This document shows positions 1-64,000 of a stretch of 64,000 bases of DNA, piece by piece. The DNA is from Mobula hypostoma (Eukaryota), in contig NC_086097.1 in NCBI RefSeq assembly GCF_963921235.1, positions 6,138,001 to 6,202,000 on the forward strand, given 5' to 3'. Position 1 is the stretch's first letter; the number at the start of each line of letters is the position of its first letter. The notes beneath the pieces are model-generated. The model had not been told where the DNA came from. It ran no database searches and saw only the letters and a program-made list of their open reading frames with translations. The translations under genes and the position numbers were made by a program.

Positions 1-347
1 GATGGGCAAGGGGTATAGTGAGAGGGACAGAGGGAGAAAAAGGAGGGAGAGAGAGAAAGAATGTGTGTATATAAATAAATAATGGATGGGGTACGAGGGG
101 GAGGTGGGGCATTAGCGGAAGGTAGAGAAGTCAATGTTCATGCCATCAGGTTGGAGGCTACCCAGACGGAATATAAGGTGTTGTTCCTCCAACCTGAGTG
201 TGGCTTCATCTTTACAGTAGAGGAGGCCGTGGATAGACATATCAGAATAGGAATGGGATGTGGAATTAAAATGTGTGGCCCCTGGGAGATCCTGCTTTCT
301 CTGGCAGACAGAGTGTAGGTGTTCAGCAAAACGATCTCCCAGTCTGC
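1..347 (-). mobile_element. Penelope-like element, 3' fragment (GIY-YIG C-terminus plus 3' UTR)
   Basis: Minus translation RLGDRFAEHLHSV...HFNSTSHS...RLEEQHLIFRLGSLQPDGMNIDF; near-identical to 4530-4868. Confidence 0.9.
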
Positions 348-419
348 GAACATTGACTTCTCTAACTTCCGCTAAAAATCGAGGCCTAGGGTGATTCACC
401 TGTGACAGCGGCAAGTCCT

Positions 420-958
420 GGTGTGGGCTTCTCATCTAAGAACAGATGTACTGGCATTGGAGAAGGTTCAGAGGTGGTTGACAACAATGATTCCAGGAAT
501 GAAAGGGATATCATATGAGGAACATTTGATAGCTCTGGGTCTGTACTCACTGGAATTTAGAAGGATGAGGAGTGATCACATTGAAACCTTTTGAATATTG
601 AAAGGCCTAGATGTGAAAAGAATGTTTCCCATGGTGGGGGAGTCTAGGACAAGAGGGCACAGCCTCAGGATAGAGCGGACGTCGATGTGAAAAACAGAGA
701 TGCGGAGAAATTTCTTGAGCAAGATTGCAGTGAATTTGTGAAATTTGTTACCATAAGCAGCTGTGGAGGCCAGGTCATTGGGTATATTTAAGGCAGAGCT
801 TAATAGGTTCTTGACTGGACACAGCATCAAAGGTTACAGGGGGAAGACCAGGGAGTGAGGCTGAGGAGGGAAAAAGGATCAACCATGATTGAATGGTGGA
901 GAAGACAAGATGGGCAAATGGCCAAATTTTGCTCCTATGTCTTATGGTCTGATGGTTT
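420..958 (+). mobile_element. CR1 LINE, 3' fragment
   Basis: Homologous to the CR1 ORF2 C-terminus at 50990-51540; ends in a (ttatggtc)-type tail. Confidence 0.85.
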
Positions 959-1303
959 ATTTCCTTCACTGGGGTGGGGTGGGGGGTGGTCAAGAACAAA
1001 GGTGATATGGTTTTACACTCATTGTTGGAAAGAATAGAGGAGGTGTTGAGGCCGAGCTTAGATCTGATAGAGGTTTATAAGATTGAGAGGCATAGATAAA
1101 GTAGACAAACAGCATCTTTTTCTAAGGGTTGAAATAGTGGTAAGACAATATTTTATTTTAAAGACTTAATTACTACTTTAAAACATACCAGCAAAAACAT
1201 TTCCTAGTTGTACTGGGATGAAATTTTCAATTTCCTGGTAATTTTCAAATTCTGTATATCCTGCTTGGGGATGGGAGAGTCCTGGGCTGGTTATCCTGCT
1301 CAC

Positions 1304-1391
1304 TTAAGGAAGGATAAGTGAGCCTCTTCCAAAGCCTCTCCTTTCCAGGTGTAGTGGTCACTGCAGGACCACTGTTTGGCTTGCAGCTCCT
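1304..1391 (-). CDS. Candidate host exon (88 nt), product unknown
   Basis: Non-repetitive sequence. Acceptor gctaat...cttttatttcAG, donor GTgagc. Open as ELQAKQWSCSDHYTWKGEALEEAHLSFL or RSCKPNSGPAVTTTPGKERLWKRLTYPSL. Confidence 0.35.
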
Positions 1392-1899
1392 CTGAAATAA
1401 AAGCACAGCATTAGCCACTCTACAGTCTCCTAGTACCTCAATGACGGTTGAAAATGATGCAAATTTCTCTTGCTAAATCCCAGCAATTTTGTAACAGGGA
1501 TGGTTGCAAGGCTGGGTTTGAACTGTGATTGTTATGACAAAAAAAAACAAATAAAACTTAAATGAGCATGGATAAAACAAGACACAGATGAAAATAATCA
1601 ATTAATAGTCAGGCATGGAGGACCATTCGAGCCTCTAGGACTCTGGCACCCTCAGGTGGTAGGTGGTCAGACCATAGCATGACAGATTTCTTCCCTAGGA
1701 TTGGGTTAATTAGTGCTGTCACAAAGTGAATGTGTGTCTACTGTGATTGAATAGTAGTCATGTGTCAAGCTTTGAGATGTGACTGAAAGAATCTGTGGAA
1801 ATCTTGGCGAACATTTGATTATCAGGCCTCAGCATTTGACAGTTGGTAGGTGATTAGTGCCTTAAATATCCATCTTACCTGTTTATTGAAAGCCAGTCA

Positions 1900-2235
1900 C
1901 CCATGTTAGCCAGGGATGGGTCTGTTTAAGGAGCGCTGCAGCCCCCTCCCATTGGCTGCCATTTGGCACCAAGGCGGCAGCTGGTGATAGCAAGAATATA
2001 AATCTACTGTGCCGAAGACACCATCTTTTGCTTTGAGGGCTCACCGACAGATTGGGTCGTGACCTTTACTGCGGGAACAGTGAGAGAGGGCCCAAATGCA
2101 CACTTTAGATAAATATTTGGGTGTAACTTGAAAGATTCACTGAATGTTTCGCGTCTCTGTTGTCTTGTAAATAAATGGCCAACTTACTTGCCACTCATGT
2201 GCGTCTTCCGCCCCCACTCACTGGACCTGGGAACC
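1900..2235 (+). mobile_element. Possible LTR remnant
   Basis: TATAAA at about 1997 and AATAAA at about 2170 in LTR-like order; termini and TSD not identified. Confidence 0.25.
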
Positions 2236-2399
2236 TTCTTCTTCTTCTGTTTCTTCTTCTATTTCCGGCAGTTTAGAGGCATCTAGGTGTATTAATCCCT
2301 CTGCAGGATACGTAATTAATTATACAATTTCAAGAAACTCAAATTCTTGAATATAAACTAGTCGCACGTATAAACTAAATAATACTCTTCAATCAGATG

Positions 2400-4200
2400 G
2401 TGGTTCTCTTGGTGGCCAAATAAGGATTTAATAGAAAAACAAAATACATTTAAGTCACACAATCTCTTGAACAATATGCTTCTTTCGATTTTATATCAAT
2501 TACAACTCAGCAAAACATGCTAAACTGTCTCTGGACTACCACAGTCACATAATCCACTAGGAAGTTTTCCTATTATCTTTAAATAATAGTTTAGCCTACA
2601 ATGGCCCAACCGAAGTCTTGTTAATTTCACCATATCTCTATGATTTAAAAAGTAACAGTCTGAGACCTTTTTAACTAGTGGGTGACCAGAAAAGAAATGC
2701 CTTCCCTTTAATTCACTTTTCCAATCCTCCTGCCACTTCTTCTCCAAACCTTTTTTTAAAAAATCCTACTTCTCAATTCTGCTCTGCCTAGGGGTACTCT
2801 AATTTCTACTTGCCTGCTCTGTAAGGAAGACTTTGTAATGCCATCCACAATTTCATTTCCCTCCATCCCAGCATGCCCAGGTATCCATGTAAATCTGACC
2901 TCAAAACCCATCTTCTCTACTCTAAACAAAAGTAAGAGAATCTCAATAACTAGGTCAGGATGAACTTTTGATTCATTCTCTTTTGTAGCCTCTAAGGCAG
3001 CAGCAGAATCCGAACAGATGATAACCCTGCATGGTCGATAGTCTTCTATTCACCGTAAGGCCCAGAGGATTGCTAATAATTCTGTTGCAATGACCAGAAA
3101 CACCATCTGAAACCTGGTGACCAATCTTAGGAGGGGAGGAGAAGATGGCGACGTGACGCAGCGCGCGCAGCCACTCCGAAATGATATCATATTTATACCA
3201 TGTATACCATGCACAATCCTGATTTGATGGAGACAGCCGTGAGAAGCACGGAGGAACACCTGGAGAAACTTCGAAAATGCCTGCTTCACTGCTGTTGCTA
3301 CTGTGCGATCGAGAATCTCCGGAGGGGAAGGCCCCAAATCCTCGGCTTTGCCTATTGCCTGTTGCCGGGGCCGGGGTCAAAGTTCTCGGCAGAGATGGTG
3401 CTCGGTGTTGGAGGCTCTAAGTTTTCGGACGGACTCAAGAGTCGGCTGTGGTCGGATGTTTCCAGGGTGCTGCATCAGCAAGTTTGTGGCGCTGGAGGTT
3501 CATGGAAGGAGGAGAGTTTCTTTCCTTTTACCATCTGCATGAGATGATGGGACTTGAGAGACCTTGAGACTTTTTTTTTTACCGTGCCCATGGTCTGTTC
3601 TTTATCAAATTACGGTATTGCTTTGCACTGTTGTAACTATATGTTATAATTATGTGGTTTTTGTCAGTTTTTTTAGTCTTGGTTTGTCTTGTGTTTCTGT
3701 GACATCATTCTGGAGGAATATTGTATCATTTCTTAATGCATGCGTTACTAAATGACAATAAAAGAGGATTGAGTGTCCTCATAATCTAATCTAATGTTAA
3801 CTCCAAGTTGAGACATGTACATCCCAAATCCTGCCTTACTGCTCTCTGGGTCCACTGAGCTATCAGTAAAAATCTTCAGATAAGATCCCCATTTATTATT
3901 TAAATATTCATTTATGATCGGCGCTGTTGAAATTGCTCTGCTTCCTTGAAGCTGAAAAAGGAGGAATAGGTCTACTTCTGGTTCTGGCAAAAGCCAAAAA
4001 GGAACGGGTGGCAAGCAGATTTGCTCAGCTATATCTTCTTCAATCAATTTCAATTTCACAGCCCAGTTATTAACCAAATCTAAAAATGGATATCTTTTAA
4101 TTTTACTTTGGCCCTCCGACTTCCCCTACAACTTCCCCTACAAAAGACATTTTGATGGACAGCTCTGATTGAAGCCATTCAGTTTGCCCAATACTGCAGG
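2400..4200 (-). pseudogene. Nimb ORF2 RNase H and C-terminal Cys region (interrupted at 3130-3795)
   Basis: KIFTDSS...GFG, ATELLAILWAL, WIPGHAGMEGNEIVD, LTRLRLGH...LCDCGSPETV. Confidence 0.85.
3130..3795 (+). mobile_element. About 670-bp non-autonomous retroposon, copy 1 (AAGATGGCG head, Rex1/L2-like tail)
   Basis: Three copies in the window; ends tgacAATAAA, gagga/tcctc hairpin, (aatct)n; splits the Nimb RNase H region. Confidence 0.85.
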
Positions 4201-4202
4201 CC

Positions 4203-5024
4203 TAACAACAGGAATTCTGCAGATGCTGGAAATTCAAGCAACATACATCAAAGTTGCTGGTGAACGCAGCAGGCCAAGCAGCATCTATAGGAAGAGGCGC
4301 AGTCGACGTTTCAGGCCGAGACCCTTCGTCAGGACTAACTGAAGGAAGAGTGAGTAAGGGATTTGAAAGCTGGAGGGGGAGGGGGAGATGCAAAATGATA
4401 GGAGAAGACAGGAGGGGGAGGGATAGAGCCGAGAGCTGGACAGGTGATAGGCAAAAGGGGATACGAGAGGATCATGGGACAGGAGGTCCGGGAAGAAAGA
4501 CGGGGGGGGGGGTGACCCAGAGGATGGGCAAGAGGTATATTCAGAGGGACAGAGGGAGAAAAAGGAGAGTGAGAGAAAGAATGTGTGCATAAAAAGGAGT
4601 AACAGCTGGGGTACGAGGGGGAGGTGGGGCCTAGCGGAAGTTAGAGAAGTCAATGTTCATGCCATCAGGTTGGAGGCTACCCAGACGGAATATAAGGTGT
4701 TGTTCCTCCAACCTGAGTGTGGCTTCATCTTTACAGTAGAGGAGGCCGTGGATAGACATGTCAGAATGGGAATGGGATGTGGAATTAAAATGTGTGGCCA
4801 CTGGGAGATCCTGCTTTCTCTGGCGGACAGAGCGTAGATGTTCAGCAAAGCGGTCTCCCAGTCTGCGTCGGGTCTCACCAATATATAAAAGGCCACATCG
4901 GGAGCACTGGACGCAGTATATCACCCCAGTCGACTCACAGGTGAAGTGATGCCTCACCTGGAAGGACTGTTTGGGGCCCTGAATGGTGGTAAGGGAGGAA
5001 GTGTAAGGGCATGTGTAGCACTTG
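4203..5024 (-). mobile_element. Penelope-like element, 5'-truncated, nested in Nimb
   Basis: GIY-YIG motif GVIYCVQCSRCGLLYIGET; 3' UTR with hammerhead; taac on both sides. Confidence 0.92.
4301..4336 (-). ncRNA. Minimal type I hammerhead ribozyme motif (Penelope)
   Basis: Minus strand reads AGTC-CTGACGA-agggtctcggcct-GAAA-CGTC-GACT. Confidence 0.8.
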
Positions 5025-5495
5025 TTAACCCAGGCACAGATGTTGTTCTAAAAGCTCTACAACAGAGTCTAAGTGCTTTGGCTGCACAGTATCTAATTTT
5101 TCAAGCACTGCCGTAGCAGCAGAACCATAAGCAATACAACCATAATCAATAACTGATCTAATCATAGCTAGATATATTAAGTACATAGTTTCCCACCCTG
5201 CTCCCCAGTCACATCCAACAATACTTCTCATAAAATTTAAAACTTTCTGACACTTTTCAGTTGTTTTATCTACATGAACCCTCAAAGTAAGTCTTTCATC
5301 AAACCAGACACCTAAAAACTTGAATACCTTGACTTTTTCTAATGGAGAATCATATAGACACAATTCATAATCAGGAATCTTTCTTCTAAAACCAAAAATC
5401 ATGTATTTGGACTTAGAAGCAGAAATCCTGAAACCCCATTTATTTGCCCAGTTTTCAACTGATCTTAAAGCCTTTTGTACCTGCTTTAATATATA
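5025..5495 (-). pseudogene. Nimb ORF2 RT, C-terminal part
   Basis: WANKWGFRISASKSKYMIF...FKFLGVWFDERLT...IRSVIDYGCIAYGSA. Confidence 0.9.
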
Positions 5496-6197
5496 TGTAG
5501 CCCCCTGGTAAGCCTCAGGCTCGCTCAGCTCGCTTCCGTCTAGGGGGAGCAGCCTTCCGCCCCGCCAAACTGGGTTATCAATTTTGTGTGGATGCTGTGT
5601 GATGTACCCCACCCCGCCAAATAACAGACAATACACCATATACCATTAAATGATTATACTTTATAGATCTGACTGGAACTCTGTAATTAATAGAGATAAA
5701 ATATAAAAGGAAAGTAAAAGGCACCAAACTTATCAAAGTTGAACCGCTTCATGCACACAGTTGGAGCTCAATTAACGGATTCTTCTTTCCACCGTTCAAT
5801 CCCCTCCGACCCCCTCGACCCCCCGCCTGGGACCAACCACGGTGGTCATCCACACGAGTCTGTCTTCGTCTCCTCTCCTCGCCGAAGTCCCTGGGCCTCG
5901 GACTCCCGCTCCGGGTCCGTTCCGTCGACCAGCTTACAGCATCGCATCTCCTCTCTCTATCCCCATCATGCTTTCTGCCCAAAGCCCGTGAAAACAATAG
6001 CTTACAGATACATAAGAAAGAATAACATCAGTCTCAAATGGTTCATTCCCTCTCATCAATAATATGAGGGGGAGGGGGGAGAGGGGGAGAGGTTTTAACA
6101 TTTCAGTTATTATTACAGAAAAGCCATTTTTATTATAACATAACAAAGAAACCATTTTGTTATCCTTCACAGTAACATAAAAGAAGAAACCTCTTAC
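5496..6197 (-). repeat. 3' LTR of the Gypsy element
   Basis: Direct repeat of 8734-9445; on the element strand preceded by a degenerate purine-rich tract ggtgtgggcagag. Confidence 0.95.
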
Positions 6198-6319
6198 ACT
6201 CTGCCCACACCAAATCAAGTCGTGTCCTCATGATTTCTAAGTAACTCGCCAACGCTTCCTGCAGGCACAAAAACCCAATCCAGGTACAAACAGTGACATT
6301 GCTCCCCAAACATTGGACC

Positions 6320-6400
6320 TTACGCCCTGTTCCTCAGGTGCTACATAGGCCAAACTATCTGGGAGTTTCCTAATCCTCCGAGACCTCCGTACCCCCTCAC
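6320..6400 (-). pseudogene. Gypsy integrase C-terminal remnant
   Basis: GVRRSRRIRKLPDSLAY matches the RRSxRxRxPPxRLxY tail typical of Gypsy pol. Confidence 0.7.
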
Positions 6401-6704
6401 CTAAACCCTTCAGGCTTGGACACTACTGGGGATACTTCTGGTCTGCTTGCCAACTCCTCTCTCAATCTCTCACACATGCCCCCACCGCAACTTGGAGCCC
6501 CCTGTCCCGTGTCCAGGGCCCCGCTTCTTTTCCTTCAGGGTCCTGCTGTAACCCAGGCTGCCCACAGCTAGCCCTCCCCACTACACCTGACATAGTAGGA
6601 GAAGGGCCAAAAGTCTCTTCCTCAATCAAGGGGAAGTTAGCGAAAGGCAGCATGTACCACACATCCAGCACATCATCCTTCGAATCCGTGTTCTTCCTCA
6701 TTCC

Positions 6705-7064
6705 CTCGATCGGTAGCTGCTGTTTGATTTTCTCCAAACTGAAGCACTTAGCCTGGGCTGCCTCCGCAGCCTCTTCAGCATCCTGCAGTCGAGACGTCAG
6801 CTTCTTCTCCGACTCCTCCAACTCTCGCCCCAGTCTCAGCAGTTCTGACCCACGCTTCATGTCCATCTCCATCTGGGACGCAATTACACCACCAGCTTTT
6901 TCCAATCTGTTCTGGGTCGATTTCTTGAGTTTCTGCTGATCCTTTTGAAGGTTGGTCATTGTTTCATTTCTCTGGATTAATTAATCAGTAAATGACTGAA
7001 GTTTCGGCTTGGAATTACATTTCTCTGTCTCCACTTTGACGAGCGTGAACTCCAATTCTTCAGT
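6705..7064 (-). pseudogene. Captured sarcomeric myosin heavy-chain rod fragments (MYH16/MYH7B-like), intronless mosaic
   Basis: [14 protein letters not shown]...NLQKD, RLEKAGGVIASQMEMDMKRGSELLRLGRELEE and KKLTSRLQDAEEAAEAAQAKCFSLEKIKQQL match three separate MYH rod segments recalled from memory. Confidence 0.88.
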
Positions 7065-7084
7065 GGTTATCCAGGGCTCCGGCA

Positions 7085-7436
7085 CTTGCCTCACATCATC
7101 GTCCCCCAAGGCGAATCCAAACCCTAGGTGATCATCCACATACGCCAAAACTCCACACACCTCCATATCCCCCATGGTCTTCCTCATGCCCCATGGGAAG
7201 GTTGCAGGGGCTCCGGATATGCCCTGTGGCATCTTTTCGGATCGGAAGGATCCTAGGGGACCTATAACGGCCATGTTCTCCTTGTCGGCCTCACTCAGCG
7301 GGATCTGGCAACATCCACTCCTCAGATCCAGCACATTAAACCACGTTGCACCACACAAACAGACCATAGCGTCTTCAGCCCTCAGGCCCGTATTCTGTTC
7401 AATGACAGTGCGCCTGTTCAGAGTCCTACAATCCAC
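7085..7436 (-). pseudogene. Gypsy RT fragment
   Basis: DCRTLNRRT...[13 protein letters not shown]...[13 protein letters not shown]...LAYVDD. Confidence 0.92.
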
Positions 7437-7599
7437 ACATGCTGCCTATGTCTTCCACTGCTACAGGGCCCAGTTGCCACAAGCTCTGTCTCTCCTGGAG
7501 GTGACTTCAGTGGTCAACTCCCCTCCCTCGTGGTATTTCGGAGCATCTACTAAGAAGGTCTCACCCTCAGATACTTCCCCCAGGCTGTACCACAATCGG

Positions 7600-7885
7600 C
7601 TCTCGTTTAAATTCGTACCAGCCCAAGGTTGCTACACATGTCCTCACAAGCAAATCGAAACACGGGTGCACAGAGAGTGCCCCCATGAACTCCAGTTTCA
7701 CTGACCAATAATCGTCTTCTGAATAATCACTGGCACTGGTACCCCAAATCTCTAGTGCCCTTAATGTTGTCAAGGGTAAATGCTTCAGAAACCAGTTGTA
7801 AAACCAACTGTTCAACAACTTGACTTGCTCCCCGGTGTCGAGGATGGCTTTAGTATCGCTTCCCTCTATCCATAACGACACACGG
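7600..7885 (-). pseudogene. Gypsy aspartic protease remnant
   Basis: [19 protein letters not shown] (DTG motif). Confidence 0.85.
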
Positions 7886-8026
7886 TGGCCTGGTCCCTCT
7901 AAACTTTCAGGAATAGGGTCTTTTCCTTTCAGAAGTTCCTTGGTACATTGCTGGGAACATGCTCCCCCAGAGACCCCAAGCTGATCTCCCACTGGGCCTC
8001 CGCTAAGTTTCCCGACACCTCTCTGA

Positions 8027-8704
8027 TCAGCTGAACAACTGAGGGAGGGGCTGATCCCCTGAAATGATCCCCCGGCACTGCAAGCAAATTAGCTGCCTTC
8101 CTAGCCAGAGAAAATACACTGATAGCTTTTCTCCAATCTCCTGACACAGGTATGGAAAGCCCCTGAGGCACTGCATTTTACCTCCAGTTGAAACAGACGC
8201 TTTTTCCCCCGCTTTCAGATAACTGGCAGCTGTCACTACGGGGTAATTGACGCTGACAGTTCTAACACCGTTAACAGCCCGCCTACTCAAACTTGCAACC
8301 GATCCCTGCCGCTCTCCCTCAACCGAGCACTGCCACTCATCTAACAACTGAGGGATCAACTCCGTCCACGTCTTGTACGCCTCCGCCCCTTTAGGGGTGG
8401 ACAATATGCCAAAAACCAGGTGGAACCTGCCATAGCTGGAACATTTATCCGCAGACACTACCTCCGAATCAGACCACTCTTTCCTCTCTCTCCTAACAGT
8501 ATGGACAGCCCATGGTCCCGCCACACCCGGGGCACCAATAGACACTGGCAGTCCCACCACCAACTCGTCAGTGCTAGTCTGAATTTGACCAAAGACCTCC
8601 GGGGTACCAACAGCCACCCCACCCAACACGCATGCAGCAATAACCAGCAATCCCACAGAGACACAGCAGCACTGATTAAACAGGGCAATCACACAGCACC
8701 CCAC
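8027..8704 (-). pseudogene. Gypsy gag remnant (PNMA-like capsid)
   Basis: YGRFHLVFGILSTPKGAEAYKTWTE...LDEWQCS...VASL resembles PNMA-type gag YRRLRxFSG...PxGEExFExW...EWxCS. Confidence 0.75.
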
Positions 8705-8711
8705 TGAATCA

Positions 8712-8733
8712 AATCTCAGATGAAGCCCCCAAA
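8712..8733 (-). promoter_or_regulatory. Primer-binding site, degenerate tRNA-Pro type
   Basis: tttgggggcttcatctgagatt directly after the 5' LTR, versus canonical TGGGGGCTCGTCCGGGAT. Confidence 0.7.
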
Positions 8734-9445
8734 TGTAGCCCCTTGGTAAGCCTCAGGCTCGCTCAGGTCGCTTTCGTCTAGGGGGAGCAGCCTTTAGCCC
8801 TGCCAGACTGGGTAATCAAGTTTGTGTGGATGCTGTGTGATGTACCCCACCACGCCAAGTAACAGACAATACACCATATGCGAGTAAATGATTACACTTT
8901 ATAGATCTTACTGGAACTATGTAATTAATAGAGATAAAATATAAAAGTAAAAGGCGCCAAACTTATCAAAGTTTATCCACTTCGTGCACACAGTAGGAGC
9001 TCAATTAACGGAGTCCTCTTGCCATGATTCGATCCCCTCCGACCTCCTCGACCCACTGCCTGGGACCAACCACGGTGGTTGACCTGACACTCCACACGAG
9101 TCTGTCTTCGTCTCCTCTCCTCGCTGAAGACCCTGGGCCTCGGACTCCCGCTCGGGGTCCATTCCACCACCTAACTTACAGCATCGCGTCTCCTCTCTCT
9201 CTGTCCCCATCATGCCTTCTGCCCCAAAGCCTGCAAAAAACAACAGCTTACAGACTCACAAGAAAGAATAACGTCTATCCCAATTGGTTTGTTCTTCCCC
9301 TTATCAATAATATAACCCAAACAAGCAGAGAGACAGAACTCCTTATATGGCAGTTATTATTACAGAAAAGCCATTTTTATTATAACATAACAAAGAAGCC
9401 ATTTTGATAGCCTTCGCAGTAACATAAAAGAAGAAACCCCTTACA
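8734..9445 (-). repeat. 5' LTR of the Gypsy element
   Basis: TG...CA termini; direct repeat of 5496-6197. Confidence 0.95.
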
Positions 9446-10869
9446 TATACTTGTCGTTTCTTCCTCGTTTCCAGATTGGACCATCGTGTGCAAACAACGA
9501 TTTGCCAAATCCTGTCCCTACCTGATCAAAGGTATCGTTTATCATGACATTAAAAATAACTGGACTAATGACACTTCCCTGAGGGGTACCATTACCTATT
9601 TTAACTGACTTGGAGCTTGTTCTGCCTATTCTTACTTGAATTGTTCTTTCCTTAAGGAAATCTTTGATCCAATTAAACATTCTACCTCCAATTCCCGCAT
9701 CAGAGAGTTTAATTAATAAACCATCCTTCCATAGTGAGTCACATGCTCTTTCAATATCTAGAAATACACTTACCATTACTTCTCTATTTTGAAATGCTTT
9801 TTTAATATCATGATCTAAAAGGGCAACAGATTCTATTGTTGATCTTTCAGTTCTAAAACCATTTTGATAGGCAGAAAAATGTCCCTTATTTTCTAAAAAA
9901 TAAACAAGTCTGTTAGTGACCATTCATTCCATAGTTTTACAAAGCACTGACATTAAAGCTGTAAGCCGGTACAAACTAGGACTAGACGCATCTTTACCTG
10001 GCTTTAAAACTGGAACTACCACTGCATGCTTCCATTCTACGGGTAATTTTCCTTCTTTCCACACTGAATTAAACAAAGCTAGCATTTCTATTAATACAGA
10101 GTCATCTAAATACTTAAGCAATTCATAACACAGTCCATCCCTACCAGGAGATGTGTTTGAATCTGATTTGCCAGCTTCCTGAAATTCCTGAAGAGAGAAA
10201 AATAAATTTATAGAGCTATTATCATCCAAACTCCTGTCCAATTTCCAACGTTCCTTTAAAATAATTTCCTTTCTCAAATCACCTAACTCTCCAGAACTGT
10301 GTAATGCTTGGAACACCTCTACAAACATATCAGCCTTTTCCTCATTGGTTACAGCTTCAATATCTCCTTCCAGCAAAGCTGGGATAGATGGCTTCCTATA
10401 CATCCCTGACATTCTGCGAATGATCGTCCATAGCTGTTTTATAGGTGTCTCAGGGCCCAGGGTTCCACAAAATCTTCTCCAACTATCCCTCTTTGCATTT
10501 TTAATTACTCTCCTTGCTACTGCTCTTTCCCTTTTATACTCCATAACAATATCTAACACTGGGTACTTTCTTAATTTCCTGTAAGCTCTATTTCTGTTTC
10601 TTACTGCTGTATCACAATTTTTATTCCACCACGGAACTAATGCTCGAGCCTCAGGAACACTCCATTGCAGAATAGTCAACTGAGCAACTTTATGAATTAT
10701 AGAACAGAGGGATTCATTTCAATCGTCTATGCAGCCCTCGCTATCAGTCTCTTCTATAATATCCACAGCTTTCTCCTAGTGCTCATCCCAACAGGCCAAA
10801 GAAAAATTATACCCAGCAGCCCTCTCGTCAACTTCTACTATTAAATTTCTACCAAATCTACATAATATA
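9446..10869 (-). pseudogene. Nimb ORF2 linker and RT
   Basis: PWWNKNC...SPGRDG...WKHAVVVPVLKPGKD...YQNGFR...FLDIERACD...GTPQGSVISP...LFAHD. Confidence 0.92.
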
Positions 10870-11538
10870 TGTAAGGGGGTTTCGTCTCTTATGTGACTGT
10901 GTAGGCTAATTAAAATGGCTTCTTTGTTATGTTAAATGCTGAGAAAGTCCTCCCGCTAGCAGTCTGTTGAATCATGTTACTGATAAGATGTTATGAACCA
11001 TTTGGGACAGTTGTTATGTTTTTGGTGTATTTGAAAATACTGTATGCGTGGGGTTTTGGGGGAGAAGGCAGGAAAGAGAGACAGAGGATGGACCAGGTAC
11101 TGTGATGTCCGTTAACAGGGTCGGACCCCAAGCGGGTCGTTCGGCGAGGAGAGGAGACAGAGACAAATTCGTGTGGAGTGTCTGGTCGACCACCGTTGTT
11201 GGTCCCAGGCAGCCGGTCGAGGTGGTCCGAGGGGTTGCAGGGTGAAGAAGAAGGGTCCTGAGCTCCAACTATTTGTGCACGAAGAGATTGAACTTTGATA
11301 ATTGTGGCGCCTTTTATTTTCCTTTTATATTTTATTCTCTATTAATTATATAGTTCCAGTAATATCTATAAACCGTAAATCATTTAATCGTATCTGGTGT
11401 ATTGTCTGTTATTTGGGCAGGGTGAGGTACATCACACAGCATCCACACAAACTGATTACCCAGTTTGGTGGGGCCGAGGGCTGTTTCCCCTAGACGACAG
11501 CGAGCTGAGCGACCCTGGGGCTGGCCAGGTGGGCCACA
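10870..11538 (+). mobile_element. Solo LTR related to the Gypsy LTRs, opposite orientation
   Basis: TG...CA; tata TSD at 10866-10869 and 11539-11542; reverse-complement homology to 8734-9445. Confidence 0.93.
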
Positions 11539-12180
11539 TATAGGATACTAATCACTTCTTAGTGTGCATCTGTCCATAACATCCCTTTCCCCGACCCTGG
11601 CTAAGTTGGAGGAAGTGATTGATAAGTCTAAGTGACTACAAGTATTCTTTATAATATTAAATCTGGTAGGCCTTCTGTCGTTTAGCAGTACCATGTTGTA
11701 TTTATCTAGAAACTCCTCTACTACCACTCCATTATTATCTTTACTTTCACTACACCATACGGGAATATGGGCATTGAAATCTCCTACCCAGGTTACTGGG
11801 GATCTTACCTTATTCATAATTTCATCAAGATCTGATAACATTATCATATTACATGATTATAAAAGTTAATCAAAGTTGTTTGACCACGAGAGCTCCAAAC
11901 CTCCACAGGCACAATTTCAAGGTTAGAATTAAAATCAAGTCTTCTAAACTGGAGTCCTGTTTTTTTATGAAAGTTGCACACCCTCCACCAGATTTACCCA
12001 TTCTGTCAACTCTCAAACTATCATATCCAGGGATCACAAAATCTAAATGAGGCTTTAACCATGTCTCCTGTATACAGATCAAATCAGGCTTATCTTTAAA
12101 GTTCCAACAAATCTTCTTAATTCTTGACCATTTGCAATTAAACTTCTTGCATTCCATTGTAATATTAAAAACATTCAAAT
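11539..12180 (-). pseudogene. Nimb ORF2 AP endonuclease
   Basis: ILQWNARSL, ICIQETWL, GGGCATFI, GDFNAH, RPTRF, SHLDLSI, SD*YPI. Confidence 0.92.
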
Positions 12181-12182
12181 AC

Positions 12183-13276
12183 TAATTATTGACCTCTTCA
12201 TCCACATAAAACTCCTCCATACTCTCTGATCCTGACAACTGAGAAGTATTCAGTGATTGTTTGTCTGTCATATACTCATGTAATTTTCCTGTAAAACCTG
12301 TTTTATATCAAGGAATCTCTCTGCAGCTCCAACAACTACTTTCATCAAATCCAACCTCTCGGTTGTAGTTTTAGCTCTGACCAGTACATCAACAACAATT
12401 GCCAAAAAAGACTCTTAGTCATCAACAACATGTCTGAAAGAACCATAGTTGGAGAACGCAGAATGTGCTGACTCCCCATCGTTCCAATCTTTTCTTTACT
12501 TATCATTTCTCTCTATCAATTTTCTTTACTGCCTCCACATATGATATTTTTTGTTGGTTACTAACAACCTGAATCTGCTTTGCCTTACTAAAATACACAC
12601 ATCCTCTGAACGCCACTACATGGTTCCCTCCACAGTTACTGCATTTAGGCACTGCTGCCTTACATGCTTTAATATCATGATCCTCTCCATATTTCACACA
12701 TCTTCTTTCACCTCAACATGAACCAGCAACGTGTCCAAATCTCTGGCAATTATAACAGTGCAAGGGAGGTCTAATACATCTTCTAACTTGATAAGACATG
12801 CACCCAAGATAGACTCCAGTTAGAGGAACGTCACCTGCAAAAACCAGAAGAACAGGAGAATCCCAGTTAGCACCTTCTCTCGATTTTAATCGTTTGGCTT
12901 CAATCACTCGACCACCTTTAATATTGTCCAAAGTTTCCTTTTCAGTTATGCCAGACCAAATACCATACACTAGCCCCCTAACTCCCTTCCTTTCTTTCGG
13001 AGTAATACACTCCATTTTCTCAACCAATTTTCCCACCGTTTTAGCACTGCTATATTGGTCAACATCTTTGCAACAAATTTTCAGCAGTCCATTAGACAAA
13101 ATCTTGGCCTGGACTCCTTTACCCATTTGGTTCTCTAATGCTGCCATTTTCAAGGGATTAAAGGCTCTACATCCTCCTTCCCCTTCCTTCTGACCTTTAA
13201 ATTTATACTGAACAATAAATTCCTCCAAGTCACCCATTTCCTCAATTTGTCCCCCATTACATTGGGTCTTTCAATT
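12183..13276 (-). pseudogene. Nimb ORF1 (gag-like, zinc knuckles); N-terminus continues at 15928-16010
   Basis: PLHCYNCQRFGHVAGSC and KCSNCGGNH. Confidence 0.9.
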
Positions 13277-15927
13277 AGAACCATAGAACCATAGAAACTA
13301 CAGCACAGAAACAGGCCCTTTGGCCCTTCTTGGCTGTGCCGAACCATTTTTTGCCTAGTCCCACTGACCTGCACATGGACCATATCCCTCCATACACCTC
13401 CCATCCATGTATCTGTCCAATTTATTCTTAAATGTTAAAAAAGAACCCGCATTTACCACCTCGTCTGGCAGCTCATTCCATACTCCCACCACTCTCTGTG
13501 TGAAGAAGCCCCCCCCTAATGTTCCCTTTAAACTTTTCCCCCCTCACCCTTAACCCATGTCCTCTGGTTTTTTTCTCCCTTTGCCTCAGTGGAAAAAGCC
13601 TGCTTGCATTCACTCTATCTATACCCATCATAATTTTATATACCTCTATCAAATCTCCCCTCATTCTTCTACGCTCCAGGGAATAAAGTCCTAACCTATT
13701 CAACCTTTCTCTGTAACTGAGTTTCTCAAGTCCCGGCAACATCCTTGTAAACCTTCTCTGCACTCTTTCAACCTTATTTATATCCTTCCTTTAATTTGGT
13801 GACCAAAACTGAACACAATACTCCAGATTCGGCCTCACCAATGCCTTATACAACCTCATCATAACATTCCAGCTCTTATACTCAATACTTCGATTAATAA
13901 AGACCAATGTACCAAAAGCTATCTTTACAACCCTATCTACCTGTGACACCACTTTTAGGGAATTTTGTATCTGTATTCCCAGATCCCTCTGTTCCACTGC
14001 ACTCCTCAGTGCCTTACCATTAACCCTGTATGTTCTACCTTGGTTTGTCCTTCCAACGTGCAATACCTCACACTTGTCAGTATTAAACTCCATTTGCCAT
14101 TTTTCAGCCCATTTTTCCAGCTGGTCCAAGTCCCTCTGCAGACTCTGAAAACCTTCCTCACTGTCTACTACACCTCCAATCTTTGTATCATCAGCAAACT
14201 TGCTGATCCAATTTACCACATTATCATCCAGATCATTGATATAGATGACAAATAACAATGGACCCAGCACTGATTCCTGTGGCACACCACTAGTCACAGG
14301 CCTTCACTCAGAGAAGCAATTTTCTACCACCACCCTCTGGCTTCTTCCATCGAGCCAATGTCCAATCCAATTTACCACCTCTCCATGTATACCTAGCGAC
14401 TGAATTTTCCTAACTAACCTCCCATGAGGGACCTTGTCAAAGGCCTTACTGAAGTCCATGTAGACAATATCCACTGCCTTCCCTTCATCCACTTTCCTGG
14501 TAACCTCCTCGAAGAACTCCAACAGATTGGTCAAACGTGACCTACCACTCACAAAGCCATGTTGACTCTCCCTAATAAGCCCCTGTCTATCCAAATGCTT
14601 ATAGATTCTGTCTCTTAGTACTCCCTCCAATAACATACCTACTACTGACGTTAAACTCACTGGCCTATAATTTCCCGGATTACTTTTCGATCCTTTTTTA
14701 AACAACGGAACAACATGAGCCACTCTCCAATCCTCCGGCACTTCACCCGTAGACAGCGACATTTTAAATATTTCTGCCAGGGCCTCCACAATTTCAACAC
14801 TAGTCTCCTTCAAGGTCCGAGAGAACACCCTGTCAGGTCCCGGGGATTTATCCACTTTAATTTTCCTCAAAACAGCAAACACCTCCTCCTTTTCAATCTG
14901 TACAGTTTCCATGGTCTCACTACTTGATTCCCTCAATTCCATAGATTTCATGCCAGCTTCCTTAGTAAATACAGACGCAAAAACCTATTTAAGATCTCCC
15001 CCATTTCCTTTGGTTCCGCACAAAGCCGACCACTCTGATCTTCAAGAGGACCAATTTTATCCCTTACAATCCTTTTGCTCTTAATATACTTGTAAAAGCT
15101 CTTTGGATTATCCTTCACTTTGACTGCCAAGGCAACATCATGTCTTCTTTTTGCCCTCCTGATTTCTTTTCTTAAGTATTTTCTTGCACTTCTTATATTC
15201 CTCAAGCACCTGATTTACCCCCTGTTTCCTATACATTTCATACAACTCCCTCTTCTTCTTTATTAGAGTTGCAATATCCCTAGAGAACCAAGGTTCCTTA
15301 TTCCTATTTAATCTGTCTTTAATCCTGACAGGAACATACAAACTCTGCACTCTCAAAATTTCCCCTTTGAAGGCCTCCCACCTACCAATCACATCTTTGC
15401 CAGAGAACAACCTGTCCCAATCCACGCTTTTTAGATCCTTTCTCATTTCTTCAAATTTGGCTTTCTTCCAGTTCAGAACCTCAACCCTAGGACCAGATCT
15501 ATCCCTGTCCATGATCAAATTGAAACTAATGGCGTTATGATCACTGGAACCAAAGTGCTTCCCTACACAGACTTCCGTCACTTGTCCTAATTCGTTTCCT
15601 AACAGGAGATCCAATATTGCATCCCCTCTAGTTGGTCCCTCTATATACTGATTTAGGAAACTTTCCTGAACACATTTTACAAACTCTAAACCATCTAGAC
15701 CCCTAACAGTATGGGAGTCCCAATCAATGTATGGAAAATTAAAATCCCCTACCACCACAACTTTATGTTTCCTACAGTTATCTGCTATCTCTCTGTAGAT
15801 TTGCTCTTCCAAGTCTCGTTGACTATTGGGTGGTCTGTAATACAATCCCACTAATGTGGCCATACCTTTCCTGTTTCTCAGCTCCACCCATAAGGACTCA
15901 GTAGACAAGCCCTCTAATCTGTCCTGC
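13277..15927 (-). mobile_element. CR1 LINE, 5'-truncated, relatively young, nested in Nimb ORF1
   Basis: EN (YYRPP, GDFN, SDH) and RT (SQHGF, DFSKAFDKV, GVPQ, FADD) in long frameshifted ORFs; 8-bp repeat tail. Confidence 0.95.
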
Positions 15928-16479
15928 ACCCTTGATGCACCCTTTTTTTTGGCTACCCTTACTTCTGGAGTATTCCACAGTCTCTCACCCTCCTCCTTCA
16001 ATCTCAACCCCCGCCCCCCTTTGCAGCCAAAGGCTACAAACTAACTCTTTCCAAACACACTGGGCTGAATAAGGGGAAAAAAATAAATTAATAAAATACA
16101 AAAAATTAAACAATGAGGCCAACCAAAAGTTAAGGGACACCATGACTGACCAAAATTGAGCAGCGCCTTGACATCCAGTATCTGAGGTGGTCCAACAATA
16201 ACCCAAACCCCAAACCAACTACTCAGCACCACAACAATCTAACCTGCGAATCTGATTTCACGCAACAGTGATTAACAGAATGTACGGAGTGGCATGTGAG
16301 GCTAATAATGGAGTAATTGGAGATGGGATGTGATTTGGTAAACTTGATTAAAGATCATTGGGCTTGCTACAGGACAGTATCCAGGTCCTTGGAGTCTGAT
16401 TCCTTATTTTCACCTATGTCTGCAGAATGGTGAAGTGCCACATTTTGTCAGGAAGATTGACAAGACACGGTATATACTC

Positions 16480-17375
16480 AAAGGGCATAAATATAAAAGT
16501 GTTACAAGAACGGAGACTCTTGGGGGGACTTCTGTATCATTCATTGGTCTGGTCAGGATAACGTAGGATGCTGGGCTTTATAAATAGGGCCATCTAATCA
16601 CTAAAGTAAGGGAATCACGGACCTCTATAGACTGCTGAAGAATTCTGTCCATTTCTGAGCCACCTACATTAGCAAGTAGTTTGGTTAAGGTGCAGAAGAG
16701 ATCTATCAAATTGATTCCAGTGATAAGGGACTTCAGTGTTGTGGATAGACTGGAGAATAGTATTGAATAGAACTTTATTGTCATTGCTCAAAGCAATGAG
16801 ATTGTGGTGCTATTCCAGTCCATGCAAAACAGGTATTTACAATGCATGCACTATGGCTTAATTAAAATAAATTCCATATATTCATGCAACAAGTGATTTT
16901 GATATTCCATAACAGTCAAAAGCCATTGGCAAGCTAGGGTATAACATTATTCAGTTTTACAATAGCCCTCAGGAAGCTGTTTTTCAGTCTCACTGTTTTT
17001 GCTAAGATGTTTTGGTATCTCTGAATAGTGGATATAGTGAGGACATCTGAAATAACAAAGGATATAGAAAATGATGAACTCCTCATTGGTAACAGACCTA
17101 AAAGCTAGAGGAGAAAGAATAAAATGTAATTTGCAAAGGAACCAACAGTGACAGAAAGTGAATGCTTTTAAATGTGAATAATTGGGAGATCAAGCATCCA
17201 CTGCAAATTGTAGAATGGAGGCAGGTTCAACAGTATAACTTAAAAGGGAGTTGAATTTTCAGGGCTATAGGGAGAGGGTAGAGGAATGGAGCTCACTAGC
17301 CTGGTGTTTTATAGAAGCAGTTCAGACTTGATGGGCTGAATGGCCTTTAATCCTACTGTGACCATTCTGTGATTC
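16480..17375 (+). mobile_element. Old CR1 3' remnant, interrupted by a minus-strand LINE tail at about 16760-17020
   Basis: Degenerate similarity to CR1 3' ends (gacttgatgggctgaatggcct). Confidence 0.5.
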
Positions 17376-17391
17376 TTTGTTTTATGTACTT

Positions 17392-17438
17392 TGAGATCAT
17401 CTTGGCCAAATGTATGAGATCATCTTGGCCAAACGTAG
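17392..17438. repeat. 23-bp tandem duplication
   Basis: tgagatcatcttggccaaa(t/c)gta twice. Confidence 0.9.
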
Positions 17439-17799
17439 ATTGATCATGTCTTCCCATCTCGTCGATTCTAGCCTCTAATCCATATTGGAAATTTCATGTG
17501 CCTTCTCTTGCCATGATCTACCATCCTTTCTAGCTGCTGAATCCTCCTCAAATTTTACACCTGTCTCTGCTTCAATGCTGCCCCTTTTAAGAGCTGCAGG
17601 TTGGCTTCTGTTCTGATTTCCTGGTTTGGGATGTTATAAGATGGCTACTATATTGGAGTCTGAACTCAAATCAGTTACAAAGAGCACCTCCAGAGTTAAT
17701 GTAGTGACAGCTGATTGGGTATTGAAATCATGACCATGAGGTCATAGTATGAATTTTTAGTATGTTGATACCTGGTCAAAGATGCAGAGTTAAATGGGT

Positions 17800-19083
17800 G
17801 CAACACACACAAAATGCTGGAGAAACTCAGCAAGCCAGGCAACATCTGTGGAAAAAAGTACAGTTGACATTTTGGGCCAAATCCTTTCAGCAGTACTGGA
17901 GAAAAAAGAGGTGAAGAGTAAATTTAAAAGGTGGAGGGAGAGGAGAGAGAAACACAGGTGACAGGTGAAACGTGGGGGAGGAATGAAGTAAAAAGCTGAG
18001 CAGTTAATTAGTGGAAGAGACAGATGGCCATGGAAGAAATAAAAAGGGGGGAGGAGCACCAGAGGGAGGCGATGTGCAAGCGAGGAGACGAGGTGAGAGA
18101 GGGAAAAGGGGATGGGAATGGAGAGGTGGGAGAGGGGGCATTACCAGAAGTTTGAGAAATCAATGTTCATGCCATCAGGTTGGAGGCTATCCAAACAGAA
18201 TACAAGTTGTTATTCCTCCAACCTGAGTGTGGCCACATCATGACAGTGGAGGAGGCCATGGATGACATATCGGAATGGGAAGTGGAATTAAAACGGGTGG
18301 CCACCAGGAGATCCGGCTTGTTCTGGCAGATGGAGCGTAGATGCTCAGCGAAGTGGTCTCCCAATCTACGCCAGGTCTCACCAATTTTCAAGAGGCCATG
18401 TCGGTAACACCAAACACAGTATGTGACCCCAGTAGACTCACAGGTGAAGTGTCGCCTCACCTGGAAGGAATGTTTAGGGTCCTGAATGGTAGTGAGAGAG
18501 GAAGTATAGGGATCTCCCAGTGGCAACCCATTTTAATTCCACTTCACATTCCCATTCTGATACGTCCGTCCACAGCCTCCTCCACTGTCGTGATGGGGCC
18601 ACACTTAGGTTGGAGGAACAACACCATACATTCCATTTGGGTAGCCTCCAACATGATGGCATGAACATCAATTTCTCAAACTTCCCTGCAATGCCCCCCA
18701 AACCATCCCCACTTCTCCATTTCCCATCCCCCTTTCCCTCTCTCACCTTATCTCCTTGCCCACCCATTGCATCCCTCTGGTGCCCTTCCCCCCTTTTACT
18801 TCCTTCCCCTTCCATGGCCTTCTGTCTCTTTCACGAGTCAACTTCACAGCTCTTTACTTCATCCCTGCCCCTCCAGGTTTCACCTGTCATCTGGTGTTTC
18901 TTTCTCCCCTGCCCCCCACCTTTTAAATCTACTTCTCAGCATTTTTTCTCCAGTGCTGCTGAATGGTTTTGGCCTGAAACGTCAACTGTAGTTTTTTCAC
19001 AGATGCTGCCCGGCCTGCTGAGTTCCTCCAACATTTTGTGTGTGTTGCTTGGATTTCCAGCATCTACAGATTTTGTCTTTTTT
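17800..19083. mobile_element. Penelope inverted pair (minus arm 17800-18508, plus arm 18509-19083)
   Basis: Both arms carry the GIY-YIG C-terminus and 3' UTR, tails pointing outward. Confidence 0.88.
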
Positions 19084-19149
19084 GAGGTTAATTGGCATTG
19101 ATTTCCAGCATACGCTTTCAGCACTCTCCTCTTTTGCCACCCAGATTTC

Positions 19150-19571
19150 TAAACACAAAATACACTGCAGATGCTGGGGTCAAAGCAACACTCACAACAC
19201 GCTGGAGGAACTCAGCAGGTCAGGCAGCATCTGTGGAAATGATCAGTCAACATTTCGGGCCGGAACCCTTCATCAGGACTGAAGGGGGAAGGGGCAGAGG
19301 CCCTATAAAGAAGGTGGGGGGAGGGTGGGAAGGAGAAGGCTGGTAGGTTCCAGGTGAAAAACCGGTAAGGGGAAAGATAAAGGGGTGGGGGAGGGAGACA
19401 GGGAGGGGATAGGCAGGAAAGATGAAGAAGGAATAGGGGAAAACACAATGGGTAGTAGAAGGAGGTGGAACCATGAGGGAGGTGATAGGCAGCTGGGGGA
19501 GGGGCAGAGTGAAACTGGAATAGGGGGAGGGAGGGGGAGGGGACTACCAGAAGTTGGAGATTTCAATGTTC
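19150..19571 (-). mobile_element. Penelope 3' UTR fragment
   Basis: Homologous to 54650-54997. Confidence 0.88.
19244..19281 (-). ncRNA. Hammerhead ribozyme motif (variant)
   Basis: CAGTC-CTGATGA-agggttccggccc-GAAA-tgtt-GACTG. Confidence 0.65.
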
Positions 19572-19755
19572 AAAAAAGATCTCTAAATAATGATAACCAA
19601 TTAAAATGCTTTTAATTGCTATACTTTGTCCTAAATTGAAACTTAGGGAGGCATATTTACTGATTAGTATTTGAGAACTTATTTATTTCAATTGGTCAAG
19701 TCATAATCAGCTTTCTTTTTGATTGGTCTGCTTGCTGCTTCACAAACAAACTTAC

Positions 19756-19795
19756 TGACTGGTGCTGAGTTTGGATCATACGGCTGCTGTAACAT
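19756..19795 (-). CDS. Candidate host exon (40 nt)
   Basis: ttctgttcaAG / GTAAGT; reads MLQQPYDPNSAPV; phase-compatible with neighbouring candidates. Confidence 0.25.
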
Positions 19796-20242
19796 CTTGA
19801 ACAGAATGCTATTTATGCTTTAACACTAACAATAGAATTTAACAGGAATAGTGCAGTTCATGTGTGGCAGGGAGAGGAAATTTATTTGGCAGGAAGGGTC
19901 TGTGCAGATCAGAATATGACAAAAAGCTCACTAATTACATCTTCTATGATCACATTGTAGTGCCAATAATGAGAAGGCCTGTGACCTTGTCAAGAAGGTG
20001 GATGGGTCCTGGTTCCCTGTATAATTGGATAGTTGATTAAATGCTTGCAAAATATGGCCACCATTCCCCTGTATGTATGGCCTGTAGATCCTTGAGACTT
20101 TTGATATACTATTAAAACTCAGTTGAAATTGAAGCTGATGGCCTTTAATTGTAAGGAGAATCTCAAATACGTCTGGTTCCACTTTATGACGTTATTCTAT
20201 ACAGGACTCCATTTGGAGAGCTCCATCTATCGCAAATGCTTT

Positions 20243-20562
20243 ATCACAAGATCACAAGACAAAGGAGCAGGAGTAGGCCATTCAGCCCATCAAGTCTACT
20301 CCGCCACTCCACCATGAGCTGAACTATTCTCCTATCTAGTTCCAATTTCCAGCTTTTTCCCCACATCCCTTGATACCTTGACTAATTAGATACCTATCAA
20401 TCTCCTCCTTAAAGACCCTTAATGATCAGGCCTCCCCAGCTGTATGTGGCAACGAATTCCATAAATCCATCACCCTCTGGCTAAAAAAATTTCTCCTCAT
20501 CTCTGTTTTAAATGGATACCCTCTAATTCTAAGACTGTGGCCTCTTGTCCTGGACTCACCCA
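20243..20562 (-). mobile_element. CR1 3' fragment
   Basis: (atcacaag)n tail and CR1 3' UTR/ORF2 end. Confidence 0.85.
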
Positions 20563-20569
20563 ATTTATC

Positions 20570-21115
20570 ACCTAATTTTCCCTAATTTGGAGTATTGTGT
20601 GCTGTTTTGGTCACCTACCAACAGGAAGGAGTACAGAGAAAATTTACAAAGTTGTTGCTGGGTCTTGAAGATCTGAGTTATAAGGAAAGATTGAATAGGT
20701 TGGGACTTTATTCCTTGAAGTGTTGAAGACTGAGAGGAGATTTGATAGAGGTATACAAAACTATGAGGGGATAGATCGGATAAATACAGGTAGGCCTTTT
20801 CCACTGAGGTTGGGTGAGACAACAACTACAGGTCATGGGTTAAGGTTGAAAAGATAAATGTTTAAGGGGAACATGAGGGGGATCTTCTTCGCTCAGAGGG
20901 TTGTGAGAGAGTGAATCGATCTTCCACATCAAATGGTGCATTCAAGCTCGACTGCAATGATTAAGAGAAGTTTGGCTAGGTATATCAATGGTAGGGGTAT
21001 GGAGTGCTGTGGTGCTGCTGCAGGTCAATGGAAATAGGTAGTTTAATTAATTCAGCACCAACTAGATGGGCCAAAGAGCCTTTTTCTGTGCTGTTCTTTT
21101 CTATGACTCTATGAC
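20570..21115 (+). mobile_element. CR1 3' fragment
   Basis: PNLEYCVLFWSP-like start; ctatgactctatga tail. Confidence 0.85.
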
Positions 21116-21944
21116 CAGTCAAGATGACATCATAAGTGCACAATGGAGTGTTGTTTCTGCTAAGTGCTCGTGCTTGTATTGAAAAGGCCAACAGAGAGCA
21201 CTTAGCTACCTGGCTGGTAGGGACCCAGCAGAAACGAGCAGCCAGCATGACAGCCAACCAATCAGAACATCGACTTGGACCAATATCAACATGAGAACTC
21301 GGACACTCAATTGCACATTGATGATGTCGCCTCAACCAGTAATTAAATGTTTGTGACCTAATCTCCAGGCAATCCTACAAATAAGCAGCCAAACTGAGCT
21401 ACCAATCTTCTCTTTCATTTCAAACTCCATCTATCCCAAGAAGAGGCAAACCATTCCATATGCGTGGCTGAGTAATTGCTGGGAATGGGATTTTTCTTGG
21501 CATTGACCTGGATATGAGAAAAGTCAAACACGCTGTGTATAGCAATTAACAGAGCTAGTGTGGATATGCTTCCCCATAGAGCATCAGTTTACTTTCAAGC
21601 TTCCTACAGAATAAACAGCTTGATTTTCACATGGCAAAATATTGCATCACTTCACTTTGGCATTGCTGAACAAAATTTAACAGGAAACTGCACAAGATGT
21701 TTGGAAAATGACCAAAAGCTTGCTCAAAAAGAAGGGTTTAACCGAGAACAATGGAAGGCAAAGAGTTGAAGAGCACTGAGGACTGAAATGACTGAATTTC
21801 AGAACATCAGGCCTTGGGAGTTTCAACTCACTGCTACCAAGGGTGAAGTGATGAATACCAAGTAATAAAGGAGCTCAGAGATCTTATCAAGTTTTTGGGC
21901 TGTGGGAAGTAACAGTGATGGAGATCTAGGAATCCACAGCGAGA

Positions 21945-22680
21945 TTTAGAACATAGAAAATATAACAATAACACACAGGAACAGGTCCTCTGGGCCACAA
22001 TGTAGTGCCGAACCAAATAAATTATGGCCAGCTAAACTAATCCCTTCTATTTACACAATATCTATATTGCTCCATTTTCCTCACTTCTGTGTGCCTATCT
22101 AACTGTCTCAAAGACCCCAAAGTATCTGTCTCTACCTCCACCCCAGGCAGTGTATTCCAATCACCTGCTACTCTCTGTATAGAAAAAAAAAACCTGCCCC
22201 TCACATCTCCTTTGAAATTATCCCCTCTCATCTTAAATGCATGCCCTCCTGTATAAGACATTTCAACCCTGGGAAAAAGATACTGTCTACTCTATCTATG
22301 CCTCTCATAATCTTATAAACCTCTATTAGATTTTCCCTCAGCCTCCAACGCTCCAGAGAAAGCAACCCAAGTCTGTCCAACCTTCACTATAGCATATGCC
22401 CTCTAATCTAGGGAACATTCTGCTAAACCTCTTTGGCACCTTCCAAGATGGGGAAACCATAACTGTTGCAATACTCCAGATGTGGCCTGACTAGAGTTTT
22501 ATAAAGTTGCAACATTACTTCCTGGCTTTTGAACTCAGTGCCTTGGCTGATAAAGTCAAGCATGCCATATGCTTTCTTAACCACCCTATCAAGCTGAAGG
22601 GAGATATGAAATTAGACCCCAAGATGCCTCTTCTCATCAATACTGCTAAGGTTCTTGCCCTTAACAGTGTAACATCTCTT
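21945..22680 (-). mobile_element. CR1 3' fragment
   Basis: Homologous to 13277-14000. Confidence 0.8.
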
Positions 22681-23061
22681 TATTCTATTTGAAAACTTGG
22701 GGCTGCATGGGCTATCTGATACTGATAGGTGCATTAAGGACCTAATCTGCTCCATTCTAATTTCTATGATAGATTTACGGATTAGAAGCACTTGCCAAAA
22801 AATTAATATGGCAACCCAAAGTATATTTCAACAACAGAATTTTGGATGCCTAGATTCAGACAACTGAATATTTTTGGACCTGTGTACAGCTCATGCAAAG
22901 CTTTTCTGATATGTTTGACATGACCATATCATCACCCATCATTACAGGGTTGAAATAAGAGTATAGGTCACAATAAATACATTTCTTTGCTTATGCTTCC
23001 AAGAGGGCCATTAAGTACTTCTGCTGTGCCTAAAGGACTATTTTACAACAATGTTCCTCAC

Positions 23062-23175
23062 TTGGTCTTCAGTCCCAACTCCCAAAAATCTCTTTTCTGA
23101 TATGAACACTGAGAGATTTTTGTGTTTAAGAGATCCAGCTTTCCTAACGTCTTGTTCTAAAAGTTGCTGTTTACG
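23062..23175 (-). CDS. Candidate host exon (114 nt)
   Basis: gctcac...tttatgatttAG / GTgagg; phase 0-0, open: RKQQLLEQDVRKAGSLKHKNLSVFISEKRFLGVGTEDQ. Confidence 0.35.
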
Positions 23176-23559
23176 CTAAATCATAAACTGTGAGCAAACT
23201 CATCACAAAGGTAGATGGTGAAACATGACTGAAGTGAACACGTGTACATTCATTCTTCAATGCACATTTATCTGTTTCCAGACTGAAGATTCAAACAGAT
23301 GGTCCACAAGTAGCTATGCATTGATTGCAGATAGATCTAGGCATTATGGATGATGTTGTTGAGGCTGAAGGAGCTCCCCATGGAACAGAGGACACTGATG
23401 AAGAAGCAGATGGTGTGAGGTTGGAGAATTAGTGACATTGGTTGATTTGTAATTATTCCTTCTCTGTCTGTGCTTCTAAAAGATTGCAAAGGTGTACAAA
23501 CCCTGAAACTCCATCTTTAGTTCAGCACTTGTATATTAACAGATCGGAGTGCAAGCTTA

Positions 23560-24200
23560 AGTTCAAATTCAAGTTCAATTGTCATTCAACCATTCATGAA
23601 TACCCATTAATACAATCAAACAAAGCAACATTCATCTGGGGCCAAGGTGAAAAACACAGAACTGACAGTTTCACACAGCACACGGCACAAATAGCACATG
23701 TAATTATGATAGGAGAAAAACAAATAGTTGCCAAAAAGAAGAAGAAAATAATAATATAGCTCAATTTCTTGAGTGTCCTGGCCCGAAAATTGATAGTGCA
23801 TGGGCTGTTGTCCTGGAGCCGTGTTTCTGCAAGATCAAGCCTGCTACAACTCCTCGTCTTGCACTGTGCAGTGGCAGGCGAACACATTCCAGCTTGCCTT
23901 CTACCGAGCAGACACTGGAGAGCAGCTCCGACAGGAGGATCAGCCTCCAACCTGACCGGGAATCCAATGGCTCACAGCCGGGTCAGGCATCCCCTTCCTT
24001 GGCAGCCGCCACAGGAGCCCCCGAGGCATGAACTTGGGTGTGATCCATGCCACAACCGAGGCCACACAGCTCCCTACTATCAGTATCACCAATGAACCAG
24101 TGATTCAGACTTGCAGTATGCTGTATTACCAATGTCCAACAGGGTCTTGTGCTCATAACAAAAGAATCCAAGACAATCACTCGCACCATCCATTGTATCA
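23560..24200 (-). mobile_element. Rex1/L2-related degenerate element
   Basis: tgacaat plus (ttgaac)-like tail; YEHKTLLDIG resembles Rex1/L2 5' peptides. Confidence 0.45.
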
Positions 24201-24429
24201 TGTAGTGAGTTCCTTTCTGAAGAATGACGCAAGATGGTGCAGAACAAATCCAGTTCCGCTGCTATCCTGCAACTCGCTAGTGTGGTGGAACTTGATGTTC
24301 TTGTAACCATCAGAATCTGGCAATCCTTAAAAAAAAACATAAGGCATGAACAATTACACCTTTGTTTTGACCCAGAGAGTCCACTGCATCCAAGTGTGCT
24401 GCTACTTTAGCAGAAATCTAGAGGTAGTG

Positions 24430-25290
24430 TAATCACATGAGTCGAGTATGATGTTCTCAAGTACGAGTATGATTATGAAGGGTTTATCTATTGGTGGGTC
24501 TTCAGGTGTCTGTAGAGGCTGATCCGGGATCCACATACTCTGGTGCAATGTGGGTAAGAGTAAGTGGTGGCTGTAGTTAGTGATTGGCTCTTTGAGTTTT
24601 TCAGATTCGCAGTTCATAGCCGGTGCTTTTTCTCTGAAGCACGGCAGAAGTTGCTATCACGTAAGGCAGCTCCCTCTTGACCAGATTTCCCCTCCAGGTG
24701 TATCTATTGAGTGCAAGGTCTTCTCAGTTTTTAGCTGTAGTGTTGAATTTCCTCAGGCCGATTTTTTTGTGTTATCTTTGATGCATGTTCTTTGTCCATC
24801 GGGGGCTTGCTGACCTTCTTTCCACTCGGAGTGAAGTATATGTTTGGGGAGATGTGAGTTAGGCATCTGGATGATATGTCTTATCGATCGGAGTTGGTGT
24901 TGCTTTATCATGGTGGAGAAGCCATTTAGTTGGCCTCTCCCAGTACGTTGGTGTTAGTGAGTCTGTCCTTCAGATGATTCTCAAAATCTTTTGTAAGCAC
25001 CTTTGGTGGTATTGTTCCAGGGCTTTCAGGTGTCTACCTAGGTGGGCCATCATTCAGCTCCATACAGTAATATAGGAAGGACAACCCTTCTATAACCCAA
25101 AAGTTTTGCTTAGACCTGCAGGGTGCAGTCTTCAAAATCTCTTTTCCTTAATTTTGCATCGGCTTCATGAGCACAATGCAGGCAGTGCTTGATCCCTGAG
25201 TCTATGTCTACTTTTGAGGAGAGAATGCTGCCAGTGTAGGGAAAGTGGTCTATATTTTCCAGGGTGATATGGTCAATGGTGGGGAGCAGG
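24430..25290 (-). mobile_element. RTE LINE, 3' fragment
   Basis: LENIDHFPYTGSILSSKVDIDSGI and downstream RTE-like C-terminus. Confidence 0.75.
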
Positions 25291-25984
25291 TGCAGTTCCA
25301 GTTTCCTCCCTCGGTCCAAAGATGTACTGGTTGGTAGGTTAATTGGTCATTGTAAATTGTCATGTGATTCGGCTCAGGTTAAATTGGGGTTTTGCTAGGC
25401 AGAGTGGCTCAAAGGGCCAGAAGGCGTATTCTGAGATGTAGCTCTATAAATTTTTTATGGAGGCCTGGATAAGTAGTTGCTTGGACAGTGACTGATATTA
25501 ACAGTGGGTGTTTTGTGCCTTTGTAGAACCTCATTCTGATGACAATAGGCACTCACTTGGGAAGCACCATCACTATGACATCAGAGACTTCTGTCACTGG
25601 TATTCTATTTTGTGTATAATAACAGATGAGAAAGGCTGATCTTTGTTAATCTCCTTGTAGCTTTGAGCACAGCCACATATCAGCACTGTTGCTTCAGGTA
25701 GACAAGCAGTTCATAGCAGGGCATTTCACAATCAGACACTCAAGACACACAAGGGGCAAGGACAGGAGTAGAACATATTGACAGCAGAAACCACAAACGC
25801 TATACAACTTAATAAAGCACTGTACACACTGCAGTATCCATTTCTTTTTAATCTCTCCTCAGAAAATAAAGGATCACTTGTCCAAAAGGCAAACAAAAAT
25901 ATGCTACATGCCGCAAAATGGATCACAAAATCATTTATTGTAAATAAATACAAAACCGTCGTGAAGGACCACCAATCCATTCAG

Positions 25985-26232
25985 AATGGCGATGAAGAGG
26001 AATTTCTTCAGGCAGAAAGTTGTCTGTCTATGAAATTCATTGCCACAGGCCGTTGTGAAGGCCAAGTCATTGGGTATATTTAAGACAGAGGTTGATAGAC
26101 TCTTGATTAGTCAGGGTATGAACGGTAACGGGGAGAAGACTGGGCTGAGAGGGAAATGGATCAGCCATGATGAAATGGCAAAGCAGACTCAATGGGCCAG
26201 ATGGCCTAATTCCACTCCTATATCTGATGGTT
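25985..26232 (+). mobile_element. CR1 3' end
   Basis: Homologous to 700-958. Confidence 0.8.
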
Positions 26233-26389
26233 TTTTCACATTCCCTCTTCTCATACCTAGCATCAATGAGCCTGAAGACACACACTTAACCTTTTCAAGA
26301 ATAGTTTCTTCCCCTTCACCTTCAGTATTAGACATTTTGACCCTGGAGAAATATACTGACTGTTTATTCCATCTGAGGCCCTGTATTGA

Positions 26390-26945
26390 ACGTGGCTGAC
26401 CATGGATGCTGTGACCCAGCTGTCTACGTGATACACAAGCCTGGGCAGTACGATATGGAGAACAAGGTGTTGCCTGTGTTAACAGGCTCCCCCTCTCCAC
26501 ACAGCTGATGAATGCAAAGGAATGGCAGAGACCGACGGTTTGGCACCAGCAGAATCACAGGAGTTGCTTGTCAGTGTTGTACTCAACGTAGGACTGCCTT
26601 AGGGACCCTAGCTCTGGATTTTCCCTCAGGATTTACTCCCGAAGCCTTCCCCATGAGTGGGTGTAGCCACAAGGAAGTGGAGGTTTGAGATCAGAGTTTT
26701 CCTTCTCCTAGATGAGCTGCCAACCACGGCTGATGAGTCCCATCTAGCCAAAGAAACTGGCTTTAAGGCAACAGTAATGCACCTTTGCCCCCTCTCCTGT
26801 CAGTAGAAGTGGTTCCCTCAGGCTGAGTAGGGAACGCAGTGGCTAAATGTGGCTGTCCAAGGCTACATGAAGCACACACCACTGGGAGCATTTAATAGAT
26901 AGTGGAAGCTTATCCTCACTGCACTCTTCTGGCTATGACAACCCT
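26390..26945 (-). mobile_element. Non-coding RTE-related repeat (second copy at 47310-48535)
   Basis: Two copies in the window; ctaggagaaggaaaactctga motif resembles RTE 5' UTRs. Confidence 0.6.
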
Positions 26946-27743
26946 GAAGAACCATTATTCTGATCATGCCTCTTGTGATGTTGTAAACATCTATTAGGTC
27001 TCCTCTCAGCCTCCGCCAATCCAGAGGAAACAGTCCATGAGAGATTTAGCTTTGGTAAAGAGCAGCAGAATAAAGACTCCCCACTCTTGCTCCCCTGCCC
27101 CACTGGGCAGAAGATGCAAACCCCTGATCACTCATCCCACCAGGCTCAAGGTCAGCTTCTATCTCACTTCACGTCTGGCTGTGGGATTAAACCTTGGTCT
27201 CTCATTACCCCTGAGCTCATAGAATCAAATTGCGCCATTTCATCAATGACTTTTCATCCTTTTCAAATTCCTTCTTGGCTACACCACACTTTATCTCTCG
27301 AATTCCATCATCCCAACAACATTCCAGGTCATTGCTCTTTGGGCACCTTGACCATTCCAAATCTAATACTTCCACACCAGTCCCCTCCTTCACTACCCCT
27401 GATTGGTTTCTCCTCTTCCTTTTCTTCTTTAAGTTGAGTCTGAATCAGAATCAGAATCAACTTTAATATCACTGATTTATGCTGTGAAATTTGTTGTTAC
27501 GCAGCAACAGTATATTGCAATATATAATACTTAAAATACTATAAATTATAAAAAGAGATATATAAATAAAATAAAATTAAGTAAGTAGTGAAACAAGCGA
27601 GCAAAAAAAAAAGAAAAATATTAAGGTACTGTCCACGCGTTTGTTGTTCATTCAGAAATCTGATGCTGGAGGGGAAGAAGCTGTTCCTAAAATATTGAAT
27701 GTGTGCCTTCAGCTTCCTGTACATCCTGCTTGATAGTAGCAAT

Positions 27744-28442
27744 GAATCTCACCTGGTCCCTCAACACCAGCTCCATAGCAAAGAAAGCCCAGCAGCGTCT
27801 CTACTTTCTGTGAAGGCTGAGAAAAGTCCATCTCCCACCCCCCATCCTCACCACATTCTACAGAGGTTGTATTGAGAGCATCCTGAGCAGCTGCATCACT
27901 GCCTGGTTCGGAAATTGCACCATCTCAGATCGCAAGACCCTGCAGTGGATAGTGAGGTCAGCTGAGAAGTCTCTCTTCCCGCCATTACAGACATTTACAA
28001 CACACGCTGCATCCGCAAAGCAAACAGCATTGTGAAGGACCCCACACACTCCTCATACAAACTCTTCTCCCTCCTGCCATCTGGCAAAAGGCACCGAAGT
28101 ATTCGGGCTCTCACGACCAGACTATGTAACAGTTTCTTCCCCCAAGCCATCAGACTCTTCAATACCCAGAGCCTGGACTAACACCAACCTACTGCCCTCT
28201 ACTGTGCCTATTGTCTTGTTTATTATTTATTGTAATGCCTGCACTGTTTTGTGCACTTTATGCAGTCCTGGGTAGGTCTGTAGTCTAGTGTAGTTTTGTG
28301 TTGTTTTTTACGTAGTTCAGTGTAGTTTTTGTATTGTTTCATGTAGCACCATGTTCCTGAAAAACATTGTCTCATTTTTACTGTGTACTGTACCAGCAGT
28401 TATGGTTGAAATGACAATAAAAAGTGACTTGACTTGACTTGA
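27744..28442 (+). mobile_element. Rex1/Babar LINE, 3' fragment
   Basis: [10 protein letters not shown]...[11 protein letters not shown]...NSFFPQAIRL; tgacaataaa plus (gactt)n tail. Confidence 0.9.
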
Positions 28443-28669
28443 GTAGAGGACAATTTCTGGTTGATGAGGGTCCTTAATGATGAATGCTGCATCACACCAC
28501 ACCAATCTCCTCCTTTACTATGTCTGACTGCTTTTTCCTTCTTTCCTTCTTTAAGTTTGTCTTAAGAATCCCCTCTGGTAATGATAGAATCAGAATCAGG
28601 ATTATTATCACCAGCATGTGACGTGTAATTTGTTAACTTAGCAGCAGCAGTACAATACATGATATAGAA

Positions 28670-29741
28670 GAAACATAGAAACATAGAAACATAGAAAATA
28701 GGTGCAGGAGTAGGCCATTTGGCCCTTCGAGCCTGCACCGCCATTTATTATGATCATGGCTGATCATCCAACTCAGAACCCAGCCTTCCCTCCATACCCC
28801 CTGACCCCTGTAGCCACAAGGGCCATATCTAACTCCCTCTTAAACATAGCCAATGAACTGGCCTCAACAGTTTGCTGTGGCAGAGAATTCCACAGATTCA
28901 CCACTCTCTGTGTGAAGAAGTTTTTCCTAATCTCGGTCCTAAAAGGCTTCCCCTCTATCCTCAAACTGTGACCCCTCGTTCTGGACTTCCCCAACATCGG
29001 GAGCAATCTTCCTGCATCTAGCCTGTCCAATCCCTTTAGGATCTTTTACGTTTCAATCAGATCCCCCCTCAATCTTCTAAATTCCAACGAGTACAAGCCC
29101 AGTTCATCCAGTCTTTCTTCATATGAAAGACCTGCCATCCCAGGAATCAATCTGGTGAACCTTCTTTATACTCCCTCTATGGCAAAGATGTCTTTCCTCA
29201 GATTAGGGGACCAAAACTGCACACAATACTCCAGGTGTGGTCTCACCAAGGCCTTGTACAACTGCAGTAGTACCTCCCTGCTCCTGTACTCGAATCCTCT
29301 CGCTATAAATGCCAGCATACCGTTCGCCTTTTTCACCGCCTGCTGTACCTGCATGCCCACTTTCAATGACTGGTGTATAATGACACCCAGGTCTCGTTGC
29401 ACCTCCCCTTTTCCTAATCGGCCACCATTCAGATAATAATCTGTTTTCCTATTTTTGCCACCAAAGTGGATAACTTCACATTTATCCACATTAAATTGCA
29501 TCTGCCATGAGTTTGCCCACTCACCCAACCTATCCAAGTCACCCTGCATCCTCTTAGCATCCTCCTCACTGCTAACACTGCCACCCAGCTTCGTGTCATC
29601 CGCAAACTTGGAGATGCTGCATTTAATTCCCTCATCCAAGTCATTAATATATATTGTAAACAACTGGGGTCCCAGCACTGAGCCTTGCGGTACCCCACTA
29701 GTCACCGCCTGCCATTCTGAAAAGGTCCCGTTTATTCCCAC
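28670..29741 (-). mobile_element. Young CR1, 5'-truncated
   Basis: SGVPQGSVLGPQLFTIYINDLD...FADD; (tttctatg)n tail. Confidence 0.95.
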
Positions 29742-30289
29742 AAAATAAAAATATACAAAATAAAATAATAACAATAAATATACAAAATAAAATAATAACA
29801 ATAAATAAATAACTAAATCAATTACAGCATATGTATATTGAATAGATTAAAAATTGTGCAAGAAACAGAAATACAATATATTTTAAAAATTGAGCTAGTG
29901 TCCAAGGGTTCAATGTCCATTTAGGAATCGGATGGCAGAGGGGAAGAAGTTGTTCTTGAATCGCTGAGTGTGTGCCTTCAGGCTTCTGTACCTCCAACCC
30001 AATGGCAACGGTGAGAAAAGGGCATGCCCTGGATGCTGGAGGTCCTTAATAATGGACCCTGCCTTAATGAGACACTGCTCCTTGAAGATGTCCTGGGTGC
30101 TTTGTAGGCTAGTACCTGAGATGGAGCTGACTAGATTTACAACCCTCTGCAGCTTCTTTTTGCTCTGTGCAGTAGCTCCATCCAGTACCAGTACGCAGCC
30201 TGTCAGAATGCTCTCCATGGTACATCTATAGAAGTTTTTGAGCGTAAACTGTCTCTGCAGTTTCTGCATTTGCCTCACACAAGGTCTCA

Positions 30290-31172
30290 GGGGATTCCTT
30301 GTCAGGTCCTGTAGATTTATCTACCCGAGTGCAGGTCAGTGGGACGAGGTGAGAGTAAGAGTTCAGCATGGTCTAGAAGGGCCGAGATGGCCTGTTTCTG
30401 TGCTGTAATTGTTATATGGTTAGATGGTTAATTTGCCTCAAGACAGCAAGCATATTCACTTCTGTAAATCCGGGTCTCACCACTCTTTTGTCTCAGTTCT
30501 ACAGACCCTGTGTCTGTTTCCCAAGTAAATACAGATGCAAAGGTTCATTTAACATCTCCCCTTTCTCTTTTAGTTCCACACGTAGATGACCACGCTGATC
30601 TTCAAGAGGACCAATTTTGTTGCTTGCTATCCTTTTGCTCTCAATTTATCTGGAGAAGCCCTTGGGATTCTCCTTCATCTGCCTGCTGGAGCAAACTTAA
30701 GCCTCCTTTCAATCCTCATGATTTATCTCTTAATTGTTCTCTTGCATTTCTTATATTTCTCATTGTTCCTTCCTGTCTACATCTGCTATGCACCTCCTTC
30801 TTCTTCTTAAACAGAGCTTCAATACCTCTTAAAAAACAAGGTTCGTTAAATCTTTTATCCTTGTCTTTTATTCTGACAGGAACATACAAATTCTGTACTC
30901 TCAATATTTCGTTTTTGAAGACCTCCCACTTACCAAGTATCTCTTTGCCAGGAAACAACCTGTCCCAATCCCTAACACGAGGAATTCTGCAGATGCTGGA
31001 AATTCAAGCAACACACATCAAAGTTGCTGGTGAACGCAGCAGGCCAGGCAGCATCTCTAGGAAGAGGTACAGTTACATGTACCTTTGAAACCTTTGAAAC
31101 CTTTGAACTCTCTCCCATCCAGTCCTCTTACAGTATGGGAATCTCACTCAATAATCAGGAAATTTAGATAAC
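30290..31172 (-). mobile_element. CR1 internal fragments with a Penelope 3' end inserted at 30973-31073
   Basis: Homology to 14830-15750; the insert matches 4203-4303. Confidence 0.8.
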
Positions 31173-31174
31173 CT

Positions 31175-32151
31175 ACTAACACAGCTCGAACCACATCATC
31201 AAGTTCGCCGATGACACGATCGTGGTGGGTCTCATCAGCAAGAACGATAAGTCAGCATACAGAGAGGAGGTGCAGCGGCTAACTGACTGGTGCAGAGCCA
31301 ACAACCTGTCTCTGAATGTGAAGAAAACAAAATAGATGGTTGTTGACTTCAGGAGGACAGGGAGAAACCACTCTGCGCTGAACATCGAGGACTCCTCTGT
31401 AGAGATCGTTAAGAGAACCAAATTTCTTGGTATTCTCCTGGCTGAGAATCTCACCTGGTCCCTCAACACCAGCTCCATAGCAAAGAAAGCCCAACATTGT
31501 CTCTACTTTCCTTGAAGGCTGAGAAAAGTCCATCTCCCACCCCCCATACTCACCACATTCTACAGAGGTTGTATTGAGAGCATCCTGAGCAGCGGCATCA
31601 CTGCCTGGTTCAGAAATTGTACCATCTCGGATCGCAAGACCCTGCAGCGGATAGTGAGGTCAGCTGAGAAGATCATCAGGGTCTCTCTTCCCACCATCAC
31701 AGACATTTACACCACGCGCTGCATCCGTAAATCTAACAGCATTATGAAGGACCCCACGCACCCCTCATATAAACTTTTCACCCTCCTGCCATCTGGAAAA
31801 AGATACCAAAGCATTCGGGCTCTCATGACCAGACTATGTAACAGTTTCTTCCCCCAAGCCATCAGACTCCTCAATACCCAGAGCCTGGACTGACACCAAC
31901 CTACTGCCCTCTACTGTGCCTATTGTCTTGTTTATTATTTATTGTAATGCCTTCACTGTTTTGTGCACTTTATGCAGTCCTGGGTAGGTCTGTAGTCTAG
32001 TGTAGTTTCTGTGTTGTTTTACGTCGTTCAGTCTAGTTTTTGTATTGCTTCATGTAGCACTATGGTTCTGAAAAATGTTGTCTCATTTTTACTGTGTACT
32101 GTACCAGTAGTTATGGTCAAAATGACAATAAAGAGTAACTTGACATGACTT
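31175..32151 (+). mobile_element. Rex1/Babar LINE, 3' fragment
   Basis: HIIKFADDTIVVGLI...; same family as 27744-28442. Confidence 0.92.
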
Positions 32152-32539
32152 CTAAGATCAAAATTCAGGTTCAAAGTAAATTTATTATCAAGTTAAGTAT
32201 ATGTTACCATATACAACTGTGAGATTCATTTTCTTGGAAGTATTTAGAAGTAAAAAGAAATACAATATATAAATAAGAGCTGCCAAGAAACCAATGTGCA
32301 AAAGAAGATCCACTGTACCAATAGAAATATACTACTGAGAACATGAGTTGCAGAGAGTCCTTGAAAAAGGGTCTGCAGTCAAAGAACCAGGTCAGAGTTG
32401 TGGTGATGGAAGTTATCAATGCTGGTTCAGGAGCCTGATGCTTATAGAGTAATAATTGTTCCTGAATCTGGTGGTATGGGATGTAAGGCCCCAATACCTC
32501 CTGCCTGATGGCAGTAGCAAAGAAAGAGTATGGCTGGGA

Positions 32540-34760
32540 TGTCATGGTCCAGTCCGTGAAGTCTGCATTGTGGTTCGTGGTCCGGTCCATCAATCCTTGT
32601 TCAGGGCTTTCCTGTTTCCTCCCTTATTCTGTTGGGTGCTTTAATTGAGGCACCTGATTCTCATTTCGGTCTGGCACATAAATACCTCTGCAAAGCAGGG
32701 ATTGTTTGCTGGAATGCTCCCTTCCCTTCCCCTTCCTTGCCTGAAGCCTTGCCTACAACCTTTGCCTGCATCCTCGCCTGTAACGCTGTCAGGTTCAACC
32801 ACCAGAGCAAGACCGAGGCCTTGCTGTGTCAAGATAAGGAACAGTCTGTCGTTGTTTGGAATTTTCTCTTTGTGTCCTTGTCTCCGCTGGGTAGGTCCAG
32901 CCATTTGCTGCTACTCTGAGTGGAGAACTGTCTCATCGTATTCAGTGTTCTGTGTTTAGGAAGAGCCCCGGCCCTTCGTCCTGTTCCCAAGAAGGGGGTC
33001 CTGGCTCTGTGTGCTGTGTACGAGTCCCAGCCCTACCTCCTGCTCCCAAGGAGGGGTTCCGGCTCTGTGTTCCATGTTCCTGTGCTCAAGACCAAGACTC
33101 CGTGTTTCCTGTGCTCAAGTCCAAGGCTCGGAGGTTCCTGAGTTCCAGGTCCAAGGCTCCGAGGTTCCTGAATACCAGGTCCAAGGCTTCAAGATTCCTA
33201 TCTCCCAAGACCAAGTCATGGCTTTGTGCTCTCGTCCTGTCCGTGTGCCTCGCCCAGCCCAGGGGTACCTCGCCCAGCCCGGTGCTGGGGTTCCCTCATC
33301 CGGTGCTGGAGTTCCCTCATCCTGTCCAGGAGTTTCACATCCGGTCCTGTAGCCACGCCACGACCTGTAGACACATCTTGTCCCAGCCTAAACCCGGATT
33401 CTGGTTCCGAGTCAAGACCCAGGTTCGTAGTCTCAACCAAGACCCAGGTTCCAGGTCCTTGTCTAGGCTCTAGTTCCGGAGTCCCGTATCCCTAGTCCAG
33501 GCACCTTGTTCCTCGTTTCTTGTCCGGGTTCCATGTTTCTTGTCCATGTCCTGGCCCAGGCCCTGCATCCTAGTCTCGTCCAGGGCCTGTGTCAATGTCC
33601 AGTGTCCTTTCTTCCCCACTTACCTTGCTTTCTTGACACACCGAGTCCTGTTCCTAGTACTTCAGTTTCTGTGTCTTGCAGTTGTGTCCACTCCCAATGC
33701 CCCTTATGACAGAACAGTCCAGTCAAGCATGGACCTAGCGACACAGACATTTTCATTTTACTTTCACCATTCTGGGTTCCCTCCTGTTGAATGTCCCCCC
33801 CACCCGCCCTTGTAGTCCATAGTCTGGGGAAGCCTTTTGGGTGGCCAGGAGGCTCCCATAGACGGGAGCGGGTATTGTCATGGTCTGGTTCGTGATGTCT
33901 GCATTCCGGTTCATGGTCTGGTCCATCGACCCTTGTTCTCGGTTTTCTTGTTTTCTCCCTTGTTCTGTAGGGTGATTTAATTGAGGCACCTGATTCTCAT
34001 TTTGGTCTGGCACATAAATACCTTTGCAAAACAGGGATTGTTTGCTGGACTGTTTCCTTCCATTCCCTTTCCTTGCCCTGCAACCTTCGCCTGTGTCCTC
34101 ACCTGTAACGCTGTCAGGTTCAACCACCAGAGCAAGACCAGGGCCTTACTGTTTCAAGATAAGGAACAGTCTGTCGTTGTTTTGGAATTGTCTTTTTGTG
34201 TCCCCGCCTTTGCTAGGTAGGTCCGGCCATTTACCGCTACCTTGTGTTGAGAACCATCTCTTTTTGTCCCCTCCTCCGCTGGGTAGGTCCGGCCTTTTGC
34301 TGCTACCCTGAGTGGAGAACTGTCTCTTCGTGTTCAGTGTTCTGTGTATAGAAAGAGCCCCGGCCCTTGGTCCTGTTCCCAAAGAGGGGGTCCTGGCTCT
34401 GTGTGATGTGTACGAGTCCCGGCCCTACGTTCTGCTCCCAAGGAGGGGACCCGGCTCTGTGTTCCATGTTCCTGTGCTCAAGACCAAGGCTCCGTGTTTC
34501 CCGTGCTCAAGCCAAGGCTCCGAGGTTCCTGAGTACCAGGTCCAAGGCTCCGAGGTTCCTGAGTACCAGGTCCAAGGCTCCAAGGTTCCTCTCTCCCAGG
34601 ACCAAGTCATGGCTTCGTGTTCTCATCCTGTCCATGTGTCTCACCCAGCCCAGGGGTACCTCGCCCAGCCCTGTGCGAGAGTTCCTTCATCCGGCGCTGG
34701 AGTTCCCTCGTCCTGTCCAGGAGTCTCACGTCCAGTCCTGTAGCCACGTCTTATCCTAGC
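32540..34760 (+). mobile_element. Minimal non-autonomous Gypsy element: LTR (32540-33711), about 165 bp internal, truncated LTR (33876-34760)
   Basis: TGTCAT...ATGACA termini; direct-repeat LTRs with 27-bp internal tandem units; gag-start-like and PPT-like ends. Confidence 0.85.
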
Positions 34761-34762
34761 CT

Positions 34763-35103
34763 AAGATTGTTCCCGATGTTGGGGAAGTCCAGAACGAGGG
34801 GTCACAGTTTGAGGATAAGGGGGAAGCCTTTTAGGACTGAGATTAGGAAAAACTTCTTCACACAGAGAGTGGTGAATCTGTGGAATTCTCTGCCACAGGA
34901 AACAGTTGAGGCCAGTTCATTGGCTATATTTAGGAGGGAGTTGGATATGGCCCTTGTGGCTAAAGGGATTGGGGGTATGGAGGGAAGGCTGGTACAGGGC
35001 TCTGAGTTGGATGATCAGCCATGATCATACTGAATGGTGGTGCAGGCTCGAAGGGCCGAATGGCCTGCTCCTGCACCTATTTTCTATGTTTCTATGTTTC
35101 TAT
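34763..35103 (+). mobile_element. CR1 3' end
   Basis: Reverse-complement homolog of 28670-29010. Confidence 0.9.
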
Positions 35104-35111
35104 AATTCAGT

Positions 35112-35743
35112 CAGAATAACTGATGCCAAGATTAAAGAAGCATTTTTGTTGGTCCACTAATCAAACAGGTCATCGATGACAGGCAGTTCAAGAACTTCTA
35201 GTGGAACTGGAGAAAATTGCATGGAAGGCATTCAAAGATGTTGTTGAAAATATTCTCGGCAACTACAGAGCACCAAACTGGTTGACAACATGCTTCAAGC
35301 ATACAAAACCATGTGGTGCAACATGTCATTAAAGATTCATTTTCTGCAATGCTATTTAGACTCCTTCCCTGTAAATTTTGGTGCTGTCAGTGACGAGCAT
35401 GGTGAAAGGTTTCACCAGAACATTGTGGTCATTGAGAAACGGTATCTGGAATTGATTAATGCTAGCTGATTATTGTTGGACACTAGAGCAAGAAGGCTCA
35501 GACACTGAGTACACATGAAAATTATCAACAAAACATTTTAGTTTAGTGGAACTATTGCATAACATCAGCACAGTTATGCAATTAAACACATTATATTCAA
35601 TAAAAGTTAATTTCTAGTTTCTCCAAATTCCTACATGATACAAGTTGTCCAAAGTTACATTTGTGTTCAAATTCAAGCAGTCTTTCATAAACAAAATCAA
35701 ATTCTGAGGAAGCAACACTTTCAAAAACATTTGTTATCCAGTG
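35112..35743 (+). mobile_element. DNA transposon 3' part, probably Chapaev3 (CMC)
   Basis: Degenerate transposase MSLKIHFL...FGAVSDEHGERFHQ...LADYCWTL; terminus ttgttatccagtg. Confidence 0.7.
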
Positions 35744-35819
35744 AAATCATTGCTGATGTGTGATGTGCATCTTGGGAAATCTGAGGTAATATTGTTCTAT
35801 AATTTCTTTTCTGCTGCCT

Positions 35820-38030
35820 TCCTCCTTTCTTAAAGAGTGGAGTGACATTTGCAATTTTCCAGTCCTCTGGCACTATGCCAGAGTCCAATGATTTTTAAAG
35901 GATCATTACTAATGCCTCCAGAATCTCTTTCAGAACCCTAGGGCGCAGTTCATCTGGTCCGGGTGATTTATGTACCCTTAGTTCTTTCAGCTTTTTGAGC
36001 ACCTTCTCCCTTGTAATATTAACTACACCCACTTCCCTTCCTTCACACCCTCCAACATCTGCCACACTGCTGGTGTCTTCCACTGTGAAGGCCAACACAA
36101 AATACTCATTTAGTTCATATGCTATTTCCTTGTCCCGTTATTACTTATTTGGCTACATTTTCTAGCATTCCTTTATCCACTCTCAACTCTTTTTTTATTT
36201 TTTACATTCTTGATAAAGCTTTTTCTAACCACTTTGATATTGTTTGCTAGCTTGTTTTCATATTTCATCTTTTCCCTCCTAATGATTCTTTTAGTTGCTC
36301 TCTGTAGGTTTTTAAAACTTCCCAGTCCTCTGTCTTATCACTAATTTTTGATTTATAGTATGTCCTCTCTTTTGCTTTTACATTGGCTTTGACTTCCTTT
36401 GTCAGCCACAGTTGGACTATTTTGCCATTTGAGTATTTTTTTTTAGATTAGATTATGAAGACACGCAGTCCTCTTTTATTGTCATTTAGTAATGCATGCA
36501 TTAAGAAATGATACAATATTCCTCCGGTGTGATATCACAAAACACAGGACAGACCAAGACTGAAAAAAACTAACAAAACCACATAACTATAACATATAGT
36601 TACAACAGTGCAACAATACTTGATGAAGAACAGGTCATGGCACAGTAAAAAAGTTCAATGTCTCTCAAATGTCCCACATCTCACGCAGACGGGAGAAGGA
36701 AGAAAACTCTCCCTGCCATGCCCGACCACAGTCCAACTCTGAGTCATCCGAAAACTTCGAGCCTCCGATCAGCCCTCCGACACCGAGTACCGAGCACCAT
36801 CTCCATCTAAACGATTTGACCTCAATCTCAGTCACCAGCAGCAGGCAAAGCCGGGGATTTTGGGGCCTTCCCTCCGGAAGATTCTCGATCGCCCAGTAAC
36901 AGCGGCAGCGAACCGGCATTTCAGGAATTTCTCCCGATGTTCCTCTGTGCTTTCACGTCTGTCTCCATCAAATCAGAATTGTCCACGGCCCCTATTTAAC
37001 GGATACGATATCATTTTCATCGGAGAGCTGCACGCGCGCGGCATGCTGCTATCCTCTCCTCCCGCCTCCTTTCTTTGTTTTTGGCATACATCTATCCTGA
37101 ATATTCCTCATTTTTCCTAGAAACACATGTTGGTATCCCTTCCAACTCCTCTTTCATACCATTGTAATTTCCTTTACTCCACTGAATTACTGCTACATCA
37201 GTCTTTCCTTTCTCCCCATTAAGTTTCAAGTTTAACTTAATCATATTGTGATCACTGCCTCCTAAGGGTTCTTTTACCTCAAGCTCTCTAATCATTTCTG
37301 GTTCATTACATAACACCCAATCAACTATAGCTGATCCCCTAGTAGGCTCAAGGACAAACTGCTCTAGAATGCCATCTCATAGGCATTGAACGAACTCAAT
37401 CTCTTAGGATCTATTTCCAACCTAATTTTCCCAATTGACCTGCATGTTGAAATCACCTATGACTATCATAACGTTGCCCTTTTAACACACCTTTTCTACT
37501 TCCCATTGTAATCTGCTGTCCACATCCCAGCCATTGTTAGGAGGCCTGTATGTAACTGCCATCAACATCCTTTTACCCTTGCAATTTCTTAATTCAGCCC
37601 ACATGGGTTCAACATCTTCTGATTCTACATCATATATTTCTACTAATTTGATGCCATTCTTTACCAGAAGAGCCATGTGCTGACCTTCCTATTCCTCTCA
37701 TACAACTTGTAATCTTGGACATTCAGCTCCCAACTACAACTGTCCTTCAGCCGCGATTCCATGATGGCCACAACATCATACCCGACAATCTGTATAAGTA
37801 CAACAAGCTTATCCAACTTATTTCTTGTAGTCCTTGCATTGAGATATAACACGTTGGGTACTGCATTTGATTCTGCATCCCTAATGCACTGACATTCACC
37901 CTGCTGGCTGCAATTATGTCCGATCATCTGCTTGCCCTTCCTGACAATATGACTGCACACTACCTGCTTTTTCACCATCCTTCCTATCCTGTGCCTCTTC
38001 ACTCTGGTTTCCACCCCACAGCCAAATTAG
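35820..38030 (-). mobile_element. CR1 5'/EN-RT fragment, interrupted at 36444-37069
   Basis: VLYLNART, YRPP, GGSDHNMI, KSPGPD. Confidence 0.85.
36444..37069 (-). mobile_element. About 670-bp non-autonomous retroposon, copy 2
   Basis: Reverse complement of the 3130-3795 family. Confidence 0.85.
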
Positions 38031-38267
38031 CTTAGTACCAGTCATTTTCTCCAGTGTACACCAAAACAGGAAGATGAGAAAACACTTCAAGTGTACTATT
38101 TGGATATATCAAACATTTGGATTTGACAGTATGGTGTTTATTTCACTGAACTCTCAGTGAGGAAAATTGGGGCAATATTTGGAAGACTAAGCTCACCAGG
38201 ATAGTCTGGAAATTTAAATCCAATAACCTTCAGGAGAATAAACAAATAGCATCACTCTATTCCTCAC

Positions 38268-38351
38268 CACAACCACCTTCTGCTTCCTCACTAGTCTTCT
38301 GCTGCGCATTTAGTGCTTCCACAGTGTTACTGATATCAGCATCAATATTAC
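38268..38351 (-). CDS. Candidate host exon (84 nt)
   Basis: cactccatAG / GTgagg; phase 1-1, open: NIDADISNTVEALNAQQKTSEEAEGGC. Confidence 0.35.
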
Positions 38352-39277
38352 CTATGGAGTGTGCATCTTTGTCAATGAAAGGTCACCTGTGAACTGTGGA
38401 CCTGTATTTTCCTGCGAGGGCAGTGTTTTCTACCACATAATAATGTCTGATGCCTGAAGCCTGCGAATCAGAGACCCGATATCTGCAGGTCAGGGCAGGG
38501 ATGGAAGGTTTGTAACTTGGAGGCTGCCTGTGCTGGTGTTGGAAGCCTATTGTGTTAGTGAGTGTGTGAGTAGGTGGGATGGAGCAAAGGGGCTTACTTT
38601 GCTGCTGTTAATTTGTTTTGTTGCCATTGCTGTTGCTTGTGTTGCCCTGTTGAACATTGTGGACATGCTATGTTCGCTCCAGAATGTCCGCTGACACTAG
38701 TGGCTGCCCCAGCACATCAGATGTGTTGGCCGGTAATGCAAATGATGCAATTCACTATATGTTTTAATGTATGTGTACAAAGTTGAAAGTTCAAAGTATA
38801 TTTATTATCAATTAGGTACGTGTCACCGTAGACACACACTGAAATTCATTTTCTTGTGGGCATTCACAGTAAAAACACAGCAGAATCAATGAAAAACCAC
38901 ACAAAGAGGGACAACCAACTAACATGCAAAAGACAACAAAGTGAAAATACAAAACACCCAAAATAATTAGCATATGCGTATAAGCAATAACTATCGAGAA
39001 CATGAGATGAAGAGTCGTTGAAAGTGAGACCATAAGTTGTGGGAACAGTTCAGTGTTGGGGTGAGTGCAGTGGCGTATCTAAGGTATGGCAGGTATGGCA
39101 CGTGCCCTGGGAGCCACTTGAAGGGGGGGAGTGCCACTGAGCAGTTTCTATTAAAGTCTGACAAGCCATCCTCAGATAGCGAAAAAAGAATTTTCTTCAG
39201 ATGTATGATCTGTCTCTGATTATCATGGGTGAGAAGCACTCGGATGGCCTTATTTCAGAGCATTGTGTAAGAAGAAC

Positions 39278-41928
39278 ATGAAACGTTTCTTCACAAAGAA
39301 GAAGGGAAGCGGAGCTGAAGGACGGAAGAGAGGAAAGTTGGAGGCGGAGGAAGCCAAGAAGTCGAGCAAGTTCTTCATGCCCTTCTTTGAAAAGCCCAGA
39401 ACAAGTAGTTTGACATGTTCCATGGAGTCGCCTGCACCTGCTACAAGTTTGTTAGAATCCGAAGGCAGATCAGGTACAAATGCGTCACAAGCCGAGGAGG
39501 AAGTCAAGTCAGATAAATCCGAGTATGATGAGATTAACAGTGAGGCTGCCACAGAGAACGTGGACATGACAGGTGGGGAAGACAATGGTGGTGGTGGAGA
39601 TGTTGAGTTTATTGACGAGATTTTACCTGACAAGATTGAACCTGACGACACTGAACCTAGTGAACTGGATGGTGTCAAAGAGCCTCGAACTGTCATACCA
39701 GAAGTGATTGAACAGCATGACATTGGACTTCTGAAGTTTGACAAGGATACTGGAAAAGCAATTCTGCCTGACGCTTTGAGAACAGAAATAATAAAGCTGG
39801 GTTCAAAGTATTTCCAGAACAGTGAGGGGCCATTCCTACCAACAAATAACCGCTCAATGAACAAAACTTGCTTCAAGAGGAAATTGGGAAATGGTCATGG
39901 TGAGGAAGTGACTCGTTCATGGCTGGTCTATTCCCCTTCTAAAAAGTCTGCATTTTGTATCTGTTGTCTTCTCTATTCCTGGTCAGACCATCAATCCTCA
40001 TTGGAGCAGGAAAGTGGATTCAACCAGTGGAAAGCACTTGAAAGGATTAGTGTTCATGAAAATGCCAAGAATCATTGGGAATGCTTCACACAGTGGAAAG
40101 AAATGGAAAGAAATTCAGCTGGAAACAGAGGAGTTATTGACATGGTATTTTAGACACAGATTGAGAAGGAAAAGCAGAAGTGGTGTGATATCTTGACGGG
40201 AATCCTTCACTGCATAAAGTTCCTTGCGATTCAGAACCTGGCCTTGCGAGGACACAGGGAGTCACTTCAGCTAGATGATGACTCCAATGAGGGAAATTTC
40301 CTTGGCTTACTGGAACTACTGGCCATCTTTGACCCTGTCATAAAAGAACACCTCACTCATTTTGGAAAGTCATCCCGGATCCACCGGGTTTCCAGAATGA
40401 ATTCATCCACATGATCGCATCCACTGTTTACTGAGAAGCATTCGTAAAGCCAAGTACTATGGTCTCATGTTCAACTCGACTCCTGATCAGGCACACCGTG
40501 AGCAGATGTCAGAAGTAGTGAGGTATGTAGAAGTTGATTTTAAGAAAACAGTCCATGTTAGAGAGTCCTTCCTTGGTTTAATCCAGATAAGCCAGAAGGA
40601 TGCTGAGAGCTTGGTTGAAGACATCTTGAAACAGCTAGAGAAGGACGAAATGGAGCTACGAGATTGTCAGTCACAGTGCTATGACAATGCTGCCGTGATG
40701 GCTGGACACAGAAGTGGTGTTCATCAAAGAATAAGTGAGAAAAACAACCTGGCAGTGTTTGTGAATTGTGACAATCACTCACTCAACTTGGTGGGTGTAC
40801 ATGCAGCCAAGCAGGATACAATGATGGTCACCTTTTTTGCAACCATCAAAGCTCTCTGCGTGTTTTTCTCTTGTTCAACACAGCGCTGGGAAAAACTCAA
40901 AAATGCTGTGCCTGTGGTTGTTAAGTCGGAGTTTGAAACCAGGTGGAGTGCAAGGACAGAAGCAGTGAAGCCCATCAACAAGTACCTTGACGAGATACTT
41001 CAAGTTCTCCAGGACATGATAGACAATGAAAACGAGACCAGTGAAATAAGAAGTGATGCAAGGCAGCTGTACAACCGCATGTTGTGTTACGATTTTCTGA
41101 TTTTGCTAGGATTTTGGAGCAAAGTACTCATTCGCATTGACTGTATTCAAAAGAGGCTGCAGGATCCTAGCATGAACTTCCACAATGCTGTCCTGGATTT
41201 GAAAGCCCTCCAAGATCATTTTTATGATGAAAGAGAAGTGTTGATCAGTGAGGCACTCAAAGAAGGAGATGATCTCTGTCAAGAGTGGAATATTGAAGAT
41301 GAAAGACATCAGAGACAAAAGAAATGAATGGCTGATGAGAACTCGAAAGACGCTGGGTTAACAGCTGAGGAGGAAATGGAAAGAGTCACGGAGGGAACAC
41401 TCGACCATCTTCAAAGAGAAATGGACAAAAGGTTTTCTCGTTTGCACGACACTGACGCCAAGTTTGGGTTCCTTCCTGATGTTGAGGGACTGTATTATGG
41501 CGCCGACAATAATGACCTAAAGAAAAAGTGTGAAAATTTGGGCGAATTGTACAGCTCTGATGTTGATGGACAGCAGCTATATGAAGAAATTTTGGATTGC
41601 AGAATGTTGCTATCAAGGCGGGTCACATGAAAACATCAAGACCTGAAGATCTTCTTGAATTTATTGTTCATTATGGAGATGAGAGCATCTTCTCCAATCT
41701 TTGCATTGCTATTCAGATAATGCTAACCATCGCAGTTTCCATCGCCAGCTGTGAGAGATCATTCAGCAAGTTAAAACTGATACTCTGTATTTGAGAGCCT
41801 CCATGGGTCAAGGCAGACTCTGTGATCTTGCTCTGCTGAGTGTAGAAAGAGAAGAAACTGAAAAAACTGACTTTGGTCACATCATAGACCAACTTGCATC
41901 AGTGAAAGCAAGGAAGGTGCTGTTATAA
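39278..41928 (+). pseudogene. hAT transposase pseudogene
   Basis: TTF-type finger RSWLVYS...FCICC, LALRGH, GNFLGLL, YDNAAVMAG, CDNHSLNL, TRWS, SCERSFSKLKLI; has stops and frameshifts. Confidence 0.92.
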
Positions 41929-41944
41929 TTTTCATGTAGTGCCA

Positions 41945-42960
41945 TAATTTGAAGCCAGTCAAGAGCTTAGGCAAAGTTTTTGACAGCTCTTTAAGGGACA
42001 CAACATCCATTCAGGCAACCTGCACTGAATTGGATGGCTGGCTGAAATCTGTGGACAAGTCTGGCCTACCTGGGAAGTTTAAAGCCTGGGTGTATCAGCA
42101 TGGCATTCTTCCCAGAATCCTGTGGCCCCTCCTCGTCTATGCAGTTCCAATCTCGACAGTTGAAACCTTAGAGAGGAGGGTTTGCAACCACCTCAGCAGA
42201 TGGCTGGGGCTGCCAAAGAGCCTGAGCAGCATTGCACTCTATGGACACCACAACAAACTGCAACTGCCCTTCAAATCCTTGGAGGAAGAATTCAAGGTAA
42301 CAAGAGCCAGAGAAGTGCTACAGTATAGGGACTCAAGTGATCCGAAGGTGGCTAGAGCAGGGATCCAAGTAAGTATTGGCAGGAAGTGGAGGGCAGAGGA
42401 AGTTGTTCAGGAAGCAGAGGCGAGGCTGCGTCACAGGAGGCTGGTGAGAGTGGTCACATGAGGCCGAGCTGGGCTAGGATGCTTTCCAACTCCCCAAACG
42501 GACACCAGAGGGAAGGAAAGGCATCGTCTAGTTCAGGAGGAGGTGAGAGCAGTATCAGAGGAGATGAGAGCCTGCAAGGCGGTGAGAATGAAGCAACAGG
42601 GACCTTGGACAAGATGGGAGAATGCGGTTGAGAGGAAAGTGACCTTGTCTGATCTTTGGAAAGCCGAACCACACCGCATCCAATTTCTCATCCAGGCAGT
42701 GTACGATGTGCTTCCAAGCCCATCAAACCTGCACACATGGGGCAAGACAGAGTCATCTGCGTGCCCACTGTGCTCCAAGTGAGGAACCCTGGAGCACATC
42801 CTCAGCGGCTGTGCAAGGGCACTTGGTGAGGGACGGTACAGGTGGAGGCATGATCAGGTCCTGGAGGAGGTTGTATGATGTTGAAAGACCCAAAACACCC
42901 GATGATTCCAGGAGCATCACTGAAGATGTGTCCAGAGGCATCAGTAGATGTATGTACACA
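41945..42960 (+). mobile_element. HERO (R2-superfamily) non-LTR element, 3' fragment, nested in hAT
   Basis: KPVKSLG...GLPGKFKAWVYQHGILPRILWPL...CPLC..TLEHILSGC...YRWRHDQVL, then HERO-like 3' UTR. Confidence 0.85.
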
Positions 42961-43252
42961 GCAGTTAATTAAAAGATTAACGAGCTTGACTTGTATTTTT
43001 GAGCTGATATTATGGTAAAGTTATCTAAAAGATGAGTGTCAGATGTTTGGACAGGGGCGCAATTTCAGTCCTTGCCGTAGACGCTATTTTCCGTAAATAA
43101 GCCCCTGGATGAGTGAATCTATCCCCTATTGGGGTAAGCTATTCCTGAATTGTTGATTATATGTCTTCACACTCCTGTACCTACACTCTGATAATAGCAA
43201 TGTCAAGAGGGCATGTCCTGAGTGATGGGGTCTTTAATGATGGATGCTGCAT

Positions 43253-44086
43253 TTAGTCATAGTCATAGTCATAGTCATACTTTATTGATCCCGGGGGAAA
43301 TTGGTTTTCGTTACAGATGCACCATAAATAATAAATAGTAATAGAACCATAAATAGTTAAATAGTAATATGTAAATTATGCCAGGAAATAAGTCCAAGAC
43401 CAGCCTATTGGCTCAGGGTGTCTGACCCTCCAAGGGAGGAGTTGTAAAGTTTGATGGTCATAGGCAGGAATGACTTCCTGTGATGCTCTGTGTTGCATCT
43501 CGGTGGAATGAGTCTCTGGCTGAATGTACTCCTGTGCCCAACTAGTACGTTATATAGTGGATGGGAGACATTGTCCAAGATGGCATGCAACTTAGACAGC
43601 ATCCTCTTTTCAGACACCACGATCAGAGAGACCAGTTCCATCCCCACAACATCACTGGCCTTACAAATGAGTCGTTGATTCTGTTGGTGTCTGCTACCCT
43701 CAGCCTGCTGCCCCAGCACACAACAGCAAACATGATAGCACTGGCCACCACAGACTTGTAGAACATCCTCAGCATCGTCCGGCAGATGTTAAAGGACCTC
43801 AGTCTCCTCAGGAAATAGAGATGGCTCTGACCCTTCTTGTAGACAGCCTCAGTGTTCTTTGACCAGTCCAGTTTATTGCCAATTTGTATCCCCAGGTATT
43901 TGTAATCCTCCACCATGTCCACACTGACCCCCTGGATGGAAACAGGGGTCACCAGTACCTTAGCTCTCCTCAGGTCTACCACCAGCTCCTTAGTCTTTTC
44001 CACATTAAGCTGCAGATAATTCTGCTCACACCATGTGACAAAGTTTCCTACCGTAGCCCTGTACTCAACCTCATCTCCCTTGCTGA
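43253..44086 (-). mobile_element. Rex1 LINE, 3' fragment with (atgact)n tail
   Basis: LQLNVEKTKELVVD...YKYLG...LYFLRRLRSF; same family as 61993-62572. Confidence 0.92.
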
Positions 44087-44464
44087 TGCTTTGCTCCTTG
44101 AAGATGTCCTGGATGTCAGTGAGGTCAGTGTCTATGATGGAGCTGACTGAGTTGAGTTCACAACTTTCTACACCTTTTTCTGATCCTGCACAGTGTCCAC
44201 CCCCCCACCCCCAATACCAGACGGTGATGTAACTAGTTAGGATGCTGTCCACTCTCCACTTGTGTACTTGAAATGACATTAAACAACCTTGAATCTTGAA
44301 GACAAACTGTGAGCCATTGTCAGGGGACTAGTTCTTCCAGCAAGTATGCAAAAATTTTTCATCGCAAGAATGTTTTGTGATGACAGATTCCCATGGGATT
44401 AACTTCCAACCAGTTAGAATTATTATCAAAAGGGATGAGGAAATAGTCAGGAACTTTTTTTTCT

Positions 44465-45470
44465 ATAATCAGAAATCGAATCAGGCATATGTCATGAAAT
44501 TTGTTCACTTTGCCCCTACAGCACAATGTAATACATAATATAGAGAAAAAACTGAATTACAGGAATTATGTATATATAAAAATAAGTAGTGCAAAAATAG
44601 AAATAAAGAAGTAGTGAGGGCATGTTCATGGGTTCATTGTCCATTCAGAAATTTGGTGGCAGAGGGGAAGAAGCTGTTCCTAAATCGTTGAATGAGTGCC
44701 TTCTGGCTCCTGTACCTGCTTCTTGATGGTATCAATGAGAAGAGGACCATATCAATGTGTTGGGGGTCCTTAACAATGGATGCCGCCTTTTTGACAGATC
44801 AGTCCTTGAAGATGTCCTGGATACTATGGATGCTGATGCTCACGATGGAGCTAAGTTTACAACTCTCTGCAGTTTCCTTCAATCCTGTGAGGTAGCCCCC
44901 TGCCCCCACTCACACCCCCTGCCCCAGTACCAGACGGTGATGCTGCCAGTTAGAATGATCTCCATGGTACATCTATTGAAAATTGCGAGTTATAACATAC
45001 CAAATCTTCTCAAACTCTGAATGAATTATAGCTGCTGCCATGCCTTTTTTCATAGCTGCATCGATATAGAAACATAGAAACATAGAAAACCTACAGCACA
45101 ATACAGGCCCCTCGGCCCGCAAAGCTGTGCCAAACATGTCCTTACCTTAGAAATTCCCTAGGGTTATCCATAGCCCTTTATTTTTCTGAGCTCCATGTAC
45201 TTGTCCAGGAGTCTCTTAAAAAACCCTGTTGTATCCTCCTCCACCACCATTACCAGAAGCCCATTCCACACACTCACCACTCTCTGCGTAAAAAACTTAC
45301 CCCGAACATCTCCTCTGTACCTCTCGTGTTAGCCATTTTAGCCCTGGGAAAAAAACTTCTGACTATCCGCACAATCAATGTCTCTCATCATCTTATACAC
45401 TGAAGATATTGGGTCCAGGTTATTGATATTGACATCGGGTTAACTCAGAGATATTGACACTGAGGGATTT
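44465..45470 (-). mobile_element. Rex1-type fragment with a nested CR1 3' end (45066-45400)
   Basis: Homology to 29890-30245 and to 51541-51900. Confidence 0.75.
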
Positions 45471-45556
45471 GAAATTGCTCACTCATTCCACTTCTAATCC
45501 CTCTATGTATAAAAATCTCTGTGTAAGTGTATATATATAAAAGACTGGTCACTTAC

Positions 45557-45588
45557 AGTGATGTTTTCCCAGCTGTTGATCTTCATTG
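45557..45588 (-). CDS. Candidate host micro-exon (32 nt)
   Basis: gctgtcAG / GTAAGT; reads NEDQQLGKHH; phase fits both neighbouring candidates. Confidence 0.2.
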
Positions 45589-45919
45589 CTGACAGCACAT
45601 TAACTTGTCAGTGTTTCGAATGTGATCCAAATCTGATCGATATTCATAACAGCAAATTGTCGTCACTCCTACAACAGTTTGGGCCCCTGTGTAACTTAGC
45701 TAATATTGTTAGTCATAAAACAGCAACAATTACCTTATGCTTGCCCCTTGATCATTTCAAAATTCATTTCAGCAGCAATAAAATGAAATTAGAGTATCAT
45801 TTGTGCATTCACCAAACTCTGAACAGCCTCTGAGAGTGTAATCAAGAACTCCACGCACAATTGGCTCTTTATGCTTGTTCTGTGGTATTTGAAGCTGTCA
45901 ACAGAAAAACATCACTCAC

Positions 45920-46013
45920 AAAGCTGGTGTATAAATGGTACTATCAACTCTTATGTTTTGTCTCTCATGGGGTGGTCTTGACAACGTGCTGTCTGTGCAT
46001 TCAGTTTCAAGGT
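45920..46013 (-). CDS. Candidate host exon (94 nt)
   Basis: TACTAAC branch point, AG, GTGAGT donor; open: LETECTDSTLSRPPHERQNIRVDSTIYTPA. Confidence 0.35.
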
Positions 46014-46719
46014 CTTTTCACAGAACAGTTAGTAGATATATGATGTTGCTATTGGAAAAATAGGATTATGTTTGGGCCATATTGGTGATAATAATTAGCG
46101 CTCTTTTATCAAGGCAAATGGACTTCTAAGAAGGAATTAACTGAATACAATACAAAGATCCTTCTATGTTACCCCTGCTCCCGGTGTGCAAAGGAAATGG
46201 TATAAAGATAACATCAAAATCAGCCTGAAGAAATTCAGCTTCCCAGTTTTTAGATGTAAAGACATTGCATTCAATGTTACCCGGAGTAAAACCGTTCAAC
46301 CAAACTGACTGAACAACCACTAACCGCAGAACCACTTACTCGTTGTCAGACTGCACCAGAACATGTGGATCCCAGATTGGGATCTGCGGCCACCTGAGAA
46401 TCTGTCAATAGACAACCCGCTTACGAAAACATCATACTTGACTTGAGTGATCGCACTACTCTTTAGGGATAACTTCCTTCACGTTTTCTAAAAGTTTAGC
46501 TACTGGAGTTAAGTGTGGGAAAATTGAGAACAAAGTGCATTCACCAAGATGAGAAAATATTTTTTTCTATCTCGAGGATATTGAATCTTTGGGACTGTGG
46601 GATTAGAATATTCAATTGTTGCTTTGTTATTTTCTTTACAGTTTAACAATTAATTACCTGCTTGTATTTTACATGACTACTTATATACATGTAACTGTTT
46701 AGTAGTAGAGCTACTAGGA

Positions 46720-47030
46720 CTTGATCTTTCAATCCCTATGGTAAGTTGGCACTCTCGATGTTGGCAGTGGGCTTGGAGTGGTGACAAGGAGGGAGGGTAG
46801 GTACGTCATCGGGGTCATTAGGTGGGCACCCTCCTTCTTTGACGTTTCGTTGATAAGCCCGGATGTCTCCAGAGGGCTCAACGGTGCTACCTGGCGTCCC
46901 AGATACACCCCCCTCAGTTCCATACTCTCCTGTCTTCATCTTGCAGCCCAGTTGTTGTCTTTCCTTTTAATCCAAATCCATCTTCTTCAAGTATGTTTTT
47001 CAGTGGTCAAGGTATGTATATGTAATTATT
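46720..47030 (-). mobile_element. RTE-like 3' fragment
   Basis: Minus-strand ...RQDRWRVAV...APLSP-like LINE terminus. Confidence 0.45.
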
Positions 47031-47640
47031 CAGTGTCCTCTTCCCCCCCCCCCCCCAAGCGATCACAGTATGTATAAACAATTGCTCAGCATGTCCCGTA
47101 GTAGATGAAATTCATTGTATCACATTATCTGACAGGGACTATTTGATAGGTTAACTCGTATCTGGAAATTTGAATGGAAAGTTTTTTGTCTATGGTATAA
47201 AAAGAGCTGAACACTTTGCCCTGTTATCTTTTGGACTTTACTCTGTTCCTTGTTCTTAGTCTCTGCTTCTCCCAACTTCCAATTCTCTTTTTTCTGAGGC
47301 CCCCCTTTGGCCCGTGTCGACCACGCTGTTGTGTCCGAACAGTCCACATCATATGCAAGCCAGAGCATTATGATATGGAGAGCAAGCTGTTGCCCATATA
47401 CAGGCTCCCTCTCTCCACACAGCGATGAATCCAAAGAAACAGTGGAGACCAATACAGTTTGGCACCAGTAGAGTTGCAGGAGCTAAAACTCAACATTGAA
47501 CTCAATGTACAGCTGCCTTAGGGACTCCAGTTCCCGATTTTTCTTGGCGTTTACTTCTGAAGCCTTCCCCATGAGTGGGTATAGCTGTAAGGCAGTGCAG
47601 GTTTGAGATTAAAGTTTTCCTTCCCTTAGATGAGCTCCTG

Positions 47641-48328
47641 GAGGAGGAGGAGAAGATGGCGGCGTGACGCAGCTTGCGCGGCCACTCCGGTGAATGATAT
47701 CTGTAATCTGTCAAGTAGGGTGCCGTGCACAATCCTGGTTTGATGGAGACAGACGTGAGAGCATGGAGGAACATCTGGAGAAACTTCTGAAATGCCTGTT
47801 TTGCTGCCGCTGCTCCTGTGTGATCCAGAATCTCCGGAGGGGAAGGCCCCGAATCCTCGGCTTTGCTTGTTGCTCAGTGGCCGGGATGGGGTCGAAGCGC
47901 TCGGCAGAGATGGTGCTCGGTGCTCAGTGTCGAATGGCTCGTCGGAGGCTCGAAGTTTTCGGACGGACTCAGAGTCGGCTGTGGTCGGGTGCTTCCAATG
48001 CATCGACAGTTGTCGGTACCTGGAGGTTTATGGCAGGGAGAGTTTCTCCCTTCTGCCACCTGCTGTCGAGAACTATCGGGAGTTGATCGGAACTTTGAGA
48101 CTTTTTTTTACCGTTCCCATGGTCTGCTCTTTATCAAATTATGATATTGCTTTGCACTGCTGTAACTATATGTTATAATTATGTGGTCTGTCAGTGTTAG
48201 TCTTTGGTTTGTCCTGTTTTTTTGTGGTATCACTCTGGAGCAACATTGTATCATTTCTTAATGTATATATGCATTTCTAAATGACAATAAATGAGGACTG
48301 AGTGTCCTCACAATGTAATCCAATCTAA
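47641..48328 (+). mobile_element. About 670-bp non-autonomous retroposon, copy 3, inside the RTE-related repeat 47310-48535
   Basis: Same head and tail as 3130-3795; flanks rejoin to match 26700-26740. Confidence 0.88.
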
Positions 48329-49623
48329 CCACGGCTGATGAGCCCCATCTACCCGAAGCGACTGGTTTTAAGGTGCCAGTAACCCGCCTTTGCCCCAACT
48401 CCCATCAGTGGAAACAATTCCACTGGACCTAGTAGCTAAGGCACACAGTGACTTCGAGGCTATCTGAGATACATGCCATTAGGAGCATTCAACAGGTAGT
48501 GGTGGCTTATCACCATTACTACCCTCGGCCGTAACATCCTTTTTTTTCTATTGGCACTTAATAAAACAACCATGAAGCAACAAGTTTTCCTTGACTTCCA
48601 AAAGAACCTTGGATCTTAAAACACCAGAATCCAACAGGATTCTTGCAGTAAACATGGAAGCCGAGATCGAATATTTTTAAGTCAGAGGTAGATGCATTGT
48701 GAATAAGGCAGGGGATGAAAAGTTATCGCGCAGAGCTGTGATTAAAGTGAGATCTGCCATGGTGGAGTAAGTTTGAGGGGCTGAGTAACGTATTCCTGCT
48801 CCTAAACAATATGCTTTTGCATTTGTACCACCTGCAGTGCAAAAGCAACAGGATGTCCCTGTAATCAGTCATTACATAGCTAATTACAAACCTAATGAAT
48901 CACATGCTAACCTTAATTCATGGATATATTGTAAAAAGATTAGTGCAAAACAAACAGCTAGAAGAACTCAAAGGGCCAGTCAGTATTGATAGAGGAAATG
49001 GACAGTAGTTGTTTCAGGGCAAGACCCATCTCATCTGAACGGCTACTCTGACTCACTCAGTTCCTTCAGCAGGTTTCCTTTTGCTCCAGATTCTTTCTGT
49101 CTTTATACTAAGTGATTTAGGGCGTATGAGGTGACCAGGGAGGGGAAGCAGCTCTGGTGAAGGGGTTTGTCATGTCCACTCTGGGGCAGCTCGCTTGCCT
49201 TCAGTCCCCACCGAACACCCAGCTCTGAGTCTCCGAGTAGCTGTGTGCATGCGACAGCGGCCACAGCCCAGTACACCGCTTTAACAGCCGAGTTAAATAT
49301 GGTGATGGGATCTAGCGGGCTGCAGATCCCTGTAATATAGGGACCTGTCAGTCTTAGCGTGTGAAGTCAGCTCCAGCAGACTGGGCAGATTAGATTTACA
49401 GTGAGATCCTACAGCCAGGAAGGCAGTTCTGCAGAGCTCCATGAAGAGAGAACAGCATGACGAGGTGAAGAAGATGTCAGAGTAATCCATCTGTGACCAC
49501 TTCTTGTACCACTGGGCCCAGTCTTCTGAGATTGAGAGATAGGAGCTGCCCCAGTGAAACAGCTTTTCCACTTCAAAATCTCTCCTACACAGGTTTCCTG
49601 TCATTGTCTCATAACATAGAAAC

Positions 49624-51540
49624 CTTACAAAAGGAAACCAAGAAGGTCATTAAGAGAGAAAAGATTAACTATGAAAGGAAACTAGCAAATAATATCAAAG
49701 AGGACACTAAAAGCTTTTTCAAGTATATAAAGAGTAAAAGACAGGTGAGAGTAGATATAGGACCGATAGAAAATGATACTGGAGAAATTGTAATGGGAGA
49801 TGAGGAGATGGCAGAGGAGCTGAACAAGTATTTTGCATCAGTCTTCACTGAGGAAGACAGCAGGATACCGGACACTCAAGGGTGGCAGGGAAGACAAGTG
49901 TCCGCAGTCACAATTGCGACAGAGAAAGTACTCAGGAAGCTGAATAGGCTAAAGGTCGATAAATCTCCTGGACCAGATGGAATGCACCCTCATGTTCTGA
50001 AGGAAGTAGCTGTGGAGATTGCGGAGGCATTAGCGATGATCTTTCAAAAGTCGATAGATTCTGGCATGGTTCCGGAAGACTGGAAGATTGCAAATGTCAC
50101 TCCGCTATTTAAGAAGGGGGCAAGGAAGCAAAAAGGAAATTATAGACCTGTTAACTTGATGTCGGTGGTTGGGAAGTTGTTGGAGTCGATTGTCAAGGAT
50201 GAGGTTACAGAGTACCTGGAGGCATATGACAAGTACTCAGCATGGATTCCTTAAAGGAAAATCCTGCCTGACAAACCTATTACAATTTTTTGAGGAAATT
50301 ACCAGTAGGCTAGACAAGGGAGATGCAGTGGATGTTGTATATTTGGATTTTCAGAAGGCCTTTGACAAGGTGCCACACATGAGGCTACTCAACAAGATAA
50401 GAGCCCATGGAATTACAGGAAAGTTACATACATGGATAGAGCGTTGGCTGATTGGCAGGAAACAGAGAGTGGGAATAAAGGGATCCTATTCTGGTTGGCT
50501 GCCGGTTACCAGTGGTGTTCCACAGGGATCAGTGTTGGGGCCGCTTCTTTTTACATTGTACATCAACGATTTGGATTATGGAATAGATGGCTTTGTGGCT
50601 AAGTTTGCTGATGATACGAAGATAGGTGGAGGGGCCAGTAGCGCTGAGGAAACAGAGAGTCTGCAGAGAGACTTGGATAGATTGGAAGAATGGGCAGAGA
50701 AGTGGCAAATGAAGTACAATGTTGGAACGTGTATGGTTATGCACTTTGGCAGAAAAAATAAACGGGCAGACTATTATTTAAATGGGGAAAGAATTCAAGG
50801 TTCTGAGATGCAACAGGACTTGGGAGTCCTCGTACAGGATTCCCTTAAAGTTAACCTCCAGGTTGAGTCAGTAGTGAAGAAGGCGAATGCAATGTTGGCA
50901 TTCATTTCTAGAGGAATAGAGTATAGGAGCAGGGATGTGATGTTGAGGCTCTATAAGGCGCTGGTGAGACCTCACTTGGAGTACTGTGGGCAGTTTTGGT
51001 CTCCTTATTTAAGAAAGGATGTGCTGACGTTGGAGAGGGTACAGAGAAGATTCACTAGAATGATTCCGGGAATGAGAGGGTTAACATATGAGGAACGTTT
51101 GTCCGCTCTTGGACTGTATTCCTTGGAGTTTAGAAGAATGAGGGGAGACCTCATAGAAACATTTCGAATGTTAAAAGGCATGGACAGAGTGGATGTGGCA
51201 AAGTTGTTTCCCATGATGGGGGAGTCTAGTATGAGAGAGCATGACTTCAGGATTGAAGGGTGCCCTTTCAGAACAGAAATGCGAAGAAATTTTTTTAGTC
51301 AGAGGGTGGTGAATCTATGGAATTTGTTGCCACGGGCAGCAGTGGAGGCCAAGTCATTGGGTGTATTTAAGGCAGAGATTGATAGGTATCTGAGTAGCCA
51401 GGGCATCAAAGGTTATGGTGAGAAGGCGGGGCAGTGGGACTAAATAGGATAAATGGATCAGCTCATGATAAAATGGTGGAGCAGACTCGATGGGTTGAAT
51501 GGCCTACTTCTGCTCCTTTGTCTTATGGTCTTATGGTCTT
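49624..51540 (+). mobile_element. Young CR1, 5'-truncated, long ORF2 with one frameshift
   Basis: ORFs 49493-50254 and 50169-51443; QHGF, DFQKAFDKV, GVPQGS, FADD; (ttatggtc)n tail. Confidence 0.95.
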
Positions 51541-52185
51541 ATAGAAACATAGAAAACGTACAGCACAATACAGGCCCTTCACCCCACAAAGCTGTGCCAA
51601 ACATGTCCTTACCTTAGAACTACCTAGGCTTACCCATAGCCCTCTATTTTTCTAAGCTCCATGTACCCATCCAGGAGTCTCCTAAAAGACCCTATCGTAT
51701 CCACCTCCACCACCGCTGCTGGCAGCCCATTCCATGCACTCACCACTCTCTGTGTAAAAATCTTACCCCTGACATCTCCTCTGTACCTACTTCCAAGCAC
51801 TTTAAAACTATGCCCTCTTATGCTAGCCATTTCAGCCCTGGGGAAAAAAACCTCTGACTATCCACATGATCAATGCCTCTCATTTTCTTGAACACCTCAA
51901 TCAAGTCACCCCTCATCCTCCGTTGCTCCAAGGAGAAAAGGCCGAGTTCACTCAGCCTATTCTTATAAGGCATGTTCCGCAGTCCAGGCAGCATCCTTGT
52001 AAATCTCCTTCGCACCCTTTCTGTGGTTTCCACATCCTTCCTGTAGTGAGGCAACCAGAACTGAGCACAGTACTCCAAGTGGGGTCTGACCAGGGTCCTA
52101 TACAGCTGCAACATTACCTCTCGGCTCTTAAACTAAATCCTACGATTGATGAGGGCTAATGTGTCGTATGCCTTCTTAACCACCA
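51541..52185 (-). mobile_element. CR1 3' fragment
   Basis: LYRTLVRPHLEYCAQFW...RRMRGDLIEVFK. Confidence 0.9.
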
Positions 52186-53447
52186 CGAGAAGATTTGCAT
52201 GTACTTTACAAATATCGTGAAAGCACATTCTTGCACTTTTCCCCAGGTTTATGGCATAAATTTCTTGATAAGTAATAAATAAAGAATGAGAACGTAAGAA
52301 CACTGTTGTCAGATCAAGCTTAAAAATTACATACTATTGTGTAATTTCCAAGAATAACCTGAGTTTAGATGCATGTAGACCTTCCATAATGATTTGTACC
52401 TTTCCTTTTCCAGGCTGCCAACTATCTACACACACTCATGAGCCAAAATTAACCAATCAATGTCATACAAAGCTGCCCGACCTGCTGAGTTCCTCCAGCG
52501 TACTGAGTGTCATACAAAGTTACAGGTTCCCCGTTAATTCCACATTATGCCTGTGCAATTGCATCAATAAATCCACTCCACTTTGAAGGTGCTATTCTTG
52601 AACATATATTATCAGACAATTGATATGGAGCTTAGTTGCAGGAAAGCAGCATTCATCATCAGGGAACCCAACATCCAAGCCAAGCTCACTTCTCACTGCT
52701 GTGAGGAAGAAGGTACAGAAGCCTCAGGACCCACACCACCAGGTTCAGGAACAGCTATTACCCCTCAACCATCAGGCTCTTGAACCAGAGAAGATAACTT
52801 CACCTAACTTCGCTCACCTCATCACTGAACTGTTCTCACAATCTTCAGACTCACTTTCAAGGACTCTTCATCTCATGTTCTCATCTCATTTAGACAGGGA
52901 GACCGAAAGCTAGGAACAACTGTTGGAGTTGCAGTGGGAGCAGGCCTGACATATATAGCAATCAGACATTGTTCTGATGTCAGAAATGTTTTATTCCTTG
53001 TGAAATATGAGCACAAAGGCATTGGAAGAGTTTGGGGTCAATTTAAGAATATTTACTGGTTTGGTGTAAGAATGGAGTCTCATGTGTCTTGATGATTGAA
53101 TAATATGGCAATCCTGATAGACACTAGTTCCACAGATGTATAGGACGATCTAACTTCACAAATATTTTTGTCCCAGCTACCTGACACTAATAAAAAGAAA
53201 ATCAGTAAAACTGTAACTGTTGGAAATCTAAAATATAAACAATAGATGCAGGTAAAAACTCAACCCTTCAGAGAGCATCGATGGTTCGATTCCAGCAGTG
53301 TCTGTAAGGCGTTTATACATGCTCCCCGAGAACCATGTGCGTTTCCTTCAGGTGTCTCAGTTACCTCCCACAGTCCAAAGATCTACGGGTTAGTAGGTTA
53401 ATTGATCATTGTAAATGTCCCGTGATTAGGCTAGTGTTAAATAGGTT

Positions 53448-54997
53448 AATACACACTTTCACACTTAATAACTTCTCTTTTGGCTCTTCCCACTTTCTTC
53501 AGACTAAGGGTGTAGCTATGGGAACTCGCATGGGACCCAGCTACGCCTGCCTCTTCATTGGTTATGTGGAACAGTCTGTGCTCCAAACCACTTCTGGTAC
53601 TGCTCCCCAACTTTTCCTTCGATACATTGACGACTACATTGGTGCTGCTTCCTGCACCCATGCTGAGCTCGTGAATTTCATCGACTTTACTTCAAACTTC
53701 CACCCAGCCCTCAAATTCACTTGGTCTATCTCTGACACTTCTCTCCCCTTTCTCGATGTCTCGGTTTCCATCTCTGGAGACGGACTGTCTGCTGATATCT
53801 TCTATAAGCCCACTCACTCTCATAACTACCTCGACTATACCTCTTCCAACCCCGCCACATGCAAAAATGCCATTCCCTATTCCCAGTTCCTCCGTCTCCG
53901 CCGCATCCGCTCCCAGGATGAGGCTTTCCATTCCAGGACATCTCAAATGTCCTCTTTCTTTAAGGATCGTGGTTTCTCTTCTACGGTGATCAATGATGCC
54001 CTCACCCGCATCTCCTCCATTTTCCGCACTTCGGCCCTCACCCCATCTTCCTGCCACCACAACAGGGACAGAGTTCCCCTTGTCCTCACCTACCACCCCA
54101 CCAGCCTCCGGATCCAGCACATTATCCTCCACAACTTCCGCCACCTTCAACAGGACCCCACCACTAAGCACATCTTTCCCTCTCCAACCTTCTCCGCTTT
54201 CCACAGGGATCGATCCCTCCGCGACTCACTTATCCACATGTTCCTCCCCACGGATCTCCCACCCGGCATTTATCCCTGTAAGCGTAAGTGCTACACCGGT
54301 CCCTACACCTCCTCTCTTGCCACCATTCAGGGCCCCAAACAGTCCTTCCAGGTGAGGCAACACTTCACTTGCGAATCTGTTGGGGTCATCTATTGCATCC
54401 GGTGCTCCCGGTGCGGCCTCCTCTACATCGGTGAAACCCGACGCAGATTGGGGGACCACTTCGTCGAGCACTCCCACTCTTTCCGCCACAACAGACAGGA
54501 TCTCCCGGTAGCCACCCACTTCAACTCTGCTTCCCACTCCCATTCAGATATGTCCATACATGGCCTCCTCTACTGCCACGATGAGGTTAAACTCAGGTTG
54601 GAGGAGCAACACCTCATATACCGTCTAGGTAGTCTCCAGCCCCTTGGTATGAACATAGAATTCTCCAACTTCTGGTAATTCCCTCCCCCTCCCTTCCTCT
54701 ATCTCTATTTCACATCACCTCCCTCATAGTTCCACCTCCTTCTACTACTTCGCGTTGTTCTCCTGCCCATCACCTCCCTGCTTCCCCTCCCCCACCCCTT
54801 TGTCTTTAAAATTACTGTTTTTTTCAACTACCAGCATTCTTCAAACCCTCCCCAGAGTTCTTCCTTCAGTCCTGACGAAGGATTTCGGCCCGAAACGTCG
54901 ACTAATCTTTTCAACTGATGCTGACTAACCTGCTGAGTTCCTCCAGCGCATTGTGAGTGATCCTTTGACAACAGCATCTGCAGATTATTTTGTGTTA
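53448..54997 (+). mobile_element. Young Penelope-like element, 5'-truncated, uninterrupted RT-GIY-YIG ORF to 54678
   Basis: QTKGVAMGTRMGP, RYIDD, FLDV, GVIYCIRCSRCGLLYIGET; 14-bp direct repeat gtgttaaataggtt at both ends. Confidence 0.95.
54868..54903 (+). ncRNA. Minimal type I hammerhead ribozyme motif
   Basis: AGTC-CTGACGA-aggatttcggccc-GAAA-CGTC-GACT. Confidence 0.78.
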
Positions 54998-55194
54998 AAT
55001 AGGTTGGTTGCTGGCTAGTGCAGCTCGTAGGCCAGAGGGGCCTTCTCCACACTGTATATCTAAGTAAAATAAACAATAAATAAATAAATGATTGTGTCTT
55101 AGAAACTCAAGAATTTTGGATCTTCAACTGATTAATTTGCATTCAAGTTGAACTTGCTGAAAGTTGTGAAGCTCTCGGATGCTATTTAGTTCCA

Positions 55195-55980
55195 ATTCAA
55201 AGTTGAAAGTTCAAAGTAAATTTATTATCAAGATACGTATATCACACCCTAAGATTCATACTTAGCAAATCCAAACTAACCAATGTGTAAAAGAAAACAA
55301 ACCATGCAAATACAAAATAAAAACAATCATAATAAATAAACAAGCAATAAATATCAAGAAGACGAGATGAAATGTCCTTGAAAGTGAGACCATAGATTGT
55401 GGAAGCTGTTCAGCAATGGGGCAAGTGAAGTTATCTCCACTGACTCACAGCCTGCTGGTTAAGGGGTAGTAACTGCTCTTGAACCTGACATTGTGATTCC
55501 TAAGGCTCACATATCTTCTTCCTGATAGAAGAGTGCATGTCGTTGATGGCGGGGGTGGGGGGGGCTCTTCTTTCTTGTGACAGCGTTCTATGTAGATGTG
55601 CTCAGTGACGAGGAGGCTTCATCCATGATGGACTGGGCCATATCCACTACTTTTTGTAGGAATTTCCATTCAAGGGCATTGATGTTTCCATACCAGGCTG
55701 TGATGCAGCCAGTCAATATACTCTCCACACACATCTATAGAAGTTTGTCAAAGTTTTAGAAGTTATGCTGAATTTTCACAAACTCCCAAGGAAGTAGGGG
55801 TGCTGCCATGTTTTCTTTGTAATTGCACCTATGTGCTGGGCCCAGGACAGATCCTATAAAATGATAACACTGAGGAATTTAAAGTGCTGACCCTCTCTAC
55901 CTCTGATCTCCAATGAGAACTGGCATATGGGCCTTTGGTATCCTCCTCCTGAAATCAACAATCAGCTCCATTGTCAATAA
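55195..55980 (-). mobile_element. Old Rex1/L2-type 3' fragment
   Basis: Same tail as 38783-39060 and 32165-32540. Confidence 0.65.
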
Positions 55981-56433
55981 TGTGCGCAGATCTACTGGTT
56001 TTCTGCAATTCAAATGGACATAAGAAATTAAGTTCTCTCAGTCTTCTAAACAGATGGGATGTAGGAGTGGAAATTTAAGCTAGCCAATTACAGTTCCCTT
56101 TGAAGTTGAATTCGTTGTTGAAACTTTTTACCTCTCTGGAATGGTGGTGGTTGTTTGTCAAAATACATTGCTGGCTTGACATTAAATATAATTATACCAG
56201 CTTCAAAAAATAAGGCTAATTTTAAAACCCTGGAAGTGTCCTGTTTCTGTATGGTGGAACATGATGATTTTCATAGAATGACTATGCCAGCAAAGATTCT
56301 GTAATTAACAAAAGAGTGAACAACTGCACACATGGGGAACTCCACAACACAGAGTTCAGAAATCTGAAAGCAGAGTTATTACAGACGAAGCATTGGGCAA
56401 CGTCAGGAGGCCAGAACTAAAAGAGGAAATATG

Positions 56434-56622
56434 TTTATTTTATTTTATTTAGAGATACAGCATGGAACAGACCTTTACAACACAATGAGTCGCAACACCC
56501 AACAACCCACCTATTTACGCCTAGCTTAATCACAGGACAATTTATAATAACTAATTAACCTACTAACTGGTAGATCTTCGGATTGGAGGAGGAAAGCAGA
56601 GCACCTGGAGGAAACCCACACT
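56434..56622 (-). mobile_element. V-SINE fragment (another at 58485-58725)
   Basis: Reverse-complement similarity to the 53270-55090 SINE. Confidence 0.6.
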
Positions 56623-56824
56623 CGTAGAAAGTTTGCAATCTGGAGGTGAATTGACAGTAGGGAAGTTGAAGCAGAGGGAAATTTATATTAAATATGGAAC
56701 ATCGTTAGATTCAAAGTGGATAAATTTAGGTCAATTATACATGTGATAAAATACTGCAGCTGCAGGAAATCTGAAATTAATGGAGAAAATAACTGGGACA
56801 GCCAGTAGATCAAGGGGTCATATA

Positions 56825-57212
56825 TTTGTTCATTATGTTGGTGTTGTATGACATGGGTGGTTGTGGTCTTTCCATGACCATGATTTGTTCTTGGAAATTT
56901 TTTCTACAGAAGTGGTTTACCATTGCCTTCTTCTGGGCAGTGTCTTTACAAGATGGGTAATCCCAGTCGTTATCATTACCCTTCAGAGATTGTCTGCCTG
57001 ACATCAGTGGTTTCACGATCAGGACTTGTGCTATGCCCCACCTGCGCATATGACCATCCACCACCTACTTCCATGGCCTCACAAGACCCTGATCAGTGGG
57101 AGAGGAGCTCAGCAGGTGCGACACCTTGCCCAAGAGTGACCTGCAGGTGCGCAGAAGGGAGAAGCAGCCTTATACCTTCTTTGGTAGAGACACATCTCCA
57201 CTCTGCCACCAC
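56825..57212 (-). mobile_element. RTE-derived short element with a BovA-like motif
   Basis: agaaggcaatggtaaaccacttc; its 5' part recurs at 59537-59635. Confidence 0.55.
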
Positions 57213-57261
57213 ATGGGGAGAGAGAAAACTGAGTTAACATTTTGGGTTGTTATCTTTTTTT

Positions 57262-57758
57262 CCAGGAATTTTTGGCAGAGTTATAAATACTGACTTCAAG
57301 AGATTGTCAGACAATACACCAGACTCATATATGCCATAAAACAGTTCAAAAAGAATATCTATGCCCAGGTCTTCTCGGGCTTGTATTATTTCCACTGAAA
57401 TTTCACCAGGTTCAGCAGCTTTACCATGTTTCATGCTTTTCATTGTTTTAGTTATTTCTTCTTTGGTAATAGATGGGCCAGAATTAGGGTGCAAAAAGAT
57501 CTTTAATGAGAACATTAAATAAGAGGAAACTTAAGTTCCTGGGCCATGTCATCAGAAAGGGAGAAATAGAATGCCTTACATTACAAGGCCGTATGCCTGG
57601 GAAACGCGGAAGAGGAAGGCAAAGAAGAAAATATATGGACACTGTGAAAGACTAACAGATCTAAGTGTGCGAGGTATCATTGACGTTGCGAGGGATCGTT
57701 CGATGTGGAGAGCCATGATGGCCCAAGTGTGTAACACGCAAGGCACATGAAGAAGAAG
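57262..57758. mobile_element. RTE insertion with inverted 5' part
   Basis: Minus: ITKEEI...GKAAEPGEISVE...FITLPK. Plus: RKLKFLGHVIRK, ending in a (gaa)n tail. Confidence 0.75.
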
Positions 57759-58736
57759 ATCTTGTTTTCTGAACAACTTGACTGATCATAAATCCTCATT
57801 CCTTCTCCCCAGCTCCTGTCTGACTACTGAGTTGGTCAATTACAGCCCTTTTCAAAGGTTTACATACATGCTGTCACCTCAGAAATTCTCCCGATTTAAT
57901 TATTAAGATGCTGTCACCTACTGCTGACATTTGATGTAAAGAATGTCATCAGGCCTGAACTCAGTCCACTTTTGACAACCTTTCAATTTGTCTGCAACCA
58001 CATAGGGAGCATAGAATTGGATGAGACTTCAGTTCATGGAATGTTTAAAATGATCTCTAATAAGTACTACCTTAATGCACGAAGTTTTTCAAACTGACTG
58101 CATCCGTTTGTAACCTATTTTTGTTTTGCACAAAATCTGCAGAAACTTACTCTCTCACAGATACCTCAGCCCTTCACCCCTCATCCCTTCCCCAACAACT
58201 ACACTAGCCTAACTTCTGGAGAGTAAACCATTGAATGTTCAACAGGAATTATTGAAGTACAAAAATAGGTTATATTTTAAAATTAGCATACAACATTAAA
58301 GCAATGCAGCCATAAATCAAGTGGTGCCAAAACCCGATGGCATTATGATACTATTGGGATCTGGGGATTGCAGTTTGAAAACTAAAGCCAAAATCATTCT
58401 TTCAGAGTCCAGGAGAGGATTAAAACCTGTGAAAACTAGAGAAAATTCTCAATAGTACACCATTTTTGTGGAGAGAGGAATACTTTATTTTAAATTAGAG
58501 ATACAGTGCGGAATTGGCTCTTGTGGATCGATGAGCCGTGTTGCCCAGTGACCCAACCACAGAACGATTTATAATAACAATTAACATGCCACTCAGTACA
58601 TCATTGGACCGTGGGACGAATCTGTAACACCCAGAGGTAACCCATGCACTCATGGAAAGGACGTACAAACTTCTCGAAGGGAACGCCGGAATTGAACTCT
58701 TAACTCTGACTGTAATTGCATTGCACTAAGTTCCAA

Positions 58737-59119
58737 GGGGGCTACGACCTTGTCATGGTTTGCAGGGTTCTGTGCCTCAATGGTCTGGAGAGCTATGCTG
58801 GCTGAAATCAGGGCTTTATGCTTCGGCTCTTGGAAGATTCACTCATGCCCAACAGGTGAAAGGGTAGAAGACAGACCCAGAGTGGTTCACCAGTTGTCCG
58901 GGTTTGGGGCTTCAGCTCAGAGCTACGAACCCTGACAGGTAAACCAAAACTGTTATGGAAAGCAGCAATGAAAAATCCTTCTACTTCCGATTCTCCACCT
59001 GGGGGAATACTGAGACGAAGCTACTGACCTGATGAAGGATGTCCTGAACACCGCCAGAGATGGAGGGCTTTCATTGCTGCCCTAAACATCAACGGCATAA
59101 CAGGCAGTAAGTAAGTAAA
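58737..59119 (+). mobile_element. Bipartite non-autonomous RTE derivative
   Basis: RTE-like 5' UTR joined to tggagggctttcattgctgcccta...(taag)n. Confidence 0.6.
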
Positions 59120-59637
59120 TAACCATCATGTTAATTTTATACGTGAACCCACCACAGTTATGTTGAGATATCAACATTGGGACAACTTGTGCCTTGATAA
59201 AGGTTAGGGGTAGTTTAAAACATCTAATTTGTGCCCTTACAAAAGTCCTTCATAACTAATGATGCCAGGCTTTACATAAATTATATTAGCAGATAGGATC
59301 AAATTATTCTGTAACCTTGAGAGTTTGGCTTCAACAGTGCCCAGAATCCATACATGAGATATCTGTAGTCTGAAGATGCCTGCTTCAAATTTCTATAGGC
59401 GTCACATTTCTGAGTATTTTACATCTAATACCATGTAGTCAGCAAAATGGAGCTCATTATTCACTGTGTCTTTGGTTATTTGTTAATGATCCATCCTGCA
59501 TCAGAATTGTTATCATGTTCATCATTGCTGTATATTAACCCTATATTGTCTGAAATGGGTGGCAGGGTGGAGATACGTCTCTATCAAAGGAGATGTAAGG
59601 CTCTCCTTCCCTCTGTTAGTCTGCAGGTCACACTTGG

Positions 59638-61382
59638 ATATTTTGAGAGTACAAAGCTTGTAAGAGAATAAAAAAGTAAAGGTAACAAGTGAGGAATCTT
59701 GGTTTTTAAGAGATAATGAGGCCCTGGTTAAGAGAAATAAGGTGTATAGCAGGTGTAGGCAAGTAGGAACAAATGAGGTGCTTATGGAGTATAAGAAATG
59801 CAAGAGAACACTTAAGAAAGAAATCAGGAAGGCTAAAAGACAGCATGAAGTTGCTCTAGCAGACAAGATGAAGGAGAACCCTTAAGGATTCTACAGGTAT
59901 GTTGAAAGCAAAAAGATTGCAAGGGAGAAAATTGGTCCTCTGGAAGATCCAAATGGTAATTCATGTGTGGAGCCAGAGCAGAAAGGGGAGAACTTCAATG
60001 AGTTCTTTGCATCTGTATTTACTGAGGAGACAAACACAAAGACAACTCATGGACCCTGTACAGATTACACAGGAGGAGGTGTTTGCTACCCTGACACAAA
60101 TCAGGGTGGATAAATCTCCAGGGTCTGTCAGGGTGTTCCCTCTAAACCTACTAGAAGCGAGTGCTGAAATTATCGGGGCCCTAGCAGAGATATTTATATC
60201 TTCCTTTGCAACAGTGGAGGTGCCAAAGGATTGGAAGGTAGCCAATATTGTTCCACCAGATGCCAATGTTGATCGACATGGACTGATTAATGATAGCTAG
60301 CATGGCTTTGTGCATGGCATATCATGTCTAACCAATCTTATAGAGTTTTTCAAGGAAGTTCAGGAAACTGGATGAAGGCAAGACAGTGTATGTTGTCTGC
60401 ATGGTACTTAGTAAGGCATTTGATGAAGTCCCGCATGGGAGACTTGTTAAGAAGTTTCAGTCGCTCAGCAGTCAGGACGAGGTGGTAAATTGGATTAGAC
60501 ATTGGCTTTGTGGCAGAATCCAGAGAGTGGTCATAGATGGTTGCCTCTTTAATTGGAAGCCTGTGACTAGTGGTGGTGCTGCATCGATTAGTTCTAGGTC
60601 CCTTGTTATTTGTCATCTACTGTATATCAATGGTCTTGATCATAATGTGGTTAACCGGATCAGCAAATTTGAAGATGACACTAAGATTGGGGGTGTAGTG
60701 GACAATGAGGAAGCCTATCATGGCTTGCAGATGGATCTGCATCGGCTAGAAAAATGGGCTGAAAAATGTCAGATGCAATTTAATGCAGAGAAGTGTGAGG
60801 TGTTGCACTTCAGTAGGACCAACCAAGCTATGTCTTACATGGTGAATGGTAGGGCACTGAGGATTGCTGTAGAACAAAGGGATCTGGGAATATAGGTCCA
60901 AAATTCATTGAAAGTATCATCACAGGTAGATGGGTTGTAAAGAAAGTTTTAGCACATTGGCCCTCGTATATTGAGTACAGGAGATGTGGAGTTCTGTTGA
61001 AGTTGTATAAGACATTGGTGAAGCCGTATTTGGAGTATTGTGTGAAGTTTTGGTCACCTACCAACAGGAAAGATGGAAATAAATTTGAAAGAGTACAGGA
61101 AAAATTTAAAAGAGTGGTGTCGGGTCTGGAGGATCTGAGTTATAAGGAAAGATTGAATAGGTAAGGACTGTATGCTTTAGATTGTAGAAGATTGAGAGGA
61201 GATTTCATAAAAGTACACAACATTATGAGAGGTATAGATAGGGTGAATGCAAGCAGGCTTTTCTTCCACTGAAATTTAGTGAGACTACAACCAGATGTCA
61301 TGGGTTAAGGGTAAAAGTTGAGATCTTTACAGGGAACTTGAGGGGAAACTTCTTCACTCAGAGAGTCATGAGAGTGTGGAAC
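59638..61382 (+). mobile_element. Older CR1 ORF2 fragment
   Basis: Degenerate homolog of 13500-15350. Confidence 0.88.
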
Positions 61383-61390
61383 TCAAAGGG

Positions 61391-61434
61391 ATAAATAAAT
61401 AAATAAATGCATACATACATACATACATACATAC
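61391..61434. repeat. (ataa)n(atac)n microsatellite
   Basis: Read directly. Confidence 0.9.
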
Positions 61435-61992
61435 AATCAACATATTATGGTACTCTTTCTATATCTGACAAAGCACTGCTGGTAAACAGAGATGTATCTC
61501 AGCACTAAGGTGTTTCTGAAGTCTGAGGAAGATATTTGCCTAATTTGTAAAAGGCACCAAGATAGTTCAATTATTTTCCGTTTTCAAAATGCCATGTCCT
61601 TTCTAACATGCAACTGACCACAAAACAATGAGATGTACAATAATTATACCATTTGGCCCATTGAATCTGCTCCACCATTCCATCGTAGCTGATTTATTAT
61701 CCCTCTCAACACCATTCTCCTGCCTTCTCCTCATAACCTTTGACACCCTGACTAATCAAGATCAACCTCCACCTTAGAAATACTCACAGACTTGGTCTCC
61801 ACCACCATCTGTGGCAAACGATTCCACAGATTCTCCATCTGCTGCCTGCCCTGAGTAATATCTTTTCTTCTGGCAAAAAAGTTGCCAGGGCAATCTGTAT
61901 GAAGACATGCTTCATTTATGTGGGGCATAGATTCAGTTTTTTTCTCCCCAGGGATGGGGAATAAAAAAATTAGAGGACATAGGTTTAAGGAT

Positions 61993-62572
61993 TTAGTCAT
62001 AGTCATAGTCATAGTCATACTTTATTGATCCCAGGGGAAATTGGTTTTCGTTACAGTTGCACCATAAATAATAAATAGTAATAGAACCATAAGTAGTTAA
62101 ATAATAATATGTAAATTATGCTAGTAAATTATGAAATAAGTCCAGGACCAGCCTATTGGCTCAGGGTGTCTGACCCTCCAAGGGAGGAGTTGTAAAGTTT
62201 GATGGCCACAGGCAGGAATGACTTCCTATGATGTTCTGTGTTGCATCTGGGTGGAATGAGTCTCTGGCTGAATGTACTCCTGTGCCCACCCAGTACATTA
62301 TGTAGTGGATGGGAGACATTGACCAAGATGGCATGCAACTTAGACAGCATCCTCTTTTCAGACACCACCATGAGAGAGTCCAGTTCCATCCCCACAACAT
62401 CACTGGCCTTACGAATGAGTTTGTTGATTCTGTTGGTGTCTGCTACCCTCAGCCTGCTGCCCCAGCACACAACAGCAAACATGATAGCACTGGCCACCAC
62501 AGACTCGTAGAACATCCTCAGCATCGTCCTCAGATCCTCAGATGTTAAAGGACCCCAGTCTCCTCAGGAAAT
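61993..62572 (-). mobile_element. Rex1 3' fragment nested in a CR1 remnant
   Basis: Near-identical to 43253-43817; flanked by cataggtttaa(g/a)gattta on both sides. Confidence 0.9.
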
Positions 62573-62729
62573 AGGCATAGGTTTAAAGATTTAATAGGAT
62601 TTAATAGGAGCTTGAAGGGCAGCTTTTTTTCCTGGGGAGTTGTCAGTATATATAGTGATTTGCCAAAGTAAGTGGCTGAGGATTGTACAGTAACAACTCT
62701 TAAACGACATTTTTTATTTAGAGATACAG

Positions 62730-64000
62730 CACAGAGATGGAAACATACAACTGGCACCTCCTCGGGCTCTGTGAAGCCAGATGGAAGAACGCTGGAGAAG
62801 TGCATACTGAGGAAGGACATTTACTCTATTGTAGCAGAGAAGAGAACAGACATGAAAATGGCGTAGGGTTCCTAGTCAACAAATCCATCAAGAACACTGT
62901 TCTAGGATGCCAACCAGTGTCAATCAGGCTCATGACCATTCGCCTGTGAGTGAAGCCATTCAACATCACGGTGGCACGAGCCTACGCCCCAACAATAGAC
63001 TACAACGATGAACACATTGCAGAATTCTATAAGAAACTACAAGATGTCATTGACAAGGTGGACAAAAAAGATATTTCAATCATTCAGGGTGACTGGAATG
63101 CCAAGGTGGGCAGAGCCGCACAAGATGAGTTGGGGAGATCTCATCGGCCCCTCATGCAATGACACCTCCAATGAGAGGGGACTACGCCTGCTGGAATTTG
63201 CCATTTGTAACAACATGGTGCTGACGAACACACTTGGAGAGAACAAAGCATCCCAAAGATGGACCAGGCATGCCCCCAGTGGTCAACATCACCAGATTGA
63301 CTACATCCTGGGGCAAAGACGGCACAAATCTGGTGTGAACAGACCGAAGACCAGAACTTTCCCAGGTGCAGACGTGGGCAGTGACCATGACCTTGTCATG
63401 ATGAACATCAGAGTGCGCTTGAGGAGAATCAACAAGCCAAAAAACAGTCGGCTGAGATTCGACCTTGAAGAACTGAAAGACCCCGCCATCTCTGAAGAAT
63501 TTCAGGCAGCAGTTGGGGGGAAGTTTGCACCAATACTCCTCCTTGATGAAGACCTGGAGACCACCACAAATGATTTTAACACAGTGATGACAGAAACAAC
63601 AAGCAAGATTCTGGGGAAAAGCCACCGCAAGTCGAAACCATGGGTCACTAACAAGATACTGGATATGTGTGACACAAGAAGGAAATTAAAGAAAGATAAA
63701 AACACAGCAGAGGGAAGAACAGAATACAGGAAAATCAACAAGGAAATCAGGAGGTAAATGAAGGAAGCAAAGCAAAGATGGATAGCCGAACAATGTGTGG
63801 ACATTGAAGACAGCCTCTCCAACAACAACACAAAGAAGGCATTCCAACTGGTGAAGGATCTTACCAAAGAAAAACAAGCCAAAGTGAACATCATCCAAGA
63901 CAAAAATGACAGAAGTCTCATAGAAGAAAAGGAAATAATGGAAAGCTGGACAGAGTACTGTGTTCAGAACTGTACAATTACCAGAGCAAAGGGGATCCAA
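62730..64000 (+). mobile_element. RTE LINE ORF (endonuclease and linker), runs off the window
   Basis: LGLCEARW, GVGFLV, YAPT, GDWNAKVG, NERGLRLLEFA, QIDYIL, ADVGSDH, KPWVT. Confidence 0.92.

Follow-up and report, generated by a model that had tools for sequence, protein, structure and literature searches.

Acutely transforming retroviruses carry spliced host sequences (v-onc), in sense orientation, in place of viral genes. These viruses are defective and helper-dependent, and their deletions lie at short homologies. Mouse ETn/MusD elements and plant LARDs keep the LTRs, PBS, polypurine tract (PPT) and packaging region, have lost pol, and reach high copy number in trans. Host mRNAs were captured by crocodilian ERVs, KIT-ligand in CrocERV29 and nectin3 in CrocERV31, according to the part of PMC4299795 drawn on here. 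Maize Bs1 and other plant LTR retrotransposons carry captured gene fragments, and the plant captures are ascribed to read-through or aberrant template switching in the part of the review PMC13317346 used for this comparison. Capture of host mRNA by LTR retroelements is already known, and the family from rays described in this report represents no new principle. Its distinction is that it is a vertebrate Ty3/Gypsy family, carries only a non-functional fragment of a myosin rod, and has been widely amplified.

The ray family resembles the acutely transforming retroviruses in having sense host sequence that replaces element genes. Those viruses are of somatic origin, undergo selection for oncogenic function and are passed on by infection, whereas the ray family is germ-line and its myosin piece gives no sign of function. 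While the sequence replacing pol in ETn/MusD and LARDs is unknown or non-coding, that of the ray family is an identifiable myosin rod. LINE processed pseudogenes are, as the ray piece appears to be, copies of intron-free mRNA fragments. Unlike them, the ray piece has neither poly(A) nor a flanking duplication of its own and travels inside an LTR unit. As in the crocodilian ERVs, host mRNA-derived sequence lies between LTRs in several copies that are distinguished by secondary deletions, and as in the nectin3 case (CrocERV31), host sequence replaces coding sequence of the element. The crocodilian cases are retroviruses (ERV4 and related) with whole ORFs apparently under purifying selection, as far as the same part of PMC4299795 describes them. 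By comparison the ray family is an env-less Ty3/Gypsy group with a decayed rod fragment only and a much larger copy number. Bs1 and the plant elements, as the part of PMC13317346 used here presents them, are likewise non-autonomous LTR retrotransposons in which host gene fragments replace pol, but Bs1 has a plant host and carries pieces of three genes. Our literature search found no animal Ty3/Gypsy counterpart with a captured host gene, and a full-text literature search whose scope did not include Repbase and Dfam found no earlier description of the ray myosin family.

The window, which is the whole 64,000 nt stretch of Mobula hypostoma DNA that was analysed, contains an LTR element of 3,950 nt at 5496-9445 on the minus strand. 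Its 5′ LTR (8734-9445, minus strand, 712 nt) and 3′ LTR (5496-6198, minus strand, 703 nt) have TG...CA termini and form direct repeats with 84.8% identity by blastn. The K2P distance between the LTRs is 0.148 over 697 aligned sites. The sequence TATA is found on both sides of the element, at 9446-9449 (upstream relative to the minus-strand element) and at 5492-5495 (downstream), and both copies were assigned to the target site duplication by restoration of an ORF on excision. In silico removal of 5496-9449, which is the element plus one TATA, rejoined the RT ORF of the interrupted element into an unbroken frame of at least 165 aa. Excision with 0, 3 or 5 extra nt instead of 4 left the interrupted RT ORF broken. 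The interrupted element is Penelope-like, with RVT_1 at 9444-9923 and 5028-5645, then GIY-YIG at 4634-5047. The myosin-carrying LTR element is nested in this Penelope-like element, and the window copy is a true integration with a 4-nt target duplication.

Along the minus strand the order is 5′ LTR, gag, a frame with an LDTG motif, RT with YVDD, 360 nt of myosin, a domain-free tail of ∼500 nt, and 3′ LTR. A putative PBS region (8716-8733, minus strand) was assigned by its position just after the 5′ LTR, and a putative polypurine tract (6199-6211, minus strand) by its purine-rich sequence just upstream of the 3′ LTR. The gag frame, which runs from stop to stop at 8027-8752, contains a PNMA-like capsid region at 8090-8410 (minus strand). 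This region matched Pfam PNMA at E 4.8e-8 with 33.1 bits (cut-off 25), and gag matched PNMA2 in the PDB at E 0.007. PNMA genes descend from Ty3/Gypsy gag. The protease-like frame (7567-8088, minus strand) contains LDTG at 7831-7839 in translation, which we take to be the retropepsin active site; Pfam identified no protease family in this frame.

A truncated Ty3/Gypsy RT was identified at 7116-7442 (minus strand) by Pfam RVT_1 (E 1.5e-7), with YVDD at 7131-7142. Its best PDB matches were Ty3 RT 4ol8_A (residues 115-221 of 478, E 7e-12) and Ty3 Gag-Pol. A caulimovirus-type polyprotein came next (E 0.015), and no retroviral RT was found in the PDB at E ≤0.1. The RT of a relative, P0013, matched Ty3 RT in the PDB at E 2.1e-13. 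In the window copy the RT similarity stops a few residues past YVDD, and Pfam found no RNase H or rve (integrase) domain in the element or among the 88 window ORFs of at least 110 aa. The C-terminus of RT, RNase H and integrase are all absent from the window copy. An earlier note on this DNA had the myosin sequence replacing RNase H and most of integrase, which is correct for RNase H but understates the loss, as no integrase remnant is left and the RT C-terminus is gone too. As it is without RNase H and integrase, the window copy is a non-autonomous derivative rather than a complete member of Ty3/Gypsy. Searching the RT ORF against near-length proteins found no autonomous partner. Given the LTR divergence of 0.148, an in-frame stop in the myosin part, and the location of gag, protease and RT in three different frames, the window copy is old and dead.

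The tail (6212-6704, minus strand) is the non-myosin 3′ part of the internal region and is common to other copies. It recurs in relatives, where P0001 is alignable down to 6477 and P0004 down to 6399. No Pfam family was found in the tail on either strand, and protein searches did not find its origin. P0014, a 572-aa repeat protein, matches the tail at E 5.5e-7.

The myosin-like 360 nt begin ∼22 codons past YVDD, in the same frame and in sense orientation. ORF 6462-6980 was compared with the PDB using phmmer. It matched a MYH7(1361-1425) construct with E 6.7e-9, and full-length MYH7 and MYH4 with E values between 1.3e-7 and 1.6e-7; the similarity falls in two separate stretches corresponding to MYH7 1137-1182 and 1349-1423. 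Insect muscle myosins were next (E 1e-3 to 1e-2), and the best non-myosin match had E 0.78. The first segment (7064-6912), read through with X at the stop, aligned with MYH7 from 955 at only 5.2 bits. Its myosin origin is secured by two relatives, P0007 and P0027, because they match the window segment at 71-74% over 34 aa and continue in block A for 115 aa that match MYH4 977-1091 at E 4.6e-7.

The myosin part consists of three blocks on the minus strand, which are colinear with full-length MYH in a chained alignment. Chaining was used since plain BLASTP of the copies against full MYH produced dozens of off-register coiled-coil matches. With cheap gap extension the chained alignment gave spurious small blocks outside the rod, and only large blocks were used. 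The block A remnant (6912-7064), in frame with RT, corresponds to shark MYH16 ∼947-996 and MYH7 ∼955-1004. Block B (6810-6911) corresponds to shark MYH16 1140-1173 and MYH7 ∼1146-1182, and block C (6705-6809) to shark MYH16 1382-1413 and MYH7 ∼1390-1424. Identity to Chiloscyllium MYH16 is 21/34 residues in block B and 22/32 in block C, AEEAAEAAQA among the latter. By these similarities 6705-7064 (minus strand) is confirmed as real sarcomeric myosin rod sequence. The earlier note had read this piece as sarcomeric MYH rod in sense orientation inside an LTR-bounded Ty3/Gypsy element, and that reading was borne out: its minus-strand translation is present, in-frame TAA at 6981-6983 included, together with the paired LTRs, RT and YVDD, and the matches of the piece are to myosin. 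The profile check that it proposed was negative: Pfam returned no family for ORF 6462-6980 at E ≤1, Myosin_tail_1 (PF01576) included, in a fragment that is short and decayed and has lost internal pieces.

At a threshold of E ≤1e-3, HMMER run exhaustively against 1.84 billion representative proteins produced 26 matches. Of these, 13/26 (P0001-P0013), with lengths of 127-403 aa and E values from 7.8e-80 to 1.6e-10, are short predicted proteins that repeat the RT-myosin-tail-LTR chimera, and a cluster member, P0027, raised the number of chimera gene-model proteins to 14. These models come from four myliobatiform species and at least 11 chromosome-scale contigs. In Mobula hypostoma they lie on 5 contigs (256, 162, 81, 71 and 67 Mb); the other hosts are M. 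birostris, Hypanus sabinus (3 contigs) and Hemitrygon akajei (2 contigs). Copies are present in both Mobulidae and Dasyatidae. P0001 aligns with window 7367-6477 for 297 aa ungapped with 79.5% identity, through RT, myosin and tail, and P0013 covers window 7613-6660. In P0006 and P0012 the myosin part is joined directly to the same LTR family. In at least one case, P0003, an element copy appears to supply the C-terminal end of a predicted SDHAF3 isoform.

When contigs from three DNA runs, representing three organisms, were placed on 5200-9700 at ≥80% likeness, each run gave 17,647-20,457 contigs. The myosin sites 6916, 6968 and 7069 were each covered by 26-63 different contigs per run; contig depth is not copy number, and no copy count was derived from it. 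The border between tail and myosin is bridged by contigs of run X5 (6514-6746 and 6527-818) and run X9 (6328-6895 and 6569-6965), and the border between myosin and RT by one contig of run X1 (6900-7106), so that bridging contigs were seen in three organisms. In runs X1 and X9, each LTR end (5496 and 9445) had 67-88 loose ends that continued into unrelated sequence (agreement 0.36-0.38, with 0.37 behind 9445). Such low agreement of the flanks past the LTR ends is the pattern expected from many different insertion sites. The RT-myosin chimera is a mobilised family and not a one-off. Record 28 of run X9 (1,121 nt) aligns only at 6728-7068, with unlike flanks, and may be a less-deleted variant like P0005. 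Contigs of a further run, X12, which is guessed to be RNA, also fall on the element and were given no weight as a sign of expression.

The relatives retain ∼250 aa of rod in three blocks, as judged from chained alignments to full-length myosins. In Chiloscyllium MYH16 numbering, block A spans ∼915-1095 (P0005 915-992; P0027 and P0007 967-1087; P0009 1034-1095), and blocks B and C span 1138-1173 and 1382-1413. The gap between B and C (1174-1381) is common to 13/13 sequences that span the region, window included. It lies between ...RRELEES and ...TEELEET/KRKL of shark MYH16, which is a repeated ELEE(S/T). The gap between A and B is common to all five models that span it (P0004, P0007, P0009, P0010 and P0027). 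A further deletion is found in the window, P0001, P0005 and the P0006/P0008 locus, where ...QNRLE of block A is joined to (K/E)AGG of block B; at the same positions the longer copies read ...NRLEDLQ and ...VRVEEAGG. From segment 1 to segment 2, the relatives have ∼140 rod residues that the window lacks. The window and P0001 also lack the ∼45 residues, made up of more RT and ∼35 more rod residues, that in P0005 separate the first myosin segment from the RT motif. P0002 and P0013 have other deletions. The window, P0001, P0005 and P0013 all have the myosin part in the RT frame.

As the relatives are known as proteins of gene models, introns in those models could account for some apparent deletions. 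The window junctions are genomic, and the extra sequence in the relatives cannot be a gene-model artefact. Judged against these relatives, the window copy is a deletion derivative, and its three-segment form is not the form in which the rod was captured. Two of its junctions, the one that joins segments 1 and 2 and the one immediately behind YVDD, are later deletions of one subfamily. Two statements of the earlier note therefore stand in part. The three rod segments are in native order, but as the residue of a rod that extends to ∼250 aa in relatives, and the myosin part follows RT in frame, but its position directly after YVDD reflects a later deletion, as P0005 keeps ∼45 more residues there. 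The copies searched for as a sign of mobilisation were found, many of them with the same junctions in several rays and with heterogeneous flanks beyond the LTR ends.

The likeness to MYH16 noticed at the outset was sustained by both motifs and trees. AEEAAEAAQA is exact in both the window and shark MYH16, and window ELLRLGRELEES differs from shark MYH16 ELLKLRRELEES at 2/12 positions. Block A of the copies shares MYH16 motifs that are missing from other MYHs, for example ...QRD(D/E)... Trees were built with a MYH panel that did not include MYH15 and, in part, with an outgroup of two MERC myosins that look invertebrate, which is a guess. The sequence labelled MYH7B_Dicentrarchus was identical to fast MYH in the columns used and was dropped from later trees. 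With 262 columns and 9 copies, all copies came out as a single clade (100/99) with a long stem. With the outgroup under LG+G4, the copies group with MYH16 and MYH16-like proteins and apart from the other vertebrate sarcomeric MYHs (99/96), and LG+C20 with the same outgroup gave the identical grouping (99/96). Without the outgroup, LG+G4 placed the copies between MYH16 and other MYHs. Membership of the donor of the rod in the MYH16 lineage is supported by the 99/96 grouping, and the host MYH16 is a likely but unproven donor.

Taken together, the element at 5496-9445 (minus strand) is very probably a decayed non-autonomous Ty3/Gypsy copy whose ancestor captured rod mRNA of the MYH16 lineage and spread in trans. 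The ancestor of the family would have lost the C-terminal RT, RNase H and integrase, and gained in their place ∼750 nt of coiled-coil rod of the MYH16 lineage, in sense and in frame with pol. The RNA packaged with element RNA would have been either a myosin mRNA after splicing or a read-through transcript, driven by an LTR, that was spliced into myosin exons, and non-homologous template switches of RT would have joined it to the element RNA. Since jaw-muscle myosin mRNA is unexpected in germ cells, read-through from an insertion in the gene would be a more attractive origin than simple co-packaging. With LTRs, PBS, PPT and gag retained, the chimera would have been open to copying and integration in trans by an autonomous relative, and would in this way have spread to many loci. 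Internal pieces may then have been lost through further template jumps from one 28-residue rod repeat to another that resembles it. Two rod deletions would predate the known copies, while one more rod deletion and a deletion at the RT/myosin border would define the subfamily of the window copy. An RNA intermediate, template switching and mobilisation in trans are thus steps that we infer from the layout of the copies. The model of capture followed by mobilisation is drawn from retroviral transduction and from plant LTR elements, as described in the parts of PMC13317346 and PMC4299795 on which we relied.

The captured piece was probably derived from spliced RNA and free of introns. Blocks A and C run uninterrupted over positions of MYH7 exon junctions, and K974/V975 falls inside segment 1. 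In human MYH7 these junctions presumably lie at K974/V975, at 1033/1034, within codon 1082 and within codon 1390. The absence of introns is deduced because P0027, one of the least-deleted relatives, has at least 113 contiguous rod residues with no gap, because a junction is crossed in the window, and because nearly all tail intron positions are conserved among muscle myosin genes, as stated in the part of Kollmar and Hatje (PMC3912159) cited here.

The myosin likeness could be that of a generic coiled coil, or of a coiled coil native to the Gypsy lineage. Off-register matches are common among coiled coils and Pfam Myosin_tail_1 was silent, but the E values of 1e-7 to 1e-9 are to myosin only, the match is colinear in three blocks, the shark MYH16 motifs are shared, and the copies form one clade inside the vertebrate sarcomeric MYHs when the outgroup is invertebrate-like. 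We consider this explanation hardly credible. Another conceivable source is a processed pseudogene fragment of myosin mRNA, made by a LINE, that landed by chance in one Gypsy copy and was never mobilised. The same layout and internal junctions in 13 gene models, four species and at least 11 large contigs, and the same arrangement in dozens of contigs per DNA run, make such a single event very unlikely, even though the window is full of LINE and Penelope-like RT genes that make retroposition machinery plentiful and the myosin piece is fragmentary and apparently without introns. No A-run was found after the myosin end at 6705, nor a duplication of its own at the myosin borders of the window copy, and the in-frame fusion with RT in four of the copies also speaks against it. 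If the myosin was instead acquired at the DNA level, by recombination or repair with a myosin retrocopy or gene, the chimera could have spread by segmental duplication rather than retrotransposition. DNA replication slippage can also delete at short repeats, and the spliced-RNA origin and the RNA intermediate are themselves proposed. However, the LTR termini of the window copy are intact and its 4-nt target duplication lies within another element, the flanks disagree among copies at the 67-88 loose ends per LTR end, and copies lie on many chromosomes in each species. Capture at the DNA level with spread by segmental duplication is for these reasons quite improbable.

Who donated the rod is a separate matter, and a donor other than the canonical host MYH16 was considered, namely an unsampled or lost MYH16-like paralog, or the myosin of another animal followed by horizontal transfer. 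Under LG+G4 the copies are basal in the MYH16 group, and with a panel that had no batoids the AU test rejected a clade with chondrichthyan MYH16 (p 0.017). Among 33 columns that separate gnathostome MYH16 from other MYHs, the copies have 49 MYH16 states, 39 other-MYH states and 63 that are neither; given these mixed states the donor may be an unsampled MYH16-like paralog. On the other hand, when batoid MYH16 (Mobula, Hypanus, Pristis and Narcine) was added, the site-heterogeneous LG+C20 model gave a trichotomy within the MYH16 group, and a clade with elasmobranch MYH16 was not rejected (AU p 0.121). Raw identity is top or joint-top to elasmobranch MYH16 in 9/9 copies; P0027, for example, is identical at 90/184 positions to elasmobranch MYH16 and at 71-76/184 to non-MYH16 vertebrate myosins. 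The stem is long and neutrally decayed (0.48-0.70), and such stems are prone to long-branch artefacts. A different donor is for us a minor possibility, and capture from the MYH16 lineage followed by mobilisation in trans remains the preferred account.

A more elaborate version of this account would begin with a Ty3/Gypsy insertion in the host MYH16, from which germ-line read-through was spliced to the exons, and would add either an advantage of the fusion or small-RNA cross-talk. We regard the joint reading as improbable. If it were true, it would mean that an oncogene-style transduction by a non-retroviral LTR element can be reconstructed in a vertebrate germ line. Within it, the in-frame fusion of Pol and coiled coil might help the defective element out-compete its helper by multimerisation or preferential packaging. 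Alternatively, myosin-derived small RNAs might now cross-talk with MYH16, and a further twist would be a donor that was a lost MYH16-like paralog.

The copies have practical consequences for gene annotation. Among the names that RefSeq gives them are ‘myosin-16-like’, ‘putative uncharacterized protein MYH16’, ‘myosin-7B-like’ and ‘myosin heavy chain, skeletal muscle-like’. As copies are annotated as myosins, myosin gene counts and orthology tables of rays are inflated unless the family is masked. The family provides a well documented case of capture and amplification of host mRNA sequence by a vertebrate, non-retroviral Ty3/Gypsy element. Its nested deletion variants would record repeated template jumps in a repetitive coiled-coil sequence. 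The family could serve as a dated marker in myliobatiform phylogeny, and may also allow tests of whether silencing of a transposon cross-talks with the gene that was its donor.

The LTR element, a Ty3/Gypsy-type copy carrying captured myosin rod sequence on the minus strand (5496-9445), is nested inside a Penelope-like retroelement, which occupies 4634-5491 and 9450-10718 of the same strand. Domain matches to RVT_1 were found on the minus strand at 9444-9923 and 5028-5645, followed by a minus-strand GIY-YIG endonuclease domain at 4634-5047. Excision of the LTR element restored the RT frame of the Penelope-like element. The GIY-YIG region is overlapped by direct repeats between 31-348 and 4551-4867 (80-251 nt, 80-94% identity, spacing 4,519 nt). 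One possible reading is that they are terminal or tandem repeats belonging to Penelope-like elements.

The LTR has a third copy, more diverged than the other two, at 10870-11541. This copy is in plus orientation, opposite to that of the LTR element, and lies ∼1.4 kb from it. It aligns to the LTR at 76% identity across 598 nt, with an additional 65-nt piece, and probably represents either a solo LTR or a fragment. The window is transposon-rich throughout. Further frames and matches (RVT_1, Exo_endo_phos, DUF4371 and ALKBH8_N-like) were located at 13794-16040, 29169-29846, 50160-51440, 60344-60892, 40401-41324, 31516-31890 and 43626-44327. They comprise extra RVT_1 frames, one of which adjoins an Exo_endo_phos endonuclease and represents a LINE, together with one DUF4371 frame and two ALKBH8_N-like matches. 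No cellular genes were recognised among the 88 window ORFs of at least 110 aa.

The element's non-myosin tail is matched at 6510-6644 by P0014, a 572-aa tandem-repeat protein (query residues 113-157, E 5.5e-7, 8 stretches).

The Hypanus sabinus model P0003 is a predicted isoform annotated as 'succinate dehydrogenase assembly factor 3, mitochondrial isoform X1'. Sequence of the ray element family, namely myosin blocks B and C together with the tail, makes up two thirds of this isoform, at its C-terminal end. This suggests either SDHAF3 transcripts with an exonised element copy or a chimeric gene model. P0011, from Hemitrygon akajei, is a chimeric model resembling P0003.

RefSeq models from four ray species (P0001-P0013 and P0027) are element-family fragments that carry myosin gene names, including 'myosin-16-like', 'myosin-7B-like' and 'myosin heavy chain, cardiac muscle isoform-like'. 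Annotating element fragments as myosin genes would inflate the number of myosin family members counted in rays.
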